Shown here one piece after another: positions 1 through 64,000 of a DNA stretch of 64,000 nucleotides. The translations under genes were made by a program, and so were the position numbers. Each line of letters begins with the position of its first letter. Positions within the stretch are counted from its first letter, which is position 1. A model generated the notes under the pieces. That model had not been told where the DNA came from, did no database searches, and was given only the letters and a program-made list of their open reading frames with translations. The stretch comes from Paracoccaceae bacterium (GTDB lineage Bacteria; Pseudomonadota; Alphaproteobacteria; Rhodobacterales; Rhodobacteraceae), in the NCBI GenBank assembly GCA_024639125.1, contig JAHEJA010000015.1, forward strand, positions 33,033-97,032, read 5' to 3'.

Positions 1-132
1 TCAAAAAGTTTTGCCGCATGTTGATCCGCGTCTAGCTTTTCCAATACAATGACATCACCAGATAGGTTTTTAGGAAGGTCGGCTTTCACGCCCGTCCAAT
101 TGTCAACTGGCGTTCCAAGTTTTACGTCTGTC
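1..132 (-). CDS. Partial ORF (N-terminus only) running off the left edge; GNAT-like N-acetyltransferase candidate
   Basis: Reverse-complement ATG at 130-132 gives MTDVKLGTPVDNWTGVKADLPKNLSGDVIVLEKLDADQHAAKLF..., open to position 1. It sits 20 nt downstream of the LuxR-like stop on the same strand. The (I/L)xLxxLxxxDxxxLF pattern resembles GNAT/RimL-type N-termini. Only 44 residues are visible. Confidence 0.35.
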
Positions 133-152
133 ATAATCCCCAATACCAACTA

Positions 153-965
153 TCAAACCGACGGCGGCTCGTCCCACGTCCATACGATTGAATACCAATA
201 GTAAACCTTGGGATCTGGGATTTCCAGATATAAACCACTCTCAAGTCTTTGAACTTCCAATCCGGGAACTTCTACACTGCGACCTTGGGCCGTGACACTT
301 ACGCCGGCAATTTTTGGAACAACCCCGCTTTCAAAATTAACGCGGATCGACGCGACCTTGGTCGGACGTGAAATGCTAAGGTTTTGCGTTTCCGTTGGGT
401 TTAAATAGGAATTTTTTGATATAAGCCGCATAAATGTCGTGAAAAGTGTTCCATCTTTAATAGGCTCTGGAAAATCAAAGGGGTACCAATGCAAAGTGTC
501 CAGCGATGTTTTGTGTTTAATAATGTTGCCATTAAATTCTAGCAACATAATGGCCCCAGCGTCCACACCACTGGGAAAAGCAGTAGACTTAATTGCGCCA
601 AACATTGCCTCTGCTTCGGTGGTCACTGTGCTTTCTGCAGTAATACCGTCGGCAGAGATTGTCAGCTCTGCGCGCACGTCATGCCAGTATTCATAGCCCT
701 GACTGGAATTGTTATTGAAAAATTCGTTAAATGCCTGCAACTCAAGAAAACACTCTCTGAGTGTATTCGCATCAAATTTTCGAATAACATTTCGTATATG
801 CGATTTTACTGTCTCTTCGGAGACACCTATTTGATCGGCAATATCCTTGCGAGAGGCGCCAGTGAGCAAATAAGGGACAAGACTAATTTCGCGCTTCGTG
901 AGTTTTGGAGGCCTTCGCATATCAAAACAGTGAACCTTACCTGAAAAATTTATACCGCAGTCCAA
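153..965 (-). CDS. LuxR/GerE-type HTH regulator with N-terminal HTH (residues ~20-75) and a ~190 aa C-terminal domain of unknown function
   Basis: LTKREISLVPYLLTGASRKDIADQIGVSEETVKSHIRNVIRKF is a near-consensus LuxR_C/GerE helix-turn-helix, but placed at the N-terminus. The remaining beta-rich ~190 aa are not recognisable. The start Met is ambiguous (M1 or M16). Confidence 0.6.
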   Translation of the reverse strand: MDCGINFSGKVHCFDMRRPPKLTKREISLVPYLLTGASRKDIADQIGVSEETVKSHIRNVIRKFDANTLRECFLELQAFNEFFNNNSSQGYEYWHDVRAELTISADGITAESTVTTEAEAMFGAIKSTAFPSGVDAGAIMLLEFNGNIIKHKTSLDTLHWYPFDFPEPIKDGTLFTTFMRLISKNSYLNPTETQNLSISRPTKVASIRVNFESGVVPKIAGVSVTAQGRSVEVPGLEVQRLESGLYLEIPDPKVYYWYSIVWTWDEPPSV

Positions 966-1016
966 GATCTACAGTAATTTCAATAAATATCAACAATACC
1001 AATTCGTAATGGCACT

Positions 1017-1044
1017 AAAAACCCCGCCAAAAAGAGCGGGGTTT
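1017..1044 (-). terminator. Rho-independent terminator downstream of aspS (stem CCCCGC/GCGGGG, flanked by A-run on + and T-run on -)
   Basis: AAAACCCCGCcaaaaagaGCGGGGTTT. On the minus strand the stem is followed by TTTT, 20 nt after the aspS stop. It could also act bidirectionally. Confidence 0.6.
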
Positions 1045-1064
1045 CGTAAGGTTAACTTGTTGAA

Positions 1065-2840
1065 CTAGTCTTGCGGAATAACGCGCAAGCCCAATTCCAT
1101 AAGCTGATCCGACATTGGTTCGCTTGGTGCGTTCATCATCAAATCTTCTGCGCGTTGGTTCATCGGGAATAGGATCACTTCGCGGATGTTTTGCTCTTCT
1201 GCAAGCAACATCACGATCCGGTCGATCCCAGCAGCGCAGCCACCATGCGGGGGGGCGCCATATTGGAATGCATTCACCATGCCACCGAACCGCTTGCGCA
1301 CTTCGGATTCATCATAACCCGCAATTTCAAATGCTTTGAACATGATTTCCGGTTTGTGGTTCCGAATGGCGCCTGACACTAATTCATACCCGTTGCACGC
1401 CAAATCATACTGAAAACCCAAAACATCTAGCGGATTGCCGTTCAAAGCATCCATGCCACCTTGGGGCATCGAAAATGGGTTATGTTCAAAATCGATCTTG
1501 CCGGTCTCTTCGTCCTGTTCATAGATTGGGAAATCCACGATCCAAGCAAAGGCAAATCGGTTTTTATCCGTTAGACCCAGCTCTTCGCCGATCACGTTGC
1601 GCGCACGGCCTGCAACGGATTCGAATTGCTTTGGCTTTCCACCCAAGAAAAACGCAGCATCGCCAACACCTAGCCCAAGCTGTTCACGGATCGCTTCTGT
1701 ACGCTCTGGACCAATGTTCTTGGCCAAAGGACCCGCGGCTTCCATGCCGTCTGCCCCGTCGCGCCAGAAGATGTAGCCCATTCCGGGCAATCCTTCTTTT
1801 TGGGCAAAGGCGTTCATACGATCACAGAATTTGCGGCTACCGCCTGTTGGTGCAGGAATCGCACGAATTTCGGTGCCCTCTTGTTCCAAAAGTTTCGCAA
1901 AAATAGCAAACCCTGATCCACGGAAATGTTCGGATACAACTTGCATCTTGATCGGATTGCGAAGATCAGGCTTATCAGAGCCATACCAAAGAGCGGCATC
2001 ACGATATGAAATCTGTGGCCAGTCTTGGTCAACGTTTTTACCGCCGCCAAATTCTTCGAATACGCCCGTTAAAACCGGTTGAATTGTGTCAAACACATCC
2101 TGTTGCGTAACAAATGACATCTCCATGTCCAACTGATAGAAATCCGTAGGGCTGCGATCAGCGCGTGGATCTTCGTCGCGGAAACAAGGCGCGATTTGGA
2201 AATATTTGTCAAAGCCAGAGACCATCAACAATTGTTTGAATTGCTGCGGCGCTTGGGGAAGTGCGTAAAATTTTCCTGGGTGCAAACGTGATGGCACCAA
2301 GAAATCGCGCGCACCTTCTGGTGACGATGCCGTGATAATTGGTGTTTGGAATTCACGGAAACCGCCGTCCCACATCCGACGGCGCATAGAGGCCACCACA
2401 TCCGAGCGCATTTTCATATTTTTCTGAAGCTTTTCACGGCGCAAATCGAGGTACCGATATTTCAAGCGTGTTTCTTCGGGATACTCTTGGTCTCCGAAGA
2501 CCATCAAAGGCAACTCTTCGGATTTTCCAAGGACTTCGATATCTTGGATAAACACTTCGATTTCGCCCGTTGGGATTTTGGCGTTCACAAGGCTTTCGTC
2601 ACGCGCCAAAACCTTGCCATCGATGCGAATACACCATTCGCTCCGAACTTTTTCAATTTCGGCAAAAACCGGGCTATCAGGATCAGCCATGACTTGGGTC
2701 ATGCCATAATGGTCGCGCAAATCAATAAACAGCAAGCCGCCGTGATCACGTACACGGTGGACCCAACCAGAGAGACGAACAGTATCGCCAACGTTAGATT
2801 TGTTCAGTGCGGCACAGGTATGGCTGCGATAGGCGTGCAT
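1065..2840 (-). CDS. aspS: Aspartate--tRNA ligase
   Basis: 591 aa with class II aaRS motifs ([38 protein letters not shown]) and an N-terminal OB anticodon-binding domain. Confidence 0.95.
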
Positions 2841-3137
2841 GATAAATGCCTTTCATACGGATGGGTTTATAACTTGCGGTCGATACACAAGGTTGCGACC
2901 AAGATGTCAAGTGTAGCACAGAAGCCTGATACCAAAATTCCCCTCTTTTGTTGGGAAATCGGCGGAACCGGCGCAGAAACTGTGAAAATTTTCGGTATTC
3001 CGTAGAAACGATCGGCTTTTGTGGGAATGATGCGTCTTAAGGCTTGAACCTTGGCGTGGCTTGACTATAACGCAGAACAATTTGCGCGCCATGGATTCCC
3101 TGGTGCCTTTACTGCTGCCACAATCAGAGGTCCGACC

Positions 3138-6100
3138 ATGCCAAAAAGAACCGATATTTCATCCATCATGATCATCGGAGCGGGGCCTATTGTCATTGGC
3201 CAAGCCTGCGAATTTGACTACTCGGGCGCTCAAGCCTGCAAGGCGCTTCGCGAAGAAGGCTATCGTGTCATTCTTGTGAACTCGAACCCAGCCACGATCA
3301 TGACGGATCCCGGCCTTGCCGATGCAACATATATCGAACCAATTACGCCCGAAGTCGTTGCCAAGATCATCGAAAAAGAACGCCCCGATGCGTTGCTGCC
3401 AACCATGGGCGGTCAAACAGGTTTGAACACCGCACTTGACCTAGAAGCAATGGGCGTCTTGGAAAAATTCGGCGTTGAAATGATTGGCGCAAAACGTGAA
3501 GCGATCGAAATGGCAGAAGATCGTAAATTGTTCCGCGAAGCGATGGACCGCCTTGGGCTGGAAAATCCACGGGCCACAATCGTCACTGCCCCCAAGAAAG
3601 CAGATGGATCTGCCGACCTTAATGAAGGGGTGCGCATCGCACTAGAAGCTCTTGATGATATCGGGCTTCCTGCGATCATTCGTCCTGCGTTTACGTTGGG
3701 CGGTACCGGTGGCGGTGTTGCCTATAACCGCGAAGATTATGAATACTATTGCCGAACTGGTATGGATGCATCCCCCGTTAACCAAATCTTGGTGGATGAA
3801 TCTTTGCTCGGTTGGAAAGAGTACGAAATGGAAGTCGTGCGCGACTCTGCCGACAATGCCATTATCGTTTGCTCGATCGAAAACGTGGATCCCATGGGCG
3901 TACACACCGGTGACTCGATCACTGTTGCACCTGCGTTAACCTTGACCGACAAAGAATACCAAATCATGCGGAATGCATCGATTGCTGTTCTGCGTGAAAT
4001 TGGTGTTGAAACCGGTGGGTCAAACGTTCAATGGGCTGTCAATCCCAAAGACGGTCGTATGATCGTTATCGAAATGAACCCACGCGTTTCGCGATCCTCT
4101 GCCTTGGCCTCCAAGGCGACGGGTTTCCCAATTGCCAAAATCGCGGCCAAACTTGCCGTTGGATATACGCTTGACGAGCTAGACAATGACATCACCAAAG
4201 TCACGCCGGCGTCGTTTGAACCGTCAATCGATTATGTCGTTACAAAAATTCCACGCTTTGCCTTTGAAAAATTCGCAGGGTCCGAGCCGCATCTTACCAC
4301 TGCAATGAAATCGGTTGGCGAAGCCATGGCCATAGGCCGTACGATCCATGAATCCTTGCAAAAAGCGCTGGCATCCATGGAAACAGGTCTGACCGGTTTT
4401 GACGAAGTCCACATCGAAGGCGCCCCAGAAAGATCAGCAGTGATCAAGGCAATCAGCAAACAAACCCCGGATCGTATGCGGACGATTGCCCAAGCAATGC
4501 GCCATGGCCTAAGCAACGAAGACATTCACAATGTCACAATGTTTGATCCATGGTTCCTGGAACGCATTCGTGAAATCGTAAATGCCGAAGAAGAGGTTCG
4601 TGCAAACGGGTTGCCACAGGATGCACAGGGTATTCGCGATTTGAAAATGATGGGCTTTACGGATGCGCGTTTGGCCAACCTCACAGGGTTCAAAGAATCC
4701 GATGTCCGTCGTGCGCGGACCGCACTTGGGGTGACAGCGGTGTATAAACGCATCGACACCTGCGCCGCCGAATTCGAAGCTCAGACCCCATATATGTATT
4801 CCACATACGAAGCCCCAATGATGGGCGATGTAGAATGTGAAGCCCGCCCCTCGGATCGCAAAAAAGTTGTGATTTTGGGCGGTGGTCCAAACCGCATTGG
4901 TCAAGGCATCGAATTTGACTACTGTTGCTGCCACGCATGTTTCTCGCTTACGGAAGTAGGCTACGAAACAATCATGATCAACTGTAACCCTGAAACGGTT
5001 TCCACGGACTATGACACGTCTGACCGTTTGTATTTTGAACCGCTTACATTCGAACACGTCATGGAAATCCTACGTGTGGAAAAAGAAAACGGAACCTTGC
5101 ATGGGGTGATCGTTCAATTTGGTGGGCAAACGCCGCTGAAATTGGCAAATGATCTAGAAGCTGAAGGTATCCCAATTCTTGGGACATCGCCGGATGCCAT
5201 CGACTTGGCAGAAGACCGTGAACGCTTCCAAGCTTTGGTGAACCAGCTTGGTCTAAAGCAGCCTAAAAACGGGATTGCCCACTCTGATGCAGAAGCGATG
5301 GCCATTGCTGGCGACATCGGGTTCCCGTTGGTTATTCGTCCCTCCTATGTTCTAGGCGGTCGCGCGATGGAAATCGTCCGCGATATGGCGCAACTAGAGC
5401 GCTATATCAAAGAAGCCGTTGTTGTGTCTGGTGATAGTCCGGTTCTTTTGGATAGCTATCTGTCTGGTGCTGTGGAATGCGATGTGGATGCCCTGTCAGA
5501 CGGGACAACCGTTCACGTTGCAGGTATCATGCAGCACATCGAAGAAGCCGGCGTGCACTCTGGCGACAGCGCGTGTTCGCTTCCTCCTTATTCATTAAGT
5601 GATGACATCATCGAGGGTCTGAAACAACAAACCGAAGCATTGGCATTAGCGTTGAACGTGGTTGGTTTGATGAACGTTCAATTTGCGGTCAAAGACGGTG
5701 ATATCTATTTGATCGAAGTGAACCCACGCGCGTCGCGCACGGTGCCATTTGTCGCCAAAGCCACTGATAGCGCGATTGCATCAATCGCAGCACGTTTGAT
5801 GGCGGGTGAGCCGATGGAAAATTTCCCATTGCGCGAACCCTATCGTGATGCGTCCTATGACGAAAGCGTGCCACTTGGTGATCCTATGACCTTGGCTGAT
5901 CCAATGATGCCTTGGTATTCCGTAAAAGAAGCCGTGATGCCATTCGCGCGCTTCCCGGGCGTCGACACGATCCTTGGGCCAGAAATGCGTTCGACCGGCG
6001 AAGTCATGGGCTGGGACAAAAGCTTTGCACGTGCTTTCCTCAAGGCACAAATGGGCGCAGGAATGGACCTTCCTCAGTCAGGCAAAGTGTTCTTTTCAAT

Positions 6101-6467
6101 TAGAGACACGGACAAAACATCGTCCATGATCGAAGCGGCGCAGACGCTGACATCACTTGGGTTTGAATTGGTTGCAACACGCGGTACAGCCGCATGGTTG
6201 GAACAAGCCGGGCTTACCTGTAGCATCGCAAACAAAGTCTACGAAGGACGCCCAAACATCGTCGATATGTTGAAAAACGACGAAATTGCTTTGGTCATCA
6301 ATACGACCGAAGGAACACAGGCGGTCAATGACAGCCGCGAAATCCGGTCTGTCGCCTTGTTTGATAAAATTCCGTATTTCACAACGGCAGCGGGCGCACA
6401 TGCTGCAAGCCTTGCGATGCAATCGCGAACCGAAGGCGAAATCAGCGTGAAACCGCTACAAGGATAA
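3138..6467 (+). CDS. carB: Carbamoyl-phosphate synthase large subunit
   Basis: Duplicated ATP-grasp halves and an MGS-like C-terminal domain. The conserved start [30 protein letters not shown] is at 3138; the ORF-track start at 3051 adds a non-conserved 29 aa. No carA in the window. Confidence 0.95.
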
Positions 6468-6471
6468 AGCA

Positions 6472-6500
6472 AAGCCGGGGATTTCCCCGGCTTACTTTTT
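6472..6500. terminator. Bidirectional hairpin terminator between convergent carB and neuA-like
   Basis: AAGCCGGGGatttCCCCGGCTT is a perfect 9-bp stem followed by ACTTTTT on the plus strand. It overlaps the minus-strand stop at 6492-6494. Confidence 0.6.
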
Positions 6501-7160
6501 CAGATGGTCTTCAACAGCTTTAAAATCAGCAAGCGTGTCGATATCCTGAGATCGCTCGTTTGGCATCTCGCATAGCCCAATGCGATCCGTCGCCAACCCA
6601 CCATTTGCTATAAACCAATCCGCGCCAAATACATAAACAGCCCCGTTTGGCTTGAAAACCTCGGGCAAAGATTGGCGGTTGGAAAAGCAATACTCGGGTT
6701 TAGACACAGGGATAAACGTATTGCCTTGACGCATTCCCCATTTCAAAATCGACCGCTCAGCCGGCGTTACAGTTTGCACCAAATCATAGTGCCCCGTTTC
6801 ATAAACAGATATCGCATCCAAAACGTCCTGATCCAGACGAAGTGGCGAGGTCACTTGTAACAAAACAAGCGTTTTTCCGGTCAAGTTTTGCGCCGAAATT
6901 ACATCACGCAAAACGTCATCCATTGTAGAGGTGTCTTGGGCAAATTGCGACGGTCGGTTATAGAGCTCAACCGTGTCTTGTTGATCAGACCCAAGGATTT
7001 CATGCATATCCGTTGACACAACAACCCGAGACACGGTTCGCAGACCTTGATCAACAGCATGTTGAAACAGGGGCTTTCCTGCCAGTGCGCGGATATTTTT
7101 CAAAGCAAGCCCCTTGGACCCCCCCCGTGCTGGTACAATCGCTACATATTCATTCGACAT
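6492..7160 (-). CDS. neuA: Acylneuraminate (CMP-sialic/nonulosonic acid) cytidylyltransferase, short NeuA type
   Basis: IVPARGGSKGLALKNI, QVTSPLR and FKPNGAVYVF motifs match N. meningitidis-type CMP-NeuAc synthetase rather than KdsB. The ATG at 7160 is preferred over the TTG at 7175. It overlaps the waaA stop. Confidence 0.8.
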   Translation of the reverse strand: MSNEYVAIVPARGGSKGLALKNIRALAGKPLFQHAVDQGLRTVSRVVVSTDMHEILGSDQQDTVELYNRPSQFAQDTSTMDDVLRDVISAQNLTGKTLVLLQVTSPLRLDQDVLDAISVYETGHYDLVQTVTPAERSILKWGMRQGNTFIPVSKPEYCFSNRQSLPEVFKPNGAVYVFGADWFIANGGLATDRIGLCEMPNERSQDIDTLADFKAVEDHLKK

Positions 7161-8487
7161 AGGTTGTCCCCACAAATGTGTTTAATGCCGCCAAACTCCG
7201 TGAGGTCGCACCAGATAGCCCATTACAATAGGCTTGGATGTCATTGGGCGTGCTAAAGCCATACCGACGTGCCATGAAAAATTCCTGTAATTCATTATAT
7301 GTCATCTTTTTCACAACACCCTGCGCGATGGCTTCATGCGACAGAAATTCAATAAAGAAATCACCCTGCCCAATAATCGTCGGCTTTCCAAGCGACAAAG
7401 GTTCGGAAATATTATGCGACCCCAAGTCTCCGAAGCCACCGCCAACGACAGCCATCTGGCACAGGTTTAGGTAAAAATACATTTCGCCCAAACTATCCCC
7501 AAGCATGACATCGCAACCCGCACGCCATTCTCCGTTAAGCGTGGCATCCAACGTTTCACTACGTCGCACAAACGCAATGCCTGCGCTCTTGAGCTTATTT
7601 GCGACCACATCAAATCGTTCGGGCGCCCGTGGAACAAAGATGAATATCGGGCGCTCGGGTGCATCATCCGCAAACGACGAAAGCGTGGTTTTCAGAATTT
7701 CAACAAAGTGATCTTCTTCGTCATGCACGATGCTTGCCAAAGTTATCACAGGACGCTTAGGGGGCATGCTTGGTTCAAAAGCTTGAGACGCGGCAATTAA
7801 CACATCAGGGATGTCTTGTTCGAAACGCATTTCACCCGTGATTGCAATTTTTTGCACCCCCCTTTGACGAAACCGCTCTGCATGAGCTTCGGATTTTACC
7901 ATAACGGCCGCAAAGCCAGACACAAAGCGCCCCCGCGACAAAAGCGACTTTTGATCCCGTTCAAAGGCCCGTTGTGAATATTGCCCATTACACAGCACAA
8001 GGGGAATACCCCGCCATTTTGCGGTCCTGATCATGCCGGGCCAAAATTCGATTTCCATAACCAAACCATATTTCGGGCGAAATGCTTTGAAAAACCGCAA
8101 AAATGCAAGGCCATAGTCAAACGGCACATAGACAGGTGTCAAACGGCCTTGGGCTATAGCATCAGCAAATAATTTTTGGGCAGCACTGCGCCCTGCTGGG
8201 GTGAAATGGGTTGTGACCACATATTCCCCCTGTGCCAAAAGCTGATTAATCAAAGGCGCAGCAGATCGCAATTCACCCAAGGACACGGCATGGATCCACA
8301 CATGTTGCTCGGCCCTTTGCCGGTGCAGCCCAAACCGTTCGGGCAGATGCGCCCAGTATGCGGGGTCTTTGCGCCCGCGTTTATACAAATAGGCCAAGAT
8401 CAAAGGCATCCCAAAGACCCAAATCATCCGATATAAAATATAGACCAGATGCGTTGATATGCTTGAATTATTGGGAAGCGGCTTCAC
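7150..8487 (-). CDS. waaA: 3-deoxy-D-manno-octulosonic acid (Kdo) transferase, GT30
   Basis: YKRGRKDPAYW, HAVSLGE, MEIEFWPGMI and LCNGQYS match the E. coli WaaA N-terminal region (RGRKAPAY, HSVSVGE, METELWPN, ANARLS). The start is uncertain (GTG at 8487 or internal Met). Confidence 0.8.
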   Translation of the reverse strand: MKPLPNNSSISTHLVYILYRMIWVFGMPLILAYLYKRGRKDPAYWAHLPERFGLHRQRAEQHVWIHAVSLGELRSAAPLINQLLAQGEYVVTTHFTPAGRSAAQKLFADAIAQGRLTPVYVPFDYGLAFLRFFKAFRPKYGLVMEIEFWPGMIRTAKWRGIPLVLCNGQYSQRAFERDQKSLLSRGRFVSGFAAVMVKSEAHAERFRQRGVQKIAITGEMRFEQDIPDVLIAASQAFEPSMPPKRPVITLASIVHDEEDHFVEILKTTLSSFADDAPERPIFIFVPRAPERFDVVANKLKSAGIAFVRRSETLDATLNGEWRAGCDVMLGDSLGEMYFYLNLCQMAVVGGGFGDLGSHNISEPLSLGKPTIIGQGDFFIEFLSHEAIAQGVVKKMTYNELQEFFMARRYGFSTPNDIQAYCNGLSGATSRSLAALNTFVGTTYVE

Positions 8488-9788
8488 TTGGCGTCCTTTG
8501 CATTTGTCGCATGTTTCACTGGGATCATAGTCACAAGTGTGGTGATCAGAACATCCATTTTCGCCGCCTGTCCCACGCGTAGGGTCTGGGCCGCACCGAG
8601 CGTGTCACGCCAGGTTTCCGATCGCCAGAGCGCACTTAGGTCTTGGGCGTTTTGAATAGGCAGCGCTGCCCCGGCTTGATCTAGCAACGCATAATCATTT
8701 TCAAAATTCAAGGTCCGCGGTCCGTGAATAACAGCACAGCCAAGTTGGACAGCTTCCCATGGGTTATGCCCTTCGACATCGCTGAATGTACCACCGATGA
8801 CGGCACTATTGGCCAATGAATACCACAGCCCCATTTCCCCGAACGTATCCGCGATGTAAACTTGGGTCCGCACATTTGGCGTCTGATCAAAACTGCGCAC
8901 GCCAACATCAAGCCCATGAAGTGTTGGCAGGATAGTTTCTAATCGAGTGATATCACGCGGCGCAATAATCAATAGATCCCGAGGATGGGTCGCCAGAACA
9001 TCCCGAAACGCGTCAATCGCAACAGTTTCGGTTTTGGCATGTGAGGACGCGATCAAATGGATACTCCGATCCTTGGTCAAAGACTTGAACAAAGCCAGCT
9101 CTTGTTGGTTCACATCCAATGGAGGCGCAAAAGGTTTAAGCGACCCATCAACCCGCACGAGGCGTTTGATACCAAAGGCCTGGATATTGTTTGCGGTTGC
9201 AACATCTTGGGCAGACAAGAGATCAAAGTGATCATAGATCAAACGAAACACAGGCATGCTTTTGCGTTTCTTATCGAATGACGCCTTGTTCATACGCGCG
9301 TTTATCAAAACCTGGGGAACCTTGCGCCGCGCAGTCATATCAATGAAATTCGGCCAAATATCTTGTTCAGACCACAGCACCAAATCGGGTGCCCAGTGAT
9401 CAAGAAACGCATTGATATAGCGCGATACATCAAGCGGCAAAAATTGATGCACTGTGCGATCCGGAAGGTTCTTGGCAAATGTTCGGGCGGACGCCACCGT
9501 CGAAGAGGTCACCAAAAAATTCACATCAGGGCGCACGCGAGAGATGGCATCAATCACACCACGCAGCGCCAAAGTTTCGCCCAACCCAACTGCATGAAGC
9601 CACACTAATGGCCCTTGGGGGCGAATAATTGTTGGCTTGCCCAGTTTTTCACACCACCGAACTGGGTCCTCTTTGCCGCGCATAACCCGCTTGATCAAAT
9701 GGCGTTTCGCCATCAGCGAAAACAACCACGTCACACAGCGATAGGCCCCTAGATAAAGCGATCCAATCAGATTAGACATCGACATCAT
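8484..9788 (-). CDS. Second WaaA/KdtA-like GT30 glycosyltransferase (paralog)
   Basis: 434 aa with RGKEDPVRW, HAVGLGE, WSEQDIWPNF and INARMN, the same GT30 hallmarks as the adjacent waaA but clearly diverged. It shares a 4-nt ATGA overlap with waaA and overlaps the neuC stop. Confidence 0.75.
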   Translation of the reverse strand: MMSMSNLIGSLYLGAYRCVTWLFSLMAKRHLIKRVMRGKEDPVRWCEKLGKPTIIRPQGPLVWLHAVGLGETLALRGVIDAISRVRPDVNFLVTSSTVASARTFAKNLPDRTVHQFLPLDVSRYINAFLDHWAPDLVLWSEQDIWPNFIDMTARRKVPQVLINARMNKASFDKKRKSMPVFRLIYDHFDLLSAQDVATANNIQAFGIKRLVRVDGSLKPFAPPLDVNQQELALFKSLTKDRSIHLIASSHAKTETVAIDAFRDVLATHPRDLLIIAPRDITRLETILPTLHGLDVGVRSFDQTPNVRTQVYIADTFGEMGLWYSLANSAVIGGTFSDVEGHNPWEAVQLGCAVIHGPRTLNFENDYALLDQAGAALPIQNAQDLSALWRSETWRDTLGAAQTLRVGQAAKMDVLITTLVTMIPVKHATNAKDAK

Positions 9789-10899
9789 GAAAGCGTTTTT
9801 GGAACGACCGCGCCCAGAAAGCCGGGGATTTCAAGACCTGAATGAATTGGTTGGTCGCATCCCCTTGGCCAAATTCGGTTTGTCCAGAATAGGTAACACC
9901 CCATTGCGTTTGTAGAAATTCGCTAATTTTAGCTGTTTCATCTGCACGTGCTTTAAAAATTGATGCCGCAAAAGATCGATTGGTTTGACGCGATCCGACA
10001 TCTAGCGACGATATGCCAACAAAGGGTGCTTCGCGCACGCCAGCAGAAGAATTGCCGATCATGCAGGCTGCATTCTTCATAAGTTCGGAAAAATGTGAAA
10101 ATCGCATGGACGGTAAAACACGGAACCGGTCTTTGGGGAGGCGGTTGATCACGTCTAAAATGCCATCACAGCCCGGATCATTATTGGGCCGTATGATGAC
10201 AAAATATTTTCCGCTTTCGGCTAAGGCGCCAAACAAATCTTGGGCCTGAGCGCCCATTTGGTCCGCCTCTGACGTGACAGGATGAAAGGTACAAACCCCA
10301 TAATCGCGATCCGCAATTTGATAACGCCCAATCACATCATCCAAGGTAATGCCGGATGGTTTCGCATGAAAGTCCAATTCAGGCGAACCGATCACGTAAA
10401 TCGATTCTTCATCTTCGCCCAATGCTTTGACACGCTTTGCCGCCGTTTCCGAGCTTACAAAATGGCAATAGGCAAGTTTGGAATTACAATGGCGGAACAA
10501 TTCATCAATCGTACCTGACACTTCTCCGCCTTCGATGTGAGCGCACCGAACATAGTTGGTCGCGCAGACCAATGCACAGGCCAGCGCTTCGACGCGATCC
10601 CCATGGACCAGAACCAAATCTGGCGCATGCTCTTGTATGAAATCCGAAAACCCAATCATGGTTTTGGCAAGGATCATATCCTGTGGGTCACCAGGGCGCT
10701 GATTCAAGAATTCATAAACGCCGACATTCGGTGTGCGGTGGACTTCGATTTTTGTGGTGCCGTATGCTTCCATCATGTGCATACCAGTCACAAAGAACGA
10801 AACGTCAAAGCCATTTTGACTGGCTGCAACAGCAAGCGGTTCTAATTTACCGAAATCCGCACGTGTGCCAGTGACAAATATAAGCTTTTGACCGGTCAT
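9772..10899 (-). CDS. neuC: UDP-N-acetylglucosamine 2-epimerase (hydrolysing), NeuC family
   Basis: 375 aa with LIFVTGTRADFGKLEPL, VHGDRVEALA and HIEGGEVSGTIDE motifs typical of the hydrolysing NeuC/LegG subfamily. An AAGGAAA RBS lies 6 nt upstream. Confidence 0.85.
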   Translation of the reverse strand: MTGQKLIFVTGTRADFGKLEPLAVAASQNGFDVSFFVTGMHMMEAYGTTKIEVHRTPNVGVYEFLNQRPGDPQDMILAKTMIGFSDFIQEHAPDLVLVHGDRVEALACALVCATNYVRCAHIEGGEVSGTIDELFRHCNSKLAYCHFVSSETAAKRVKALGEDEESIYVIGSPELDFHAKPSGITLDDVIGRYQIADRDYGVCTFHPVTSEADQMGAQAQDLFGALAESGKYFVIIRPNNDPGCDGILDVINRLPKDRFRVLPSMRFSHFSELMKNAACMIGNSSAGVREAPFVGISSLDVGSRQTNRSFAASIFKARADETAKISEFLQTQWGVTYSGQTEFGQGDATNQFIQVLKSPAFWARSFQKRFHDVDV

Positions 10900-10908
10900 T
10901 CGCTTTCC

Positions 10909-11940
10909 TTAGTCCTTGAAATCTTGCCACGTCAGCTGTTGATTTCGCACAACAGCTGTCATCAGTGTCTTGCCAACAACCTTGTCAAAATCATAGCCGG
11001 CTATCGCGCCATCACCTGGTCGGCGGGCCCAAATATCGGCTTCTGTAATGGTATGTCCCGCAGGAAGATCCTTGTCTGCGACAACACTGGCGCGGGCAAA
11101 GCGATAGACGTCTTCTTCGGGGCCCGTCCGTTGTTTTTCATTGTGAAGTGCCGTGTGAATTTCACGCGAGCGATCAATCAAAAACCGAAGCTCTGCCGGA
11201 TCCATGGAACATGAAATATCCGGTCCCTTGCGATATCGGCTATCGGTGTAGTGCCGTTCCAAGATAGACGCCCCGAGCGCGACAGATGCCAACGCCATTT
11301 CAGGACCAATCGAATGATCCGAAAAGCCAACGACAGCCTTGGGAAAGGCTTTCTTAAGCTCTGTCACCCCTTTTAGGGATACAATTTCAGGAGGGGATGG
11401 ATAAAGATTGGTACATTCCAACAATGCATAGTCCACGCCCGACTGTTCCAAAATTTCGACGCTTTGGCGAATGCTTTCAATCGTTTGCATCCCAGTGGAC
11501 AATATCACAGGTTTACCCTTGGCAGCGATGTGGCGGATAAGTGGTAAGTTATCCGCTTCACCCGATCCGATTTTATACGCAGGGACATCAATGCTTTCTA
11601 GAAAGTCCGCAGCGGCCCGCGAGAACGGAGTCGAGATGTAAATCAACCCAAGGCTTTCTGTATACTCCTTGAGCGCGATTTCATCCTCTAGGGAAAGTGC
11701 GCAATTCTGCATCACATCCCAAATCGAAATAGGCGCATTCGGCGGAAAAATAGACTTGGCTGCTTCGGTCATTTCATCTTCGACAATGTGCGTTTGATGC
11801 TTAACACATTCACAGCCTGACAAGGCAGCTAAACGCACCATTTCTTTGGCCACAGCCAAGTCACCACCGTGATTGATACCGATTTCAGCTATTACCAAAG
11901 GAGGTTCCGTTGGGCCAATTTTTCTAGTGCCAATGTGCAT
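10909..11940 (-). CDS. neuB: N-acetylneuraminate (nonulosonate) synthase, NeuB family
   Basis: IGTRKIGPTEPPLVIAEIGINHGGDL TIM-barrel start and a C-terminal SAF/antifreeze-like domain. The preferred start is the ATG at 11940 (GGAG 6 nt upstream). The ORF-track start at 12009 would overlap lpxL-like by 58 nt. Confidence 0.85.
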   Translation of the reverse strand: MHIGTRKIGPTEPPLVIAEIGINHGGDLAVAKEMVRLAALSGCECVKHQTHIVEDEMTEAAKSIFPPNAPISIWDVMQNCALSLEDEIALKEYTESLGLIYISTPFSRAAADFLESIDVPAYKIGSGEADNLPLIRHIAAKGKPVILSTGMQTIESIRQSVEILEQSGVDYALLECTNLYPSPPEIVSLKGVTELKKAFPKAVVGFSDHSIGPEMALASVALGASILERHYTDSRYRKGPDISCSMDPAELRFLIDRSREIHTALHNEKQRTGPEEDVYRFARASVVADKDLPAGHTITEADIWARRPGDGAIAGYDFDKVVGKTLMTAVVRNQQLTWQDFKD

Positions 11941-11951
11941 CATGCACTCCG

Positions 11952-12857
11952 TTATGAATTGTTGTGATGCGCGGGCATCTTTTTCCAGCGGCGATGTATC
12001 CAAAACCACTGTTCTGGATTTACACGAACGCGTTTCTCAAGGCTATCATTAAGATCTTGGGTCATTTGAACAGCATCAGAATGTTCAATGGGCTCTTCTA
12101 GTACAATTTCATAGCTTAGATCAGCTTGTCGAATAGCATAGGCAGGTACCATTACTGCGTTAAATTTCAAAGCTAACTCGGCAACAGATAGGGCCGTGTA
12201 TGCCGTTTCACCAAAAAACGTAACAGGCGCGCCGTTCCATGCATGTTGATCAATCAACACAGCCAACGATCCCCCAGATCGCAAAAACGTAACCATTTCC
12301 TTTAAGCCAGGGCGCCCGCGTTCGAACAAAGGCGTGCCGATTTTTGAAATGGATTCAATGTAATCTTTGTGGAAATAGGGATTGTTCATCCGCCGATATA
12401 ATCCACCAACCGACAATCCCGCATGGATCAAGTTAGCGCGCACTGCATCGTAGTTCCCAAAATGCCCAGATACCACAATGGTCGGACGTCCTTCGGACTG
12501 CGCTTGTTTCAGAAGATCCAGACCTGGACCTGAAATTGGCATTCCGATCACGTGGCGCGAAAATTCATTTGGCGAAAAGAGCTCGGTCAACGTAATCCCA
12601 ACATTGCGACACACATCTTTGGCCAATTGATCGGCTTTGTCTGGCGCGACTTCGGGCCAAACGCGGGCAAGGTTTTCAACAACGCGTTTGTTGTAACCTG
12701 CCAAAGGCGCTACTATTTTTCCAAAAAACCACCCGCCAAAACGTCTGCGGGGCGAAAAAGGGATCACACGAAGCAACCACAGCAACCCGCGAATTATCGT
12801 AGCTTGCAGTCGGTATTTCACGTCCTGACGGGTTGAGAGGGTCTTTTTATTTGCCAC
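11952..12857 (-). CDS. lpxL: Lipid A biosynthesis late (lauroyl/myristoyl) acyltransferase, LpxL/HtrB family
   Basis: 301 aa with an N-terminal membrane anchor and the HxxxxD acyltransferase motif (SGHFGNYD), the length typical of Kdo2-lipid IVA acyltransferases. It is the first gene of the minus-strand operon. Confidence 0.8.
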   Translation of the reverse strand: MANKKTLSTRQDVKYRLQATIIRGLLWLLRVIPFSPRRRFGGWFFGKIVAPLAGYNKRVVENLARVWPEVAPDKADQLAKDVCRNVGITLTELFSPNEFSRHVIGMPISGPGLDLLKQAQSEGRPTIVVSGHFGNYDAVRANLIHAGLSVGGLYRRMNNPYFHKDYIESISKIGTPLFERGRPGLKEMVTFLRSGGSLAVLIDQHAWNGAPVTFFGETAYTALSVAELALKFNAVMVPAYAIRQADLSYEIVLEEPIEHSDAVQMTQDLNDSLEKRVRVNPEQWFWIHRRWKKMPAHHNNS

Positions 12858-12981
12858 GCGTAGCCTCTGGCTTTTCGTAAAAACATGACAGATGACCTAG
12901 CACCTTCGTAATAAGAGTACCAGTAATTGTCACTCTTTTGATTTACATTGTTGCGCGATGTTCATATGACATTCACCCAAC

Positions 12982-13647
12982 ATGCTCATCGCGCCCTTTG
13001 GCCAGTCGGAACACTTTATGCGTAAAAAAGACAAATTCGATGTACCAATCCACGATGACGCAGCATTGCAAAAATCTTTGGCCTATATGCGTTGGTCAGA
13101 CCATGCAATTCTACGCCAAGTATGGAACAACTTTGATCAGATTGCACCACGGGTATATCGCTCCAATCATCCCTCGCCAAAGCAATTTGAATGGCTGCGC
13201 GATCAAGGGATCAAAACGATCCTTAGTTTTCGCGCAAATAGATTCGCTCCAACGCACACAGAGAAATATCTTTGCAAGAAGCTTGGTCTAACTTTCCATA
13301 GCTGCCCAATGTCATCAAGCGCACCGCTTGCGTCAGAATTGAATGCTTTATTTGGCTACTTTGATACACTTGAAAAACCGTTTCTGATGCATTGCAAATC
13401 AGGCGCAGACCGCACCAGTTTAGCCAGCGCGCTCTATCTGATCGATCAAGCCGGCTATTCAGCCGATCAAACCAAACACATGTTTTCATTGCGGTATGTA
13501 CACCTTAAGTTTTCCAAAAAAGGCGTGCTTGATGCGTTCATCGATGCTTTTGCGCGCGCCAATCACAGCACTGGCATCCCCATAAGAGAGTGGGTCAACA
13601 CGGTCTATAACCCAGAGGAACTTCAGGCCGCATTTGATGCGCGCTAG
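12982..13647 (+). CDS. Cys-based (CX5R) phosphatase, atypical dual-specificity/tyrosine phosphatase family
   Basis: Catalytic P-loop HCKSGADRTS (CX5R) resembling PFA-DSP/Siw14-like HCK(R/S)GxxRTG. Divergent from the lpxL-like operon. Confidence 0.6.
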   Translation: MLIAPFGQSEHFMRKKDKFDVPIHDDAALQKSLAYMRWSDHAILRQVWNNFDQIAPRVYRSNHPSPKQFEWLRDQGIKTILSFRANRFAPTHTEKYLCKKLGLTFHSCPMSSSAPLASELNALFGYFDTLEKPFLMHCKSGADRTSLASALYLIDQAGYSADQTKHMFSLRYVHLKFSKKGVLDAFIDAFARANHSTGIPIREWVNTVYNPEELQAAFDAR

Positions 13648-13649
13648 GG

Positions 13650-15158
13650 TTATTCCGACTTCGCCACTTTGCGATTGGATAGCGGAATTTCATGCAGTTT
13701 AAACGCAAACCCTATTCCGATAATCGCTAAACACGTTATGATCCAATAGCTTGGATGCAAAGCAAACACGACCGCATCACCGACTACGCCACGCATATCT
13801 TGGGGAATGATCGCCATAGATTGCGGACCAAGTTCGCTAATGGAAATCGGCCCCATATCAATACCCGAGCTGGTCATAGCTGTTCCCATTCTGGATACAA
13901 ATATAGCCCCAAACGCAGAAACAGCCAAAGATCCACCGATTTGACGGAACAAGATTGGTGCCGCCGTCGCCGTGCCCAGTTGGGACTTTGGCACAGCATT
14001 TTGCACAGCCGTCGATAAAATCGGAAAAATGAACCCCATGCCAAGGCCTATCAATAGGATCGTAACACTGAATCTGAGAACCGAAGTGTCTTTGGTCAAC
14101 AGGGTCGTTGCAATGCCACCCAGAGCCAACAGCACCATCCCGAATTTGGCTAACACAGTGTACCGTCCGGTTTTTCCCATATAAATGCCGGCAAGCGTCG
14201 ATGTCGTAACGATACCGATTGTTAACGGTATGAGTTGTAATCCCGACATGGTTGGCGATGTGCCTTGGGCCAGCTGAAGATACAGAGGGAAATAGGTGAT
14301 CGCGCCAAGCATGCAGACACCAGAAATAAAACTGATCACATTACAGACCCAAAACACATTAATTTTGAACAGGCTCAATGGCAAAATCGGTTCCTGAGCA
14401 CGCCCTTCAGCCCAAATAAACACCGCTGTCGAAACCACAGTCATCCCAAGTAAAAGAGCGCCCCAAGCAGATACCCATGATCCACCGTGCGCCCCTAAGC
14501 TTGCAAATAATGTAAGCATTGATAAAGCGAAGGATAACGAAATAGCGCCAAGCCAGTCAATTTTGCGCTTGGTTCTTGTTGTCGAGCCAGGAAAGCTAAT
14601 CGCAAAAGCCACAAGAGCCGCAACGCCGATTGGGACATTGATGAAAAAGATCCAGTGCCAGCTAAAGGATTGAACAAATATACCGCCGACCAAAGGGCCA
14701 ATAACGCTTGATATACTGAAAATAGCGGCAAAGACGCCCTGAACTTTACCGCGATCTCTGGGTTCTATGACATCACCCACAACAGCCAATGCCAAAACGA
14801 AAAGCCCGCCGCCGCCTATGCCCTGAACCGCACGTGCAAAGATCAAAAACGGCATCGTTTGTGCGACGCCGCACAAAGTAGACCCAAGCAAAAATATAGA
14901 AACAGAGAGATACACAATGTTTCTGCGTCCATACAGATCGCCTAATTTCCCATAGATAGGTGACGCCACTGTCGACGCCAGAATATAGGCCGTTACGACC
15001 CAACTTAGCTGCGACAACCCACCCAAGTCAGCCACAATTGTTGGCAATGCAGTGGATACGATTGTTTGATCCAAAGCCGCAAGCAAAAGCAATGATGCAA
15101 CAGACGCAATCACCAACTTTGCCGAATGTACTTTGGGGGTATTCAGGTCAGAAACCAT
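13650..15158 (-). CDS. MFS transporter, DHA2 (EmrB/QacA) 14-TMS drug:H+ antiporter family
   Basis: 502 aa with the MFS signature GKLGDLYGRRNIVYLSV and ~14 hydrophobic segments. Confidence 0.85.
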   Translation of the reverse strand: MVSDLNTPKVHSAKLVIASVASLLLLAALDQTIVSTALPTIVADLGGLSQLSWVVTAYILASTVASPIYGKLGDLYGRRNIVYLSVSIFLLGSTLCGVAQTMPFLIFARAVQGIGGGGLFVLALAVVGDVIEPRDRGKVQGVFAAIFSISSVIGPLVGGIFVQSFSWHWIFFINVPIGVAALVAFAISFPGSTTRTKRKIDWLGAISLSFALSMLTLFASLGAHGGSWVSAWGALLLGMTVVSTAVFIWAEGRAQEPILPLSLFKINVFWVCNVISFISGVCMLGAITYFPLYLQLAQGTSPTMSGLQLIPLTIGIVTTSTLAGIYMGKTGRYTVLAKFGMVLLALGGIATTLLTKDTSVLRFSVTILLIGLGMGFIFPILSTAVQNAVPKSQLGTATAAPILFRQIGGSLAVSAFGAIFVSRMGTAMTSSGIDMGPISISELGPQSMAIIPQDMRGVVGDAVVFALHPSYWIITCLAIIGIGFAFKLHEIPLSNRKVAKSE

Positions 15159-15249
15159 GGAATTGAGCCAGTATTTTTAAATAAAAAGAGCACCTTACGC
15201 CGGAATGACATAAGTCGTTTATATCAACGTGGTATGCCATTGAACCCTA

Positions 15250-16542
15250 TCAGAGGGATAAGTCAACACATGACCCCATCGCGATCGTATTTGGTTGTGC
15301 ATTTAGGCCATCGATTGCCAATCCCGCTGCAGCCTTGTACCGCGCCATAAAATCAGTTAGCTCGCGGGGGGCAATCACGTCATTGATATGATCAAATTCG
15401 CCACGGCAGCGTTCATCAACCAGATTAAGAATTCCAAATGGGCCAGCACCCCGATTGCGCAAAACCAATTCGGAAACCGGACCACAAAGCGTTGCATCAA
15501 AGTCAGCCAAGGCCGCTTGGGTTATGCCATGCGTCACAAAGCGCGCGCCTAACACCCGCGCATCAACAATGGCTTGGCTCGCGCCATTTGATCCCGTTGG
15601 ATACATGGCATGGGCCGCATCACCGATCAAAATAACGCGCCCGTCTTGCCATGTCGCAAGAGGATCGCGATCCGTCATTGGGTATTCATAAACTGTTTCC
15701 GCTGACCGTAGCAAAGCCGGCACATCTAGCCAATCATAGGTCCAGTTTTCAAAATGATGCACGAAATCTTGGTGTGACACTTTGCGGTTCCAATCGCTGC
15801 TGGGCCAACCATTTTCCGCATCAACCGTCACTTCGGCGATCCAATTAATATCGGCGAGACCCGTTTCAGGGTCCGCAGCAGAAATGGGATAAAACACCAA
15901 TCTATGCCGATGCGTTCCAAGCCCAACGAACGACGCGCCCGTGCGAATTGGTTTGGCTTTGCTGGTGCCGCGCCACATAATCGCACCGCCCCAATGTATC
16001 GGCGGTTGCTCGGGCACCATTTGCGCGCGTACGGCGGAATGAATGCCATCTGCCCCAACCAATACGCGGCACGTCCGTGTCGATGTTACCCCGTCCCCAT
16101 CCCGAAGCGTCACTGTCACAGTGTCGTCTGCATTGTTTTCATAGGCTGTTACGCGCTGCCCCAAGGTGACCGCCTCTGCGCCCAAACGATCCAGCACTTT
16201 GTGATAGAGCATCATTTGTAGTTTGCCGCGATGCACAGAATATTGTGGCCACTTATAACCCGCATCCCGTCCGCGCGGTTCGGAATAAATCTGATTACCG
16301 TTCAGCCCCACCAACGCCCATTCTTTGGCGGAAACACCAACGCGATCCAGATCTTGTTCAGTAATGTCCAAATCAAACAATTCTCGAACAGCGTTTGGCT
16401 GAATGTTAATTCCAACACCAAGGGGTCGCAATTCTGAAACTGATTCAATCACTTGGCAAGGTACGCCGATTTGATGCAGCGTCAAAGCAAGTGCCATTCC
16501 GCCAATGCCACCCCCTGCGATCAAAACCGTTGTATCCGTCAT
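15250..16542 (-). CDS. FAD-dependent aromatic-ring monooxygenase/hydroxylase (group A flavin monooxygenase)
   Basis: VLIAGGGIGGMALAL GxGxxG, GADGIHSAVR and ILIGDAAHAMYPTGSNGASQAIVDA motifs. The substrate cannot be assigned. Confidence 0.8.
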   Translation of the reverse strand: MTDTTVLIAGGGIGGMALALTLHQIGVPCQVIESVSELRPLGVGINIQPNAVRELFDLDITEQDLDRVGVSAKEWALVGLNGNQIYSEPRGRDAGYKWPQYSVHRGKLQMMLYHKVLDRLGAEAVTLGQRVTAYENNADDTVTVTLRDGDGVTSTRTCRVLVGADGIHSAVRAQMVPEQPPIHWGGAIMWRGTSKAKPIRTGASFVGLGTHRHRLVFYPISAADPETGLADINWIAEVTVDAENGWPSSDWNRKVSHQDFVHHFENWTYDWLDVPALLRSAETVYEYPMTDRDPLATWQDGRVILIGDAAHAMYPTGSNGASQAIVDARVLGARFVTHGITQAALADFDATLCGPVSELVLRNRGAGPFGILNLVDERCRGEFDHINDVIAPRELTDFMARYKAAAGLAIDGLNAQPNTIAMGSCVDLSL

Positions 16543-16610
16543 ACTGCGCCCTTTCGTTATGCAGCATAACTAAATCAAATCTACGCTTTTAGCGCAAGCG
16601 ATTTACCAAG

Positions 16611-16635
16611 CAAAAAACGCAGCACAGGGCTGCGT
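16611..16635 (-). terminator. Rho-independent terminator after the polyol operon (mtlK stop at 16658)
   Basis: ACGCAGCacaggGCTGCGT stem preceded on the plus strand by AAAAAA, which is a T-run after the stem on the minus strand. Confidence 0.5.
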
Positions 16636-16657
16636 TCTTGAACATGTTGGCTTGGAA

Positions 16658-18166
16658 TTACTGCGCCAAATAGGTCTGAAGCGCGGTGCGCGTACCTTGG
16701 TCCCAGATCAAGTTCAACCAACGGGCAAAACTGGCCGAAAAAGCGGAATTCTGGGCAATGTCACCGTAATAATGACGTTGATCCAACCACGCTTGGGGGT
16801 TTGACTTTGCGGATTTAGCGGCGACTTGCAGGCTGTCCCAAAAGGGATCATTTGCGTCTATAACTGAACCATCCTCGCGCGTGCCTTCGCACATCCGCGC
16901 CCAAAGCGCTTGGGACAAAGCCAAGCCATCGATTGACGTGCCAGCAGCAAGCGCGTCTGTAATGACTGGCAAAATAAACCCAGTGTGCCGAGATGACCCA
17001 TCAAAGGCTACGCGGCGGACTGTGTCCACAATTTCCGGATTTGAAAAACGGCTATCAATTAAATCAACATAGGCCTGCGGCGTCATCCCTGGAACGTCAT
17101 GCACATGTGGCGCAACTTCTTCTAACGCTATTTTGCGAAAGAGCGCTCCGATCAAGTCGTCTTGCATACATTCAGATATCATTTCAATCGACAGGATTTC
17201 ACCGGGATTGGAAATAACTTGATGGCCCCCGTTCAATATGCGAATTTTCATCGCTTCAAAAGCGTGAACATCATCGGAAATAGTCGCACCCGCGTCTTCC
17301 CAATTTGGACGTCCGGCACAGAAACTATCTTCGATCACCCATTGACGGAAATTTTCGTGGGTCACGGGTGCTTGATCATCAACGCCAAAAGACGCCGCAA
17401 TTTCATATTCCTTTGGCCCTGTTGCAGGTACAATGCAATCAACCATGGAATTTGGGAACGTGCAGGTTTCATCAATCCAATCCGCAAGATCCGGATCAGA
17501 CATCCGCGCCAACGATACCAGTGTTTGACGCAAAATTGCACCGTTGCCTTGAAGGTTATCACAGCTCTGACCCGTGAACGGACCAAGACCCGAAGCCCGA
17601 CGCAGCTTGAGCGCGGCGATCATCGCCCCAAATGCCGTCCTTGGCGTGTCCGGGTTTTGTGCGTCATGCTGCATATCTGGATGTTCTGCATCAAAGCCCT
17701 TGGTAACCGGATTGATGTAATACCCACCTTCGGTAATTGTCAGCGCAACAATGCGAATATTAGGTTGTGCCATGCGCGCAATCAACGGACCATTGCCGTC
17801 TTCGATGGGAACGTAATCAATCATAGACCCAGTGATTTCGGCAGAACGGCCCTTGGGATCAAGCTCGATCAAAGTCGTCAAATAATCCTGCGACGCCAGT
17901 TTATCACGCTGGACACGATCATAAGGCCGCACACCCGCACCGACGATCGCCCAATCCTGAGCTTGCCCCATTTGCATCAAACGGTGCAAATACCAGGCTT
18001 GGTGCGCACGATGAAAGTTGCCTAACCCGATATGCACGATCCCCGCCGTCAGAGCCGAACGATCATAAGCCGGACGCTTCACATCTTGGGGAAGCTCAGG
18101 CAGTGTCGCGTTCGACAGTTTGATTAAGGTGTCTTTTAGAATTGCTTGTGCCATCAGCTCATCCAT
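16658..18166 (-). CDS. mtlK: Mannitol 2-dehydrogenase (long-chain mannitol dehydrogenase family)
   Basis: 502 aa with the IVHIGLGNFHRAHQAWY N-terminal Rossmann motif of the MtlK/UxuB family. It is the last gene of the smo operon, as in Rhodobacter sphaeroides. Confidence 0.85.
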   Translation of the reverse strand: MDELMAQAILKDTLIKLSNATLPELPQDVKRPAYDRSALTAGIVHIGLGNFHRAHQAWYLHRLMQMGQAQDWAIVGAGVRPYDRVQRDKLASQDYLTTLIELDPKGRSAEITGSMIDYVPIEDGNGPLIARMAQPNIRIVALTITEGGYYINPVTKGFDAEHPDMQHDAQNPDTPRTAFGAMIAALKLRRASGLGPFTGQSCDNLQGNGAILRQTLVSLARMSDPDLADWIDETCTFPNSMVDCIVPATGPKEYEIAASFGVDDQAPVTHENFRQWVIEDSFCAGRPNWEDAGATISDDVHAFEAMKIRILNGGHQVISNPGEILSIEMISECMQDDLIGALFRKIALEEVAPHVHDVPGMTPQAYVDLIDSRFSNPEIVDTVRRVAFDGSSRHTGFILPVITDALAAGTSIDGLALSQALWARMCEGTREDGSVIDANDPFWDSLQVAAKSAKSNPQAWLDQRHYYGDIAQNSAFSASFARWLNLIWDQGTRTALQTYLAQ

Positions 18167-18927
18167 TGTCCGCCGTCAACGTTATAACACTGCGAAACGA
18201 TGTAATCGGCGTCATCGCTCGCCAAGAAAATTGCCATTCCGGTTAAATCATCTGCGCGACCCATGCGCCCATAAGGAACGCTTTCGCCGACTTCTTTTTT
18301 CTTTTGACCGGGGGCTTTGTTTTCATATTTTGCGAAAAAGGCATCAACACCATCCCAATGTTCGCCATCGACGACACCAGGTGCAATTGCGTTCACATTG
18401 ATGCCATGTTGTATAAGGTTCAATCCAGCAGACTGTGTTAGGCTAATCACGGCTGCCTTTGTCGCGCAATAGACGGCAACCAAGGCTTCACCGCGACGCC
18501 CTGCTTGGCTTGCCATGTTGATGATTTTACCTTTGATTCCGCGCTCGATCATATGACGTGACACAGCTTGCATCATGAAAAGTGGTCCGGATACGTTGAT
18601 ATCAAACAAGGTTTGATAATCCGCGCGATCAATCTCGACGATTGGAGCAGCAGAAAAAAGTGCGGCATTATTAACCAATATATCGATCTGTCCAAAGGCA
18701 GAAATTGTTTCTGACACAGCCAAATCAATGCTATCTTGCTTTGTAACATCCAAAGCAACGGCAATCGCATGATCACCAAGCTCGGCAGCTGTTTCTTGGG
18801 CGCGGGTCAAGTTAATGTCTGCTATCGCAACCCGCGCACCTTCGCGGATATAGGCTTGGGCAAATGCCCGACCAATACCGCGTGCGGACCCTGTGATCAG
18901 TGCTGTTTTACCCTCTAGCCGTTTCAT
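18154..18927 (-). CDS. polS: Sorbitol (L-iditol) dehydrogenase, SDR family
   Basis: [16 protein letters not shown]...YCATKAAV with Tyr-x3-Lys. The arrangement is close to R. sphaeroides SmoS/PolS. It overlaps mtlK by 13 nt. Confidence 0.85.
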
Positions 18928-19928
18928 CCGATACGAAGTCCTTCTGCGTCAAATTTATGGATCACATCGTCGCGAGGCGTTAGATAGACGCGATCGCCAT
19001 ATTTGAAATTGACTTCACCATCGACCCGAACAGTGATTGTATCTGCAAGGCCTGTGCCGTGAATGTGGAAAAACGTGTCTGAACCCAAGTGTTCTGAAAC
19101 GACAACTTTGCCACTCCATGGGCCTTCGGACCCTGAGACTGAAATATGTTCTGGGCGAATACCGATCGTATGCGCGCCATATTTTGCCGCCTCTTCTCCG
19201 TCGATCAGATTCATTTTGGGCGATCCAATAAAGCCAGCGACAAATGTATTTCGGGGGCTATGGTAAAGCTCTAGCGGCGATCCCACTTGTTCTATGTTTC
19301 CCGCACGCAAAACAACGATCTTGTCAGCCATTGTCATGGCTTCCACCTGATCGTGGGTCACATAGATCATTGTGGTTTCAAGACGTTTGTGAAGCTCGCT
19401 AATTTCCAACCGCATGCCGACACGCAATGCAGCGTCCAGATTTGACAACGGCTCATCGAACAAGAACGCCGATGGTTCCCGCACGATGGCGCGGCCAATC
19501 GCAACACGTTGACGTTGGCCACCAGACAACTGTCCAGGACGTCGATCCAAATAGTCGGATAGGTTCAGAACTTCGGCAGCTTTGGTGACGCGTTCGTCTT
19601 GTTCCGCTTTGCTCAGGCCCGCCATCCGAAGCGGAAAGGTAATGTTCTTGCGCACTGACATATGCGGATAGAGCGCATAGGATTGAAAGACCATCGCCAA
19701 ACCGCGCTTTGCCGGAGCAAGGTCGGTTGCATCATTATCGTCGATCTTAATCACACCACTGGACACATCTTCTAAGCCAGCAATCAGTCGCAAGAGCGTT
19801 GATTTACCACAGCCAGATGGCCCGACGAACACCACAAACTCACCCTCTTCAATCGTCAGATCAAGCGGTGGAATGACCTCGGTATTGCCGAATTTTTTCG
19901 TTACGCTTTCTAGTACAATACGTCCCAT
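18924..19928 (-). CDS. smoK: Sugar-alcohol ABC transporter ATP-binding protein (MalK-like)
   Basis: Walker [20 protein letters not shown] signature and a C-terminal TOBE domain. Confidence 0.85.
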
Positions 19929-19937
19929 AATCTTTTC

Positions 19938-20771
19938 CTATTTCACCGCGCCAAAGGTCAGGCCACGTACAAGTTGCTTTTGGCTGAACCAGCCAAGAAT
20001 TAGAATTGGCGCAATCGCCATTGTTGATGCTGCTGACAGTTTGGCAAAAAACAAACCTTCTGGGCTTGAATAGCTGGCAATAAAGGCTGTCAAAGGGGCT
20101 GCTTTTGCGGCGGTCAAATTCAAAGTCCAGAACGCTTCGTTCCAAGCCAAGATAACGTTAAGCAAAACAGTCGAAGCAATGCCCGGAATAGCCATCGGTG
20201 TCAGCACATACAGAATTTCATCCTTAAGCGAGGCTCCGTCCATGCGGGCGGCTTCGAGAATTTCACCGGGGATTTCTTTAAAGTATGTATAGAGCATCCA
20301 GATAATGATCGGCAGGTTGATCAGCATCAGAATAATCATCAGACCCAAACGGCTATCTAGCAGGCCAAGTTTTACGAAGCCGATGTAAATTGGATAGAGC
20401 ACACCAACAGCCGGCAACATCTTGGTCGAGAGCATCCACATCAGGATGTCTTTGGTTCGGTTAGATGGAACAAACGCCATCGACCAAGCGGCTGGTACGG
20501 CAATGATAATGCCCAACAAAGTGGAACCACCCGCCAAGAAAATTGAATTCCACAAAAAGCGCATATAGTTTGAACGCTCTTGAACAACCGCATAGTTTTC
20601 CAATGTCCAATCAAAGAAAAGGAACAAGGGTGGATCGTTGATTGCCTGAGCTTCGGTTTTAAAGCTGGTTAGAATTGTCCAAAGGATCGGGAAAAAGATC
20701 ACAAATCCGATAGACCACGCAATCAAAGTATTTAACGTTTTGCGTTGTGTTGTAACTGCACGTGCCATCAC
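19938..20771 (-). CDS. smoG: Sugar-alcohol ABC transporter permease (MalG-like)
   Basis: 277 aa, 6 TMS, EAA loop (EAARMDGASLKDEI). Confidence 0.85.
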   Translation of the reverse strand: MMARAVTTQRKTLNTLIAWSIGFVIFFPILWTILTSFKTEAQAINDPPLFLFFDWTLENYAVVQERSNYMRFLWNSIFLAGGSTLLGIIIAVPAAWSMAFVPSNRTKDILMWMLSTKMLPAVGVLYPIYIGFVKLGLLDSRLGLMIILMLINLPIIIWMLYTYFKEIPGEILEAARMDGASLKDEILYVLTPMAIPGIASTVLLNVILAWNEAFWTLNLTAAKAAPLTAFIASYSSPEGLFFAKLSAASTMAIAPILILGWFSQKQLVRGLTFGAVK

Positions 20772-20779
20772 TTTGTTCC

Positions 20780-21646
20780 TTATGAGTCTAAGTTTTTGCC
20801 AACGGCGCGCATCAAGAAGATGGCAACAATATTAGCAAGAATGATCGCATACACACCCCCAGCAGACCCAAGCCCAATGTTTTGGCTTTCAAGAACGCGC
20901 TGGAAAATGAGATAGGTGAGTGTCTTGGTGCCGAATGCGCCGCCCGTTGTCACAAAGATTTCAGCAAACACGGACAACAAAAAGATGGTCTGAATCAAAA
21001 GCACAATGGTAATCGCGCGGGCCAAATGCGGCAATATCAGATGCCAAAACCGGCTGATCCAAGGGGCGCCATCCATTTCAGCGGCTTCAAGCTGTTCGCG
21101 GTCAAGCGATTGCACAGAGGTCAAAAGAATAAGCGTCGCAAATGGCAACCACTGCCATGATACAATCATCACGATTGACTGCATGCTGGCTTGCGTTAAC
21201 CATTCTACTGGCGCTGCCCCGAAAAATTTCCACAAATGCGCCAGGATCCCGTTGATTGGGTCCATAAACATGTTTTTCCAAACAAGCGCAGATACGGTTG
21301 GCATAACGAAAAATGGCGCGATAACAAGGATCCGAACGATGCCTTGACCCCACATGGGTTGATCAAGCAAAAGCGCCAAAACGATACCTAAAATGATCGT
21401 AATAACCAGAACCGAACCAATGATTGTTAGGGTGGCCATCACGCTCGGCCAAAATGCACTTGAACTTACGAACCGGACATAATTGTCAAACCCCACCCAG
21501 CCCAAATCACCACCACGTAAAGGAAGGTATTTCTTAAACGAGAAAATGAGCGTCGCAGTTAAGGGAACAAGCATCCATCCCAAGAGTAAAATTACCGCAG
21601 GTGCCAACATAAATCGGGCAACAGAACGTGAGTGCTGAGTAGCCAT
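20780..21646 (-). CDS. smoF: Sugar-alcohol ABC transporter permease (MalF-like)
   Basis: 288 aa, 6 TMS, EAA motif EAAEMDGAPWISRF. Confidence 0.85.
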   Translation of the reverse strand: MATQHSRSVARFMLAPAVILLLGWMLVPLTATLIFSFKKYLPLRGGDLGWVGFDNYVRFVSSSAFWPSVMATLTIIGSVLVITIILGIVLALLLDQPMWGQGIVRILVIAPFFVMPTVSALVWKNMFMDPINGILAHLWKFFGAAPVEWLTQASMQSIVMIVSWQWLPFATLILLTSVQSLDREQLEAAEMDGAPWISRFWHLILPHLARAITIVLLIQTIFLLSVFAEIFVTTGGAFGTKTLTYLIFQRVLESQNIGLGSAGGVYAIILANIVAIFLMRAVGKNLDS

Positions 21647-21704
21647 GGTTCAACATTTCTATATTTGGGTTAGAGTTTGCATCACCCTTAAGTGATGTCG
21701 CTTC

Positions 21705-21738
21705 CCTTAAAAAGTCAGGGCGACAGTGCGCCGCCCTG
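21705..21738 (-). terminator. Intercistronic hairpin between smoE and smoF (partial terminator/mRNA stabiliser candidate)
   Basis: CAGGGCGacagtgcgcCGCCCTG 7-bp stem followed on the minus strand by TTTTTA. A second palindrome, CATCAC-N7-GTGATG, lies at 21679-21698. Confidence 0.4.
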
Positions 21739-21771
21739 CTTGATCAGCATGAAAACATGCTCGGGAGTAGT

Positions 21772-23076
21772 TTAACGGTAGCCAGCAGCTTCCATTGCGT
21801 CGTTCGTGATTGCTTGCGCTTTTGCAAGTGCTTCATCGATAGACTGTTGACCCGCATAAGCAGCCGCGAATTCTTGGCTCACATCTGTTGCGATGCCTGC
21901 GAATTCTGGGATCGCTGCGAATTGGATACCAACATATGGGCTTGGCTCAACTGTTGAGTTGTTTGGATCAGCAGAAAGAATTGAATCCAATGTCATTTTC
22001 GCGAATGGAACGTCCATGTAGTTTGGATTTTCGTATAGCGATGTACGCGCACCCGGAGGAACGTTCGCCCAACCTTCGTTCGCGGCCACTAGCTCGATGT
22101 AGGATGTAGACGTCGCCCATTCGATAAACTGCTTCGCTGCTGCTTCTTTCTGAGTACCAGCAGGGATACCTAGTGCCCATGCCCATAGCCAGTTAGAGCG
22201 TTTGCCAAGACCGTTGTCTGGTGCAAGAGCAAACCCAACAGAGTCAGCTACTGTAGAATCTTTTGGATTTGTTACGAAAGATGCCGCAACAGTCGCGTCG
22301 ATCCACATGCCACATTTGCCTTGTTGGAACAAAGACAAGTTTTCGTTGAAGCCATTAGTTGCATAGCCCGCTGGACCAGATTCGTTCATCATACCTGAAT
22401 AGAACTCAAGAGTATCTTTCCAAGGCTTTGTGTCGAACTGTGCATTCCAGTCCATGTCGAACCAACGCGCACCGAAAGAGTTTGACATCGCTGTAATGAA
22501 CGCGCCGCCTTCACCCCAGCCTGCTTTACCACGCAAGCAGATACCGTTGATTTCGTTGTCACGATCTGTCATCGCAGCTGCGGCTTCACGGATAAACGTC
22601 CATGTCGGAGCTTCTGGCATTTCTAGACCCGCTTTTTCCATCAAGTCAGTGCGATACATGATCATTGAGCTTTCGCCATAGAACGGTGCCGCATATAATG
22701 TGCCGTCGTAGCTAAGACCACCTGACATCGCAGGCAAGATGTCTGCTGCGTTATAGTCTGCAGACAAATCATTCAATGGAACCAACCAGCCGTTTTTACC
22801 CCAGATAGGAGTTTCATACATGCCGATTGTCATGATGTCGAAAGCACCGCCTTTGGTGGTGATGTCGGTTGTTACACGCTGACGAAGCACGTTTTCTTCT
22901 AGTGTAACCCACTCAACTGTGTGACCTGTTTTTGCAGTAAAGTCATCAGTCAAGCCTTGCATACGGATCATGTCACCGTTGTTTACGGTTGCGATCGTAA
23001 GAGTGTCGGCAATTGCGCCACTTGCCGCCAAAAGCGAAAGTGCTGTTGCCGCGCGTAAAGTATTTTTTAGTAACAT
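21772..23076 (-). CDS. smoE: Sorbitol/mannitol ABC transporter periplasmic substrate-binding protein
   Basis: 434 aa, N-terminal signal peptide (MLLKNTLRAATALSLLAASGAIA), family 1 extracellular solute-binding protein. Confidence 0.85.
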   Translation of the reverse strand: MLLKNTLRAATALSLLAASGAIADTLTIATVNNGDMIRMQGLTDDFTAKTGHTVEWVTLEENVLRQRVTTDITTKGGAFDIMTIGMYETPIWGKNGWLVPLNDLSADYNAADILPAMSGGLSYDGTLYAAPFYGESSMIMYRTDLMEKAGLEMPEAPTWTFIREAAAAMTDRDNEINGICLRGKAGWGEGGAFITAMSNSFGARWFDMDWNAQFDTKPWKDTLEFYSGMMNESGPAGYATNGFNENLSLFQQGKCGMWIDATVAASFVTNPKDSTVADSVGFALAPDNGLGKRSNWLWAWALGIPAGTQKEAAAKQFIEWATSTSYIELVAANEGWANVPPGARTSLYENPNYMDVPFAKMTLDSILSADPNNSTVEPSPYVGIQFAAIPEFAGIATDVSQEFAAAYAGQQSIDEALAKAQAITNDAMEAAGYR

Positions 23077-23151
23077 CTGTTTCCTCCCAGATTTTCAGAT
23101 TACCTGAGCATCACGCTAGCCTAATAAATTAATCCCAGTCAACTAAAAATA

Positions 23152-23163
23152 TTACGCGCGTAA
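23152..23163. promoter_or_regulatory. Perfect 12-bp palindrome TTACGCGCGTAA upstream of smoE; candidate LacI-family operator
   Basis: Lies ~76-90 bp upstream of the smoE start and just downstream of the lacI-type gene stop. A related CGCGTAAAC half-site recurs upstream of the regulator gene (24266-24326). Confidence 0.45.
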
Positions 23164-23194
23164 ACTTTTTATAAATATCTCGACATTTCAATTA

Positions 23195-24226
23195 TTAAGC
23201 TGACTCTCTCATAACGAGTTTTCCGTCAAATAGACGCTCGCGGGGGCCGTTGTGTGACTCGCGATTCTCTAAAAGATCCAAAAGACGCTCTATACTAGAT
23301 GATGCAATCGAATCGTAATCATGCGAAACCGTCGTCAATGCCGGACAGGTAAAGCGTGAATATGGGTGGTTATCGTGCCCAGCCACCCTAAGCGCGCATC
23401 CGCTGCCCCGACCAACGCGCAATCCCATTTCATAGGCCGCTGACAAAAACCCAATCGCCAAACGGTCATTGCTAAATAACACGGTCCCACTAACCAATTT
23501 GCGTTGGGCAATTAATTTCAAACCCTGCTCATAACCAATTTCTTCAAAATTCCAACCGGTCCCTTCGACACTATACACCTTTGGCTCTAGGCGCAGTCGC
23601 TCCATTGATTGGATATAAGACAATCGACGCTTGTTTGCGTTTGGATTGGACGGATATTTCATTTCAAAGAACACAGGCGGCTCACCGGTGCGCACAAGAT
23701 AATCAACCATAATATCAGTGGCTTGGATATTATTATGCCCTAGAAAAGGCAGGTTCAGCGCCTCGACGTTGCAATCAAACAAAACCATGGGAAATTCCGC
23801 CGTATATTCCCTAAGCGCCACCACATTTGACGATCGCCCAAGCGGCGCAAACAAGATACCTGATGGCTTAATGTCCCGCAACAAAGCCAAATTTTCAATC
23901 TCTTGGTTCGGATCACCATGTGAACTTAGCAAAATGGGGCGATACCCTGCTCGGATCACCAAGTTCTCGATATTTCTGGCAATTTCGGCAAAAAAGGGAT
24001 CCGCCAAATAGGGCACAACAATACCAATATTCCGCGTTAATCGCCGGTTTTGGTTCATTGCATAGAAATTTGGGCGGTAATCGTATTGCTCTAAAGCGGC
24101 TTCGATTTTTGCCTTGGTCGAGACCCGCACGCTTGCAGGATCATTAAAATACTTCGACAAAGTCGGCCGGGAAATACCGCTGACCGATGCGAAGTCTTCC
24201 ATATTTTTTATCTTTTGATCCGTCAT
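23195..24226 (-). CDS. LacI-family transcriptional regulator (likely polyol operon repressor)
   Basis: N-terminal HTH (FASVSGISRPTLSKYFN) plus a periplasmic-binding-protein-like sugar-binding core. Confidence 0.85.
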   Translation of the reverse strand: MTDQKIKNMEDFASVSGISRPTLSKYFNDPASVRVSTKAKIEAALEQYDYRPNFYAMNQNRRLTRNIGIVVPYLADPFFAEIARNIENLVIRAGYRPILLSSHGDPNQEIENLALLRDIKPSGILFAPLGRSSNVVALREYTAEFPMVLFDCNVEALNLPFLGHNNIQATDIMVDYLVRTGEPPVFFEMKYPSNPNANKRRLSYIQSMERLRLEPKVYSVEGTGWNFEEIGYEQGLKLIAQRKLVSGTVLFSNDRLAIGFLSAAYEMGLRVGRGSGCALRVAGHDNHPYSRFTCPALTTVSHDYDSIASSSIERLLDLLENRESHNGPRERLFDGKLVMRESA

Positions 24227-24265
24227 AAAACTTTATGGACTATATTTTCACAACCAAGTCCACCT

Positions 24266-24326
24266 CGCGTAAACTTTCTTTCCTGAAGATAGGCACAAAA
24301 GTTATCGCGCGTAAACAATTTTTACG
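24266..24326. promoter_or_regulatory. Cluster of CGCGTAAAC / GTAAAC...TTTACG half-sites upstream of the LacI-family gene (autoregulation candidate)
   Basis: TCGCGTAAAC at 24265-24274, TTATCGCGCGTAAAC at 24302-24316, and the CGTAAACAATTTTTACG near-palindrome at 24310-24326. Confidence 0.35.
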
Positions 24327-24420
24327 ACTATTTGTAATTATCTACAGAATTCAATGAAACTGGCGCTTGTTAACCAAGCGCCAGACCAAGAATTACACAT
24401 CCACTTTGTCATAAATGACT

Positions 24421-25941
24421 TTATGAAGTCGGCTTTTTAGACTTTTCATCCAAATCAGCCGCTAGAACCGGATCATCCAGGATTTCAGCATCTTCTGTCG
24501 TGTCCTGCGGCGCATTCTCTGGTGTTGCCTCATCTTCTTCGACCATCACAACAGGGGCGCTGACCAACAGTGGCAGCATTTCCAAACCGGTTGATGTCGC
24601 CACTGACATTTGCGGAGGCTCTTTCCAAGCCATCGTATCCAGCGCATGACAGCTATCACAAACTGGCGCCCAATCCGCATGAACCGTATTACAATTTTCG
24701 CAAACCCATTGTGGTCCACGGGGCGCGCTGAGTGCTTTGGTCAACCAGCCGCGAACGACGTTATCGTCGCCACCTTCACCGCGTTCAATCGCGGCCATTA
24801 TCGTCAAAGACCGCGCATCTGGTTCATTTTCTGCCAAATCCCCAATCGCCTTGCGCGCACCTGGGAAATCTTCTGCAGCAAGATTCAATTCCGCCATTAC
24901 CAATTTTGATTCACGGTGATCTGGTGCCGATTTGACCAATTGCGCAAAACGCTTGATCCGTGCCGTGGGGGTTTCCTCGGGTTCTATCTGGGAAAAGGCC
25001 ACTGCTAAATCAGGATGCGGCTGCGACGCCCATGCCTTTTTGATAACGCGCGTGGCATATTTGGCTTTGCCGTCCTGAATATACGACTGAGCTGCCAAAA
25101 CAGCCGCAGGCACCAAATCAGGCGACAATCTATTCGCCTCAATCGCGGCTTCTTTGGCGTCGATCGTATTGTCTTCGCTCATGACTTCTTTGGCCTGCGA
25201 CAAAGCAAGCACCGCATCACGACGTTTATGAACATCCCGCGGCAAGGCACCTTGTTTCAGTTTCGCACCTAATGTCTTGCGTGCGCCCGCCCAATCATGA
25301 GCCTGCGCTTGAAGCTGAAGCAAAACATCCTGAGTTTCTTTGTGCTTAGGCTTAATATCGAATGCCTTTTGCGCCAATTTCAAGGCCGTATCCGTATCCC
25401 CATCCAAAAGCTTTTGTTTCATAATACCCCGAACACCAACAAATCGCGTTTGTGGATCTTGGATCAAGCTTTTGTAAATTTGCTCTGCTTTGTGACGATC
25501 CCCTGTCAATTCAGCAGCCTGAGCCGCCACAAGGTTTGTCAACGCAGGCTTGTTCAAGAATTTTTCCGCTTTGGTCACTTTTTGCATTGCGACATGACCT
25601 TCCCCAGATGCAAGCGCAAGCATCCCTTCGCTTAGGGCTTGGTAGCCACGACGTTCGCGATTGCGATAGAAATACCGCGACAAGGCTGTTTCATCGCCAT
25701 TGATGAATTTTAGAACAGCCACCAAAAGCGAAAGCACCTTTAAGAGAACCCAGACGATGACGATCAGGACCAACAGCATGATGACCGCTTGGATTGGGCT
25801 AAAGGTATATTCGGTTCCAGCCACGGTTGCGATGACGTTGCCGATCAAAACATTTTGACCATCCAAAAGATACGTACCGCCCATAGCCAATGCCGCGACG
25901 ATAACCACAAAGAGTAAAATCCTAACAAGAGAAAGTAGCAT
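24421..25941 (-). CDS. hemY: HemY-like membrane TPR protein (HemY_N domain) with C-terminal Cys4 zinc ribbon
   Basis: Two N-terminal TM helices, TPR-like repeats, C-terminal WVCENCNTVHADWAPVCDSCHALD, and an acidic tail. Confidence 0.8.
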   Translation of the reverse strand: MLLSLVRILLFVVIVAALAMGGTYLLDGQNVLIGNVIATVAGTEYTFSPIQAVIMLLVLIVIVWVLLKVLSLLVAVLKFINGDETALSRYFYRNRERRGYQALSEGMLALASGEGHVAMQKVTKAEKFLNKPALTNLVAAQAAELTGDRHKAEQIYKSLIQDPQTRFVGVRGIMKQKLLDGDTDTALKLAQKAFDIKPKHKETQDVLLQLQAQAHDWAGARKTLGAKLKQGALPRDVHKRRDAVLALSQAKEVMSEDNTIDAKEAAIEANRLSPDLVPAAVLAAQSYIQDGKAKYATRVIKKAWASQPHPDLAVAFSQIEPEETPTARIKRFAQLVKSAPDHRESKLVMAELNLAAEDFPGARKAIGDLAENEPDARSLTIMAAIERGEGGDDNVVRGWLTKALSAPRGPQWVCENCNTVHADWAPVCDSCHALDTMAWKEPPQMSVATSTGLEMLPLLVSAPVVMVEEDEATPENAPQDTTEDAEILDDPVLAADLDEKSKKPTS

Positions 25942-25952
25942 AATCGGTCCTA

Positions 25953-27230
25953 TTAATTCGTCGCTGACAATAAAGTTTCAATCGTGTTCAACGCATTTTG
26001 TCGCGCCGCTGCTGTGGCAATCCAAGACATCATTTTTTCTTTGGACGCATCAGGAAGCATTTCCAATTCTGCAAGGCTATCACTTAGTCTGCCATCTTTC
26101 AAAGCAGCCTCTGCACGCGATAACACCGCATCGGCATCACTGCCTTCTTTTGGGGTAACTGAACGCGCTTGAAGTTGCGATTTAAAGAAGCTTCCTAAAC
26201 GTGACCCTGTTGCGGTCTCGTCTTGCGATTGCGACGCACGCGCTGCGTTCAAGGCTGCCCGCGCGCTATCAACAAATTCATCAGACAAGGCGGACATAGA
26301 CACCAAACCATCTTGGGCAAATTGTGCAAGCGCATCCGGAGCCGGCGCACCAATCACGGCTTCGTACTCAGCCAAGGCAGCTGCGTAAGGACGCCCAGAC
26401 TGCAAGGCGGTATCGACACGGGTCAAGGCGGCACGCGTTAGTGTGTTTTGCGAAATTTGCGCAACTTCTGCTTCTTTGGCTTGCGCAGTTTGCACCATTG
26501 TTTCGACCTGTTCACGCTGTGCTTTTAGGCTTGCTTGAAGATCAACCAATTCTTTTTGATATCCATCGACTACGTCTTTGGAAATCGCCGCGTTCAAAGC
26601 CTCTTGAGTAAGGTCTGACAAGCGCGCATCCAAAGCGGCAAGGCCCTGATCCATTTGGGCGACCTTAGCACTTAGGTCGTCTAACGATTGGGCAATTACA
26701 GCTGCATCAGGCCCATTGGATATCTGCGAGGTCAGCGCGCCAACTTTGTCTGTATTCATATTTACATGCGACCCAAGGTTGGTAACATTTTGCTCTAAAC
26801 CATCAAGCTTGGCTGTGGTTTCTAAGCGGAATGCTTCTGCAATTTTACCCTGAGGCAAAAGCATAGAACCAGAGTCTAGATAAATAGCCGCGGCAAATCC
26901 CAAGGCAGCAGAAACCGCACCACCAACAATCATGGCACCTGTGCCACCCTTTTTCTGAACAATCACCGTTGGCGCTGCAGCGGGCACATCTTGTTGAATT
27001 TCAGGCTGCACATCTGTTTCTTCATATTCACTTGTTTCGTCGGAAATATCGCTCGTCATAGCGTCTTGCGCATCAGCAATAGGCTCTTGGATCACCTCGG
27101 CCTCGACAGCCTCAGAGTCCGCGCTTGGCGTATGCGTGCTGGATGTTTCGCGGGCATCAGCTTGGGCATCAGAGTGTGTTGAGGATTGGCTATCTGACTC
27201 CAAGTTTTGCTTATTTGTCTTTTTACCCAT
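25953..27230 (-). CDS. HemX-like / alphaproteobacterial Mic60 (mitofilin) homolog, COG4223
   Basis: Acidic low-complexity N-terminus, a single TM (GAMIVGGAVSAALGFAAAIYL), a long coiled-coil and a C-terminal mitofilin-like region. It sits between hemD and hemY, the position reported for alphaproteobacterial Mic60. Confidence 0.7.
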   Translation of the reverse strand: MGKKTNKQNLESDSQSSTHSDAQADARETSSTHTPSADSEAVEAEVIQEPIADAQDAMTSDISDETSEYEETDVQPEIQQDVPAAAPTVIVQKKGGTGAMIVGGAVSAALGFAAAIYLDSGSMLLPQGKIAEAFRLETTAKLDGLEQNVTNLGSHVNMNTDKVGALTSQISNGPDAAVIAQSLDDLSAKVAQMDQGLAALDARLSDLTQEALNAAISKDVVDGYQKELVDLQASLKAQREQVETMVQTAQAKEAEVAQISQNTLTRAALTRVDTALQSGRPYAAALAEYEAVIGAPAPDALAQFAQDGLVSMSALSDEFVDSARAALNAARASQSQDETATGSRLGSFFKSQLQARSVTPKEGSDADAVLSRAEAALKDGRLSDSLAELEMLPDASKEKMMSWIATAAARQNALNTIETLLSATN

Positions 27231-27301
27231 TGCTTCCCTCTAACATTCAATTCCCGTGCGATCCCAAGTTAATTCTGCTTTTACAGGATCACAAGTCGCA
27301 A

Positions 27302-28012
27302 TCACGTCGCAAGCGCACGGCGTATCGCATCAATCATAGCGGGAATTGTCGGTTCGCGCACTACTGAACACACATTACCCCCGTCTTGACCCCCGTCTTG
27401 GTTCAATCCACGCGCTACATTTTCGCTCATTGCAATAACGTGGTGGTTCTTTTGTAAGTGCACCTGCTTCCCAAGTATCTCAGCCGTACGTGGGGAAAAT
27501 AGGGGAAGAATGACGGGATTTCCCCCTGATAAAAGCGCACGCGCCTCTGAAGTAAGCGCAGATTCGCATTGATCGTACACGATGACCTCAGAACACTGGA
27601 AACCCAAGGCCGTTAATCTTTGCGCGACTTGTCCACGTGTATGAGCCCCCCGAATATGTAGCAAGTTCTTGCCGATCTGCGTGGTCGAAATCAATTTAAT
27701 CAACTGATCCGCCGCGCCATTTGCAGAAATTGCTTCGAATCCCATTGCTTTTGCATTAACCGCTGTGGTGTCGCCCACACAAAACGCAGGTTGACCTTGC
27801 CCATTTGGTACAAATGCAACGGCGTGCTGCGATGTAAAAATGACAGCATCATGGTTACATAAGGTGACAGGGTTGCCGGTTGGCGCAATTGATAAAAGTG
27901 GGCTAAAACACACCTCAGGTGTCATCCCTGCATTTGCCAATTCCGCAACAAAGCTTTCTGCCTCTGGGCGCGGGCGTGTCATCAAGAGCGTGGCATTGGG
28001 ATTGTGTCTCAT
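27302..28012 (-). CDS. hemD: Uroporphyrinogen-III synthase
   Basis: HemD fold signature (LLMTRPRPEAESF...VIFTSQHAV...). The start is most likely M47 of the track ORF, at 28012. The longer N-terminal extension is non-conserved and would collide with the tsaD promoter. Confidence 0.75.
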   Translation of the reverse strand: MRHNPNATLLMTRPRPEAESFVAELANAGMTPEVCFSPLLSIAPTGNPVTLCNHDAVIFTSQHAVAFVPNGQGQPAFCVGDTTAVNAKAMGFEAISANGAADQLIKLISTTQIGKNLLHIRGAHTRGQVAQRLTALGFQCSEVIVYDQCESALTSEARALLSGGNPVILPLFSPRTAEILGKQVHLQKNHHVIAMSENVARGLNQDGGQDGGNVCSVVREPTIPAMIDAIRRALAT

Positions 28013-28059
28013 AGGGTGCAATGCTACCTGCATACGGACAGACAAACAATGGATTACGC

Positions 28060-29160
28060 ATGCAAACCACGAGTTTGACGTTTCTTGGCTTAGAAAGCAG
28101 CTGTGACGATACCGCCGCTGCGGTGCTTCGGGTCTTCTCGGATGGCACACGACATATTTTGGCGTCCACAGTTATGGGGCAAAACACCTTGCACGCTGAT
28201 TTTGGTGGCGTTGTCCCTGAAATCGCCGCGCGCGCCCATGCAGAGCGCATTGATGTTTGCGTGCAAGACGCCCTACGAGACGCAGAGCTAGGGCTTGCCG
28301 ATATCGATGCCATTGGCGTCACATCTGGACCGGGGTTGATCGGTGGTGTTTTGGCCGGTGTAATGTGCGCCAAGGGCTTAGCAGCCGGAAGCGGCAAACC
28401 CCTGATTGGCGTAAACCACCTTGCTGGGCATGCGTTAACTCCGCGCCTTACTGACGGGTTAGAATTTCCGTACCTCATGCTTTTGGTGTCTGGCGGACAT
28501 TGCCAGTTTTTGATCGTCAAAGATGCAGAAACCTATTCACGGATTGGCGGCACGATTGACGATGCCCCTGGCGAGGCCTTTGACAAAACCGCACGGCTTT
28601 TGGGACTGCCACAGCCGGGGGGACCGTCGGTAGAACAGGCCGCATTAAAGGGTAACGACACACGCTTTAAATTTCCGCGTCCCTTGCTGGATCGAGATGG
28701 ATGTGACATGTCGTTTTCCGGTTTGAAAACTGCTTTGCTGCGGACACGCGATGTCCTGGTTGCTGAACACGGGGGATTGTTTGAAACCGATATCGCGGAT
28801 GTATCTGCCGGGTTTCAGACGGCAGTGGCGGATGTCTTGGCGGAAAAATCACGTCGCGCGATTGCAACCTATCTAGAGCTATCCCCCAAAGATCCGGTCA
28901 TTGCCGTCGCGGGTGGGGTTGCTGCAAATAAATTCATCCGTTCCCGTTTAGAACAAGTCGCACATGACACTGGGGTGCGATTTACCGCGCCGCCTTTGGC
29001 GTTGTGTACCGATAATGCCGCCATGATCGCAAATGCCGCTTTTGAATTGTATCAAAGGGGTGTTCGGCACGATATGACATTGTCCGCGCGTCCAAGGTGG
29101 CCACTTGATACGTCTCGACCCGCGATGCTTGGCAGTGGCAAAAAAGGAGCAAAGGCATGA
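28060..29160 (+). CDS. tsaD: tRNA N6-adenosine threonylcarbamoyltransferase
   Basis: [14 protein letters not shown] and VNHLAGHAL metal-binding motifs of the Kae1/TsaD family. The conserved start MQTTSLTF is at 28060. Confidence 0.9.
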
Positions 29161-30116
29161 CGCTTTCGGTTTTAGGGTCCGGTGCGTTCGGCACCGCGCT
29201 GGCAATTGCAATCGCACAAAAGGGAATGCACGTGACGCTTTGGTCACGATCCAAAGACGCGGCACGTGACATGCACAACACACGTGAAAATGCAGCGCGC
29301 CTTGCCGGGCATCGCTTCCCTGACACTTTGACCGTCACCGATGATATCGCACTTGCAACCCAGAACGATATTCTTTTGCTTGCGGTTCCGATGCAGCAAC
29401 TGCGCAGTTTAGTGCAGCAGTATAAGACAATATTCCAAGGCAAGACGCTTGTTGCCTGTTGCAAAGGGATCGAACTGAATTCAGGCGCTGGTCCCTGTGA
29501 TATCCTTGGGGAATATGCTGAAAAGATCGCCCTATTGACGGGTCCAAGCTTTGCACATGATATTGCCAAGGGATTGCCAACCGCTTTGGTTTTGGCCTGT
29601 GAAGACGATACGCTAGATAGACACCTTCAAGAGACGATCAGCACCCCAACCTTGCGGCTTTATACCAGCCCTGACTTGGTTGGTGCCGAACTGGGCGGCG
29701 CGCTCAAGAATGTTATAGCCATCGCCTGTGGCGCGACGATTGGTGCAGGATTAGGAGACAGCGCGCGTGCCGCATTGATGACCCGTGGATTTGCGGAAAT
29801 GCAGCGTATGTCGATTGCACTAGGCGGATCAGCGGCAACGCTTGCTGGATTGTCTGGTTTTGGGGACCTAAGTCTAACCTGTATGTCCGAAGGATCGCGG
29901 AATTATCGGTTCGGGTTTGCCTTGGGTCAAGGACAGGATTTTGACCCCTCAATCACCGTCGAAGGCGTTGCAACTGCCAAAGCAACATTGACCAAAGCGA
30001 AATCATTAGGCATTGAAATGCCTATCACAGCTTGTGTGGACGGATTAGCCTCTGGGAAACTGGACGTTGATACCGCCATGAAGCTGTTGTTGTCACGTCC
30101 ACAAAAGGAAGAATAA
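29157..30116 (+). CDS. gpsA: NAD(P)H-dependent glycerol-3-phosphate dehydrogenase
   Basis: [17 protein letters not shown]-terminal Rossmann motif and the GpsA catalytic region ([10 protein letters not shown]...). ATGA overlap with tsaD. Confidence 0.9.
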
Positions 30117-30386
30117 ATGCTCATTGCGTTGATTGCCAAAGATAAAGAAGGCCACCTAGAAACCCGCAAATCCAATCGTGATGCGCACCTTAGCTATATC
30201 AAGGAAACAGGCGTGGTATCCCAAGCCGGTCCATTGTTAGATGATGCAGGTGCAATGTGCGGATCATTGGTGATCTTGGACGTTCAAGACATGGACGCCG
30301 CCCAATCTTGGGCTGCAAATGACCCCTACGCCAAAGCGGGTTTATTCGCTGATGTGCAATTGATTGCATGGAATAAGGTCATCTAA
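30117..30386 (+). CDS. YciI-like protein
   Basis: 89 aa YciI family (dimeric alpha+beta barrel) immediately after gpsA. Confidence 0.8.
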   Translation: MLIALIAKDKEGHLETRKSNRDAHLSYIKETGVVSQAGPLLDDAGAMCGSLVILDVQDMDAAQSWAANDPYAKAGLFADVQLIAWNKVI

Positions 30387-30389
30387 TCC

Positions 30390-30809
30390 ATGCGCTACTG
30401 GCTGTTCAAATCCGAACCTGACACCTGGGGCTGGAACCACCAATTGGCCAAAGGCGAAATTGGCGAAGAATGGAACGGTGTACGCAATTACCAAGCGCGC
30501 AATTTCATGCGCGAAATGGCGCTTGGCGATCGTGGCTTTTTCTATCATTCACAAAAAGAAAAAGCCGTGGTTGGCGTTGTCGAAGTGATTGCAACCTCGC
30601 ATGCCGATAGCACCACTGATGATCCTCGTTGGGATTGTGTCGATATCAAAGCAGTTCAATCCGTCGTTTCGCCAGTCAGCCTTGGTCAGATAAAATCTCA
30701 TCCGGACCTTGGGGAAATGGTGCTTGTCAAAAGTTCACGGCTTTCTGTGCAGCCTGTAAGCGATCAGGAATGGCGCATTATTTGTGACCTAGCGGGTATA
30801 AACCCCTAG
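30390..30809 (+). CDS. EVE (PUA-like) domain protein
   Basis: MRYWLFKSEPDTWGW...VVGVVEV matches the EVE domain. Confidence 0.8.
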   Translation: MRYWLFKSEPDTWGWNHQLAKGEIGEEWNGVRNYQARNFMREMALGDRGFFYHSQKEKAVVGVVEVIATSHADSTTDDPRWDCVDIKAVQSVVSPVSLGQIKSHPDLGEMVLVKSSRLSVQPVSDQEWRIICDLAGINP

Positions 30810-30859
30810 CTTTTTCGAATGAGCTGGTGAAAGCTGGCATAGGAAAAGGGGGGGATGTA

Positions 30860-31252
30860 ATGACCTTGATGACTGTATTGGCTGCGGCGGCCGCGAGCTT
30901 TGTGTTTGGTGCGTTTTGGTATATGACGCTGTCTAAACCGTGGATCAAAGCCGCAAATATCAAATGTGACGAAAATGGAAGGCCCGAAGGCGGCAGCGCT
31001 GTGCCATTTGCATTGTCCGCTGTTGCAATGCTGGTGGTTGCCGGCATGATGCGTCATATTTTCCAAATGGGTGAAATCGATACAATCGCCAAAGGGTTCA
31101 CAAGCGGGCTTGGGATCGGGCTATTCTTTATTTCGCCATGGGTTATGATTAACAATGCCTATGGCATGCGTCCTTTTAAGCTTACCCTAATAGACGGCGG
31201 CTATTCGACATTCGGCTGTGCAATTATGGGAATTGTGCTGACTGCCTTTTGA
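30860..31252 (+). CDS. Small membrane protein (DUF1761-like)
   Basis: Four predicted TM helices. The start at MTLMTVLAAA is preferred. Weak family assignment. Confidence 0.45.
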   Translation: MTLMTVLAAAAASFVFGAFWYMTLSKPWIKAANIKCDENGRPEGGSAVPFALSAVAMLVVAGMMRHIFQMGEIDTIAKGFTSGLGIGLFFISPWVMINNAYGMRPFKLTLIDGGYSTFGCAIMGIVLTAF

Positions 31253-31254
31253 CA

Positions 31255-31287
31255 AAAGCCGCCCCAAATAGGGCGGCTTTCATTTTT
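31255..31287. terminator. Bidirectional rho-independent terminator between convergent genes
   Basis: AAAGCCGCCCcaaataGGGCGGCTTT is a perfect 10-bp stem followed by CATTTTTG. Confidence 0.6.
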
Positions 31288-31294
31288 GCAAATC

Positions 31295-32707
31295 CTATTC
31301 AAGCGATCGGTCGTATTCCAACCGTTTCGCGTATTCCATAGTTAGCAATTGTTCCAACAGCCGCGCTTCGGAATCGCTTCCTGTTGGCGTGCCATCACCA
31401 GAGGCACCAAACACGTACTGCGGAACATTCCGTTTCGCATAGGCCTCGGCCCAAACTCGTTGAATAGCAAGTTCAACATCCAGCTTTTGTGCCAAAGCAT
31501 TGTCAGCCTCTAGCACAGCAGCTTTGGCATAGGCTTCTGCTTCAGCGGCAACTTTGACCGATTGCGCATCAATTTCGGCCTTTTCCAGCAAAATAGATGA
31601 TCTATCGCGGTCAATTTCGGCTTGTTCTTTTAACTTGCGCGCAGCCGTAATCGCCAATTGCTTTTCGGTTTCAGCATTGGTCGTGCGTTCAATCTGAAGC
31701 ACTTTGGCTTGCGCTTGCCGCTCTGCCACTTCGCGTTCGCCTTTGGCGATTGCAAGCAAACGCTGCTCTTCTTCTTGGATGCGTTGTTCACGTGCAATGG
31801 CGCGATCCGCCGCTGCTTGCTGACGCAAACGCATCCGCTTTTTGAACTCTTCGTTCGGATCAACGCCTGTTATCCGCGCTGACGTTACAGAAATCCCGAA
31901 TTTGGTAAAGCTTTGCTCCTTGCGCTGTGGTTGACCGTTTTCATCAAGTGTTTTGCGCACAGTAAAAACGGTCTTAGTTTGATCCCCATAATCCTTTTGT
32001 TCCGTACCAAGTGACGCATTGGCTGTGGCATTCGTGCTTTCTTCCACCTGGACCCGCTCTTCTACCCGACGCACGATATAAATCCCGCTTTCCATTTGAC
32101 GCTGGAATTCATTGTTAAATTCCGTTTTGCCCCCTTGGAAATAATCTTCGGCTGACATCAAAGCAGCAGTGGCCCCCAAAGTTTCCTGAAAAGCCGGAAT
32201 AAGTTCGGTCCGCAATAGATTTTCGGGTGACCGATATAACCGCGCCATCTTGAGAAACCCCTCTTGGTCCGTAGGCAGCTCGTATCGCGCTGTTGCCGTG
32301 ACGGCGGCATCTACCTGATCCAAGAACACCAAAGATTGCGCAGGAAGGCTTGCGCTCATTAAATTATTGTTTGTCTCAGAAGAAAGGCGTTCGTCATATC
32401 CCCCTAATGACCCGATTGATTGCACCGACATCGCGTTCTTCCATGCGTTGACGTTCCCGAAGAGATAGGAATTATACCCCGTATCAGAGACCATTTTTTC
32501 CTGCCCAGTTATTGTTCGGACATGATATTTGAACCCCGGTTCAGCATAGAAAAATATGCCGTTGAACCCGGATATGAAAAAATATCCTCCGGCTAGGACA
32601 TAGCCAACGATTGAAAAATTTTTGGCTTGTTCAAATTTCTCGGGCAGTATCCGAACAGCCGACCAAATAACCAAGACCATGATAAATGCGATGGACATAC
32701 CAATCAT
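31295..32707 (-). CDS. SPFH/band-7 flotillin-like (YqiK-type) membrane protein
   Basis: N-terminal TM, SPFH core, then a long E/A/Q-rich coiled-coil (flotillin domain). The start is set at M19 (32707) because GGAGGA lies 6 nt upstream. Confidence 0.75.
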   Translation of the reverse strand: MIGMSIAFIMVLVIWSAVRILPEKFEQAKNFSIVGYVLAGGYFFISGFNGIFFYAEPGFKYHVRTITGQEKMVSDTGYNSYLFGNVNAWKNAMSVQSIGSLGGYDERLSSETNNNLMSASLPAQSLVFLDQVDAAVTATARYELPTDQEGFLKMARLYRSPENLLRTELIPAFQETLGATAALMSAEDYFQGGKTEFNNEFQRQMESGIYIVRRVEERVQVEESTNATANASLGTEQKDYGDQTKTVFTVRKTLDENGQPQRKEQSFTKFGISVTSARITGVDPNEEFKKRMRLRQQAAADRAIAREQRIQEEEQRLLAIAKGEREVAERQAQAKVLQIERTTNAETEKQLAITAARKLKEQAEIDRDRSSILLEKAEIDAQSVKVAAEAEAYAKAAVLEADNALAQKLDVELAIQRVWAEAYAKRNVPQYVFGASGDGTPTGSDSEARLLEQLLTMEYAKRLEYDRSLE

Positions 32708-32782
32708 AAAAGATCCTCCAAATACAACTTTAATCTGTATTTTATTAGATAGGTACCGCATGATGATTTTAGAAGGTCATGT

Positions 32783-32799
32783 TTTCCATACTATGGAAA
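32783..32799. promoter_or_regulatory. 17-bp near-perfect palindrome TTTCCATA-C-TATGGAAA in the divergent SPFH/photolyase promoter region
   Basis: 8-bp perfect arms, ~110 bp upstream of the photolyase operon start (32907) and ~75 bp upstream of the SPFH start. Confidence 0.4.
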
Positions 32800-32906
32800 T
32801 ACGTCTATTTTCAAACCGTTACAAAATCGCATCGCAACAGCATTCGGGTTGATTTATGGCCTTTGAGCCCTAACTGCCTGTCGAGCAGAAATATTCGGAG
32901 CATGTC

Positions 32907-34394
32907 GTGCAGCTATTCTGGTTCAAACGCGATCTTCGTGTGTTTGATAACCGCGCCCTTTCACTGGCTGCGGCCCGTGGTCCTGTGCTTCCGATTTATG
33001 TTTTTGAACCTGAAATGTGGGCATGCCCCGATGCATCGGCACGGCATTTAACCTTTGTACACCAATGCTTGGGCGAATTGCATAATGACCTTGCACGTGC
33101 GGGTCAGCCATTGGTGACCCGATTTGGACCAATCCTCGATGTACTTGAAGATTTACGTCAAACCTATTCGATCCAATCGCTATGGTCCCATCAAGAAACG
33201 GGCAACGCATGGAGCTATGAACGTGACAAGCGCGTTGCCGCGTGGTGCCGTGACAATGCCATTCAATGGCACGACATTCAAAACCACGGCGTTGTCCGAC
33301 CCTTAAAATCCCGCAATGGCTGGGCCATGCAATGGGATCGGTTCATGGCTGAACCCACCACGCCAACGCCGATCCTAACCCCCATTACGGATGCCCCGTT
33401 CCTTTGCCCGAGCGCCCGTGATTTAACGATGACGCCCGACAACTGTTCACACGCACAGCAAGGCGGGCGACGCGCGGGCCAAGAACGGCTTGCATCATTC
33501 TTGGATCATCGCGGGCGCACCTATCGTAGCGCCATGTCGTCACCGCTAGATGGGGCCGCAGCCTGTTCGCGGATCTCGCCACATCTGGCCTGGGGCACAG
33601 TATCGTTGCGAGAAGTCACTCAAGCCACATGGTCCGCACAAATGCAGCCACGGTCCGTGCAATGGAAAGCATCATTAAAATCATTCAACAGTCGTCTACA
33701 TTGGCATTGCCACTTTATTCAAAAGCTAGAAGATGAACCAAGGCTTGAATGGGAAAACATGCATCCGGCCTATAATGGATTGCGCCCTGACCAAGCTGAT
33801 CCAATCAAGCTTGCTGCTTGGGCGAATGGTGAAACTGGCCTCCCGTTTGTGGATGCCTGTATGCGCAGTTTACGCGCCACGGGGTGGTTAAACTTTCGGA
33901 TGCGCGCAATGGTTATGGCGGTCGCGAGCTATCATCTTTGGCTGGATTGGAAAGCAACGGGACATGTCCTAGCCAGATATTTCACCGATTACGAACCGGG
34001 CATCCACTGGAGCCAAGTTCAAATGCAATCGGGCACCACAGGCATAAACACAGTCCGCGTTTATAATCCGATCAAACAAGGCTATGACCAAGACCCCACC
34101 GGGGCCTTTACACGGACATGGGTTCCCGAGCTGGAACTGATTGATGATCTTTATTTACAAGAACCGTGGAAGGCGCCGAATGCGGCAACAATATTGGGTA
34201 AATCCTATCCAATGCCGATCGTCGATGTCACGCATGCCGCCCGAGAAGCCAAAGATCGCATTTGGGCCGTTCGCCGCACCGAAGGGTTTAGAGATGGGGC
34301 TGCAAAAGTTCTAAAAAAACATGCCAGCCGCAAACCAGCCACCAAACGCGCGCGCCCCAAAGCAGCGTCCAATCAATTAAGCTTACCCCTATGA
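32907..34394 (+). CDS. Cryptochrome/photolyase family protein, canonical domain order (photolyase or DASH-like)
   Basis: N-terminal alpha/beta domain (LFWFKRDLRVFDNRAL) and a C-terminal FAD-binding helical domain (GETGLPFVDACMRSLRATGWLNFRMR...VYNPIKQGYDQDP). GTG start at 32907 with GGAG 6 nt upstream. Confidence 0.85.
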   Translation: MQLFWFKRDLRVFDNRALSLAAARGPVLPIYVFEPEMWACPDASARHLTFVHQCLGELHNDLARAGQPLVTRFGPILDVLEDLRQTYSIQSLWSHQETGNAWSYERDKRVAAWCRDNAIQWHDIQNHGVVRPLKSRNGWAMQWDRFMAEPTTPTPILTPITDAPFLCPSARDLTMTPDNCSHAQQGGRRAGQERLASFLDHRGRTYRSAMSSPLDGAAACSRISPHLAWGTVSLREVTQATWSAQMQPRSVQWKASLKSFNSRLHWHCHFIQKLEDEPRLEWENMHPAYNGLRPDQADPIKLAAWANGETGLPFVDACMRSLRATGWLNFRMRAMVMAVASYHLWLDWKATGHVLARYFTDYEPGIHWSQVQMQSGTTGINTVRVYNPIKQGYDQDPTGAFTRTWVPELELIDDLYLQEPWKAPNAATILGKSYPMPIVDVTHAAREAKDRIWAVRRTEGFRDGAAKVLKKHASRKPATKRARPKAASNQLSLPL

Positions 34395-34525
34395 AAATGC
34401 GCAAGAAATCGGATCTTCCTACCAAAACCTGCGTTACCTGTGGACGTCCGTTCACGTGGCGCAAGAAATGGGCCAAGGTGTGGGACAGCGTGAAGTATTG
34501 TTCAGAAAAATGCAGGCGTACATAA
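34391..34525 (+). CDS. DUF2256 small zinc-ribbon protein (44 aa), missing from the ORF track
   Basis: MKMRKKSDLPTKTCVTCGRPFTWRKKWAKVWDSVKYCSEKCRRT has a CxxC...CxxxC signature typical of DUF2256. Its ATG overlaps the upstream stop (ATGA), and its TAA overlaps the next ATG (TAATG). Confidence 0.75.
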   Translation: MKMRKKSDLPTKTCVTCGRPFTWRKKWAKVWDSVKYCSEKCRRT

Positions 34526-35751
34526 TGCAAGATAATGATCTTTTGACCGACCTTCCGTTGGAAGCTGAAAACATTGATTTCACACCTACCCGCGCTGCGG
34601 GCCTTGCCCGATTGGACAAATTCGTCTCGCGGACGGGGCGGCATTATGCATCCCAACGTAACTATGATTTTGGGCCAAAATTTCGATCAAACGTTTCCGC
34701 ATTATCACCATGGATACGACACGGTCTCGTAAACGAATATGATGTGTTAGAGCGCGTTTTAGCCAAGCATTCACTATCAAGCGCCGAAAAATTCGTTCAA
34801 GAAGTCATGTGGCGGACGTATTTCAAAGGCTGGTTAGAACATCGCCCTACGGTTTGGGATCACTATAAACGTGACTTGGAACGCTTAAGCACAAACGTAA
34901 CTGATCCCAGTTACAGGCAGGCAATCAATGGTGAAACGGGAATAGAGTGTTTCGATCACTGGGCTCACGAATTGGTCCATACCGGCTATCTGCACAATCA
35001 TGCTCGCATGTGGTTTGCATCGATCTGGGTCTTTACTCTGCGATTGCCATGGCAGCTTGGCGCAGATTTTTTCATGCAACATTTGTTAGATGGTGATCCA
35101 GCATCCAACACTCTGAGTTGGCGCTGGGTGTCAGGATTACATACCCAAGGCAAAACCTATCTGGCCCGCGCAGAGAATATCGCCAAATTCACCAATGGTC
35201 GTTTTAACCCGATTGGACAGCTTGCGACAACGGCACATCCATTACTCGAAGAGGTGGATCACCCAAAAATATCACTGTCTCATATTAATACACCGATTAC
35301 GGAACCCTATATTCTTTTGCTTAGCGAAGACGACACTTACCCAAACATCGCACCAAATCCAGTTGACGTAGTTGCCGTTAACTGTTCCGCGTTGCGGTCC
35401 CCTCGCCCTCTAAATCCAGTCATTACCGAATTTGTGGACGCGGCGTTGCGACAAGGGCTAGATCACTTTCAATCCAATGACGATACACTCGCAACCCCAA
35501 ACACCGTGGTCGCGCAATTGGTGAAATCGGCACAAACCCAAGGAGTGCGCACAATCGTCACCCCCTATGCCACGACGGGTCCTGTTCGCGATGTTCTGAA
35601 AGATATATCACCCATGCTTCAAGATGCGGGATTGCGACTACAACAGGTTCAACGCACCTACGATCAACTTTGTTGGGCACATGCCTCCAAGGGATTTTTT
35701 GCTCTGAAAAAACAAATACCGCCTTTACTGAGTGCGTTGAAATTAGCCTAA
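34525..35751 (+). CDS. Photolyase-like protein with N-terminal FAD-binding domain and no N-terminal alpha/beta domain
   Basis: Residues ~15-230 match the photolyase FAD-binding domain (RNYDFGPKFRSNVSALSPWIRHGL; GETGIECFDHWAHELVHTGYLHNHARMWFASIW; SWRWVSG). The C-terminal ~180 aa weakly resemble a photolyase alpha/beta domain. The start is at M24 of the track ORF. Confidence 0.7.
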   Translation: MQDNDLLTDLPLEAENIDFTPTRAAGLARLDKFVSRTGRHYASQRNYDFGPKFRSNVSALSPWIRHGLVNEYDVLERVLAKHSLSSAEKFVQEVMWRTYFKGWLEHRPTVWDHYKRDLERLSTNVTDPSYRQAINGETGIECFDHWAHELVHTGYLHNHARMWFASIWVFTLRLPWQLGADFFMQHLLDGDPASNTLSWRWVSGLHTQGKTYLARAENIAKFTNGRFNPIGQLATTAHPLLEEVDHPKISLSHINTPITEPYILLLSEDDTYPNIAPNPVDVVAVNCSALRSPRPLNPVITEFVDAALRQGLDHFQSNDDTLATPNTVVAQLVKSAQTQGVRTIVTPYATTGPVRDVLKDISPMLQDAGLRLQQVQRTYDQLCWAHASKGFFALKKQIPPLLSALKLA

Positions 35752-37265
35752 AGCGACGCTAAAAATTTCTGTGCAGATATGCGGTATTCTGTCTTTTTAA
35801 CATCATCCATTTTGTCCCATGTCCGAAACACATGCGACAAACGCGGGTTTCCCCGAAGCTTGGCTTGGTTACGATCCAAAAAGTCCCAATACAGCGGATT
35901 AAACGGGCAAGCATTCTCGCCTGTTTTTTGTTTGACATCATATCGGCACCCGGAACAGTAATCCGACATTTTACTGATGTAATTACCGCTCGCAGCATAG
36001 GGCTTTGACCCTAAAATACCGCCATCCGCGAATTGGCTCATTCCAATTACATTGGGCGCTTCGACCCATTCATAGGCATCTGCATAAACGGCCAAATACC
36101 ATTCATGCACCTGAAATGGATCAACACCCGCAAGCATGGCAAAATTCCCTGTCACCATGAGCCGCTGGATGTGATGTGCATAGGCTTCATCGCGCGTTTG
36201 CTCGATCGCCGAGGCCATACATGCCATATCCGTCTGTGCATCCCAATAAAACAAAGGAAGATCCCGCGACGCATCCAGAAAATTTTGATCGGTGTAATCT
36301 GGCATCTTTAACCAATAAATACCGCGCACATATTCACGCCAACCAATAATTTGTCGAATATATCCTTCGACAGCATTCAAGGGCGCGGCGCCATCATAAT
36401 AGGCGCGCTCCACACGCGCGCAAACTTCGAGAGGCGTCAACAGACCGATATTGATATATTGCGCCAAGATCGAATGATACAGAAATGGCTCACCAGAAAG
36501 CATCGCATCCTGATAATCGCCAAAACCAGCCAATGCAGTTGACGCGAAATGTTCCAGCGCGACCAAGGCATCCTTGCGCGTGACGGCAAACCAAAACCCA
36601 TCTAACCGCCCAAAATTTTTGGCAAACTTTTCCTCGACAAGCTCAAGGACTTCTTGCGTGATTGGGTCAGGCTGAACTTTGACAGGGGACGGCATAAACA
36701 AATCGCCCTTGGCTGGCTTTCGGTTTTCCGCATCAAAATTCCACTGCCCCCCTTGGGGACCATCATCACACATCAAAAGCCCGGTTTTTCGCCGCATGTC
36801 ACGGTAAAAATATTCCATCCGCAATTGTTTGCGCCCGTCTGCCCAAGTTTGGAATTCTTGATGTGTCGCGATAAAACGATCATCATCCACCATCTGTATC
36901 GACAGATCACTCTCAAGCAAGGCGTGGTTCAAACGATACTCAGATGGCTCTGTCACAACAAGCTGCGTCACCCCCAGCATTTGCATCTGCCGTCTAGCTT
37001 CGCTGACTACATCGCCTGCATTCTGGGGGTCATCCAGCTTTGTGTACACAACGCGCCAACCGCTCTGCCGCAACTCTTGGGCAAAATGGCGCATTGCGGA
37101 AAACACAAATGCCAACTTCCGTTTATGATGCGCCACATACGTTGCTTCGCTTGCAACTTCTGCCATCAAGATAACATCAGTCGCCTTATCAGCTGTTTCT
37201 ATCGCGCTAATTTTGGGGTTCAACTGATCCCCTAAAATTAGAACTAACCGATTATGACCCGCCAT
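35748..37265 (-). CDS. FeS-BCP type cryptochrome/(6-4) photolyase (CryB/PhrB family)
   Basis: 505 aa with LVLILGDQL at the N-terminus and four conserved Cys in DYCSGCRYD...ENACPFNPLYW, the 4Fe-4S ligand pattern of PhrB/CryB. Convergent 4-nt overlap with the upstream operon. Confidence 0.85.
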   Translation of the reverse strand: MAGHNRLVLILGDQLNPKISAIETADKATDVILMAEVASEATYVAHHKRKLAFVFSAMRHFAQELRQSGWRVVYTKLDDPQNAGDVVSEARRQMQMLGVTQLVVTEPSEYRLNHALLESDLSIQMVDDDRFIATHQEFQTWADGRKQLRMEYFYRDMRRKTGLLMCDDGPQGGQWNFDAENRKPAKGDLFMPSPVKVQPDPITQEVLELVEEKFAKNFGRLDGFWFAVTRKDALVALEHFASTALAGFGDYQDAMLSGEPFLYHSILAQYINIGLLTPLEVCARVERAYYDGAAPLNAVEGYIRQIIGWREYVRGIYWLKMPDYTDQNFLDASRDLPLFYWDAQTDMACMASAIEQTRDEAYAHHIQRLMVTGNFAMLAGVDPFQVHEWYLAVYADAYEWVEAPNVIGMSQFADGGILGSKPYAASGNYISKMSDYCSGCRYDVKQKTGENACPFNPLYWDFLDRNQAKLRGNPRLSHVFRTWDKMDDVKKTEYRISAQKFLASL

Positions 37266-37326
37266 GCTGATGCTCCATTGTAAGGAAGCACAGCTAAATC
37301 ACCGCACTAGAAAAGCAAGCCCTCGC

Positions 37327-38151
37327 TTAGGAAAAGCCCAACCGCTTGGCCATGAATGCAATGGCCGCCAAATAGCCATCAACGCTCCCGCAATCAAATC
37401 GCTGGCCCGCCAAGGTCACAGCGTCGACATGCCCCTGCGCCGCTTGCGTATTGATCGCATCTGCCAGTTGAATTTCACCACCAGCCCCAACCGGCTGATC
37501 GCGTAAAATGGCAAACACATCAGGCGTCAATACATAGCGACCAATACTTGCCATATTCGAAGGCGCATCTTTTGCATCTGGCTTTTCCACCAAACCAGCA
37601 ACCCCGCCCGAAATTCGATCAGGATTAACAACGCCATATTTGGAAATATCCGGTCCGTTGACTTCCATAACACTTAGCTGCGTCTTGCCCGTCTTGTTAT
37701 AGGCCGCGACCAAATCCGCCGTTATGCCATCCCCGTCATAGGTCAAAAAATCATCCGCAAGCAAAACAGCAAAGGGGTCATCCCCCACAGCACGCTCAGC
37801 ACACAACACCGCATGACCTAATCCCAATTGCTCTGGCTGACGCACAAATATACATTCAACGCCCAAAGGCAGAATATTTCTAACACGCTCCGCTTGCTCA
37901 TCTTTGCCCTTGGCGCGCAAAGCCATTTCCAGCTCTTGATTGCTATCAAAATGGTCTTCGATAGCCCGTTTGTTCCGCCCCGTTACAAATATCAGAGTCT
38001 CAATTCCAGCAGCAATCGCTTCTTCTGCGGCGTATTGAATTAATGGCTTGTCAATGATTGGCAACAATTCTTTAGGCATTGCTTTGGTCGCAGGCAGGAA
38101 CCTTGTCCCAAAACCCGCTACTGGAAATACTGCTTTTTTGATTGGTTTCAT
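37327..38151 (-). CDS. galU: UTP--glucose-1-phosphate uridylyltransferase
   Basis: KAVFPVAGFGTRFLPATKAMPKELLPI signature. Confidence 0.9.
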   Translation of the reverse strand: MKPIKKAVFPVAGFGTRFLPATKAMPKELLPIIDKPLIQYAAEEAIAAGIETLIFVTGRNKRAIEDHFDSNQELEMALRAKGKDEQAERVRNILPLGVECIFVRQPEQLGLGHAVLCAERAVGDDPFAVLLADDFLTYDGDGITADLVAAYNKTGKTQLSVMEVNGPDISKYGVVNPDRISGGVAGLVEKPDAKDAPSNMASIGRYVLTPDVFAILRDQPVGAGGEIQLADAINTQAAQGHVDAVTLAGQRFDCGSVDGYLAAIAFMAKRLGFS

Positions 38152-38327
38152 AACAATAAGACTACATTAAAAACGTCATCTTCTGGCTAACACAATCTAT
38201 AGACACGTCCAAGCCCAAAGCAGATTACCTTTAAAACAATATCATTTTCACGTTTGTACAAATACTCAAATATATACCTCAACAATGAACGACACGGCCC
38301 AGAATTGAGCGTTATTATTTTAGCAAA

Positions 38328-39500
38328 TTAAGTCAAAATCTTCCCAAGCCGGTCCAATGCAGCTTCGATATTTTCTGCACTATTTGCATAGGAAAACCGA
38401 ACGTACCCTTCGCCCATTGACCCAAAGCTGGTGCCTGCAATTGTGGCAACACCTGCTTGATCTAAGAATAAATTTTGTGCTTCAATTGCGGTCAATCCGG
38501 TTCCAGAAATATTGGGAAATGCGTAAAATGCCCCTGCGGAATCCGTACATGTCACACCCGGAAGCGCATTCAAACCGGCGACAATAATTTTACGCCTTTG
38601 ATCGAAATGCGCCATCATATCGGCGACTGCATCTTGGGGTCCTTCTAGGGCTGCGATTCCGGCAAACTGCGTGGGTGCATTCACACATGAATGATCGTTA
38701 ATACACAACCGTGTCACATGCTCGACGGCACTTTCTGGCCAAACAGCATAGCCTAAACGCCATCCTGTCATCGCATAGGTTTTGGACCAACCATCCAACA
38801 TAATAAGCCGATCACGGATTTCGGGATACTGCAATAGACTCACGTGGTCTTGACCATCATAAAGCATTTGAGAATAAATCTCGTCTGACAAAATCGCAAC
38901 ATGGGGGTGCTGATCAAGCCCTGCGACTAACTTGTCGATTTCCGCTTTGGGCGTCACGCCACCCGTCGGATTGGCGGGGCTATTAATGATTATCAAACGC
39001 GTTTTAGGTGTAATTTTCGACAGGACTTCGTCCGCATTAAACGAAAATCCATTTTCTTCGCGTAATTCAATAGGAACCGGAGTGGCCCCAGAATAACGGA
39101 TCACGGATTCATAAATTGGGAAGCCCGGATTGGGGTACATGATTTCTGCCCCCGGTTCACCAAACATTGTGATCGCAAAGAACATTGTTGGCTTACCGCC
39201 TGGTACGACCACCACATGATCGGGATTCACGTCAACCCCGTGCCGTCGGTTCAAATCACGCGCCACCGCTGCACGCAATTGGGGCAATCCGTTGGCTGGC
39301 GTATATCCATGATGCCCATCTCGCATCGCTTTGATACCGGCCTCGACGATATGGTCCGGCGTTGCAAAATCAGGTTGACCAATGCCCAGATTGATGATGT
39401 CTTTGCCCTCTGACGCAAGCTTTTGCGCACGCGCCAACACGACGAAAGCGGACTCGGTTCCAAGTCGATATAGGTTCTGGGCAAATTGCAATTTAGACAT
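38328..39500 (-). CDS. Pyridoxal-phosphate-dependent aminotransferase, class I (aspartate/aromatic aminotransferase-like)
   Basis: INLGIGQPDF, GYTPANG, the SKT(Y) Lys motif region and a C-terminal fold. The start is set at MSKLQFAQ (39500); the track start at 39581 adds a Cys-rich, non-conserved leader. Confidence 0.85.
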   Translation of the reverse strand: MSKLQFAQNLYRLGTESAFVVLARAQKLASEGKDIINLGIGQPDFATPDHIVEAGIKAMRDGHHGYTPANGLPQLRAAVARDLNRRHGVDVNPDHVVVVPGGKPTMFFAITMFGEPGAEIMYPNPGFPIYESVIRYSGATPVPIELREENGFSFNADEVLSKITPKTRLIIINSPANPTGGVTPKAEIDKLVAGLDQHPHVAILSDEIYSQMLYDGQDHVSLLQYPEIRDRLIMLDGWSKTYAMTGWRLGYAVWPESAVEHVTRLCINDHSCVNAPTQFAGIAALEGPQDAVADMMAHFDQRRKIIVAGLNALPGVTCTDSAGAFYAFPNISGTGLTAIEAQNLFLDQAGVATIAGTSFGSMGEGYVRFSYANSAENIEAALDRLGKILT

Positions 39501-39551
39501 TCGATTTCCTCTCGGAGTAGCCGCCGAAGCAGTGCAGAAATTACAACAGAA

Positions 39552-39581
39552 TTGCAAGAATACTTGCAATAGATTTTGCAT
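39552..39581. promoter_or_regulatory. Three phased TTGCA(A/T) hexamers (12-bp spacing) upstream of the aminotransferase
   Basis: aTTGCAAgaatacTTGCAAtagattTTGCAt, 52-80 bp upstream of the start at 39500. Confidence 0.3.
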
Positions 39582-39651
39582 GATAAACTAGGTTAGACAT
39601 AATGACTGGACCCAACGCAGCCTTGTCAGGCTAAACACTTGAACCCTTAAT

Positions 39652-40626
39652 CTATCCTGTGGGCTGATCATCTTCGATATAATAACGAATATTTTCCACA
39701 AAGCTTGTATCAGCGGACATGCCCAGTTTCAGCGCTTTGGTCGGTTCAAAATCTGATCGCCAACCGCCAACGATCTTTTGCACGTCTGGCTGCGCATTCC
39801 ATGTAATCAACTCTTCCGCCTCTGGCCCCACAACGGACGTCATGGCATCGATCATTTCGCGGATTGTTGTCTTTCGTCCTGGCATCATCATGCACCGACT
39901 GGATCCAAAATCTTGGCCTGGAATTTCAGCGCCAAGAATTAGATTTTCGACGCATTTTCTAGGTGACAAATAGTAATGCGCAAAGTCTTTGGAGACGGGG
40001 CAGTTTGCGGGTTGGCCATTCAAGGGTTCCCGCAGGATTGACGACATAAAGCTAGATGCCGCGCGATTGGGCGCGCCGGGCCGAACAGAAATTGTCGGCA
40101 ATCGGAACCCACGCCCATCAATAAATCCTTTGCGGCTATAATCATTCACCAACAATTCACCGATTGCTTTTTGTGTCCCATAAGAAGACTGCGGCATCAA
40201 TGCCGTGTGATCCAAAATTGGATCTGGCACTTCACCGCCAAAAACCGCAATCGAGGATGTGAAAACAACCGTGGGACAGGTATTCAAACTGCGCGCGCGC
40301 TCAAGAACGTTTAACGTGCCCATCATATTGATTGACATGCCCGCAAAGAAATCGTCTTCGGCATGAGCAGACACTATGGCAGCCAACAGATAGATCACAT
40401 CCACCTCTGACCCTATGGTATCGGCAACTGACTGCGGATCAGCGATGTCACATGTGACTGTTTTGATATCGAAATTGGCCGGAATGGACGCTGGCATGTG
40501 TATATCAGCCAATGTAAGCGACTCGATCTTCTGCCCGCGAAGCTGACCACGTGCCACCAAAGAGCGCGCCAGTTTTTGGCCGATAAAACCACCGCCACCA
40601 ATGATCAAGATATTCATACGTTTCAT
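39652..40626 (-). CDS. NAD-dependent epimerase/dehydratase family protein (DenD-like sugar-acid dehydrogenase candidate)
   Basis: ILIIGGGGFIGQKL Rossmann motif and a YxxxK region (SSYGTQKAIGE). Last gene of a minus-strand sugar-acid operon. Function is inferred only. Confidence 0.65.
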   Translation of the reverse strand: MKRMNILIIGGGGFIGQKLARSLVARGQLRGQKIESLTLADIHMPASIPANFDIKTVTCDIADPQSVADTIGSEVDVIYLLAAIVSAHAEDDFFAGMSINMMGTLNVLERARSLNTCPTVVFTSSIAVFGGEVPDPILDHTALMPQSSYGTQKAIGELLVNDYSRKGFIDGRGFRLPTISVRPGAPNRAASSFMSSILREPLNGQPANCPVSKDFAHYYLSPRKCVENLILGAEIPGQDFGSSRCMMMPGRKTTIREMIDAMTSVVGPEAEELITWNAQPDVQKIVGGWRSDFEPTKALKLGMSADTSFVENIRYYIEDDQPTG

Positions 40627-41531
40627 CCTTTAAATAGTGACGGCACCAAGGCACCGCGATGTTGAATGACGGTCGATGCCAATTTCATGGCGCTCATCGC
40701 AGCATCATCTGCATTTTGGCCCAGCGCAAGCGCACTTAGAAATGCCGCGGCAAAGCTATCCCCTGCGGCAGTGGTGTCAACGATTGTATCAATAGGAACA
40801 GGCTGACAGGTTCGTATCCCCGTTTTATCCCAAAGCCAAAGCGCGTCTCCTCCGTTTTTCACGGCAACCAGTTCGGCACCGGCGGATTGATAACGGGCAA
40901 TCGTGTCAGTTGGCGATTTGTCTCCGAACAATTCCGCATCTTCGTCAAAAGACGGCAAAACAACCTGCGCAGTTTGCGCCGCAAAAGAAATCCAATCTCG
41001 CATTTCATCATGGCTGTCCCAAAGATTTGGGCGCAAGTTGGTGTCAAAGGCTATCATAGCGCCGTCCGCTTTGGCCTGCTCTAACGCCGCACATAGCGCT
41101 TCGCGTCCACGGGGGGATAAGATAGCCAAAGTAATGCCCGAGAAATGTATCACAGCGCGATCTTTGCACATTTGGGCAAGCCAATCGGCATCATCCGCTA
41201 ACAAACGCGCAGCCGACTGTGATCGCCAATATGAAAACCGACGTTCCCCTTGATCCAACGTTATCATATAAAGCCCAACCGACCGTTTTGGCACGATGCG
41301 CAGCCAGTCAGTCGCAATACCACTGTCGCGAACAAAGGCAGCCATGTCTTGAGATGCAAGGTCATCGCCAATGCAGCTGCCAAAACTGACATCCCATGCC
41401 TTTGGCAATAGTTTGCGTGCATACCAAGCAGTATTAAACGTATCCCCAGCAAAGCCGCGTTTATAGCTGTTTTGCCCCATATCAGCCAATTCGATCATAC
41501 ATTCACCGACGGCCAAGAACGATGGCGTCAT
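40623..41531 (-). CDS. kdgK: 2-dehydro-3-deoxygluconokinase-like PfkB sugar-acid kinase
   Basis: PfkB family, ribokinase fold, C-terminal DTTAAGDSFAAAF anion-hole motif. ATGA overlap with neighbours. Confidence 0.8.
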   Translation of the reverse strand: MTPSFLAVGECMIELADMGQNSYKRGFAGDTFNTAWYARKLLPKAWDVSFGSCIGDDLASQDMAAFVRDSGIATDWLRIVPKRSVGLYMITLDQGERRFSYWRSQSAARLLADDADWLAQMCKDRAVIHFSGITLAILSPRGREALCAALEQAKADGAMIAFDTNLRPNLWDSHDEMRDWISFAAQTAQVVLPSFDEDAELFGDKSPTDTIARYQSAGAELVAVKNGGDALWLWDKTGIRTCQPVPIDTIVDTTAAGDSFAAAFLSALALGQNADDAAMSAMKLASTVIQHRGALVPSLFKG

Positions 41532-42376
41532 AAAATCACCTGATGTTCGTTTTGACCTTTGATATCTAATGCCACAAAGAGGGTTTGCCCGTCTTCGACC
41601 GCTGGATCATCAAGATGTTGACGCGCAGATGTCATAAACAGCGTTTTGCAATCAGCCCCCCCGAAAGCAGGACAGGTCATTTGCTGAGCCGGCGTTTGTA
41701 TCACGGATAACGCACGCCCGTCTGGGGAAAATTGCGTGATTTTCGCATGACCATAATGCGCAATCCATAGGTTCCCTTGGGCATCCACAACGGCACCATC
41801 AGGACAAAAGGTACGACCAGAAAGATCCAAGAAAACCTCTGGAGGTCCATCCGGCCACCCCTCTTGATCAAGTCGCTGCCGCATAATCTGACCCTTGGGT
41901 GTATCCGTGAAATAGGCAAGCGTTCCACAAGGCGCAAAACACGTAGAGTTAGGAATGGTAAGCGGTTGGTAAAGCTGACGCAATTCGCCCTTGTAATACC
42001 GATAGATCGCCCCCGCATCCGGTTCTAGATCAATACCCATCGTGCCGATCCAAAACCCCCCAAAGGGATCCGCGCGACCATCATTCGGACGCGTGATTGG
42101 ATTATCGGCTTCTAGCGAAACCACGTGTTCAGACGTGCCAGATGTTAGGTTAAATCGAACCAATGCGCCTTTTTGGGCAACGAGCAAATGATCCTGATCA
42201 ACCCATCCTGCCGCAGACACAAAAGTATCAAACTGCCAGTGCTGTGTTGTCTGACCTGAACGCTCGTATAGTCGATGTCCATTAATATCAAACCAGAACA
42301 ATGACTGGCGTTTTGGATGCCAAAGCGGTCCTTCACCAAGTGAGCATTCCGTTTGATCAAACGCGATAGGTGTCAT
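41528..42376 (-). CDS. SMP-30/gluconolactonase/LRE-like aldonolactonase
   Basis: ECSLGEGPLW and beta-propeller repeats. The start is at MTPIAFDQ (42376), overlapping the FAH stop (ATGA). Confidence 0.8.
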   Translation of the reverse strand: MTPIAFDQTECSLGEGPLWHPKRQSLFWFDINGHRLYERSGQTTQHWQFDTFVSAAGWVDQDHLLVAQKGALVRFNLTSGTSEHVVSLEADNPITRPNDGRADPFGGFWIGTMGIDLEPDAGAIYRYYKGELRQLYQPLTIPNSTCFAPCGTLAYFTDTPKGQIMRQRLDQEGWPDGPPEVFLDLSGRTFCPDGAVVDAQGNLWIAHYGHAKITQFSPDGRALSVIQTPAQQMTCPAFGGADCKTLFMTSARQHLDDPAVEDGQTLFVALDIKGQNEHQVIL

Positions 42377-43524
42377 GTCAATAATCCCCGCAGAGCCAAA
42401 TTCCGCATCAATCCCCCCACACCAAATGTCCAAGGCGCGCAATCCGTAGATAGCTTTACCGTATTCGCAAGATATCCCAAAGCTTGTTCTGAAATTTGTA
42501 CGCGGTCACCGATATGATGCGTGAACCCTTGGTTTTCGCCATCCCTGTCTTTGACTGGGGCAAACATAGTACCCAAGAACAACATGAACCCATCTGGATA
42601 TTGGTGATGTGCGCCGATTGTCTGCTGGACTAACTCGGTTGGATCTCGGCTGATTTGAGACATCGAAGAATGGCCCTCTAGGGTGAACCCGTCTTGACCT
42701 ACCACGTCCAAGCGCAACTCGGCGGTTCGAATGCTGTCCAAGGTAAAGTTTTGATCGAACAGCCGCACAAACGGACCAATCGCACAGGAGGCATTGTTGT
42801 CTTTGGCCTTTCCAAGCAACAAGGCAGAGCGCCCTTCGACATCGCGCAGGTTCACATCATTGCCAAGGCTCGCACCTTGGATTTTGCCTTTGGAATTGAC
42901 CGCTAGAACAATTTCCGGCTCTGGATTGTTCCATTTTGAAATGGGATGCAACCCGACTTCGGCGCCCCAACCGACCGCAGCCATCGGGGGACATTTGGTA
43001 AAGATTTCCGCATCAGGTCCAATCCCGACCTCAAGGTACTGAGACCACAGCCCTTCTTTTACCAAAAGCTCTTTGACCTGCATCGCCTTGGGGGATCCAG
43101 GTTTGATACCGCTTAGGCTATCCCCGATAACAGAGGTCACTTTGGTACGGATATCTTGCGCCAGGGCACCTTTGCCTCCGGCACGTTCTTCGATGACACG
43201 TTCGACCATGCTTTGTGCAAATGTGACGCCTGATGCTTTGATCGCCTGAAGATCACAAGGCGCAAGCAATCGCAGCGCATTTGCATCCCGCGCACCCCAT
43301 GACGCCGTTAACAGATCATTCAACGTGCAAACAGTTTCCCCAACGTGACCGGCAATGTCATCAATGGGCGCATCTTGCTCTAATACATCTGACACCGTTG
43401 GAACATCACGGGATGTAATATCCACAACTTGCTCGTCCCGTATAACCACCACACATGGCCCCACATCGGGTCGCCAAATACGCCCAACATAGGTTCCTGT
43501 TTGATCCAATGCCAATGGCGTCAT
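42373..43524 (-). CDS. Fumarylacetoacetate-hydrolase-family protein, XylX-like (2-keto-3-deoxy-pentonate dehydratase candidate)
   Basis: ~383 aa FAH fold of the long XylX/KdaD type. The start is set at MTPLALDQTG (43524), preceded by GGGAAGGGAAC. Confidence 0.7.
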   Translation of the reverse strand: MTPLALDQTGTYVGRIWRPDVGPCVVVIRDEQVVDITSRDVPTVSDVLEQDAPIDDIAGHVGETVCTLNDLLTASWGARDANALRLLAPCDLQAIKASGVTFAQSMVERVIEERAGGKGALAQDIRTKVTSVIGDSLSGIKPGSPKAMQVKELLVKEGLWSQYLEVGIGPDAEIFTKCPPMAAVGWGAEVGLHPISKWNNPEPEIVLAVNSKGKIQGASLGNDVNLRDVEGRSALLLGKAKDNNASCAIGPFVRLFDQNFTLDSIRTAELRLDVVGQDGFTLEGHSSMSQISRDPTELVQQTIGAHHQYPDGFMLFLGTMFAPVKDRDGENQGFTHHIGDRVQISEQALGYLANTVKLSTDCAPWTFGVGGLMRNLALRGLLT

Positions 43525-43598
43525 TTTGTTCCCTTCCCCAATGCTCGTGTCGCTTGGTTTTTCCCGTTTGATGACGTGGGACTTGCACACAAGCAAAA

Positions 43599-43611
43599 AT
43601 GGTATACCAAT
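43599..43611. promoter_or_regulatory. UxuR/ExuR-type GntR operator aTGGTATACCAAt in divergent FAH/SDR promoter region
   Basis: 11/12 match to the TTGGTATACCAA palindrome, with a perfect 10-bp TGGTATACCA core. Confidence 0.55.
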
Positions 43612-43670
43612 TATTCAGTCAGCTTTAGCAAAGTTTGTCAACAAGTCACGGTGCATAGGATGGGACGGAA

Positions 43671-44432
43671 TTGAAACTCTTTGATCTATCAAATCAAACG
43701 GCTTTGATAACAGGGTCATCTATGGGAATTGGCTATGCCCTTGCCCAAGGATTGTCCGAAGCCGGAGCCAAAGTGATTTTGAATGCCAGAGACACATCGC
43801 GGCTAAACACGGCCGCGCAGCGACTAAGCGATACTGGTGCGCGCGTGGATACACTGCCTTTTGATGTGACAGACGCTTTGGCGGTGCAAACTGCGATTAA
43901 TGCATACGAAGCAAATAATGGTCCGATAACGCTTTTGATCAATAACGCCGGCATGCAACATCGCGCACCGCTCGAAGACTTTCCGATTGACGCCTTTGAC
44001 ACATTGATGCGCACCAACGTGAACTCGGCGTTTTACGTCGGGCAAACCGTCGCCAAACATATGATCCGCCGCAAGGGTGGTAAAATCGTCAACATTGCCA
44101 GCGTCCAAAGCGCGCTCGCGCGGCCGGGAATTGCCCCCTATACGGCTACCAAAGGTGCCATTGCCAATCTTACAAAAGGTATGGCCACAGATTGGGCAAA
44201 GTATGGCTTGAACTGTAATGCCATTGCGCCAGGATATTTTGATACCCCATTAAATGCGGCTTTGGTTCAAGACCCTGCATTTTCTGAATGGTTGGAAAAA
44301 AGGACACCCGCAGGGCGTTGGGGCAAAGTCGAAGAATTGGTCGGCGCTTGCGTGTTCTTGTGCTCCGATGGCGCTAGCTTCGTGAACGGACAAACACTCT
44401 ATGTCGATGGCGGGATAACGGCCAGCTTATAA
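43671..44432 (+). CDS. SDR-family oxidoreductase (KduD/gluconate-5-dehydrogenase-like)
   Basis: ALITGSSMGIGYALA...YTATKGAI with Tyr-x3-Lys. Confidence 0.85.
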   Translation: MKLFDLSNQTALITGSSMGIGYALAQGLSEAGAKVILNARDTSRLNTAAQRLSDTGARVDTLPFDVTDALAVQTAINAYEANNGPITLLINNAGMQHRAPLEDFPIDAFDTLMRTNVNSAFYVGQTVAKHMIRRKGGKIVNIASVQSALARPGIAPYTATKGAIANLTKGMATDWAKYGLNCNAIAPGYFDTPLNAALVQDPAFSEWLEKRTPAGRWGKVEELVGACVFLCSDGASFVNGQTLYVDGGITASL

Positions 44433-44456
44433 CATACTCCAGATGAAAGAAATCTT

Positions 44457-45380
44457 ATGACACAAAAGCAAAAAATCGGTTTTATTGGCGTTGGTTACAT
44501 GGGCCATGGAATGGCTAAAAATATCCTAAAAGGTGGATATGACGTTTGGGTCAAAGGCAATAACAACAGAACACCGATTGAAAGTCTGGTGTCCTTGGGC
44601 GCCCACGAAGCAAAGTCTTTGCAAGACATGGCGCAAACCTGTGACATTATTCATCTATGCCTGTCGAATTCCCCCCAAGTCGAAGCCGTGATCCGTGGGC
44701 CCGAGGGGTTGCTTGCAAATGCACGAAAAGGATTGATCGTCATTGATACCAGCACCTCAGATCCAACATCCACCTGCGCACTTGCAAAGGACATGGCAGA
44801 TTGTGGTGTACACATGGTTGATGCCCCGTTGGGACGCACTCCGAAAGAAGCCGAAGCGGGAACGTTAGACGCGATGGTCGGTGCAGATCCCGACATATTT
44901 GCGGTCGTGAAACCGGTGATCGAATGCTGGGCTGGCACGATTAACCATATTGGCGATGTCGGCTCAGGTCACAAAATGAAACTGCTTATGAACTTTCTTG
45001 CTGCAAGCTATGCGTCACTTTACGCAGAAACGGCCGTCTTGGGGGCCAAGGTCGGCATTTCACCTCAAACGTTCCGGAATGTGATCGGACCAAGTCGATT
45101 GGGCAACGGGTTCTTTGATACTTTTATGCAATATGTCTGTGATCGCGATGAAAATGCGCATAAATTTTCCATTGCGAATATGTCCAAAGACATTCGCTAT
45201 GTAAATGCGATGGCGACAGATGCCGGTGTTATGAATGTCATGGCATCCGCTGCGCGCCATTACTTTGCCCATGCCGAAGCCATCGGATCGGCTGGTGACT
45301 TTGTGCCGATGTTGTCAGATCATGTCGCTCGATTAAATGGCATTGACCTCGCAGAGGTTGTTGCCAAAGCCTCAAAGTAA
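44457..45380 (+). CDS. NAD(P)-dependent beta-hydroxyacid dehydrogenase (HIBADH/tartronate-semialdehyde-reductase family)
   Basis: IGFIGVGYMGHGMAKN Rossmann motif and the catalytic Lys region (GSGHKMKLLMN). Confidence 0.85.
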   Translation: MTQKQKIGFIGVGYMGHGMAKNILKGGYDVWVKGNNNRTPIESLVSLGAHEAKSLQDMAQTCDIIHLCLSNSPQVEAVIRGPEGLLANARKGLIVIDTSTSDPTSTCALAKDMADCGVHMVDAPLGRTPKEAEAGTLDAMVGADPDIFAVVKPVIECWAGTINHIGDVGSGHKMKLLMNFLAASYASLYAETAVLGAKVGISPQTFRNVIGPSRLGNGFFDTFMQYVCDRDENAHKFSIANMSKDIRYVNAMATDAGVMNVMASAARHYFAHAEAIGSAGDFVPMLSDHVARLNGIDLAEVVAKASK

Positions 45381-45421
45381 TCAAAACAGATTTGCAAAAG
45401 CATCCCTCTTTGCTCTTGCAT

Positions 45422-45433
45422 TTGGTATACCAT
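45422..45433. promoter_or_regulatory. Second UxuR/ExuR-type operator TTGGTATACCAt upstream of the dehydratase gene
   Basis: Same 10-bp TGGTATACCA core as at 43600, ~45 bp upstream of the GTG start. Confidence 0.55.
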
Positions 45434-45477
45434 TTCATAAAACTGTTCCAAAATTCAGTTTCAACAGGAGCTTTCTC

Positions 45478-47259
45478 GTGTCCGACACCAAAGCAAATAA
45501 ACAATTCAGATCCCAAGAATGGTTCGATAATCCAAACAATCCGGGCATGACCGCGCTTTATGTTGAGCGGTACCAGAACCAAGAATATTCCCGCGAAGAA
45601 CTTCAGAGTGGACGGCCTATCATTGGCATCGCACAAACCGGAAGCGACCTTGCACCGTGCAACAAGATTCATGTCTTCTTGATGGATCGCATCAAAGCAG
45701 GGATCCGCGAAGCAGGCGGTATTCCCATGGAATTTCCGGTACATCCAATTCAAGAAACCGGCAAACGCCCGACTGCTGCGCTGGATCGCAACCTTCAGTA
45801 TCTGTCGCTCGTCGAAGTTTTGCACGGTTACCCAATTGATGGTGTCGTCTTAACCACTGGATGCGACAAGACAACGCCAGCCATGTTAATGGGTGCGGCG
45901 ACTGTCGACCTTCCTGCGATTGCCCTGAATGGCGGGCCAATGCTGGACGGGTGGTGGAATGGCAAACGTGCTGGAAGCGGAGCCATTGTTTGGGAAAGCC
46001 GTCGGCTTTTGGCTGCTGGTGAAATCGACTATGATGAATTCATGGACCGCGTTTGTTCATCCGCCCCGTCTTTGGGGCATTGCAACACGATGGGCACGGC
46101 CAGCACCATGAACGCAATGGCCGAAGCATTGGGAATGACGCTTACAGGAAATTCGGCTATTCCCGCCCCCTTTCGGGAACGCATGACGATGGCATTTGAG
46201 ACGGGCAAACGCATTGTGAAAATGGTTTACGAAGACTTGAAACCGTCACAAATCATGACACGGGACGCATTTGAAAACGCGATTGTTGTGAATGCGGCGA
46301 TCGGCGGGTCCACCAATGCTCCGCCGCATTTGCAAGCCATCGCCCGTCATATCGGCGTGGATTTACATGTCACCGATTGGGAAAAATACGGGTTTGATGT
46401 TCCCTTGATGGTGAACATGCAGCCCGCAGGCGAATACCTAGGCGAAAGCTTTTTCCGCGCCGGCGGCGTTCCCGCAGTGATGGGCGAATTGGTGAAGGCC
46501 GGACGCATTCACACAGATGTCATGACAGCCTCGGGCAAACCAATGGGTGAAAACCTGAATGGATGGCAAAGCAAGGATTTGGACGTTGTCACCACCTACG
46601 ATGCACCCTTACGCAAAAACGCAGGGTTCAAAGTGCTATCGGGCAACTTGTTTGACTCTGCTTTGATGAAAACATCGGTAATTTCAAAAGATTTCCAAGA
46701 GCGGTTTCTATCAAAACCCGGAAAAGAAGGCATCTTTGAAGCCCGCGCAATCGTGTTCGAAGGTCCCGAAGATTATCATGATCGCATCAACGACCCCGCG
46801 CTAGATATTGACGAAAATTGTGTCTTGTTCATTCGCGGCGTTGGCTGTGTTGGTTATCCGGGGTCTGCCGAGGTGGTCAATATGCAGCCGCCGGATCACA
46901 TCATTCGCCAAGGCATTGCGCATCTACCAACAGTTGGGGATGGTCGACAATCAGGCACATCCGAAAGCCCGTCGATTTTGAATGCATCGCCCGAATCTGT
47001 TGTTGGCGGCGGTCTTGCCTATTTGAAAACAGGGGACATGGTGCAATTGGATTTGAACATTTCCAAATTGAACGCTTTGGTGGATGATGCCGAATGGCAA
47101 GCCCGCATAGACGCATGGGAAGCCCCCGTTATTGAACATCAAACTCCTTGGCAGGAAATCTATCGCACACATGTTGGTCAACTTGCAGATGGCGGATGTC
47201 TAGAATTGGCAACCGCTTATCAAAAGATTTCCAAAATCATTCCCCGCGACAACCACTAA
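45478..47259 (+). CDS. IlvD/EDD-family aldonate dehydratase (D-xylonate/L-arabinonate dehydratase-like)
   Basis: The N-terminus FRSQEWFDNPNNPGMTALYVERYQ...GRPIIGIAQTGSDLAPCN closely parallels Caulobacter XylD-type pentonate dehydratases, with 2Fe-2S Cys ligands. GTG start at 45478 with AGGAG 7 nt upstream. Confidence 0.85.
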   Translation: MSDTKANKQFRSQEWFDNPNNPGMTALYVERYQNQEYSREELQSGRPIIGIAQTGSDLAPCNKIHVFLMDRIKAGIREAGGIPMEFPVHPIQETGKRPTAALDRNLQYLSLVEVLHGYPIDGVVLTTGCDKTTPAMLMGAATVDLPAIALNGGPMLDGWWNGKRAGSGAIVWESRRLLAAGEIDYDEFMDRVCSSAPSLGHCNTMGTASTMNAMAEALGMTLTGNSAIPAPFRERMTMAFETGKRIVKMVYEDLKPSQIMTRDAFENAIVVNAAIGGSTNAPPHLQAIARHIGVDLHVTDWEKYGFDVPLMVNMQPAGEYLGESFFRAGGVPAVMGELVKAGRIHTDVMTASGKPMGENLNGWQSKDLDVVTTYDAPLRKNAGFKVLSGNLFDSALMKTSVISKDFQERFLSKPGKEGIFEARAIVFEGPEDYHDRINDPALDIDENCVLFIRGVGCVGYPGSAEVVNMQPPDHIIRQGIAHLPTVGDGRQSGTSESPSILNASPESVVGGGLAYLKTGDMVQLDLNISKLNALVDDAEWQARIDAWEAPVIEHQTPWQEIYRTHVGQLADGGCLELATAYQKISKIIPRDNH

Positions 47260-47269
47260 GGACAAAGAT

Positions 47270-48004
47270 ATGCCATCTATCATCATCACAGGTGCCGGAC
47301 GCGGTATTGGTCAGGCCACTGCCAAGCTATTCTTGGATAACGGCTGGCACGTTGGCTTGATCGGTCGCAACCAAGACATATTGGCTGCGACCGCATCGGG
47401 GTACGACCGCGCGCTGGTATTGCCTTGTGATGTGACAGACGAAGCCGCAGTAGACGCCAGTTTTGACAAAGCCATCGAAAACTGGGGCCGTATTGATACG
47501 CTTTTCAATAACGCTGGCGTATCTGTGTTTGGCGCGCGTCCTGACGAAATTTCAGTTGCAGATTGGCGTCGCTGTATCGACATTAATTTAACTGGGTCTT
47601 TCATTTGTGGACGCGCCGCTTTTGCGAGGATGCGCGCGCAGGATCCCCAAGGGGGGCGGATTATCAACAACGGGTCCGTATCCGCCTATGTTCCACGGTG
47701 GGGGTCATCGCCTTATACCGCGTCAAAACATGCGATCACAGGATTGACGCGATCCTTTAGCTTGGATGGTCGCCCGTTTAACATTGCGTGTGGGCAAATC
47801 GACATAGGCAATGCCCTAACAGATATGGCGCAGAAAATGACAACCGGAATGCCCCAAGCAGATGGAAACATGGCCGTAGAAGCCGTCATGGATGTGTCAA
47901 ACGTCGCGACCTCTGTGATGCATATGGCGTCTTTGCCTTTGGATGCCAATGTGCAATTTATGACCGTTATGGCAACAACAATGCCATATATCGGACGCGG
48001 CTAA
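47270..48004 (+). CDS. SDR-family dehydrogenase (2-keto-3-deoxy-sugar-acid 4-dehydrogenase candidate)
   Basis: IITGAGRGIGQATA...YTASKHAI classical SDR. Confidence 0.8.
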   Translation: MPSIIITGAGRGIGQATAKLFLDNGWHVGLIGRNQDILAATASGYDRALVLPCDVTDEAAVDASFDKAIENWGRIDTLFNNAGVSVFGARPDEISVADWRRCIDINLTGSFICGRAAFARMRAQDPQGGRIINNGSVSAYVPRWGSSPYTASKHAITGLTRSFSLDGRPFNIACGQIDIGNALTDMAQKMTTGMPQADGNMAVEAVMDVSNVATSVMHMASLPLDANVQFMTVMATTMPYIGRG

Positions 48005-48018
48005 AGAGACCGATTTCC

Positions 48019-48708
48019 ATGAACTCACAGGCGCTCGTGACTGGTATTGTTGACACGCTTAGGCGTGATATTTTGCGCGGCGTATTGAAACCGGGCACCC
48101 CTGTCAAAGAGCGTGATACCTCGACTGAAATGGGGGTCAGCCGTACGCCAATGCGCGAGGCACTTCGTGTTCTTGCAGAAGAGGGGTTAATCACCCTGCG
48201 GCACGCGCGCAGCCCGATTGTGTCACTTCTTGATCTAAAAACAGTATCCGATCAAACCGAAGTCCTGATCACCTTAGAGCGGCTTTCGGCTAAGTTGGCA
48301 TGTCGCCATGCAAGGGACGCAGAGCTTGAACAAATTCAAACGACAATGGAGCGTATGCAACGCGACTTTGACACCTTCGATACCGTGACATTGTTTGAAT
48401 TGGATATGTCTTTTCACAGTCAGATTGCCGCAGCATCACAAAATGCAAGCCTGACTGAAACGCACAAGCTATATCTACAACGGCTTTGGTATCCGCGATT
48501 TTTAGCAGCAGCAAAGCGTCAAAGCCGCGAACGTGTGTTAACGGATCATGCCGCTATTCTGGCCGCGCTCTTGGAACGAGACGAAGTAGCCGCGCAAAAA
48601 GCCGTGGAACAGCATCTTTTGTATCTAGCCGATGATATTCAAGAACAAGTGAAATTGGTTAATTCTGGGCTAGAAAGCCCGTCTAACACAGAAAAGGACA
48701 CCGAATGA
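48019..48708 (+). CDS. GntR-family (FadR subfamily, FCD domain) transcriptional regulator
   Basis: N-terminal winged HTH (EMGVSRTPMREALRVLAEEGLI) and a C-terminal FCD domain. The start is set at MNSQALV (48019). Confidence 0.8.
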   Translation: MNSQALVTGIVDTLRRDILRGVLKPGTPVKERDTSTEMGVSRTPMREALRVLAEEGLITLRHARSPIVSLLDLKTVSDQTEVLITLERLSAKLACRHARDAELEQIQTTMERMQRDFDTFDTVTLFELDMSFHSQIAAASQNASLTETHKLYLQRLWYPRFLAAAKRQSRERVLTDHAAILAALLERDEVAAQKAVEQHLLYLADDIQEQVKLVNSGLESPSNTEKDTE

Positions 48709-49550
48709 AACTCTTGCGGTTTGGCCCAAAGGGCGCGGAAAAACCTGGCCTCTTGGACCATGATGGTCAAATACGTGACCTGACTGGCATCGTTCAGGAT
48801 ATCGATAGCCAGCTGATATCTTCTGGTGGGCTTGATAAGCTTAGGAAAATAGACCCAAGCACATTGCCTCTGGTTGCCCCCGATGTCCGGATTGGCTGCT
48901 GCTTGGCATCGGTTCCAAACTTTCACTGTGTTGGTTTGAACTATTCAAAACACGCCCAAGAAACAGGCATTCCGATCCCGGCCGAACCAATATTATTTTC
49001 CAAAGCAACGTCGTGTTTATCCGGCCCCAATGACCCAGTGATTATTCCACGGACATCACAGAAAGCCGATTGGGAAGTTGAGTTGGGTATCATAATTGGG
49101 AAAAACGCGCTGTACGTAGACCAAGACACGGCTCTGGATTACGTGGCGGGATATTGCACGATAAACGATGTATCGGAACGCTCTTTCCAAATGGATCGTG
49201 GCGGACAGTGGGTAAAAGGCAAATCCGCGCCGACTTTTGGTCCTGTTGGACCTTGGTTTGTGACTGCAGACGAAGTTCCCGATCCACAGGTGCTTGATCT
49301 GGAATTATCGTTGAATGGTGAAACAGTTCAAAGCTCGAATACGGATGATATGATCTTTTCTGTACGCAAAATCATTTCCTACATGAGCCAATTCATGGAA
49401 CTTTTGCCAGGTGATATCATTGCCACGGGGACACCCTCTGGAGTTGGGCTGGGCATGAAACCACCACGCTTTCTAAGGGAAGGTGATGTCATGGAATTAA
49501 CTGTTCAGGGTCTTGGCACGCAAAAACAAACGGTGACAAACGCATTGTAG
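48705..49550 (+). CDS. Short FAH-family hydrolase (2,4-diketo-3-deoxy-sugar-acid hydrolase-like)
   Basis: 281 aa FAH fold of the same size class as LRA6/FucH-type hydrolases. ATGA overlap with the GntR stop. Confidence 0.8.
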   Translation: MKLLRFGPKGAEKPGLLDHDGQIRDLTGIVQDIDSQLISSGGLDKLRKIDPSTLPLVAPDVRIGCCLASVPNFHCVGLNYSKHAQETGIPIPAEPILFSKATSCLSGPNDPVIIPRTSQKADWEVELGIIIGKNALYVDQDTALDYVAGYCTINDVSERSFQMDRGGQWVKGKSAPTFGPVGPWFVTADEVPDPQVLDLELSLNGETVQSSNTDDMIFSVRKIISYMSQFMELLPGDIIATGTPSGVGLGMKPPRFLREGDVMELTVQGLGTQKQTVTNAL

Positions 49551-49588
49551 CATCACCACATTAGGCTCTGCTCCTTTGGGGACGGAGC

Positions 49589-50485
49589 CTAATGTGCGCC
49601 ATTCTCGCATGTTGACCACCAATCCTTTATTTCTTCTGTCGTAATGTTTCCATGAACACCTATGGCAACAACAGTCGTTTTTTCGCGAGCAGTTGTTGGT
49701 GTGATCTCAACTTGATTACCCACCACTTGAACAATCCAGGCTGTTTCATCTGGTCCCTGAACGATACCTTTAAAGCGAAACATGGTCGTTGGACGGCATG
49801 CCAACAGGTGATCCAATTGCCTACGCGACAGAACAACATTTCCTTGAAAGCTCCAAGACACATAATCTGGATGGCCGCTGGCATGGGGCGGGAATGGATT
49901 GGCAAAATGTGATCCCAACACAAGTGGAGCAAGGCTATCTGTTGCATTTGCCACGACAAGTTCGACACCTGACAGCGCACGAATACACTGACTCATTTTC
50001 TGGGATAAAACTGTGGTTTTGCTGGCCACGATCAAATCAGCTGCGGAAATTTGTCCGTTAATCTGAGCCCCGATCATAACATCGGTCGATAGGGTTTCAA
50101 TGGTTTGTGCATCAACAACGGTGATGATCCCCCCATAGGACAAATCCGGCTCGGCCTTGGCAGCATTCGCGATTTTCACAGGATCAGCAATTCCACTTGC
50201 TTCGATAATCAGATGATCTGGTCGTGGTGTGCGATCCAACACTTTGCCAATCGCAATATAAAGATCAGCCCCCATTGTGCAGCACACGCATCCATTTGTT
50301 AGCGTCAAAGTATCATCCTCGGTGGACGCAAGCAGCTTTTCATCGATATTGATAGATCCAAAATCATTGACCATGACCAATAGCTTTTGACCATGGTCTT
50401 CGCTTAAGAGACGGTTAATCAAAGTGGTTTTTCCTGCTCCCAAATAGCCGGAAATCACCGTCATTGGTAAAGGTGCTATTTTCAT
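49589..50485 (-). CDS. CobW/COG0523 G3E-family GTPase (metallochaperone)
   Basis: Walker A GYLGAGKTT, a CxCC motif (GCVCC) and a C-terminal CobW_C domain. Confidence 0.85.
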   Translation of the reverse strand: MKIAPLPMTVISGYLGAGKTTLINRLLSEDHGQKLLVMVNDFGSINIDEKLLASTEDDTLTLTNGCVCCTMGADLYIAIGKVLDRTPRPDHLIIEASGIADPVKIANAAKAEPDLSYGGIITVVDAQTIETLSTDVMIGAQINGQISAADLIVASKTTVLSQKMSQCIRALSGVELVVANATDSLAPLVLGSHFANPFPPHASGHPDYVSWSFQGNVVLSRRQLDHLLACRPTTMFRFKGIVQGPDETAWIVQVVGNQVEITPTTAREKTTVVAIGVHGNITTEEIKDWWSTCENGAH

Positions 50486-52110
50486 ACCAAATTCAAAGTG
50501 CCCCCCAACACCGTTCCCAAAACCTTGATGTCCCCAAGCGTCAGAGGGTCCACATCAAAAGGGTTGGCATCCAAAACCGCAAAATCTGCACGCTTGCCCG
50601 TCTCGATTGACCCGATTTCATCATCCATTTTTAACGTCTGTGCGGCGCCCAAAGTGATGGCTTTGATCGCGTCTTGAACTGATATTTTTTGCGCCTCACC
50701 AAGTGTGCGACCGGACATTGTAATGCGATTGACGGCACACCATGCTGTGAACAATGGGCCCATTGGGGTCACTGGCGCATCTGAATGGATCGCCAAGGTC
50801 ACACCAGCATCCAATGCACTTTGACATGCATCCATGCGGCGCGCGCGATCCTCGCCTATGGTCAAAGCCGCGTGTTGATCGCCAAAGTACCAAATGTGAT
50901 TAACAAAGAGATTTACGCATAGCCCCAATTCGGCACACCGTCGGAATTGATCGACCCCCATCATTTGCCCGTGTTGCAGCACATGCCGATGCGTAGGCCA
51001 TGCATGTTCACGCATGGCTTCAGCGAGCGCATCAATAACAACTTCTGAGGCTTCGTCACCGTTCACATGGATATGCATCTGCACCCCAGATTTATGCATT
51101 TCTCGGCAAAGCGCTTTGATTTGGTCAGGCGCAATATTCCAAAGACCATTTGGCTGCCCCCCCACATATCCCGGCCATTTCACACGTGCGGTCCAGCCTT
51201 GGATTGATCCATCCGTCATTATTTTCACAGCCCCAAGCCGCAATTTATCAGTGGACTTGGCTTTGTAGGCCAATGCCTGTTTTGCGACATCTGTCGGCGT
51301 TCCACCAATGGCTGTCATTGCAGGCACGAGCCGCACGGGATAGCGATCATCGCCAGTTGTGCGCAGTAATGTTTCCAGCGCTTCATCTGTCAATTCTGAA
51401 AATAGATCCGTGACGGTTGTAACACCGCATTGCTTTGCGACTTTGGCATAGTGCTGAATGGCATCTGGACGCAAACTTAGGTTACTGAAATCAATTCCTA
51501 ACCGCCGAATAAGAGGAAACATTGCCGCCATTTCCTGAAGTTCACCATTGGGCCTATCATCGGGTCCTTTGATCACACCTTCGACATTTGTGCCTTGATC
51601 GTATCCAGCCAATTCTAACGCTTTAGAATTCACGCACATGAGGTGAAAATTCGAAAATAGAATTGCAACGGGTCTGTCTGTGCTAATTTGATCCAGATGG
51701 GATTTGTTCATCCGCTCATCCGGCAAAAAGATTGGATCAAACCCCCAAGCCACTAATGGCTGGTCCTTTGGTAATCCCTTGGCGTAATCAGACAACCCTT
51801 GGATAACTGCGTTTAGATCGGTAAAGCCTTGGGCTAAATTGCCATCCGGATCAACGCGATCATGAAAACCCGCATAAGCATATTGCCAGATAGCCCCCGC
51901 CATCATATGTGCATGGCCTTCGACAAAACCGGGTAACAACACTGTGTCCGCTAAGCTGTCATCATGGGTGACGTCCCCCCATTGATCGCCACAATCGGCC
52001 CCGCCCACCGACAAGATGTGGCCGTTTTGCACGGCTACATGTGTTGCTTCGGGGCAGTTTGGATCCATGGTGACAATCTTGCGCGCGCGAAAGACAGTGA
52101 TATCTGACAT
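50482..52110 (-). CDS. Metal-dependent amidohydrolase (Amidohydro_3 / YtcJ-like)
   Basis: 542 aa with the HxH metal site (EGHAHMM) and a C-terminal HSDAP motif. ATGA overlap with the CobW gene. Confidence 0.85.
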   Translation of the reverse strand: MSDITVFRARKIVTMDPNCPEATHVAVQNGHILSVGGADCGDQWGDVTHDDSLADTVLLPGFVEGHAHMMAGAIWQYAYAGFHDRVDPDGNLAQGFTDLNAVIQGLSDYAKGLPKDQPLVAWGFDPIFLPDERMNKSHLDQISTDRPVAILFSNFHLMCVNSKALELAGYDQGTNVEGVIKGPDDRPNGELQEMAAMFPLIRRLGIDFSNLSLRPDAIQHYAKVAKQCGVTTVTDLFSELTDEALETLLRTTGDDRYPVRLVPAMTAIGGTPTDVAKQALAYKAKSTDKLRLGAVKIMTDGSIQGWTARVKWPGYVGGQPNGLWNIAPDQIKALCREMHKSGVQMHIHVNGDEASEVVIDALAEAMREHAWPTHRHVLQHGQMMGVDQFRRCAELGLCVNLFVNHIWYFGDQHAALTIGEDRARRMDACQSALDAGVTLAIHSDAPVTPMGPLFTAWCAVNRITMSGRTLGEAQKISVQDAIKAITLGAAQTLKMDDEIGSIETGKRADFAVLDANPFDVDPLTLGDIKVLGTVLGGTLNLV

Positions 52111-52165
52111 GGGTGGTCCCTTTTCTATTTAGTCATTAAGCGCCGTTTGCAGCAGCTTTCAAATC

Positions 52166-53065
52166 TTATTGTTCAATCTGCGTGACCCGCCGCCGGAGCG
52201 TTTCGATAAACCGTCGTTTGGTTTTATCGATGTTTTCAGACTTCCAAACCGCAACGGTTTGAATAGGGTCAATCGCGTCTTCTATAGGAATCATAGTGAC
52301 CCCGATTGGAAGCGAATTTCCAATACTTTCTGTAAGCACAGTGATACCCACACCGGCCGCAACCAACCCCATAATACCAAGACTTGTTATTCCTTCTTGG
52401 ACAATGCGGGGCTTGAACCCATTACGATGACAAAGAGGCAGCAAATGCGACAGGAATACTTCCCATTCCTTGAACGCCCCATGCACAAAATTTTCTTCTG
52501 CCAAGTCTGCAATCCGAACCGAAGTGCGCGACGCCAAAGGGTGGCTATCATACACAACACAAGTCAGCCTTTCGTGCGAAATCGGCAATTGCTCAAACCA
52601 AGTCCCACTGATTGGGCCGGTAACAAAGCCGATGTCCAACAGATCATCTTCTAGATCGCGCAACTGGTTGATCGAGACATCATTTTTGAACTGCAATGCA
52701 ACATCAGGTAAGTCGCTGCGCACATCTTTTAGAATTTTTGGCAGCACCCCAATGATTGCAAGGTCCGTATAGGCAATGCGCATGGACCCCATTTTGCCAT
52801 CCGACACATTACGCGTATTTTCAACAGCATACTCGATCGCAATTAAAATAGCGCGGCTACTCTCTAGAAAGGCTTGCCCGGCTTTGGTGAGAGTCACGAA
52901 CTTTTTGGTGCGCTCTAACAAAATAACGCCCATATCGTTTTCTAAATCACGAATTGTCCTGCTCAAAGCAGGTTGTGCAATGCCAATCCGCTCTGCTGCG
53001 CGTCGAAAATGCAATTCTTCTGCGACAGCAACAAAACATCGAATATGTCTAAGGTCGAAACGCAT
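52166..53065 (-). CDS. LysR-family transcriptional regulator
   Basis: N-terminal HTH (LHFRRAAERIGIAQPALSRTIRDLE) plus a substrate-binding domain. Confidence 0.85.
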   Translation of the reverse strand: MRFDLRHIRCFVAVAEELHFRRAAERIGIAQPALSRTIRDLENDMGVILLERTKKFVTLTKAGQAFLESSRAILIAIEYAVENTRNVSDGKMGSMRIAYTDLAIIGVLPKILKDVRSDLPDVALQFKNDVSINQLRDLEDDLLDIGFVTGPISGTWFEQLPISHERLTCVVYDSHPLASRTSVRIADLAEENFVHGAFKEWEVFLSHLLPLCHRNGFKPRIVQEGITSLGIMGLVAAGVGITVLTESIGNSLPIGVTMIPIEDAIDPIQTVAVWKSENIDKTKRRFIETLRRRVTQIEQ

Positions 53066-53074
53066 GATACCTTT

Positions 53075-53087
53075 TTGTTATCAACAA
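53075..53087. promoter_or_regulatory. LysR-box-like inverted repeat TTGTT-N3-AACAA (T-N11-A) in the divergent promoter region
   Basis: TTGTTATCAACAA lies 10 bp upstream of the LysR start codon on the opposite strand and ~70 bp upstream of dctP. Confidence 0.35.
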
Positions 53088-53157
53088 AGAACGTTTTGAT
53101 ATTATACATGCAATACACCCTGTGCCAACGTAAAGAAATAAAAATACAACCAACAAG

Positions 53158-54165
53158 GTGAGAGATATGAAAACCAACACGTTAAAGGCGCTCGCTCTGT
53201 CATTTGCAGCGGCCACTATTTCAACCACATCTGCGATGGCTGCAGATATTACAATGAATGTCGGATTTGGTGCGCCAGAAGCGTCAATCTATGGTCGATT
53301 TGGCGCCCACTTTGAAAGACTTACCGAAGAAATGAGCGGGGGTGCGATAGATGTAAAGCTGCGCTGCTGTAATCAAATCGCTACCGAAGACGAAGCGTTC
53401 AAAGCCATGCAGCTTGGCACGGTTGATGGGTTCCTTATTACGGCAAACAATGTGTCTCCGCACTGGCCTTTGATGGACGTGACCGTTTTGCCGTATATCT
53501 TCCAAAATACTGATCACCTAAGTCGCGTGTTAAATGGCGACGTCGGTCAATTCATGAAGGACAAACTCCAACAGGACACAAGCGTGCATCTCTTGGCATT
53601 TGGCCCAGCGCTGTATCGCGATTTTTACAACTCTGTGCGCGCAGTCAATACAATGGCCGACATGGATGGTTTGAAAATTCGTGTTCCTAAGAACGAAGTG
53701 ATGATTGCCACATTCGAAGCCTTTGGTGCAAATCCAGTTCCGCTTGCTTGGTCAGAAACGCCAACAGCTCTTCAGACAGGGACGGTTGACGGTGGCGATA
53801 ACGGCACATCCTTTATTCGCGATATGAAATTCTATGAGTTTGAACCACATTTGGTTATTCTCGAACACTTTGTTGCTTTTGCGCCCTTGTTTGCGTCCGA
53901 CAACTTTATGAAGCGTTTAACAGACGAGCAGCGTGACATCATCCATCGCGCCGCAGAAGAGGCAGGCGCCCTTTTGTCAGAAGAGGTTGCGTCGGAAACG
54001 ACGGAAATCCGCAACTGGCTGGCAACAGAAGGTGGCATGGCAATGACCACACCTGACAAAACAGATTTCGTGGCTGCCGCCAAAGGCGTCCAAGACGACT
54101 TTGCGGCCAAGCGTGGTGACGAGTTTGTTGACTTGGTCAAAAGAATTCAAGCAGCCGCAGAATAA
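53158..54165 (+). CDS. TRAP transporter substrate-binding protein, DctP family
   Basis: Signal peptide and DctP-family fold. Confidence 0.85.
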   Translation: MRDMKTNTLKALALSFAAATISTTSAMAADITMNVGFGAPEASIYGRFGAHFERLTEEMSGGAIDVKLRCCNQIATEDEAFKAMQLGTVDGFLITANNVSPHWPLMDVTVLPYIFQNTDHLSRVLNGDVGQFMKDKLQQDTSVHLLAFGPALYRDFYNSVRAVNTMADMDGLKIRVPKNEVMIATFEAFGANPVPLAWSETPTALQTGTVDGGDNGTSFIRDMKFYEFEPHLVILEHFVAFAPLFASDNFMKRLTDEQRDIIHRAAEEAGALLSEEVASETTEIRNWLATEGGMAMTTPDKTDFVAAAKGVQDDFAAKRGDEFVDLVKRIQAAAE

Positions 54166-54180
54166 TTCTACGTATATCCA

Positions 54181-54216
54181 TTCAGAGGCGTTAGCGCCTC
54201 TGAACCTACTTTTTTG
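54181..54216 (+). terminator. Intercistronic hairpin plus T-run between dctP and dctQ (attenuating terminator)
   Basis: TTCAGAGGCGttaGCGCCTCTGAA has 10-bp perfect arms, followed by CCTACTTTTTTG. Confidence 0.55.
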
Positions 54217-54232
54217 ATATTGGAGACCGCCA

Positions 54233-54769
54233 ATGATCGGCGTCAGATGGCTTACCCGTCATTTTGAAGAACTCATTTGCTGCACAGCCTTGGCAATTAT
54301 CGCCATAAGCGTTTTTTCCCAGGTCGTCGCACGCTATATTTTTGAAATCGCCCTTCATTGGACAGAAGAAGTGGCCTCTGTTTGTATGGTTTGGGCTGTT
54401 TACACGGGGGCATCGCTCTGTGTTCGTGAACGGTTTCACATTCGAATTCTGGTCGCGGTTCAAGCATTGCCCCCTCGGTTAAGCCGATTTGTGATCTATA
54501 TCGCCGATTTTACTTGGGCCATTTTTTGTATTTTCATGCTTCGGGTCAGCTTGGATTACTTGGCTGTTATGTGGAAATTCCCGACCATCAGCCCGAGCCT
54601 TGGCATTAATCAATTTTATCCACAAACCATTCTCATCATTGGCTACGGTCTGATGCTGCTTCGTTTAATCGAAACCTACATAGAATGGATCAAAGCCGGG
54701 GCTGATGGGCTTCCTGGTATGTTGGAAGAAAACCTTGAAATCAACGAACCGCAGGAGCGCCCCCTATGA
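54233..54769 (+). CDS. TRAP transporter small permease, DctQ family
   Basis: 178 aa with 4 TMS. Confidence 0.8.
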   Translation: MIGVRWLTRHFEELICCTALAIIAISVFSQVVARYIFEIALHWTEEVASVCMVWAVYTGASLCVRERFHIRILVAVQALPPRLSRFVIYIADFTWAIFCIFMLRVSLDYLAVMWKFPTISPSLGINQFYPQTILIIGYGLMLLRLIETYIEWIKAGADGLPGMLEENLEINEPQERPL

Positions 54770-56055
54770 GCCCATTACTAATTATTGCGCTCGTTTTTAT
54801 TGTACTGACAATAATCGGCGTTCCGCTTTTTGTATCGGTTGGCATGACCACGCTTTTGGCTTTGTTTATGATCGATATTCCATATACCCTAATGGCGCAA
54901 ACTGGGTATTCTAGCCTAACGCCTTTCCCATTGCTGACGATACCACTGTTTGTTTTAGCCGGCCGACTGATGGAAGTCGGAGGCATGGCAACACGTATGA
55001 TATCCATCGCGACAAACTTGGTTGGTGCCTATCGCGGTTCCATGGGATTGGTGACGGTATTTGCCTGTATGCTATTTGCGGCTCTGTCCGGCTCTGGTCC
55101 AGCAACGACGGCTGCGATCGGCTCTGTGACGGTTCCAGCCATGAAACGCGACGGCTATGATGTGCCTTTTGCGGCATCAATCACCGCCAGCGCGGGTGCG
55201 TTGGGTAGCCTTATTCCACCCTCAAACCTAATGATTATTTACGGTCTGGTTTCGGAAACATCTATTCCACGGCTCTTTCTTGCTGGGCTCCTACCGGGCC
55301 TGATGATCACACTCTTTTTGATGATCACAACCTATATCATTGCGCGCCGCCGCAACTATGGCGGGGATGGCGCGCCATTTTCTTGGGGACCGTTTCTAAA
55401 GGCCCTTTGGGATGGAAAATGGTCGATTGGCGCACCTGTGCTTATTCTTGGTGGTATTTACGGCGGCAAGTTCACCCCGACCGAAGCCGCGGGCGTAGCT
55501 GTTTTCTATTCGTTATTTGTAGGGCTCTTTATCTATCGTGAACTTACCCTAAAGAAGCTGATAGATGCGCTGCGATTTACCGCTTTGTTAACGGGTATTT
55601 TGATCCTGATCACACCGACATTGGCCTTTGGTCAGCTTACCGCATTTTACGATATTCCAACCGCCGTCCAACAAAGCATCACGTCCCTCACAACCAACCC
55701 ATTTCTTGTGTTGTTACTGATTGGCGTTTTCTACATCTTTATTGGTACGTTCATGGAATCTTTGGCACAGATTGTCTTGTTCACGGCTGTGTTTTTACCC
55801 TTGGTCACGTCGTTGGGCGTTGATCCGGTGTTGTTCGGCGTCTTTACCGTTATCACCTGTGAGATTGGCTTTTTGACGCCACCTCTTGGTGCGAACCTGA
55901 CTGTGGCCGCACGCATATCGGGGATATCTATTGAACGCATATCCGTGGCGGTGTTGCCGTTTATCTTGGCCTATATCCTTGGGATGATTGTCTTGATCCT
56001 ATTCCCTGATCTGACGCTTTTCCTTCCCAATTGGGCCTATGGGATCGCGAAATAG
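54766..56055 (+). CDS. TRAP transporter large permease, DctM family
   Basis: 429 aa with ~12 TMS. ATGA overlap with dctQ. Confidence 0.85.
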   Translation: MSPLLIIALVFIVLTIIGVPLFVSVGMTTLLALFMIDIPYTLMAQTGYSSLTPFPLLTIPLFVLAGRLMEVGGMATRMISIATNLVGAYRGSMGLVTVFACMLFAALSGSGPATTAAIGSVTVPAMKRDGYDVPFAASITASAGALGSLIPPSNLMIIYGLVSETSIPRLFLAGLLPGLMITLFLMITTYIIARRRNYGGDGAPFSWGPFLKALWDGKWSIGAPVLILGGIYGGKFTPTEAAGVAVFYSLFVGLFIYRELTLKKLIDALRFTALLTGILILITPTLAFGQLTAFYDIPTAVQQSITSLTTNPFLVLLLIGVFYIFIGTFMESLAQIVLFTAVFLPLVTSLGVDPVLFGVFTVITCEIGFLTPPLGANLTVAARISGISIERISVAVLPFILAYILGMIVLILFPDLTLFLPNWAYGIAK

Positions 56056-56068
56056 CAAGGGGGCTCTT

Positions 56069-57673
56069 ATGTTTGATATCCTGTTAAAGGGTGGTGATGT
56101 CCATGATGGATCAGGCAAAGTCCACGCATGCTGTGATGTCGGAATAAAAGACGGCATGATTGCAGAAATTGCGCCGGACCTGTCCACCAAAGGAAGCGCG
56201 CAGATCATCGATGTGACCGGTTTGGTGGTTTCCCCCGGTTTTGTGGATATGCACACGCATTCCGACTTTACCCTTATCGCAGATGGTCGCGCAGAAAGCC
56301 AAGTGCACCAAGGCGTCACAACAGAAGTCATTGGTCAATGTGGCATTAGCTGTGCTCCTGTGCTGTCGCATGACAATATCCGCAAAGTCGCGCCTTGGTA
56401 TACGGCTGATGCCAAACACAAAGGCTGGCTTGGTTTTTCGGAATATCTGGACGCGCTTGACGACACATCTTTGGGTGTGAACGTCATGGCATTCGTTGGA
56501 CACGGCACTATTCACCGCGCCGTCATGGGGGATGAACTGCATGCTGGCGATGCCGATGACGTCAAGAAAATGGCCAAACTGGTTGAACAATGCATAGACG
56601 AAGGAGCCGGTGGTTTTTCGTCGGGGCTTGAATATTTTCCGGGCATTTTGGCTGCGCCTGAACATCTCGTACCTATGTGTGAAGTCGCAGGCAAGCACGG
56701 GCGCCTATATGCAACCCATGTCCGCAACCGTGATACGCACTATGACCTTGGGTTTGCCGAAGCCATAGCAACAGCGCGTCAATCCGGCGCCAAGCTGCAA
56801 ATTAGCCATATCCAACCCAAATATGGCGCCCCTGCCTATGCAATGAACCATACTTTGGAAATGATTGAATTGGCGCGGCGACATGATGTGGACATTGCCT
56901 TTGATGTTATTCCCCATGATTGGAATCACACACTTATGGCGGCAATTTTGCCAAAATGGGCCCAATCTGGCGGCATTGAGGATGTTATGAAACGGCTCGC
57001 AGATCCAGAAGCCCGCGCCAAGATCAAAGCCAATCCCCAACCCATGTGGCTGATCGTGAAGGCCGAAAAATGGCAAGATATTGTGTTGTTGAATGCCACG
57101 ATCAACAAAGACATTGTGGGGGCAGATTTTGCCGAAATTGGACGTATGCGGAATTGTCATCCCTATGACGCGGTTTTGGATATCCTATTAGAAGAAGGCG
57201 AAAATATGATGGCCTGTATGTGGTCATCGAAAAGCTTTCGCAACAGCGATGTGGAGCTTTGCCTTAACCAACCCGAATGCGCCGTGATTTCTGATACGGT
57301 TGCAATCGCAAATGACGGAGTTCTCAAAGATCATATTGGGTCGTTGTCTGGCTACGGATGGGCTGCGCGGTTTTTGCAATATTACGTGCGCGATCAACAA
57401 ATCCTGACATTAGCAGAAGGCCTTCGCAAGATCACCTCAATTCCCGCCGACCGACTCGGGTTGAAAAACAGAGGGCGTCTAAAGATAGGGTATCATGCGG
57501 ACATTTGTGTATTTGATCCCGCTCATATCGCCAGCAACGCCACAGCCAAAAACCCCCGACGCTATGCCAGCGGCATCGCGCATGTGATGGTCAATGGACA
57601 GCTTTCAATGCTAAACGGCCTACGCACAAAAACCAACGCGGGTCAGGTGCTTAGAGATTTCAAAGCGGCATAA
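56069..57673 (+). CDS. N-acyl-D-amino-acid deacylase (D-aminoacylase) family amidohydrolase
   Basis: GFVDMHTHSDF and a TIM-barrel metallo-hydrolase fold. The start at MFDILLKGGDVHDG is preceded by AAGGGGG. Confidence 0.85.
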   Translation: MFDILLKGGDVHDGSGKVHACCDVGIKDGMIAEIAPDLSTKGSAQIIDVTGLVVSPGFVDMHTHSDFTLIADGRAESQVHQGVTTEVIGQCGISCAPVLSHDNIRKVAPWYTADAKHKGWLGFSEYLDALDDTSLGVNVMAFVGHGTIHRAVMGDELHAGDADDVKKMAKLVEQCIDEGAGGFSSGLEYFPGILAAPEHLVPMCEVAGKHGRLYATHVRNRDTHYDLGFAEAIATARQSGAKLQISHIQPKYGAPAYAMNHTLEMIELARRHDVDIAFDVIPHDWNHTLMAAILPKWAQSGGIEDVMKRLADPEARAKIKANPQPMWLIVKAEKWQDIVLLNATINKDIVGADFAEIGRMRNCHPYDAVLDILLEEGENMMACMWSSKSFRNSDVELCLNQPECAVISDTVAIANDGVLKDHIGSLSGYGWAARFLQYYVRDQQILTLAEGLRKITSIPADRLGLKNRGRLKIGYHADICVFDPAHIASNATAKNPRRYASGIAHVMVNGQLSMLNGLRTKTNAGQVLRDFKAA

Positions 57674-57677
57674 TGTT

Positions 57678-58697
57678 TCAAAGATCATCCCCTGCCGTCA
57701 CACCACTGATTAATTGATAGGACAACAAGTCAGAAATTTGATGTGGATCACGGATCATCGCAGTTACCTGTTTGCGCAACGCAGAGATTTGAATGTGCTC
57801 AGACATCAACACGGCATCTGCCGATTTTAGGGTGATTGGTTCGAACCGGATTGTGCTGCCAGTCGGGGCTTGGGCACATTTAGCAAGATCACTTGGGATT
57901 ACAGTTCCAATTCTAGGATATCCGCCAATTGTTTGGCATTCTGCCAATAATACATAGGGTTGGCCGGCCCCTGTCATTTGAATATCCCCAGCAACGATGA
58001 AATCTGACGCAATACCATCACTTAAATCGCAGCCGAATGGTTCACCCAAAAAATCCAACTTAACGCCTTGGCGGTTGGCTGTACGGCTCACTGTAAAGTC
58101 TGTATTGTGAAACCGTTCCAACGTCTCTGCCCCAAATAGCGACGTTTGCGGTCCTGCTAAATATCGCAGCCGCCCCCCGGTATATCGATCAGGCGACACA
58201 GCAAGACGCATATTGCGCGCGTCATCGCACAGTGGCCCACCCAAGGAAAAACAATCCCCAACTTGCACCATGTTACCTATACCAGCCGTCAGATGAGCCG
58301 CTTGGCTATTATAAATCAATGGCGTTTGAATGGGGCACGATGGCGTGACATAGCCGTATCCCCCGCTTTGTCGTGGCGCAATCGTCAACACGTCACCTTT
58401 GGAGACCGGATGACACGCACCCCATGTCAGCGATCGTTCGCCCAATTTTGCGCGCATTTCTGTGCCCGTCAACGCAATGACCATAGGGCCTGTAAACCGG
58501 AAGGTTCCCCCAATGCCCATGCATTCAAAGGCGGGCAAGACCCTCGAAACGCCCAATAAAGCTGTGGCTTCGTAAAGCGCGATCCGATCAGCTGCGCCCC
58601 CATGTGATAGACCCAGACCCATGATATTTGGCCGCCCCAAATCTTGGACGGTGACACCGGGGGCAATACGGTCAATATGAATCAATGCACCTTGCAT
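57678..58697 (-). CDS. pxpC: 5-oxoprolinase subunit C / KipA-like biotin-dependent-carboxyltransferase-family protein
   Basis: 339 aa, allophanate hydrolase subunit 2 family. Confidence 0.8.
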   Translation of the reverse strand: MQGALIHIDRIAPGVTVQDLGRPNIMGLGLSHGGAADRIALYEATALLGVSRVLPAFECMGIGGTFRFTGPMVIALTGTEMRAKLGERSLTWGACHPVSKGDVLTIAPRQSGGYGYVTPSCPIQTPLIYNSQAAHLTAGIGNMVQVGDCFSLGGPLCDDARNMRLAVSPDRYTGGRLRYLAGPQTSLFGAETLERFHNTDFTVSRTANRQGVKLDFLGEPFGCDLSDGIASDFIVAGDIQMTGAGQPYVLLAECQTIGGYPRIGTVIPSDLAKCAQAPTGSTIRFEPITLKSADAVLMSEHIQISALRKQVTAMIRDPHQISDLLSYQLISGVTAGDDL

Positions 58698-59428
58698 GAT
58701 GCGCCCCCGAATGGGTTTTCACTGTCTCGTAAGGCGGAAATATCGCTCTGACTGGCCTGCACAAATGTCATCGCATCCCCTGCGCGCAGGGCAACGGGAT
58801 CTTGCGCGGACAAATCAAAGGGGCGAAACGCTGTCAGTCCCAGCTGTTGCCACCCAGTAGGAGACGGATTGGCAAAGAGCACCAATTGCCGAACGGCTGT
58901 AACCAAGGCTCCGGCTGGAACTTCGGCGGTGATTGCGGATTTACGCGGCATGTTCCAATGCTCTGGCAACATACCGATATAGGGTTGTCCCGGCGCGAAC
59001 CCAATGGCCAAAACACGCAGCTCTGCGCTTAGGATTTCGGCGATAATTTTACTTGGATCACACCCAATTACATCAGCCACTTCAGCAAGGTCCGGCGCGG
59101 CATCCCCATCAAAACAAACCGGAATTTCCCAAGTTCTCTTGGATTTTGGTAACGCCAGCTGGGACCAATCGTGATCAGCACACAGAGTGGTTAACCACGA
59201 ATTAAGTGTCTGACGAGAAACGCGATTTGGATCAAATCGGACCAGCAACGATGCCAAAGCAGGGGCAATTTCAACAATGCCTTCGTGTCTATTCCCCTGC
59301 AGCGTGGCAGTCATGAATTGAACCGCCGCCGACGCAGCATCGGACACCGTGCGGGCAAATTGAATAACCAAGGCATCCATCCCCAAGGGATAAATCTTGG
59401 GCGTAACTATTGGGTGGTCATCGGTCAA
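58682..59428 (-). CDS. pxpB: 5-oxoprolinase subunit B / KipI-like
   Basis: 248 aa, allophanate hydrolase subunit 1 family. Overlaps pxpC by 16 nt. Confidence 0.8.
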   Translation of the reverse strand: MTDDHPIVTPKIYPLGMDALVIQFARTVSDAASAAVQFMTATLQGNRHEGIVEIAPALASLLVRFDPNRVSRQTLNSWLTTLCADHDWSQLALPKSKRTWEIPVCFDGDAAPDLAEVADVIGCDPSKIIAEILSAELRVLAIGFAPGQPYIGMLPEHWNMPRKSAITAEVPAGALVTAVRQLVLFANPSPTGWQQLGLTAFRPFDLSAQDPVALRAGDAMTFVQASQSDISALRDSENPFGGASCKVH

Positions 59429-59471
59429 TCACTTGGCCTTTTCTATATTTCCAACGTTATTCTTTTAATTA

Positions 59472-59499
59472 GTTGACAAAACATTGACACTTTGTCAAC
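59472..59499. promoter_or_regulatory. TTGACA-based composite repeat (GTTGACAAA-N10-TTTGTCAAC, with a third TTGACA inside) in the divergent pxpB/TRAP promoter
   Basis: 9-bp perfect inverted arms at 59472-59480 and 59491-59499. The spacer ACATTGACAC carries another TTGACA direct repeat. Confidence 0.4.
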
Positions 59500-59546
59500 G
59501 TTTCAAACATATAAACCTGAATAACATTTCGTACAAGGGAGCGATC

Positions 59547-60515
59547 ATGTTAAAATTTGCCTCAATCTTTGCGGTTGGCATGGGCCTTACTGCTATGTCT
59601 GCTACAGCTGAAACTTGGGATATGCCAACACCCTATGGTGACAGCGTCTTCCACACAATGAACATCCATGAATTTGCAAAAGACGTGGATGCCGCCACAA
59701 ATGGCGGGCTCAAGATCACAGTGCATTCTGCTGGATCCTTGTTCCCACATGGTGAAATCAAAAACGCTGTACGCTCTGGTCAAGCGCCTATGGGCGAATT
59801 CTTTCTATCGACGCTATCCAACGAAGATTTGGCTTATGGCATCGACAGCCAGCCATTGGTTGCAACATCCATCGACGATGCCGCACATTTGTGGGCAGCC
59901 CAAAAACCCGTGGTAACAGAGCTGTTGGCAAAACAAGGATTGATGCCATTGTTCTCGGTTCCATGGCCGGCTCAAGGATTATATACAAATAAAGAAATCA
60001 ACACCGTCGAAGACCTCGCTGGTTTGCGGTTCCGGTCTTACAATGCAGCACTAGAAGAATTCGCAACATTGGTTCGCGCAGCGCCAACCCAAGTCGAAGC
60101 CTCTGACATTGCGCAAGCCTTTGCAACGGGCCAAGTCGAAGCCATGATCACATCACCATCCACAGGCGTAAGCTCAACAGCTTGGGATTTTGTAAAGTTT
60201 TATACATCCATTGACGCATGGGTTCCTAAAAACATCGTCGTTGTCAACAAACGTGCTTTTGATCGCTTGTCCGCAGATGCACAACAAGCTGTCATGAATG
60301 CGGCAGCTGTTGCAGAGCAACGCGGTTGGGATATGTCGAAAGCGGAAGCTGCCGAAAAAATCCAAATCATGCAGGACAATGGCATCACAATCGTAACCCC
60401 AAGTGCAGATCTTTCTGCGGGTTTGCAAACAGTCGGAGCAGAAATGCTAGAAAACTGGAAAGCCAATGCAAGCCAAGATGCGTTGAGCGTGCTGAGCAGC
60501 TATCAACAAAAATAA
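59547..60515 (+). CDS. TRAP transporter substrate-binding protein, DctP family (second system)
   Basis: The start MLKFASIFAVGMGLTAMSATA has a signal peptide and is preceded by AAGGGAG. Confidence 0.8.
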   Translation: MLKFASIFAVGMGLTAMSATAETWDMPTPYGDSVFHTMNIHEFAKDVDAATNGGLKITVHSAGSLFPHGEIKNAVRSGQAPMGEFFLSTLSNEDLAYGIDSQPLVATSIDDAAHLWAAQKPVVTELLAKQGLMPLFSVPWPAQGLYTNKEINTVEDLAGLRFRSYNAALEEFATLVRAAPTQVEASDIAQAFATGQVEAMITSPSTGVSSTAWDFVKFYTSIDAWVPKNIVVVNKRAFDRLSADAQQAVMNAAAVAEQRGWDMSKAEAAEKIQIMQDNGITIVTPSADLSAGLQTVGAEMLENWKANASQDALSVLSSYQQK

Positions 60516-60577
60516 CCGAAAACGCGGTGTGGCCCCTGTGCAAACTTTGGGGCCATACTCATCGACTAAAGGGGTGA

Positions 60578-61105
60578 ATGATGCGGTATGTTTTGGATCG
60601 GTTATACCTATTCGCGGGCGGCTTGGCCGCTTTTAATATTTTATTGATTTGCACAATTGTGACACTACAGGTTTGCTTGAACATTCTGGCGCGCGTAGGG
60701 GGCGTTGAATGGTCATATACATTGCCGTCCTACGCAGATTTCGCAGGGTATTGCCTTGCTTCGGCAAGCTTTCTTGCTCTGGCACATACGCTGAAATCGG
60801 GCGTGCATATTCGTGTCAATCTAATGGTGCAAACAATGGGGCATCGGGTCAAATGGGTTATGGAAATGCTCACTTTGGCGGTTGGTGCAGCCACAAGCGG
60901 CTATGCGTTTTGGTATTGTGTCCGGCTTACGCAAGAAAGTGCGCATTACGGAGACACCTCGACTGGTATCGTCGCAATTCCGCTCTGGATACCACAATCT
61001 GTGATGTCCCTTGGGCTAGGCGTTTTGACCATTGCGTTTGTGGATTTGTGTCTTTCTTCTGCCATGGCGCGACACTCAATTCTTTCTGATGAAGGAACCG
61101 AATGA
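60578..61105 (+). CDS. TRAP small permease, DctQ family (second system)
   Basis: 175 aa with 4 TMS. Preceded by AAAGGGG. Confidence 0.8.
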   Translation: MMRYVLDRLYLFAGGLAAFNILLICTIVTLQVCLNILARVGGVEWSYTLPSYADFAGYCLASASFLALAHTLKSGVHIRVNLMVQTMGHRVKWVMEMLTLAVGAATSGYAFWYCVRLTQESAHYGDTSTGIVAIPLWIPQSVMSLGLGVLTIAFVDLCLSSAMARHSILSDEGTE

Positions 61106-62406
61106 TTATGTCAGATCCTATCATCTTTTCCATACTATTTATCGTGCTGGTTGGCCTATTGACTTCTGGTGTTTGGGTTGCTCTCTCGCTTATTTTGATG
61201 GGCATGACGGCGCTTATGTTATTCTCGAACGCCCCTGTTGGATTGGTCCTTGCGACGACGCTTTGGGGTCATAGCCACAGCTGGCCTTTGGCCGCGCTTC
61301 CTTTGTTTATCTTGATGGGGGAAATCCTTTTGCGATCCCGACTAAGCCAAGATATGTTCAGCGGCCTTGCGCCCTGGCTTGGCGGGATACCCGGACGGTT
61401 GTTGCATGTTAATGTTCTGGGGTGTGCAATTTTTGCCGCAGTGTCAGGATCATCGGCAGCAACAGCAGCCACAATCGGGCGCATGTCCGTTCCAGAGCTA
61501 CTTAAGCGCGGATATCCACGCGACTTAGTGCTTGGCACTTTGGCGGGCTCTGCCACCTTGGGACTACTTATTCCACCGTCAATTATCCTGATTGTGTACG
61601 GCGTTAGCACCGAACAATCCATTGCCCGACTGTTCATTGCAGGCATTCTACCGGGTGTCATGTTGGTCGGTCTGTTTGCTGGCTATGTTGCTCTGCGCGC
61701 GACATTGAATCCCGCCCTTATTCCAGCCGAAGACACACAGGCCAGTTGGTCCGAAAGGTTCCATGCGGCACGACGGTTGATCCCTGTGATCTTGTTGATC
61801 GTCGGTGTTATGGGAACCATCTATACTGGCGTGGCGTCACCCACAGATGCGGCTGCGATTGGCGTCGTTTTGGCGACCATTTTGGCCAAGCTCACCGATA
61901 GTTTTACGCTAAAAGATTTCATAAGCGCCCTTATGGCTGCTACAAAGACCAGCTCGATGATTGCATTTATCCTTCTCGGCGCTGCTTTCTTGTCGGTGGC
62001 AATGGCCTATATCGGGCTGCCACGAAATTTGGCAGCTTGGATCGGAACCTTTGACTTGTCACCCTATGCGTTACTTGCCGTCCTTACGGTTTTCTTCATC
62101 GTCTTGGGGTGCTTTCTGGATGGAATATCCGTGGTGGTTCTAACAACATCAATCATCCTTCCTATGGTTCAAGCGGTTGGCATTGACCCTCTTTGGTTCG
62201 GTATTTATCTGGTTTTGGTTGTGGAAATGAGCCAAATCACACCGCCCGTCGGGTTCAACCTTTTTGTTATCCAAGGGTTAACAGGCATCAACATTCTAAC
62301 GATCGCACGCGCGGCAGCACCGTTTTTTGGGCTCCTGCTTCTTGGTACCCTGCTCATAACAGTGTTTCCAGACATCGTTACCTTTTTGCCAAATGCAATG
62401 AACTAA
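61102..62406 (+). CDS. TRAP large permease, DctM family (second system)
   Basis: 434 aa with ~12 TMS. ATGA overlap with dctQ. Confidence 0.85.
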   Translation: MIMSDPIIFSILFIVLVGLLTSGVWVALSLILMGMTALMLFSNAPVGLVLATTLWGHSHSWPLAALPLFILMGEILLRSRLSQDMFSGLAPWLGGIPGRLLHVNVLGCAIFAAVSGSSAATAATIGRMSVPELLKRGYPRDLVLGTLAGSATLGLLIPPSIILIVYGVSTEQSIARLFIAGILPGVMLVGLFAGYVALRATLNPALIPAEDTQASWSERFHAARRLIPVILLIVGVMGTIYTGVASPTDAAAIGVVLATILAKLTDSFTLKDFISALMAATKTSSMIAFILLGAAFLSVAMAYIGLPRNLAAWIGTFDLSPYALLAVLTVFFIVLGCFLDGISVVVLTTSIILPMVQAVGIDPLWFGIYLVLVVEMSQITPPVGFNLFVIQGLTGINILTIARAAAPFFGLLLLGTLLITVFPDIVTFLPNAMN

Positions 62407-62915
62407 AGCGATGACACGGCGCGGCTGGCTTGGTCATATTGGCCAGACAAGCCGCGCAAAAGCTGCGCAACGTCGCGCAATTCCTGGCCCTGAAATCCCA
62501 TTTTCCCCAAGCCTTCCAACAAAAATTGCTGGCGGATTTCCCGGTATTTTTCGCATAATTCGCGCCCTTGGGCCGTCGTTTGATAAAACACTTCTTTGCC
62601 ACGTTTATCTGACTGAATCAGCTCAAGCTTGAGCAATTTACGCAATGCGTAATTCACTGTGTGTGAATCTTCGATGTTGAGCAGGAAACAGACATCGGAA
62701 AGCCGCTTTTCCGAATTGCGGCTGTTCGTGTTATGCAGCACCAAAATTTCCAACGACGTCAATTCACGTAAACCAGCCGCAGCCATGCATCGCTGAATCC
62801 AACGGTTGAACCCGTTGTAAGCGATGATCATGCCAAATTCCAATTCAGACAATTCCCAGTTTTCGCCGTCGGCCAAATGACGTGATGAAACGATACGGCG
62901 GTTTGACTCTGACAT
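62403..62915 (-). CDS. Winged-helix (MarR-like) transcriptional regulator
   Basis: Central wHTH-like segment (LTSLEILVLHNTNSRNSEKRLSDVCFLLNIEDSHTVNYALRKLLKLELIQ). Family assignment is loose. Convergent 4-nt overlap with the dctM stop. Confidence 0.55.
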   Translation of the reverse strand: MSESNRRIVSSRHLADGENWELSELEFGMIIAYNGFNRWIQRCMAAAGLRELTSLEILVLHNTNSRNSEKRLSDVCFLLNIEDSHTVNYALRKLLKLELIQSDKRGKEVFYQTTAQGRELCEKYREIRQQFLLEGLGKMGFQGQELRDVAQLLRGLSGQYDQASRAVSSL

Positions 62916-62992
62916 CGGGGTGTTCCTTTTTGTTTATTCACTTGCACCTTACCATCAGCACGCTGACAAATTACAGAGGATTTAGCGATCAG

Positions 62993-63088
62993 ATGACGGC
63001 AAATTTACATGTCACAAAAATTCCTTTGCAAGCCAGCTGTGTCTACGTCACACTAAGTGTAATTTTTTAAAGTTATCGTTGCCGTCAT
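62993..63088. repeat. Perfect 10-bp inverted repeat ATGACGGCAA / TTGCCGTCAT flanking an 76-bp AT-rich spacer
   Basis: Arms at 62993-63002 and 63079-63088, in the divergent promoter region between the MarR-like gene and the CXXCH protein gene. Confidence 0.3.
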
Positions 63089-63108
63089 TTTCATAGGGAA
63101 TTGCCCAA

Positions 63109-64000
63109 ATGTTATTAAGAAAGTCTATGTGCGTTCTGGGTATGTCTGCTTTGGCTTTAACTGCTAAAATTGGGAACGCAGACATCATGTCCCGTGTTTG
63201 GCTTGATCAAGGATGGTCAAAACGCGATGCGCAAACCTGGTACACGCTCAGCCAAGGATCGCGGCTTATTCCAGAGAATTGGATTACCAACCTTGCGTCT
63301 GGACAGGATAACACCGCCTTTTCAGATCGCCCCTTTTTTCAAAAATTTGGCTTCCCTTATTCTGACGATACTGCCAGTTGGCCAATTGGGTTTGTCATGG
63401 ACTATGATGACGCGGGCCAAAGTTACCTTGGGCTAAATTGTGCCGCGTGTCATACCTCTCAACTCAAGTTTCAAGATACCGAAATCCTTGCGCATGGGGG
63501 TCAAAACTTTGGAGATTTGCGCCAACTGATCGAAGAGCTGACAATGGCGGTAAAAACCACACTGTTGGATGACATGGCCTTTCAACAGTTTCAGACCAAA
63601 GTGGGCCAAGATGCGGATCACCTGAAAACAGAGATGCAACTGTGGCTAGATGAACGGCACGCCATTGATCGCACACTAGAGGGCACTCAGGATTGGTTGC
63701 CCGGTAGCGCCGATGCTGTGTCTTTTATCTTTGCCGCCACGACCAAAGGGGTTTCAGCCGATCTAAATTTTAGCGTCACTCCCGGCAATGCCCCAGTGAA
63801 TTTTCCGCCGGCTTGGAACGCCAACCAGCAAGCGCGGCTGCAACACAGTGGATTGGTGTCTAACGGGGTCAATTATAGCATCTTGGGCAATGCCAAAGAT
63901 GGGGCATTGGTGCGTAATATTTCCGAAGTATATGGGGTATTTGCCGATCTGAGTGTGGATAGATCAGGCAAAGTAAGGTCGTCTGTTAACCTTGGGAATT
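63109..64000 (+). CDS. Secreted heme-binding (CXXCH) protein, N-terminal ~297 aa; runs off the right edge
   Basis: ATG at 63109, signal peptide MLLRKSMCVLGMSALALTAKIGNA, a single c-type heme motif GLNCAACHTSQ, and no stop before the window end. Confidence 0.55.
   Translation, partial: MLLRKSMCVLGMSALALTAKIGNADIMSRVWLDQGWSKRDAQTWYTLSQGSRLIPENWITNLASGQDNTAFSDRPFFQKFGFPYSDDTASWPIGFVMDYDDAGQSYLGLNCAACHTSQLKFQDTEILAHGGQNFGDLRQLIEELTMAVKTTLLDDMAFQQFQTKVGQDADHLKTEMQLWLDERHAIDRTLEGTQDWLPGSADAVSFIFAATTKGVSADLNFSVTPGNAPVNFPPAWNANQQARLQHSGLVSNGVNYSILGNAKDGALVRNISEVYGVFADLSVDRSGKVRSSVNLGN

Follow-up and report, generated by a model that had tools for sequence, protein, structure and literature searches.

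The WaaA (KdtA) Kdo transferases of CAZy family GT30 are bifunctional in Escherichia coli, monofunctional in Aquifex aeolicus (PDB 2XCI/2XCU), and tri-functional in Chlamydia, whose WaaA builds onto Kdo through an alpha-2->8 linkage. In Shewanella, an oxidase and an aminotransferase of the Kdo8N pathway (KdnA/KdnB) make a modified ulosonic acid, which takes a lipid A-proximal position and is transferred by an ordinary WaaA. GT30 enzymes are not known to accept any donor besides CMP-Kdo and its derivatives. The family has been described as one of CMP-Kdo transferases (PMC5811610), and LpxL requires Kdo on its substrate (PMC6286764). In Acinetobacter baumannii, a further Kdo is transferred by a second, dedicated enzyme, KdoT, which is an ELM1-like protein and not a member of GT30 (PMC12856342). 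Within the Rhodobacterales, the lipooligosaccharide (LOS) of Loktanella rosea has a core in which lipid A carries alpha-Neu-(2->8)[alpha-Kdo-(2->4)]-alpha-Kdo and no other sugar (Ierano et al. 2010, summarized in PMC3210612; PMC5811610). R. capsulatus LPS also contains Neu5Ac, listed in a review that does not describe its linkage or position (PMC9631793).

Here, we describe six tightly packed minus-strand genes (positions 6492-12857) in the window, that is, the whole 64,000-nucleotide stretch of DNA analyzed. They encode an LpxL-like protein, NeuB, NeuC, two GT30 proteins (GT30-B and GT30-A), and a NeuA-like protein. We consider it probable, at roughly 60%, that this operon builds an LOS with sialic acid directly on the inner-core Kdo, as in L. 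rosea, with GT30-B adding Kdo, GT30-A adding sialic acid, and the LpxL-like enzyme acylating the product. The ulosonic-acid-only core of L. rosea matches a locus in which neuABC is accompanied by two GT30 genes as the sole glycosyltransferase genes. What has been published for L. rosea is the chemical structure of this core, to which no genes have been assigned. Our literature search found no paper assigning these genes.

The open reading frames match the coordinates of the earlier note exactly, and profile searches of all six proteins agree with its gene-family calls (PF03279, PF03102, TIGR03568, PF04413 twice, and PF02348). When the longest reading frames are taken, the junctions in 5'->3' order amount to +58, -9, +17, +4, and +26 nt, with overlaps counted as positive. 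A 75%-identical relative (locus L083) provided revised start codons, likely ATG 11943 for neuB, as judged from a 343-amino-acid ortholog, and likely ATG 7160 for neuA; with these starts the operon stays compact, with gaps of 8 and 9 nt followed by overlaps of 17 (or 8), 4, and 11 nt. L083 shares both the six-gene order and the flanks of the operon, and searches of public genomes and metagenomes place a neuC-GT30-GT30 core at about 96 loci, the majority of them in Rhodobacterales. The gene-order conservation that the earlier note had proposed to check is thus borne out, and the operon is no chance juxtaposition. Its close relatives all fit Rhodobacterales.

A hairpin at 6472-6493, not assigned to a strand, lies between the convergent carB and neuA genes. 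Its 9-bp stem contains 7 G-C pairs, a T-rich tail follows on either strand, and the element is likely a bidirectional terminator and the 3' end of the operon; this reading is argued from position, because the total of terminator-like sites across the region is not above shuffled expectation. Upstream of lpxL, a divergent intergenic region of 124 nt (12858-12981, likewise without strand) presumably holds the promoters for the operon and for the adjacent phosphatase-like gene, as judged only from gene layout, since a sigma-70 scan of this region found nothing convincing. That neighboring gene (12982-13647, plus strand) encodes a PTP/dual-specificity-type phosphatase with weak matches to Pfam PTP families and to TpbA (4R0S) and with a CX5R motif (HCKSGADR). 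Inspection of the translation by eye revealed no evident N-terminal hydrophobic signal-like segment. Orthologs with 40-42% identity reside in or beside the neu-GT30 cluster at six loci (L001, L086, L087, L099, L109, and L119), and L083 carries a closer relative; the protein is possibly an accessory member of the system.

The first gene of the operon (11952-12857, minus strand) encodes an LpxL-like lipid A late (secondary) acyltransferase (PF03279 Lip_A_acyltrans, 148 bits) with a visible HX4D motif (HFGNYD). It scores below all NCBIfam equivalog cutoffs (best NF005120, 130 versus 273), and lpxL-like genes are also found in the neu-GT30 loci L083, L044, L054, L084, L086, and L087 and in several metagenome loci. 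NeuB, a nonulosonate (N-acetylneuraminate-type) synthase (10909-12009, minus strand; PF03102, 234 bits, plus SAF), matches the NeuB profile TIGR03569 at 346 bits (cutoff 400) versus 235 bits for PseI and shares 74-82% identity with NeuB of related loci. NeuC (9772-10899, minus strand) is a hydrolysing UDP-GlcNAc 2-epimerase, scoring 348 bits against TIGR03568 NeuC_NnaA, above the cutoff of 236, and 213 bits against PF02350. The short NeuA-like CMP-nonulosonate synthetase (6492-7175, minus strand; PF02348 cytidylyltransferase, 65 bits) has its best NCBIfam match in PseF (TIGR03584, 82 bits, below the cutoff of 206), with KdsB models at no more than 32 bits. Orthologs with 44-49% identity lie directly downstream of a GT30 gene of the GT30-A clade in L091, L139, and L134, and the cytidylyltransferases adjoining genes of this clade score as nonulosonate type rather than as KdsB.

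Both GT30 proteins share with WaaA the PF04413 domain, R212/N273/E276, the proposed base E31, and an N-terminal hydrophobic helix, and both score far short of all NCBIfam equivalog cutoffs for WaaA. They are 24% identical to each other. GT30-B (8484-9788, minus strand; PF04413 Kdo-transferase N-terminal domain, 158 bits; 31% identical to E. coli WaaA) nests within the clade formed by single-copy WaaA proteins of Hyphomicrobiales and of other Rhodobacterales. It has the canonical R-Q-S-K...N-F signature and retains all CMP-binding and catalytic residues, and by sequence is probably the vertically inherited alphaproteobacterial WaaA, a Kdo transferase. The B proteins of tandem loci carry clade-specific changes, namely, S57G, E132D, and loss of the Glu at position 244 (E. 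coli numbering), the last being D in most of them and T in the GT30-B of the window. S28, a putative lipid IVA phosphate ligand, is lost in GT30-B but kept in GT30-A, a point that speaks against the division of roles preferred here.

GT30-A (7150-8487, minus strand; PF04413, 148 bits; 29% identical to E. coli WaaA) falls in a separate monophyletic clade, apart from GT30-B and ordinary WaaA. At E. coli positions 154/183/206/208, every sampled member of this A clade has a fixed switch to Q-K-E-R from the R-Q-(S/N)-K found in every canonical WaaA sampled (E. coli, alphaproteobacterial copies with intact catalytic motifs, Melainabacteria, and 20 unrelated metagenome controls). The N-F at 354/355, present in nearly all canonical WaaA with a few alphaproteobacterial single copies varying there, is missing from all sampled members of the A clade, and GT30-A has lost H241 as well. 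The last signature position, E. coli 208, corresponds to A. aeolicus K162, which together with E98 has been proposed to position the Kdo donor via its carboxylate (PMC6286764). K to R at this position is a conservative change, which weighs against the preferred reading of GT30-A. The clade retains the CMP-binding and base residues R212, N273, E276, G30/E31, and E98. An AlphaFold model of GT30-A (pLDDT 90.9) is predicted to adopt the GT-B fold of WaaA, with WaaA 2XCI as its best PDB match (E 1e-20); its top 50 PDB hits include no sialyltransferase.

GT30-A differs from WaaA also in its genomic ties, which are to nonulosonate genes rather than to kdsB or lpxK. When only loci with 4 kb or more of flanking sequence are counted, nonulosonate genes adjoin 54 of 59 A-clade genes versus 0 of 26 canonical WaaA genes (Fisher test uncorrected for phylogeny, 3e-17). 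For the majority of the 96 tandem loci, the gene directly before the GT30 pair, about 1 kb upstream, is a neuC homolog. Nonulosonate clusters also include lone A-clade genes, as in Amylibacter kogurei (neuB-neuC-A-GFO-neuA-SDR), L137 (neuC-neuB-neuA facing A), L139 (neuB facing A-neuA), and L134 (A-neuA). Given this linkage and these lone copies, the labels waaA and waaA-like 2 of the earlier note are probably reversed, 8484-9788 being the vertical WaaA ortholog and 7150-8487 the neu-linked paralog. Yoonia litorea, from the genus that holds L. rosea under current taxonomy, has a minimal cluster of neuB-neuC-B-A plus neuA, with no other glycosyltransferase nearby.

It is conceivable, but in our view unlikely, that both GT30 proteins are Kdo transferases splitting the work, for instance, with B adding Kdo I and A adding Kdo II, and that sialic acid is transferred by an unlinked enzyme, GT29-like or of an unrecognised family. 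The WaaA CMP-binding and catalytic residues are kept in both proteins, the fixed changes of tandem B at S57, E132, and Glu-244 would fit lost bifunctionality, and no neu gene lies within 10 kb of five tandem B-A loci (Natronohydrobacter L047/L049/L057, Roseivivax L033, and L105). A. baumannii offers an example of divided Kdo transfer, albeit through an enzyme outside GT30 (PMC12856342). GT29-like genes do occur inside the cluster at four related loci and in Loktanella pyoseonensis, but these four stand against about 120 A-clade loci, and the window has none. At those four loci, the GT29-like gene could encode the real sialyltransferase. A division of Kdo transfer would also leave unexplained why A-clade genes, lone copies included, lie within nonulosonate clusters beside nonulosonate-type cytidylyltransferases in lineages of 37% to 71% GC, and why A no longer has residues that never vary among the bona fide Kdo transferases sampled. 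Exchanged roles, with A as a horizontally acquired working Kdo transferase and tandem B re-purposed for sialic acid, appear quite improbable. A keeps S57/S28, E132/E100, and E244 as E. coli WaaA does, along with an E. coli-like N-terminus (RGRKxPxY...ERFG), tandem B is altered at these three positions, and B directly follows neuC, being linked to it in tandem loci as tightly as A. However, A departs at more universally conserved positions than B, B shows the canonical donor-site signature in full and groups with single-copy WaaA that must transfer Kdo, and a lone B gene was never seen in the neu clusters surveyed.

Least credible to us is that the neu genes supply some other glycan, such as a capsule or O-antigen assembled elsewhere, and that their adjacency reflects mere clustering of envelope genes. 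Many relatives have variable genes (RgpF-like, sulfotransferase, Capsule_synth, and methyltransferase) in the stretch separating neuB from neuC, showing that further glycan elaboration occurs there, and the Neu5Ac of R. capsulatus LPS, for which the review describes no linkage or position (PMC9631793), would be compatible with such a glycan. Against this, the operon is translationally coupled, and its linkage is restricted to one GT30 clade and maintained at about 100 loci. The L. rosea core has Neu directly on Kdo and no other sugars (PMC3210612). Moreover, the window lacks export and polymerase genes: a Pfam scan of reading frames of at least 150 amino acids, excluding those merely overlapping a longer annotated one, and tblastn with a GT29-like protein as query detected no further glycosyltransferase, no sialyltransferase, and no kps/wz export gene anywhere in the 64 kb. 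The claim that the two GT30 homologs are the operon's only glycosyltransferases is thereby confirmed and extends to the window; that of missing kps-type export holds for the window too, and that of a missing classical sialyltransferase holds for the window but not for every relative, given the four loci with a GT29-like gene.

The neu linkage, the altered donor site, and the published L. rosea structure support the earlier proposal of a nonulosonic acid on the Kdo/lipid A inner core, with GT30-A probably acting as a candidate CMP-sialic acid:Kdo transferase. The sequence data directly establish the family-level identities of the genes, the structure of the operon, and the A subfamily with its signature and its genomic link to neu genes. 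Which donor and acceptor GT30-A uses, in what order the steps run, and which nonulosonate is made are inferred, and the preferred reading is as follows. NeuC would convert UDP-GlcNAc to ManNAc, NeuB would condense PEP with the ManNAc, yielding Neu5Ac or a close derivative, and NeuA would activate this nonulosonate to its CMP-sugar. GT30-B, of the ordinary WaaA lineage, would transfer Kdo from CMP-Kdo to lipid IVA, and GT30-A, by inverting CMP-dependent GT-B chemistry in a re-modelled donor-sugar site, would transfer the nonulosonate from its CMP donor to a Kdo of Kdo-lipid A. The LpxL-like enzyme would add a Kdo-dependent secondary acyl chain.

The alpha-2->8 linkage type of chlamydial WaaA is that of Neu attachment in L. 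rosea. As with A. baumannii KdoT, a second dedicated enzyme would add an ulosonic acid to the Kdo region, unlike a WaaA that does it all; KdoT differs from GT30-A in being ELM1-like and using a Kdo donor. One A-clade sub-branch (L128-L135) adjoins an aminotransferase, a GMC oxidoreductase, and a cytidylyltransferase, reminiscent of Shewanella Kdo8N synthesis, which involves other enzyme families; the window has neuABC and not an oxidase/aminotransferase set. If our hypothesis is true, GT30-A would act on CMP-beta-sialic acid with inversion and produce an alpha-sialoside, the same reaction as that of the classical sialyltransferases (GT38, GT42, GT52, GT80, GT97, and GT100) and GT29, although the window encodes no member of these families. 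The distinct and widespread GT30-A subfamily would then represent a new kind of sialyltransferase.

The earlier note had described six tightly packed minus-strand genes at 6492-12857 and named their families. Six open reading frames (ORFs) occupy exactly this interval, successive genes being 8 and 9 nt apart at the first two junctions and overlapping by 17 (or 8), 4, and 11 nt at the other three (starts backed by a 75%-identical relative), and Pfam and NCBIfam profile searches supported the assignments at family level. The first gene (11952-12857) encodes an LpxL-type lipid A acyltransferase (PF03279, 148 bits) whose HX4D/E motif reads HFGNYD in the translation; because it misses every NCBIfam equivalog cutoff, its acyl chain and position cannot be named. 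It is followed by a putative NeuB (10909-12009), with NeuB (PF03102) and SAF domains and 346 bits against TIGR03569 (cutoff, 400) versus 235 bits against PseI, and by NeuC (9772-10899), which passed the TIGR03568 cutoff of 236 with 348 bits. Next are two GT30 proteins recognized by PF04413, here termed GT30-B (8484-9788; 158 bits) and GT30-A (7150-8487; 148 bits). The last gene (6492-7175) encodes a short NeuA-like cytidylyltransferase (PF02348, 65 bits), for which PseF was the nearest NCBIfam model (82 bits, under its cutoff of 206), while KdsB reached at most 32 bits. A strong hairpin at 6472-6493 lies between the operon's 3' end and the convergent carB, and 124 nt separate the operon start from a divergent gene. 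An Rfam scan of the window gave no match, and promoter- and terminator-like sites were no more numerous than in shuffled sequence.

Legionaminic and pseudaminic acid pathways were considered for the window and rejected, because NeuB scored well above PseI and the dehydratase, aminotransferase, and acetyltransferase genes that these routes require were not found in the operon or its flanks by Pfam scans of window ORFs. These scans took ORFs of at least 150 aa, minus those overlapping a longer annotated ORF. Together with tblastn using a GT29-like protein from a related locus (L087), they revealed no member of GT29, GT38, GT42, GT52, or GT80 in the operon or the window and no glycosyltransferase besides the two GT30 proteins in the 64 kb. 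The earlier note had likewise named no such sialyltransferase and only the two GT30 homologs as glycosyltransferases of the operon.

Conservation of gene order, which the same note had proposed as a check, was borne out. One Logan contig encodes GT30 proteins 69-75% identical to those of the window and matches it in all six genes and in the genes on either side; the best tandem relatives among species representatives are about 50% identical. We pooled 167 loci from a GT30-B scan (one genome per species), a scan of metagenome contigs with an alignment of GT30-A relatives, and individual protein look-ups. A tandem GT30 pair, in the order B then A, is present in 96 of them, in most cases with neuC directly upstream of the pair, and with neuB adjoining or a few kilobases further upstream and the neuA-like gene downstream. 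Where the host is named, it nearly always belongs to the Rhodobacterales (Yoonia, Shimia, Tabrizicola, Rhodobacter, Cereibacter, Phaeovulum, Sediminimonas, Aliishimia, Marivivens, and others). A non-exhaustive pattern scan detected no second alphaproteobacterial-type GT30 locus in any of 55 tandem-pair genomes.

The two GT30 proteins are of different kinds. They share 24% identity, less than either shares with Escherichia coli WaaA (31% for B, 29% for A), and for this reason a recent waaA duplication was rejected. In neighbor-joining trees, tandem-B proteins fall within the single-copy WaaA clade of Hyphomicrobiales and other Rhodobacterales, and A forms a separate long-branch clade. Thus, GT30-B probably represents the vertical WaaA lineage and GT30-A a divergent paralog, so that the labels "waaA" for 7150-8487 and "waaA-like 2" for 8484-9788 in the earlier note are probably reversed. 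GT30-B retains G30, E31, E98, K162, R212, N273, and E276 (Aquifex aeolicus numbering) in the alignment; it passed none of the NCBIfam WaaA equivalogs (best, NF004387 with 274 bits; cutoff, 617). The predicted model of GT30-A (pLDDT 90.9) matched WaaA 2XCI best (E 1e-20), ahead of the next non-WaaA match (E 1e-9); its predicted fold is that of a WaaA-like GT-B protein, and this is all that the fold search confirms. In Roseovarius litoreus (L079, 10001-11029) and Aliiroseovarius (L076, 10001-11071), the single B-like GT30 proteins are devoid of the SxGE and ExE motifs and of R269. They look catalytically dead, in which case another Kdo transferase must exist in those genomes.

Sequences were aligned with WaaA of E. 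coli and interpreted through the Aquifex WaaA structure summarized in PMC6286764. The canonical set comprised E. coli WaaA, alphaproteobacterial single copies with intact motifs, tandem-B, two Melainabacteria proteins, and 20 unrelated metagenome proteins. E31/G30 and E98 are retained, as are R212, N273, and E276 as CMP ligands, wherever the catalytic motifs are intact, including in GT30-A. At E. coli positions 154/183/206/208, canonical WaaA proteins read R-Q-(S/N)-K; nearly all also have H or R at 241 and N-F at 354/355, from which a few alphaproteobacterial single copies vary. Every sampled A-clade sequence instead has Q-K-E-R at the first four positions, one of them with Asp for Glu, and a small or hydrophobic residue (in one case Asp) at 241, and has lost N-F at 354/355, most often to (T/G)-I. 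Position 208 aligns with Aquifex K162, so that GT30-A does not carry the full set of residues that mutagenesis has shown to matter in WaaA: this lysine is Arg in the window and in every aligned A-clade locus sequence, the neighboring N/S is Glu, and Q183 is Lys. In the Aquifex enzyme, as described in PMC6286764, K162 and E98 are thought to position the Kdo donor via its carboxylate, and E31 is the proposed base. We infer that nucleotide-binding and catalytic machinery kept alongside an altered sugar-positioning site would be expected for the same chemistry with a different ulosonic acid donor. Tandem-B shows changes of its own. S57G is fixed across all 96 loci, including 8484-9788 of the window, and most copies carry E132D and no longer have Glu at 244, which is usually replaced by Asp and in the window by Thr. 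These three changes were seen only in WaaA copies adjoining an A-clade gene. S57 aligns with Aquifex S28, which the summary in PMC6286764 gives as a putative lipid IVA 1-phosphate ligand.

Among loci with at least 4 kb of flank on both sides, neuA, neuB, or neuC was found near the A-clade gene in 54 of 59, versus none of 26 for canonical single WaaA (Fisher 3e-17, indicative only, as shared ancestry is ignored). The branch is large and diverse. Among 1.84 billion cluster representatives of a global protein library, roughly 50 of the best 150 clusters at 50% identity have a variant signature at 154/183/206/208; the exact Q-K-E-R is present in 30 of these 150, and most other variants are close, such as N-K-E-K. 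Long A-clade representatives are fused to GNAT, DUF218, or unassigned sequence and not to NeuA or NeuB, a weak hint at most. Three GT30 fusion proteins of the library, P0373 (866 aa), P0374 (599 aa), and P0383 (648 aa), are double GT30, A-like GT30-GNAT acetyltransferase, and A-like GT30-DUF218 fusions.

The neighborhoods also vary in the sugar genes that they contain. In most relatives (L045, L081, L084, L086, L087, and about 40 other loci), the neuA-like gene has a GFO/IDH/MocA oxidoreductase gene and an SDR gene as its neighbors, a trio that resembles Campylobacter jejuni ptmF-ptmB-ptmA. Both genes are missing from the window, whose neuA is of a different subtype, so that those relatives may modify the sugar. 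At L128 (1191-5819), as at L129-L133 and L135, a LegC-like aminotransferase, a nonulosonate-type cytidylyltransferase, and a GMC oxidoreductase precede the A-clade GT30. The gene string of this L128-L135 sub-branch suggests yet another modified ulosonic acid. Its logic is analogous to that of Shewanella Kdo8N with different enzyme families, and it may represent an amino-ulosonic acid route.

A chemical precedent exists in the marine Rhodobacterales member Loktanella rosea, whose lipooligosaccharide (LOS) core, as reported by Ierano et al. (2010) and relayed in PMC3210612 and PMC5811610, consists only of alpha-Neu-(2->8)[alpha-Kdo-(2->4)]-alpha-Kdo on a phosphate-free lipid A. As this core is made of Kdo and Neu alone, only Kdo transferase and Neu transferase activities are needed, matching the minimal clusters with exactly two GT30 genes and no other glycosyltransferase that we found in the window, in the 75%-identical relative L083, in Yoonia litorea (L082), and at L035/L037. 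L. rosea itself is now placed in Yoonia. Chlamydial WaaA, a GT30 enzyme, makes alpha-2->8 Kdo-Kdo bonds, so that a GT30 forming a 2->8 bond onto Kdo is no stretch. Neu5Ac was also reported in Rhodobacter capsulatus lipopolysaccharide (LPS) (Krauss 1992, as cited in PMC9631793); no protein named as from this species was present among the homologs of a Rhodobacter A-type query. In the pathway that we propose, NeuC, NeuB, and NeuA would supply a CMP-sialic acid by the established NeuABC route, GT30-B would transfer Kdo to lipid IVA, GT30-A would transfer sialic acid onto Kdo, and finally the LpxL-like enzyme would attach a secondary acyl chain. LpxL of E. coli has a strong preference for Kdo-bearing substrate (PMC6286764). 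The operon is likely to make a Kdo-lipid A core that bears sialic acid, and we put the probability that GT30-A is the sialic acid-to-Kdo transferase at roughly 60%.

In the main alternative, which we consider unlikely, each GT30 carries out part of the Kdo transfer and the sialic acid is added by an unlinked enzyme. Five tandem loci, in Natronohydrobacter, Roseivivax, and one metagenome contig, have housekeeping neighbors only, and this counts against sialyl transfer by A. On the other side, A accompanies neu genes without B: Amylibacter kogurei carries neuB-neuC-A-oxidoreductase-neuA-SDR in one string, L137 (37% GC) has neuC-neuB-neuA facing a lone A, L139 has neuB facing A-neuA, and L134 (71% GC) has A-neuA. 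Among the collected loci, B-type genes never stood alone in a neu cluster, and this also bears on a swap of the two roles, with B as the sialyltransferase, a reading less likely than the first. Similarly improbable, we think, is that the neu genes feed an unrelated capsule or O-antigen. The earlier note's observation that kps-type export is missing stands, in that neither KpsMT/DE nor Wza, Wzx, or Wzy was seen among the window ORFs scanned.

A further sialyltransferase candidate is restricted to few clusters. A 210-aa GT29-like gene (PF00777) occurs in four related clusters, of Marivivens, Pseudogemmobacter, strain D3-12, and Aliishimia (loci L001, L012, L086, and L087), and is absent from the window and the great majority of loci. 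With an overlapping gene it spans 5392-6788 in L087 and 5404-6747 in L086, both on the minus strand, and phmmer aligned it to the ST3Gal-I sialylmotif region (E 4e-5). In those four clusters, its product may be the Kdo sialyltransferase or may add a second sialic acid. The overlapping gene, of 233-255 aa and no assigned family, lies between neuB and neuC; without the GT29-like gene, it was present in at least 14 clusters of the first locus set and in more among the metagenome loci.

Divergent from lpxL, the window encodes a PTP/dual-specificity-type phosphatase (12982-13647, plus strand) with the CX5R motif HCKSGADR and no evident N-terminal signal-like segment in its translation. Orthologs lie in or beside the neu-GT30 cluster at L001, L083, L086, L087, L099, L109, and L119. 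Given that L. rosea lipid A has neither phosphate, this protein might be a lipid A/LOS phosphatase of non-PAP2 type. Elsewhere in the window, at 32907-37265, three photolyase/cryptochrome-family genes stand in a row, two with FAD_binding_7 and one with DPRP.

GT30 has been described as a family of CMP-Kdo transferases (PMC5811610), and WaaA alone is held to build the contiguous inner-core ulosonic acid block by Kdo addition (PMC12856342). The sugar structure discussed here is already known, and the pathway parts are ordinary at family level. As far as the searchable literature shows, the novelty lies in recognizing a separate GT30 subfamily with its own residue signature and a near-obligate association with nonulosonate genes; our literature search turned up no paper that connects neu genes with a GT30 paralog. 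With slightly better than even odds, we propose that the GT30-A branch uses CMP-nonulosonate or another modified ulosonic acid donor, and not CMP-Kdo, as a new sialyltransferase family acting on Kdo-lipid A at the cytoplasmic face and widespread in marine Roseobacter and Rhodobacter groups.

If true, this would add a sialyltransferase family whose acceptor, Kdo on lipid A, is unusual, and would give the "against the rules" LOS of L. rosea and the Neu5Ac reported in R. capsulatus LPS a genetic basis. A simple residue signature would then predict sialylated LOS from genomes, and GT30-A might become a tool for making Kdo-sialic acid glycolipids. Many abundant marine Rhodobacterales would then be expected to display membrane-proximal core sialic acid, which would bear on recognition by phages, grazers, and hosts and on the low endotoxicity of these LPS types.

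Follow-up and report, generated by a model that had tools for sequence, protein, structure and literature searches.

The locus described here raises the question of what two glycosyltransferases of family GT30 are doing inside a set of genes for the synthesis of CMP-Neu5Ac, and which activated sugar each of them uses. GT30 counts as a family with one activity, that of the CMP-Kdo transferases, and it is known for Kdo transfer only (PMC5811610). In the window, that is, the whole 64,000-nucleotide stretch of Paracoccaceae DNA that was analysed, the two genes are direct neighbours (Table 1), and they are referred to below as A and B. The first-pass annotation had flagged A as a diverged WaaA paralog, lying between neuC and a second GT30 gene taken for the canonical waaA (here B), and had proposed a CMP-nonulosonate as its donor. 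The window translation confirms A as an open reading frame of 434 amino acids with an ATG start, situated between neuC and B, and all three motifs reported for it, HAVGLGE, WSEQDIWPNF and INARMN, are present. The translation of B contains HAVSLGE and MEIEFWPGM.

Table 1. Features of the predicted operon and its surroundings (window coordinates).
Feature	Coordinates	Strand	Evidence and remarks
Terminator-like hairpin, bidirectional	6472..6493	.	Between carB and the operon end; 9-bp stem with 7 GC pairs, called on both strands
NeuA-like CMP-nonulosonate synthetase	6492..7175	-	PF02348, 9.2e-18; likely start ATG at 7162
GT30-B (neighbour)	7150..8487	-	PF04413, 2.4e-43; beta/gamma-like GT30
GT30-A (flagged gene)	8484..9788	-	PF04413, 1.9e-46; alphaproteobacterial-lineage WaaA homologue
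NeuC-type hydrolysing UDP-GlcNAc 2-epimerase	9772..10899	-	TIGR03568, 347.7 bits, exceeding the cutoff of 235.9
NeuB-type nonulosonate (N-acetylneuraminate) synthase	10909..12009	-	PF03102, 1.6e-69, plus SAF domain
LpxL-like late lipid A acyltransferase	11952..12857	-	PF03279, 4.3e-43; first gene of the operon
DSP/PTP-like phosphatase, divergent	12982..13647	+	Pfam Tc-R-P, PTP-NADK and Y_phosphatase3, 2e-7 to 4e-6

The six genes, which follow the order lpxL-like, neuB, neuC, A, B, neuA and are all on the same strand, are predicted to form one co-transcribed operon of a marine Rhodobacterales bacterium, since their junctions overlap and neuA is followed by a terminator-like hairpin, the latter located by a consensus scan only. 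The stop codon of neuC falls within the start region of A, the TGA of A and the GTG of B overlap as GTGA, and the ATG of neuA overlaps the stop codon of B. The operon contains the gene set for CMP-Neu5Ac, composed of a hydrolysing 2-epimerase, a NeuB-type synthase and a NeuA-like synthetase. NeuB, which is 74–83% identical among Rhodobacterales loci, reaches 346 bits against TIGR03569, just below its cutoff of 399.65, and 235 bits against PseI. The NeuA-like protein has a CTP_transf_3 match; its best score is that of a PseF-type model (82 bits, below the cutoff), compared with at most 32 bits for KdsB-type models, and it shares 46–49% identity with the cytidylyltransferase found at the same position in other loci (L098, L101 and L117–L119). 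The sugar would be Neu5Ac rather than another nonulosonate, given that the operon contains no Leg- or Pse-specific genes and given the chemistry of Loktanella rosea described below. The lpxL-like gene, whose start codon is possibly downstream of position 12857, has a lauroyl acyltransferase as its top NCBIfam match, under the cutoff, and it also adjoins neuB in L001, L004, L005 and L093. The divergent phosphatase gene, with homologues near neuB in 14 of the 80 loci surveyed below, is a possible accessory gene of the operon. Apart from A and B, neither the minimal operon nor positions 1–45 kb of the window contain a glycosyltransferase.

Both A and B score far above the PF04413 cutoff of 23.9 (158.3 and 148.2 bits, respectively) and share 24% identity, with a mutual score of 94 bits, which agrees with the earlier description of A as clearly diverged from its neighbour; the two are deeply diverged GT30 paralogs within a complete CMP-Neu5Ac gene set. 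PF04413 is the sole family matched: the sialyltransferase families GT29, GT38, GT42, GT52, GT80, GT97 and GT100 have no Pfam match in either protein, and sialyltransferases are absent among the 50 PDB fold matches listed for each of the two models. The WaaA equivalog cutoffs of NCBIfam (NF004385–NF004389) are reached by neither protein, the top scores being 274 bits for A (cutoff 617, NF004387) and 320 bits for B (cutoff 524, NF004386), although these models may not cover Rhodobacterales.

The view of A as the diverged copy and B as the canonical waaA does not agree with the sequence comparisons. A outscores B against an alphaproteobacterial WaaA, that of S. meliloti (189 versus 139 bits), and its scores grade smoothly into those of ordinary WaaAs, for instance that of Sneathiella. 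In a neighbour-joining tree with 100 bootstraps, the A clade (bootstrap 99) groups with C-type GT30s and alphaproteobacterial WaaAs (bootstrap 87), and the B clade (bootstrap 100) never groups with A. B is nearest to the WaaAs of Legionella, Neisseria and E. coli type. The earlier labels were probably inverted: A is most likely a vertically inherited alphaproteobacterial WaaA, and B appears as the phylogenetic outlier, a putative beta/gamma-like GT30 xenolog. A recent origin of B by duplication of A was rejected, as an A+B clade is recovered in 0 of 100 bootstraps and the mutual score of the two is lower than that of either against any reference WaaA. By its sequence B could nevertheless be an ordinary Kdo transferase, since its divergence from beta/gamma WaaAs (211–240 bits) is no greater than the divergence among these (237 bits between E. 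coli and Neisseria WaaA).

The conservation of the arrangement was surveyed in 80 loci of Rhodobacterales species representatives, which were retrieved with an A-type profile. The genes neuC-A-B are contiguous in 69 of the 80, which argues that the arrangement is not due to chance, and neuC lies directly upstream of A in 74. The five-gene order of L179 and L180 is identical to that of the window, and neuC-A-B is also present in Loktanella agnita and in four further Loktanella loci. None of the annotated neighbourhoods contained a Pfam family of sialyltransferases. Nonulosonate clusters often supply capsules or flagellin glycosylation, and the neu genes here might likewise serve a capsule, an O-antigen or flagellin, their linkage to the GT30 genes being functionally meaningless; that neuB and a neuA-like gene occur within 10 kb of neuC-A-B in only 45 and 51 of the 80 loci would be consistent with such a role. 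We consider this highly improbable in view of the translational coupling of neuC, A, B and neuA, the retention of neuC-A-B over so many species loci, the proximity of lpxL, kds and msbA-like genes, and the chemically proven Neu-Kdo core of Loktanella (PMC3210612).

The loci in which the arrangement is modified help to tell the two paralogs apart, with the terms “A-only” and “B-only” being statements on the ±8–10 kb around each locus. L098 has the order kdsB-kdsA-kdsD <> neuB-neuC-A-B-neuA and pairs two CMP-ulosonate synthetases, KdsB and NeuA, with two GT30s. L031 and L048, both from incomplete single-cell genomes, have A in the order kdsD-kdsB-x-MT-A-HAD, with no B and no neu genes within 10 kb, and this waaA-HAD synteny agrees with the waaA-HAD-lpxK order of S. 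meliloti. The pair is split in L097, L113 and L121 (Amylibacter kogurei and two metagenome loci), where it is B that remains with the neu genes: A. kogurei has neuB-neuC-B-GFO_IDH-CTP_transf_3-SDR, L121 has neuB <> B-GFO-CTP_transf_3-SDR, and L113 has neuC-B on a contig too short to judge other glycosyltransferases. B is the sole glycosyltransferase of the neu operons in L097 and L121. The kdsD-kdsB context and the HAD synteny, together with the alphaproteobacterial clade and the Sneathiella continuum, link A to Kdo; the loci of A. kogurei, L113 and L121, together with the lack of any other glycosyltransferase in the minimal operon, link B to the neu genes.

The reverse assignment, with A as the CMP-nonulosonate transferase and B as the housekeeping WaaA, is the one originally proposed. 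It would account for neuC-A being the tightest adjacency of the survey, for the persistence of neuC-A without an adjacent B in a Yoonia-like lineage (L039, L062 and L071), and for the resemblance of B to bifunctional beta/gamma WaaAs. The split pairs argue against it, as they keep B and not A in the neu operon, and so does the position of A within the alphaproteobacterial WaaA lineage. The situation that the first-pass annotation had named as contradicting its proposal, A in ordinary duplicated WaaA clades of taxa without neu genes, is found in part.

Regarding the residues, the numbering of Aquifex WaaA, which reportedly comes from Schmidt et al. in 2012, agrees with the PDB sequence. G30, E31, E98, K162, R212, N273 and E276, which we take to be the catalytic and CMP-binding residues, are all kept in the A family, and the B family keeps them with the exception of K162, which is replaced by Arg family-wide. 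In all copies, the canonical P-R-H motif is without its His. The A family carries S57G, E132D, E244D, G332E and L337W at positions that are invariant in reference WaaAs, a feature that could favour A as the enzyme with the unusual donor. The B family has its own changes, R154Q and K208R and, in E. coli numbering, Y316L, G333S/A, N354T and F355I; S327G is a further B-specific change. As each family has its own substitutions, the residue changes were rejected as decisive evidence of a donor switch, and we know of no WaaA structure with bound Kdo by which to interpret them. The copies of A in L031 and L048, which nest within the neu-linked A clade, carry the same HAVGLGE/EQD signature and the same substitutions with no neu genes within 10 kb; the motifs that had been read as a sign of divergence are therefore lineage marks rather than signs of a donor switch, and A as the nonulosonate transferase seems quite improbable.

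The AF2 models of A and B (pLDDT 92.1 and 91.5, respectively) both have Aquifex WaaA (2xci) as their top Foldseek match, with E-values of 1.2e-19 and 1.3e-19, and, since the two share this match at near-equal E-values, the fold comparison was dropped as a discriminator between them. The C-terminal CMP-Kdo-binding domain of Acinetobacter WaaA (4bfc) is also matched by both models, with an rmsd of 1.8 Å for A and 8.0 Å for B. The closer fit of the modelled C-terminal domain of A is no more than suggestive.

A single bifunctional WaaA is the usual situation, and a pair of monofunctional WaaA paralogs would, to our knowledge, be without precedent. A and B could still be such a pair, both of them using CMP-Kdo, one adding Kdo I and the other the α2→4-linked Kdo II, with Neu being attached by an unrelated sialyltransferase encoded elsewhere. 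This division of labour would agree with the only activity known for GT30, with the catalytic and CMP-binding residues kept in both proteins (save for the Arg of B at Aquifex position 162), with their resemblance to ordinary WaaAs, each from a different lineage of proteobacteria, and with the A-B pairs of L077 and L107, which have no neu genes nearby; in addition, GT29-like sialyltransferase sequences have been reported in Loktanella (PMC5811610). It is harder to reconcile with a minimal operon that holds the full CMP-Neu5Ac pathway and no other transferase, with B as the only glycosyltransferase of two neu operons and with annotated neighbourhoods devoid of sialyltransferase families, and we regard it as a serious rival, though rather less likely than not.

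The chemistry of a related organism points to a possible product. According to a review (PMC3210612), the “against the rules” lipooligosaccharide (LOS) of L. rosea, described by Ieranò et al. in 2010, has the core α-Neu-(2→8)[α-Kdo-(2→4)]-α-Kdo-lipid A, with precisely two Kdo and a single Neu, which is α2→8-linked to Kdo I. The LPS of R. capsulatus is also stated to contain sialic acid (Krauss 1992, as cited in PMC9631793). Beyond the L. rosea structure and the donor promiscuity of Lst and Maf, no literature link of GT30 or WaaA to sialic or nonulosonic acids was found. Lst also transfers Kdo from CMP-Kdo (PMC8092323), which provides a precedent for crossover between Kdo and Neu5Ac donors.

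We tentatively favour, with confidence slightly short of evenly balanced, an assignment in which A is a Kdo transferase and B a candidate CMP-Neu5Ac:Kdo transferase that completes a core of the L. rosea type. The operon would then act late in the assembly of lipid A and the inner core. NeuC, NeuB and NeuA would convert UDP-GlcNAc into CMP-Neu5Ac, the LpxL-like enzyme would attach a secondary acyl chain, and A and B, two inverting GT30 enzymes with a GT-B fold and a predicted membrane anchor, would add the ulosonic acids. In the donor and acceptor specificities that we infer, A most likely moves Kdo from CMP-Kdo onto lipid IVA, probably as both Kdo I and Kdo II, and B, a beta/gamma-like GT30 that may have been gained or kept together with the neu genes, is the likelier of the two to move Neu5Ac from CMP-β-Neu5Ac to the O-8 position of Kdo I. 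With CMP-β-Neu5Ac as its donor, an inverting GT30 would yield an α-linkage, as observed, and the combined action of A and B would lead to α-Neu-(2→8)[α-Kdo-(2→4)]-α-Kdo, the core found in L. rosea. The original idea of a CMP-nonulosonate donor for one of the paralogs is strengthened by the conserved neuC-A-B arrangement, the pairing in L098 and the L. rosea core; it fits B better than A, as B is the copy that stays in the neu operons of L097, L113 and L121. In its broader form, the claim is evenly poised in our judgement: one of the two paralogs, most likely B, would be the first GT30 with a nonulosonate donor, a CMP-Neu5Ac:Kdo α2,8-neuraminyltransferase present across hundreds of Rhodobacterales species and the missing enzyme for the L. 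rosea LOS and the sialic acid of R. capsulatus LPS.

Compared with known systems, A and B resemble the WaaA/KdtA enzymes of E. coli and Aquifex aeolicus (2XCI/2XCU) in their PF04413 domain, GT-B fold and N-terminal membrane helix, in the Aquifex residues kept by both families and in their linkage to lipid A and Kdo genes. Here, in contrast to these enzymes, a genome holds two and in some cases three copies, which have diverged deeply and are co-transcribed with the genes for CMP-Neu5Ac; all copies lack the P-R-H His, A and B stay below the equivalog cutoffs, and the donor of B may differ. The multifunctional chlamydial KdtA, also a GT30, makes α-Kdo-(2→8)-α-Kdo, the same α2→8 ulosonate-to-Kdo regiochemistry as the Neu-(2→8)-Kdo bond; there a single polypeptide uses CMP-Kdo throughout, whereas here a separate paralog possibly uses another donor. 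Lst (GT52), Cst (GT42) and the GT80 enzymes share the donor class (CMP-β-ulosonates), the inverting mechanism and the α-linked LOS products, but they have no sequence or Pfam kinship to A or B, and their acceptor is a terminal galactose instead of the inner-core Kdo proposed here. The LOS of L. rosea, a member of the same order, has two Kdo and one Neu on lipid A, the product expected here; in the accessible part of PMC3210612 it stands as a structure without a proposed enzyme, and the Loktanella loci of the survey come from L. agnita and other species of the genus.

Should B use CMP-Neu5Ac, it would bring the number of structurally distinct routes of bacterial sialylation to seven or more and would show a shift of donor specificity between two CMP-activated 2-keto-3-deoxy acids. 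Genes would be assigned to the L. rosea LOS, an orphan for fifteen years, and to the sialic acid reported from the Rhodobacter core in 1988–1992, and sialic acid would be built into the inner core close to lipid A in one of the most abundant marine bacterial groups, with a housekeeping role and not one of host mimicry. Should both paralogs be Kdo transferases, they would still be of some interest as the first conserved two-enzyme split of WaaA bifunctionality. The compact six-gene operon is a directly testable system for either outcome.

The C-type GT30 linked to kdsB was considered as a universal primary WaaA and rejected, as it constitutes a tiny family with about 19 clusters above 300 bits. 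In HLUCCO07 this type is found beside kdsB together with A and B, and the presence of such a third GT30 in some genomes complicates the two-enzyme model.

Protein A, a 434-residue member of the GT30 (Kdo transferase, WaaA) family, is encoded in an operon of six minus-strand ORFs that runs from 12857 to 6492 without intergenic gaps and is closed by a hairpin. At neuC/A, A/B (GTGA) and B/neuA, the stop codon of one gene overlaps the start codon of the next. The first-pass annotation had described two GT30 paralogs with A placed between neuC and the second one, B; this arrangement was confirmed, the two proteins being only 24% identical (94 bits), and all the motifs quoted for them were found in the translations. 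Housekeeping genes flank the operon: aspS and carB at one end, and genes for sugar transport together with hemY/hemD, tsaD and gpsA at the other. In its first 45 kb, the window showed no glycosyltransferase besides A and B.

Features of the window and of related loci (L-numbers: loci from other genomes or metagenomes)
Feature	Sequence	Position	Strand	Family or content
LpxL-like lipid A acyltransferase	window	11952-12857	-	PF03279
NeuB	window	10909-12009	-	PF03102 + SAF
NeuC	window	9772-10899	-	TIGR03568, above cutoff
GT30 protein A	window	8484-9788	-	PF04413, E = 1.9e-46
GT30 protein B	window	7150-8487	-	PF04413, E = 2.4e-43
NeuA/PseF-like cytidylyltransferase	window	6492-7175	-	PF02348
Hairpin closing the operon	window	6472-6493
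Phosphatase-like gene	window	12982-13647	+	dual-specificity/tyrosine-phosphatase-like
Three adjacent photolyase/cryptochrome-family genes	window	32907-37265		DNA_photolyase + FAD_binding_7; FAD_binding_7 alone; DPRP family
Sugar-nucleotide-type gene run	window	37327-41531	-	NTP_transferase, class I/II aminotransferase, NAD-dependent epimerase/dehydratase, PfkB kinase
C-type GT30	L085	11929-13278
C-type GT30	L086	11917-13254
C-type GT30	L095	10001-11350
Two genes directly upstream of A-B	L107	4644-6739		GNAT acetyltransferase, polysaccharide deacetylase

Both proteins are genuine GT30 enzymes by sequence, fold and conserved residues. Both match solved WaaA structures at the sequence level, and the AlphaFold models (pLDDT 92.1 for A and 91.5 for B) share Aquifex aeolicus WaaA (2xci) as top PDB match, with E about 1e-19; no sialyltransferase occurs among the 50 PDB matches listed for each. 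The functional residues of Aquifex WaaA, reportedly G30, E31, E98, K162, R212, N273 and E276 (Schmidt et al. 2012; numbering verified against the PDB sequence), are kept family-wide in A and B except at K162, where A has Lys and B has Arg. Neither protein reaches the NCBIfam WaaA equivalog cutoffs, and neither looks like a pseudo-enzyme. In the column of E. coli H270 (residue 279 of A, 288 of B), the P-R-H histidine, invariant in 15 of 15 reference WaaAs, is lost in all three Rhodobacterales GT30 families, being replaced by Asp, Phe or Tyr in A, by Ala in B and by Trp in the third, the C-type.

The nearest relatives of A and of B are Rhodobacterales proteins (about 45-54% identity), and one A-like and one B-like protein are found together in several genomes or contigs. 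An A-type profile, run against one genome for each GTDB species, yielded 318 loci. The best 80 of these all belong to Rhodobacterales, going by record title or nearest matches; among them are Planktomarina, Yoonia, Loktanella, Tabrizicola, Shimia, Thalassovita, Pseudogemmobacter and Rhodobacter sp. Among these 80, neuC, A and B are contiguous in 69; NeuB (74-83% identical) lies within 10 kb of A in 45 and a NeuA-like cytidylyltransferase in 51. The neuC-A-B arrangement is a conserved Rhodobacterales trait, and the exact gene order of the window recurs in metagenome contigs L179 and L180. Kdo, lipid A and export genes form part of the cluster in some loci, as in L098 (kdsB-kdsA-kdsD <> neuB-neuC-A-B-neuA), in L001, L093 and others, where lpxL precedes neuB, and in L183, where an MsbA-like exporter diverges from neuC. 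In the rearranged clusters L117-L120, neuC-neuB-neuA diverges from B-A; the GT30 order is inverted and the two genes remain adjacent.

A product of this kind has been described in the same order. The Loktanella rosea lipooligosaccharide core, in the account given by a review (Ieranò et al. 2010, in PMC3210612), consists of three ulosonic acids only, α-Neu-(2→8)[α-D-Kdo-(2→4)]-α-D-Kdo-(2→ lipid A, which in the review's words "implies a very different biosynthesis"; sialic acid is also cited for the LPS of Rhodobacter capsulatus 37b4 (Krauss 1992, as cited in PMC9631793). Five Loktanella loci, that of L. agnita included, have the neuC-A-B triad, L. rosea itself not being among the loci. Acting on CMP-β-Neu5Ac, an inverting GT30 would yield the α-anomer, as observed in L. 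rosea, and chlamydial GT30 enzymes make an α2→8 linkage to Kdo, with the same regiochemistry. In PMC5811610, GT30 is presented as a family of CMP-Kdo transferases, and no GT30 assigned to Neu transfer was found in the literature searched; the opposite donor crossover is known, since Lst, a GT52 sialyltransferase, is able to transfer Kdo (PMC8092323). An unlinked sialyltransferase may instead add Neu: GT29-like sequences are mentioned in Loktanella (PMC5811610). The Neu of L. rosea is reported to have a free amino group, and the deacetylase of L107 could be linked to this.

The first-pass annotation had taken A for the diverged paralog and B for the canonical waaA, and the evidence runs the opposite way. 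Reference WaaAs were taken from whole chromosomes filed as plasmids in PLSDB (N. gonorrhoeae, S. meliloti, A. baumannii, E. coli, Proteus and Shinella; NZ_CP119142.1, CP090106.1, NZ_CP064203.1 and others). A scores above B against the WaaAs of Sinorhizobium meliloti (189 versus 139 bits), Shinella (175-184 versus 140-144) and E. coli (166 versus 153), and B above A against those of Legionella (172-181 versus 137-144) and Neisseria (170 versus 110); the A-B score is lower than any score of A or B against a reference, Sulfurovum excepted (93-100 bits). A distance-based (NJ) tree of 116 sequences, bootstrapped 100 times, gives the A and B clades support of 99 and 100; in it A joins the C-type (84) and then the alphaproteobacterial WaaAs (87), and A with B receives 0. 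In an exhaustive phmmer search with A over 1.84 billion cluster representatives, scores fell smoothly from 461 to 235 bits, the sole named member in the lower part of this range being a Sneathiella WaaA. Outside its own family, B is closest to single-copy metagenome GT30s without nearby neu genes (211-240 bits); these most resemble Neisseria and E. coli WaaAs, so that B looks like a beta/gamma-type xenolog rather than a duplicate of A.

The residues that made A appear diverged, S57G (HAVGLGE), E132D (EQD), G332E and L337W (E. coli numbering), recur in the kds-linked, neu-free proteins of L031 and L048, while L026 shares E132D and L337W and keeps S57. All three A-only proteins nest within the A clade, those of L031 and L048 adjoining the window's A and P0004, a triad-type protein. 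These motifs mark the lineage and give no evidence for a changed donor.

Where the pair is separated (gene presence judged within 8-10 kb on either side of each GT30 gene), A lies beside Kdo genes, and B beside neu genes. L031 and L048 carry kdsD-kdsB-x-methyltransferase-A-HAD, an order that echoes waaA-HAD-lpxK of S. meliloti, and lack B and neu genes within 10 kb; B is found in neuB-neuC-B-GFO_IDH-CTP_transf_3-SDR of Amylibacter kogurei, in neuC-B of L113 and in neuB <> B-GFO_IDH-CTP_transf_3-SDR of L121. There is counter-evidence: a Yoonia-like lineage (L039, L062, L071) has neuC-A with no adjacent B and the same ABC transporter downstream, and the A-B pairs of L077 (Shimia marina) and L107 have no neu genes nearby (within 8 kb for L107). 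In sequence, the distance of B from beta/gamma WaaAs does not exceed that among those WaaAs, and B might simply transfer Kdo. We consider that A is probably the lineage's own Kdo transferase and, more tentatively, at somewhat under even chances, that B, as the better candidate of the two, is a CMP-Neu5Ac:Kdo transferase. That both transfer Kdo is rather unlikely. Neu transfer by A, despite the neuC-A loci, appears improbable. The proposal that a GT30 uses a CMP-nonulosonate gains strength from an operon conserved in many species, two cytidylyltransferases with two GT30s and a chemically proven Neu-Kdo core in the same order, whereas its assignment to A was probably inverted, B being favoured. 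If either protein were a Neu transferase, it would give GT30 a new donor specificity, a question directly testable by standard lipid A biochemistry.

The C-type GT30 (about 449 aa), present in some genomes and divergent from kdsB-HAD, forms a small family, sister to A, with E60D in the catalytic GE motif. Chromids of Marivivens sp. JLT3646 and Aestuarium zhoushanense carry it next to lptC/lptD and an O-antigen ligase gene, and Rhodobacteraceae bacterium HLUCCO07 has it in addition to lpxL-neuB…neuC-A-B. The C-type suggests that Kdo transferases have subfunctionalised in a few lineages, where it fits three transfers by three enzymes.

Most related loci (among them L001, L002, L003, L097, L121 and L183) have a CTP_transf_3, adh_short and GFO_IDH trio downstream of B, reminiscent of Campylobacter ptmB/ptmA/ptmF; the window operon has the cytidylyltransferase only. 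This enzyme is 28-35% identical to the trio-type and 46-49% to those of L098, L101 and L117-L119, so two different nonulosonate-activation modules may exist, perhaps for two different sugars. The phosphatase-like gene diverges from the operon, and homologues of its product (31-45% identical) adjoin neuB in 14 of the 80 loci; its putative role is possibly phosphate removal, the lipid A of L. rosea being without phosphate. Elsewhere in the window lie the photolyase-family trio and the sugar-nucleotide-type run.

Follow-up and report, generated by a model that had tools for sequence, protein, structure and literature searches.

The NewPHL photolyases are a bacterial subfamily without the N-terminal antenna domain, defined by Emmerich et al. 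(2020, Nucleic Acids Res 48:12845; PMC7736829). Their all-helical FAD domain, with all residues for CPD repair, is N-terminal, and it is followed by a C-terminal Z-domain of approximately 150 aa, marked by a GFF motif and a single conserved Trp. Of the Trp triad for photoreduction only two members are retained (PMC7736829). The same class was described independently as SPL (short photolyase-like) by Xu et al. (2021, Mol Biol Evol 38:4505; PMC8476157). SPL subgroup A is found mostly in Alphaproteobacteria and has no four-Cys site, RlSPL of Ruegeria lacuscaerulensis being an example; in subgroups C and Ac four conserved Cys ligate an Fe-S cluster (PMC8476157).

The NewPHLs of Dinoroseobacter shibae (DsNewPHL) and Methylobacterium mesophilicum (MmNewPHL) have FAD as their sole chromophore and repair CPDs in oligo(dT) and not in duplex DNA (PMC7736829). 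[quoted passage not shown] NewPHL is said to substitute for DASH in bacteria without DASH (PMC7736829). [quoted passage not shown] Both founding papers propose NewPHL/SPL as the ancestral minimal photolyase, and both left the fold of the Z-domain unresolved (PMC7736829, PMC8476157).

Here we describe a photolyase-family gene in a 64-kb stretch of DNA, referred to as the window. We consider its product, with high confidence, to be a NewPHL photolyase (SPL subgroup A), with the catalytic FAD-binding helical domain first and an alpha/beta Z-domain of approximately 150 aa last.

Identification of the gene and its homologues

The photolyase-family ORF pointed out in an earlier note on this DNA is a real gene (Table 1), and the motifs quoted there were found at aa 45-68, 157-168 and 198-204. 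A protein identical to the 408-aa product is present in NCBI. The current database name of such proteins is 'FAD-binding domain-containing protein'. A longer version with a GTG start at 34456 (431 aa) was rejected, as the extra residues come from reading the DUF2256 gene in a different frame, and most of the homologues begin at the position of 34525.

Table 1. Location of the photolyase-family genes, the DUF2256 gene and the domains of the NewPHL protein (positions in the window)
Feature	Position	Strand	Details
Two-domain cryptochrome/photolyase gene, NewCRY/'DASH-like' type	32907..34394	+	495 aa; PF00875 + PF03441; below all NCBIfam cut-offs
DUF2256 gene	34391..34525	+	44 aa, basic, Cys4 (CxxC...CxxxC); PF10013, E 2.1e-23; ORF overlooked in the earlier note
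NewPHL/SPL (subgroup A) gene	34525 (ATG)..35751 (TAA)	+	408 aa plus stop; ORF, PF03441 only
All-helical FAD-binding/catalytic domain of NewPHL	34564..35190	+	aa 14-222; holds R45, E93, W96, N158, M162, W176, D189, D191, N195, W199, W201
Inter-domain linker, extended and lacking regular secondary structure	35191..35310	+	aa 223-262; no helix or strand by DSSP of the AlphaFold2 model; pLDDT mostly >85
C-terminal Z-domain	35311..35748	+	aa 263-408; predicted alpha/beta fold, four main strands, C-terminal helical tail with W384 and G390-F391-F392
FeS-BCP / bacterial (6-4) photolyase gene	35748..37265	-	505 aa; PF04244 DPRP, E 1.6e-82; A. tumefaciens PhrB (4dja), E 3.7e-203, residues 6-504

Of the 8000 candidates that the homologue search scored, every one passed the threshold of E <= 0.001. 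The 120 homologues listed, of the 8000 scored, were 401-477 aa long, had PF03441 as their sole Pfam domain and gave a query coverage of 96-100%. The search of the genome collection found at least 594 stretches with a relative (594 of the 600 listed), with 56% identity for the best match. Conservation among the homologues reached the last residues of the protein. The loop after the helix at aa 109-123 was five residues shorter than in most relatives.

A protein from R. lacuscaerulensis ITI-1157 was 56% identical to the product at 98% coverage (E 1.7e-142; homologue search), and the same locus was found in the genome collection. The link to the published family was made through the family description, the spacing of residues and this Ruegeria orthologue, which matches by species, its accession being unconfirmed; DsNewPHL was compared by its published numbering only. 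The protein is a member of the family by sequence, and its architecture, residue conservation, predicted fold and gene cluster, as given below, were likewise observed.

Inverted domain order

With Pfam, the whole protein contained PF03441 (FAD_binding_7) as its sole domain (aa 90-250, E 9.7e-26). The full-length photolyase/cryptochrome models of NCBIfam matched with their C-terminal halves only, model positions ~195-428 corresponding to aa 14-246 (for instance NF007955, 195-428), and every score fell far short of its family cut-off. The best matches in the PDB sequence search were class I CPD photolyases, through the catalytic domain only (1tez, residues 206-395 to aa 20-205, E 4.9e-21), and no solved structure of the NewPHL architecture was found among the PDB sequences searched. 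The FAD-binding domain is thus N-terminal, as the earlier note had claimed, since the alignments to photolyase models and PDB chains start at residue ~195-206 of these and at aa 14-20 of the protein. The absence of an N-terminal alpha/beta domain, also claimed there, was confirmed by the Pfam scan, in which PF00875 was absent from the full-length protein, and by the AlphaFold2 model, in which the first helix is at aa 23.

The earlier note had further proposed HMM searches on the two halves separately. When the C-terminal 163 aa were scanned alone, PF00875 was not found there, and the sole Pfam match up to E = 10 was the insignificant PF15011 (E 0.2). The Z-domain has no model in either Pfam or NCBIfam. 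The protein was rightly said not to be an FeS-BCP: it has three Cys in total, none of them at a fully conserved position of the 100-sequence alignment, and both the PF04244 DPRP domain (Pfam scan) and the four-Cys pattern (Cys count) were absent. The novelty implied for the reversed order is refuted, because it has already been published for NewPHL/SPL as 'inverted topology' (PMC7736829, PMC8476157) and is therefore the architecture of a known, characterised family, which the earlier note had itself named as a reason to give up the claim.

A cluster of photolyase-family genes with DUF2256

The NewPHL gene is the third of a tightly packed co-directional set. The start codon of the DUF2256 gene overlaps the stop codon of the NewCRY-like gene (ATGA), and its stop codon overlaps the start codon of the NewPHL gene (TAATG). 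The overlapping stop and start codons at both junctions suggest that the three genes are translationally coupled. On the other side, the FeS-BCP gene is convergent with the NewPHL gene, their ORFs sharing 4 bases where the stop codons overlap. The cluster is flanked by housekeeping genes. A scan for promoters and terminators around it gave nothing above shuffled expectation, and no Rfam RNA families were detected in the whole window.

Neither a class I/III photolyase gene nor a DASH gene was present within the window; no further photolyase-family genes of any kind were found there outside the cluster. The adjacent PhrB-like (6-4) photolyase is in line with the published co-occurrence and shared operons. 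In the NewCRY-like protein, based on the alignment to 4u63, R263 is at the site of E. coli E274 and F330 at that of N341, and this R and F were found in all 36 orthologues. Loss of both CPD-binding residues defines the non-repairing 'NewCRY' group (PMC7736829).

The four Cys of DUF2256 (C14, C17, C37 and C41) are invariant, and the domain is a member of the TRASH zinc-binding clan. On the function of DUF2256 no study was found in the literature, and the PDB sequence search gave no relative. Of 80 genome loci with NewPHL as the anchor, 14 had DUF2256 immediately upstream, about 18 contained a NewCRY-like gene and about 17 an FeS-BCP gene. We also collected 80 metagenome loci anchored on DUF2256, a sample biased to the close relatives of the query, and a photolyase-family gene was located within 300 bp in 37 of them, on the same strand in 36 of the 37. 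This neighbour was NewCRY-like in 17 loci, an FeS-BCP in 17 and a NewPHL in 3. By our own estimate from this biased sample, the linkage between DUF2256 and photolyases is far above chance for the few photolyase genes per genome. Other DUF2256 copies adjoin unrelated genes. In Woeseiaceae they are near Fpg/Nei-like glycosylase genes, these neighbours being named by eye from ORF ends. One DUF2256 copy among the NewPHL-anchored loci has an in-frame stop.

Predicted fold and origin of the Z-domain

The AlphaFold2 model of the protein, built with a 100-sequence alignment, has two domains (pLDDT 94.2, pTM 0.92). Helices extend over aa 23-222, and the linker after them is ordered but irregular. In the Z-domain, predicted strands at aa 263-267, 281-285, 343-347 and 371-375 are interleaved with helices, and short terminal helices follow at aa 378-404. 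The helices with W384 and the GFF motif had a pLDDT of 57-72 when the Z-domain was modelled alone, as compared to 93-96 in the full-length model, which fits a position at the inter-domain interface, capping the FAD pocket. The signature residues were well conserved among 83 orthologues: W384 in 80, G390 in 82 and F392 in 81, with F (71) or Y (12) at position 391.

We compared the predicted Z-domain with 48,164 PDB chains. The best eight chains were all CPF members, and all 14 CPF representatives were within the top 52. The alignments covered 125-138 residues for the CPF chains and about 100 for USPs. [quoted passage not shown] The predicted fold and its best matches, photolyase/cryptochrome chains, bear out the alpha/beta-like character of the C-terminal domain noted earlier. 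With Foldseek no match was below E 1e-3; the best E-value was that of a USP domain, whereas probability (0.97-0.99) and TM (0.41-0.50) were highest for CPF chains.

These results bear on the origin of the Z-domain and not on the function of the protein. The Z-domain could be a Rossmann-like (USP/HUP-type) domain that was recruited independently, or NewPHL could be a minimal, ancestral photolyase whose C-terminal cap is its own; in both cases the circular permutation would be only apparent. This is a possibility that we take seriously but lean away from. The structural ranking leans to a photolyase-type domain, which may have moved by true circular permutation or by a domain swap. For the first 125 residues of the Z-domain a contact map resembling that of the antenna domain was reported (Emmerich et al., PMC7736829). 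In HHalign comparisons, a 72-sequence profile of the Z-domain gave P 0.038 against the NewCRY N-domain and P 0.048 against the FeS-BCP N-domain, the latter alignment being co-linear over 129 columns from the first strand onward. Over both attempts, the first one smaller, P ranged from 0.04 to 0.24. As a positive control we aligned the N-domains of NewCRY and FeS-BCP, which are certain homologues, and these scored no better (P 0.047). The non-significance of the HHalign scores is therefore uninformative and no evidence against homology.

We tentatively propose, as a joint reading that is possible but somewhat less likely than not, that the Z-domain is a degenerate photolyase N-terminal alpha/beta domain moved to the C terminus, so that NewPHL would derive from a two-domain photolyase by domain permutation and would not be the ancestral minimal photolyase, and that DUF2256 is a dedicated zinc-binding partner of bacterial cryptochrome/photolyase proteins, for instance a nucleic-acid-binding or regulatory subunit. 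The new elements here are minor, namely the predicted fold assignment of the Z-domain and the DUF2256 coupling. The former touches a question of the field, namely whether all photolyases descend from NewPHL/SPL or whether NewPHL/SPL itself arose by rearrangement, and the latter provides a hypothesis for an uncharacterised domain that is concrete and cheap.

Active site and proposed activity

The protein was aligned to 1tez/1owl and the equivalent residues were expressed in E. coli numbering. The residues of the CPD site are E93 (E274), W96 (W277), N158 (N341), M162 (M345) and W201 (W384), and further active-site equivalents are N195 (N378), D189/D191 (D372/D374) and R45 (R226). None of these mapped residues varied among 84 orthologues, which were taken from genome and metagenome loci. 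In the same orthologues the proximal (W199) and medial (W176) Trp of the electron-transfer chain were both conserved, while the distal site (W314 in Synechococcus, W306 in E. coli), occupied by T123 in this protein, was variable and never a Trp. Loss of the distal Trp with the other two kept matches the published Trp dyad of NewPHL. The spacing of E93/W96/W111 and of N158/W176/W199/W201 is identical to that of E81/W84/W99 and N151/W169/W192/W194 in DsNewPHL.

[quoted passage not shown] By analogy with the D. shibae and M. mesophilicum proteins, FAD would be the sole chromophore, bound in the U-shaped pocket formed by the helical domain. It would be kept as FADH- by two-Trp photoreduction from W199 to W176, a photoreduction that would be slow as the third Trp is missing. 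After excitation with blue/UV-A light, an electron would be passed to the CPD and the dimer would be split. The CPD is expected to be held between W96 and W201 and hydrogen-bonded to E93 and N158, with M162 also at the site. The substrate would be a CPD in single-stranded or unwound DNA and not in duplex DNA, because the inter-domain phosphate-binding loop, which holds kinked duplex DNA in canonical enzymes, is absent (PMC7736829). The specificity for single-stranded DNA has been measured in two orthologues only. The Z-domain would cover the pyrimidine edge of the flavin in place of the N-terminal domain (PMC7736829). Together with the adjacent (6-4) photolyase, the cluster would cover two lesion types.

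It is improbable, in our view, that the protein is instead a cryptochrome-like light sensor or regulator, perhaps acting with the products of the upstream NewCRY-like and DUF2256 genes. Its gene appears to be translationally coupled to a NewCRY-like gene without the repair residues and to one for a small basic Cys4 protein, and Xu et al. raised SPLs as possible bacterial cryptochromes, RfSPL being the protein with the minor in vivo role (PMC8476157). Nevertheless, the CPD-binding and catalytic residues are invariant in the 84 orthologues, a pattern that would be difficult to account for if repair were not under selection, and both characterised orthologues of the same subgroup, as well as RfSPL, repair CPDs in vitro. 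An artefact, either a 5'-truncated pseudogene of a canonical photolyase or a mis-assembled fusion with unrelated downstream sequence, has nothing but the unusual domain order in its favour and is refuted to the point of near-certainty by the identical NCBI protein, the listed homologues of similar length and high query coverage, the relatives in at least 594 stretches of the genome collection, the conservation up to the C terminus, the compact and confident model, and the conserved DUF2256 gene that fills the upstream space with no photolyase remnants.

Comparison with known photolyases

The oddity flagged in the sequence is real, yet it lies within a published and partly characterised family and is not a new architecture. 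No family-defining difference was found between the protein and NewPHL/SPL subgroup A, in which DsNewPHL and MmNewPHL have been characterised and RlSPL is an example. They share a length of approximately 400 aa, a sequence of alphaproteobacterial type, the inverted domain order, the CPD active site, the Trp dyad, a Z-domain with Trp and GFF, and the lack of a four-Cys cluster.

In comparison to the class I/III CPD photolyases (E. coli Phr 1DNP, Synechococcus elongatus 1TEZ/1OWL and A. tumefaciens PhrA 4U63), the protein lacks the PF00875 antenna domain, the long inter-domain linker with the phosphate-binding loop and the distal Trp, and R342 of E. coli is replaced by an invariant His (H159). 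It scored 84 bits with the class I CPD photolyase model NF007955, as compared to a cut-off of 506. By analogy with the characterised orthologues, it is expected to differ from these enzymes also in having no antenna chromophore and in acting on single-stranded DNA only. The FeS-BCP / CryPro proteins (PhrB 4DJA, CryB 3ZXS) differ from it in having PF04244 and the four-Cys site for [4Fe-4S], and its active site is of the CPD type and not of the (6-4) type. Cry-DASH (Synechocystis 1NP7, Arabidopsis Cry3 2J4D) shares the function proposed here, CPD repair limited to single-stranded DNA, but begins with the canonical alpha/beta domain, which carries an MTHF antenna; with the Cry-DASH model TIGR02765 the protein scored 76.4 bits as compared to a cut-off of 317, and only the C-terminal half of the model was matched.

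Genes around the NewPHL photolyase gene

The gene upstream encodes a two-domain cryptochrome/photolyase-family protein that scored under all NCBIfam cut-offs. At the two CPD-binding positions of this protein, Arg replaces Glu (E274 in E. coli) and Phe replaces Asn (N341 in E. coli), and the same two residues were found in all 36 orthologues. Based on these substitutions, the protein fits the 'NewCRY'/'DASH-like' group.

The NewCRY-like and NewPHL genes flank a small DUF2256 gene, with junction overlaps of ATGA and TAATG. It encodes a basic protein of the TRASH zinc-binding clan in which four Cys are invariant. Among 80 DUF2256-anchored metagenome loci, a sample biased towards close relatives of the query, a photolyase-family gene was located within 300 bp of DUF2256 in 37, and 36 of these 37 neighbours were on the same strand. 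No functional studies of DUF2256 were found in a literature search. The DUF2256 gene that precedes NewPHL in Ruegeria sp. 2205SS24-7 (L003:5870-6001; L-numbers denote NewPHL-anchored genome loci) is interrupted by an in-frame stop at the conserved Trp codon (WGKK*AKVW). This copy is a pseudogene or contains a recoding site, unless the stop is a sequencing error. In three loci from gammaproteobacterial Woeseiaceae MAGs (L021, L032, L036) DUF2256 does not adjoin NewPHL, being found a few kb downstream (around L021:8847-10420) with a glutathione-peroxidase-like ORF on one side and an Fpg/Nei-type DNA glycosylase-like ORF on the other, both named by eye from ORF ends. With these putative neighbours, the loci are a further DNA-damage context for DUF2256.

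Features of the NewPHL cluster
Feature	Window position	Strand	Description
Two-domain cryptochrome/photolyase-family gene	32907..34394	+	495 aa
DUF2256 gene	34391..34525	+	44 aa; PF10013, E 2.1e-23
H159 codon of NewPHL	34999..35001	+	Counterpart of R342 (E. coli) and R350 (Synechococcus)
NewPHL / FeS-BCP (6-4) photolyase ORF overlap	35748..35751	both	4 bases at stop codons

Downstream, the convergent NewPHL and FeS-BCP genes have no intergenic space because their ORFs overlap at the stop codons (TAA on +, TAG on -). A scan around the cluster revealed no terminator-like site above shuffled expectation, and therefore each transcript must extend into the coding region of the other gene.

Distribution and DNA-contact residue of NewPHL

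Actinobacterial NewPHL sequences from Curtobacterium, Microbacteriaceae, Microcella and Cryobacterium (L047, L064, L076, L078) were 48-49% identical to the alphaproteobacterial-type target. As this is about the identity seen for many Alphaproteobacteria, the comparison suggests that the gene moved between phyla by horizontal transfer.

Class I photolyases contact the DNA backbone with an Arg (R342 in E. coli, R350 in Synechococcus), whereas NewPHL has an invariant His at this site (84/84 orthologues; motif HNHxRMW). Judged from these sequences, the Arg-to-His substitution is specific to the NewPHL family, and it may relate to the ssDNA specificity of NewPHL.
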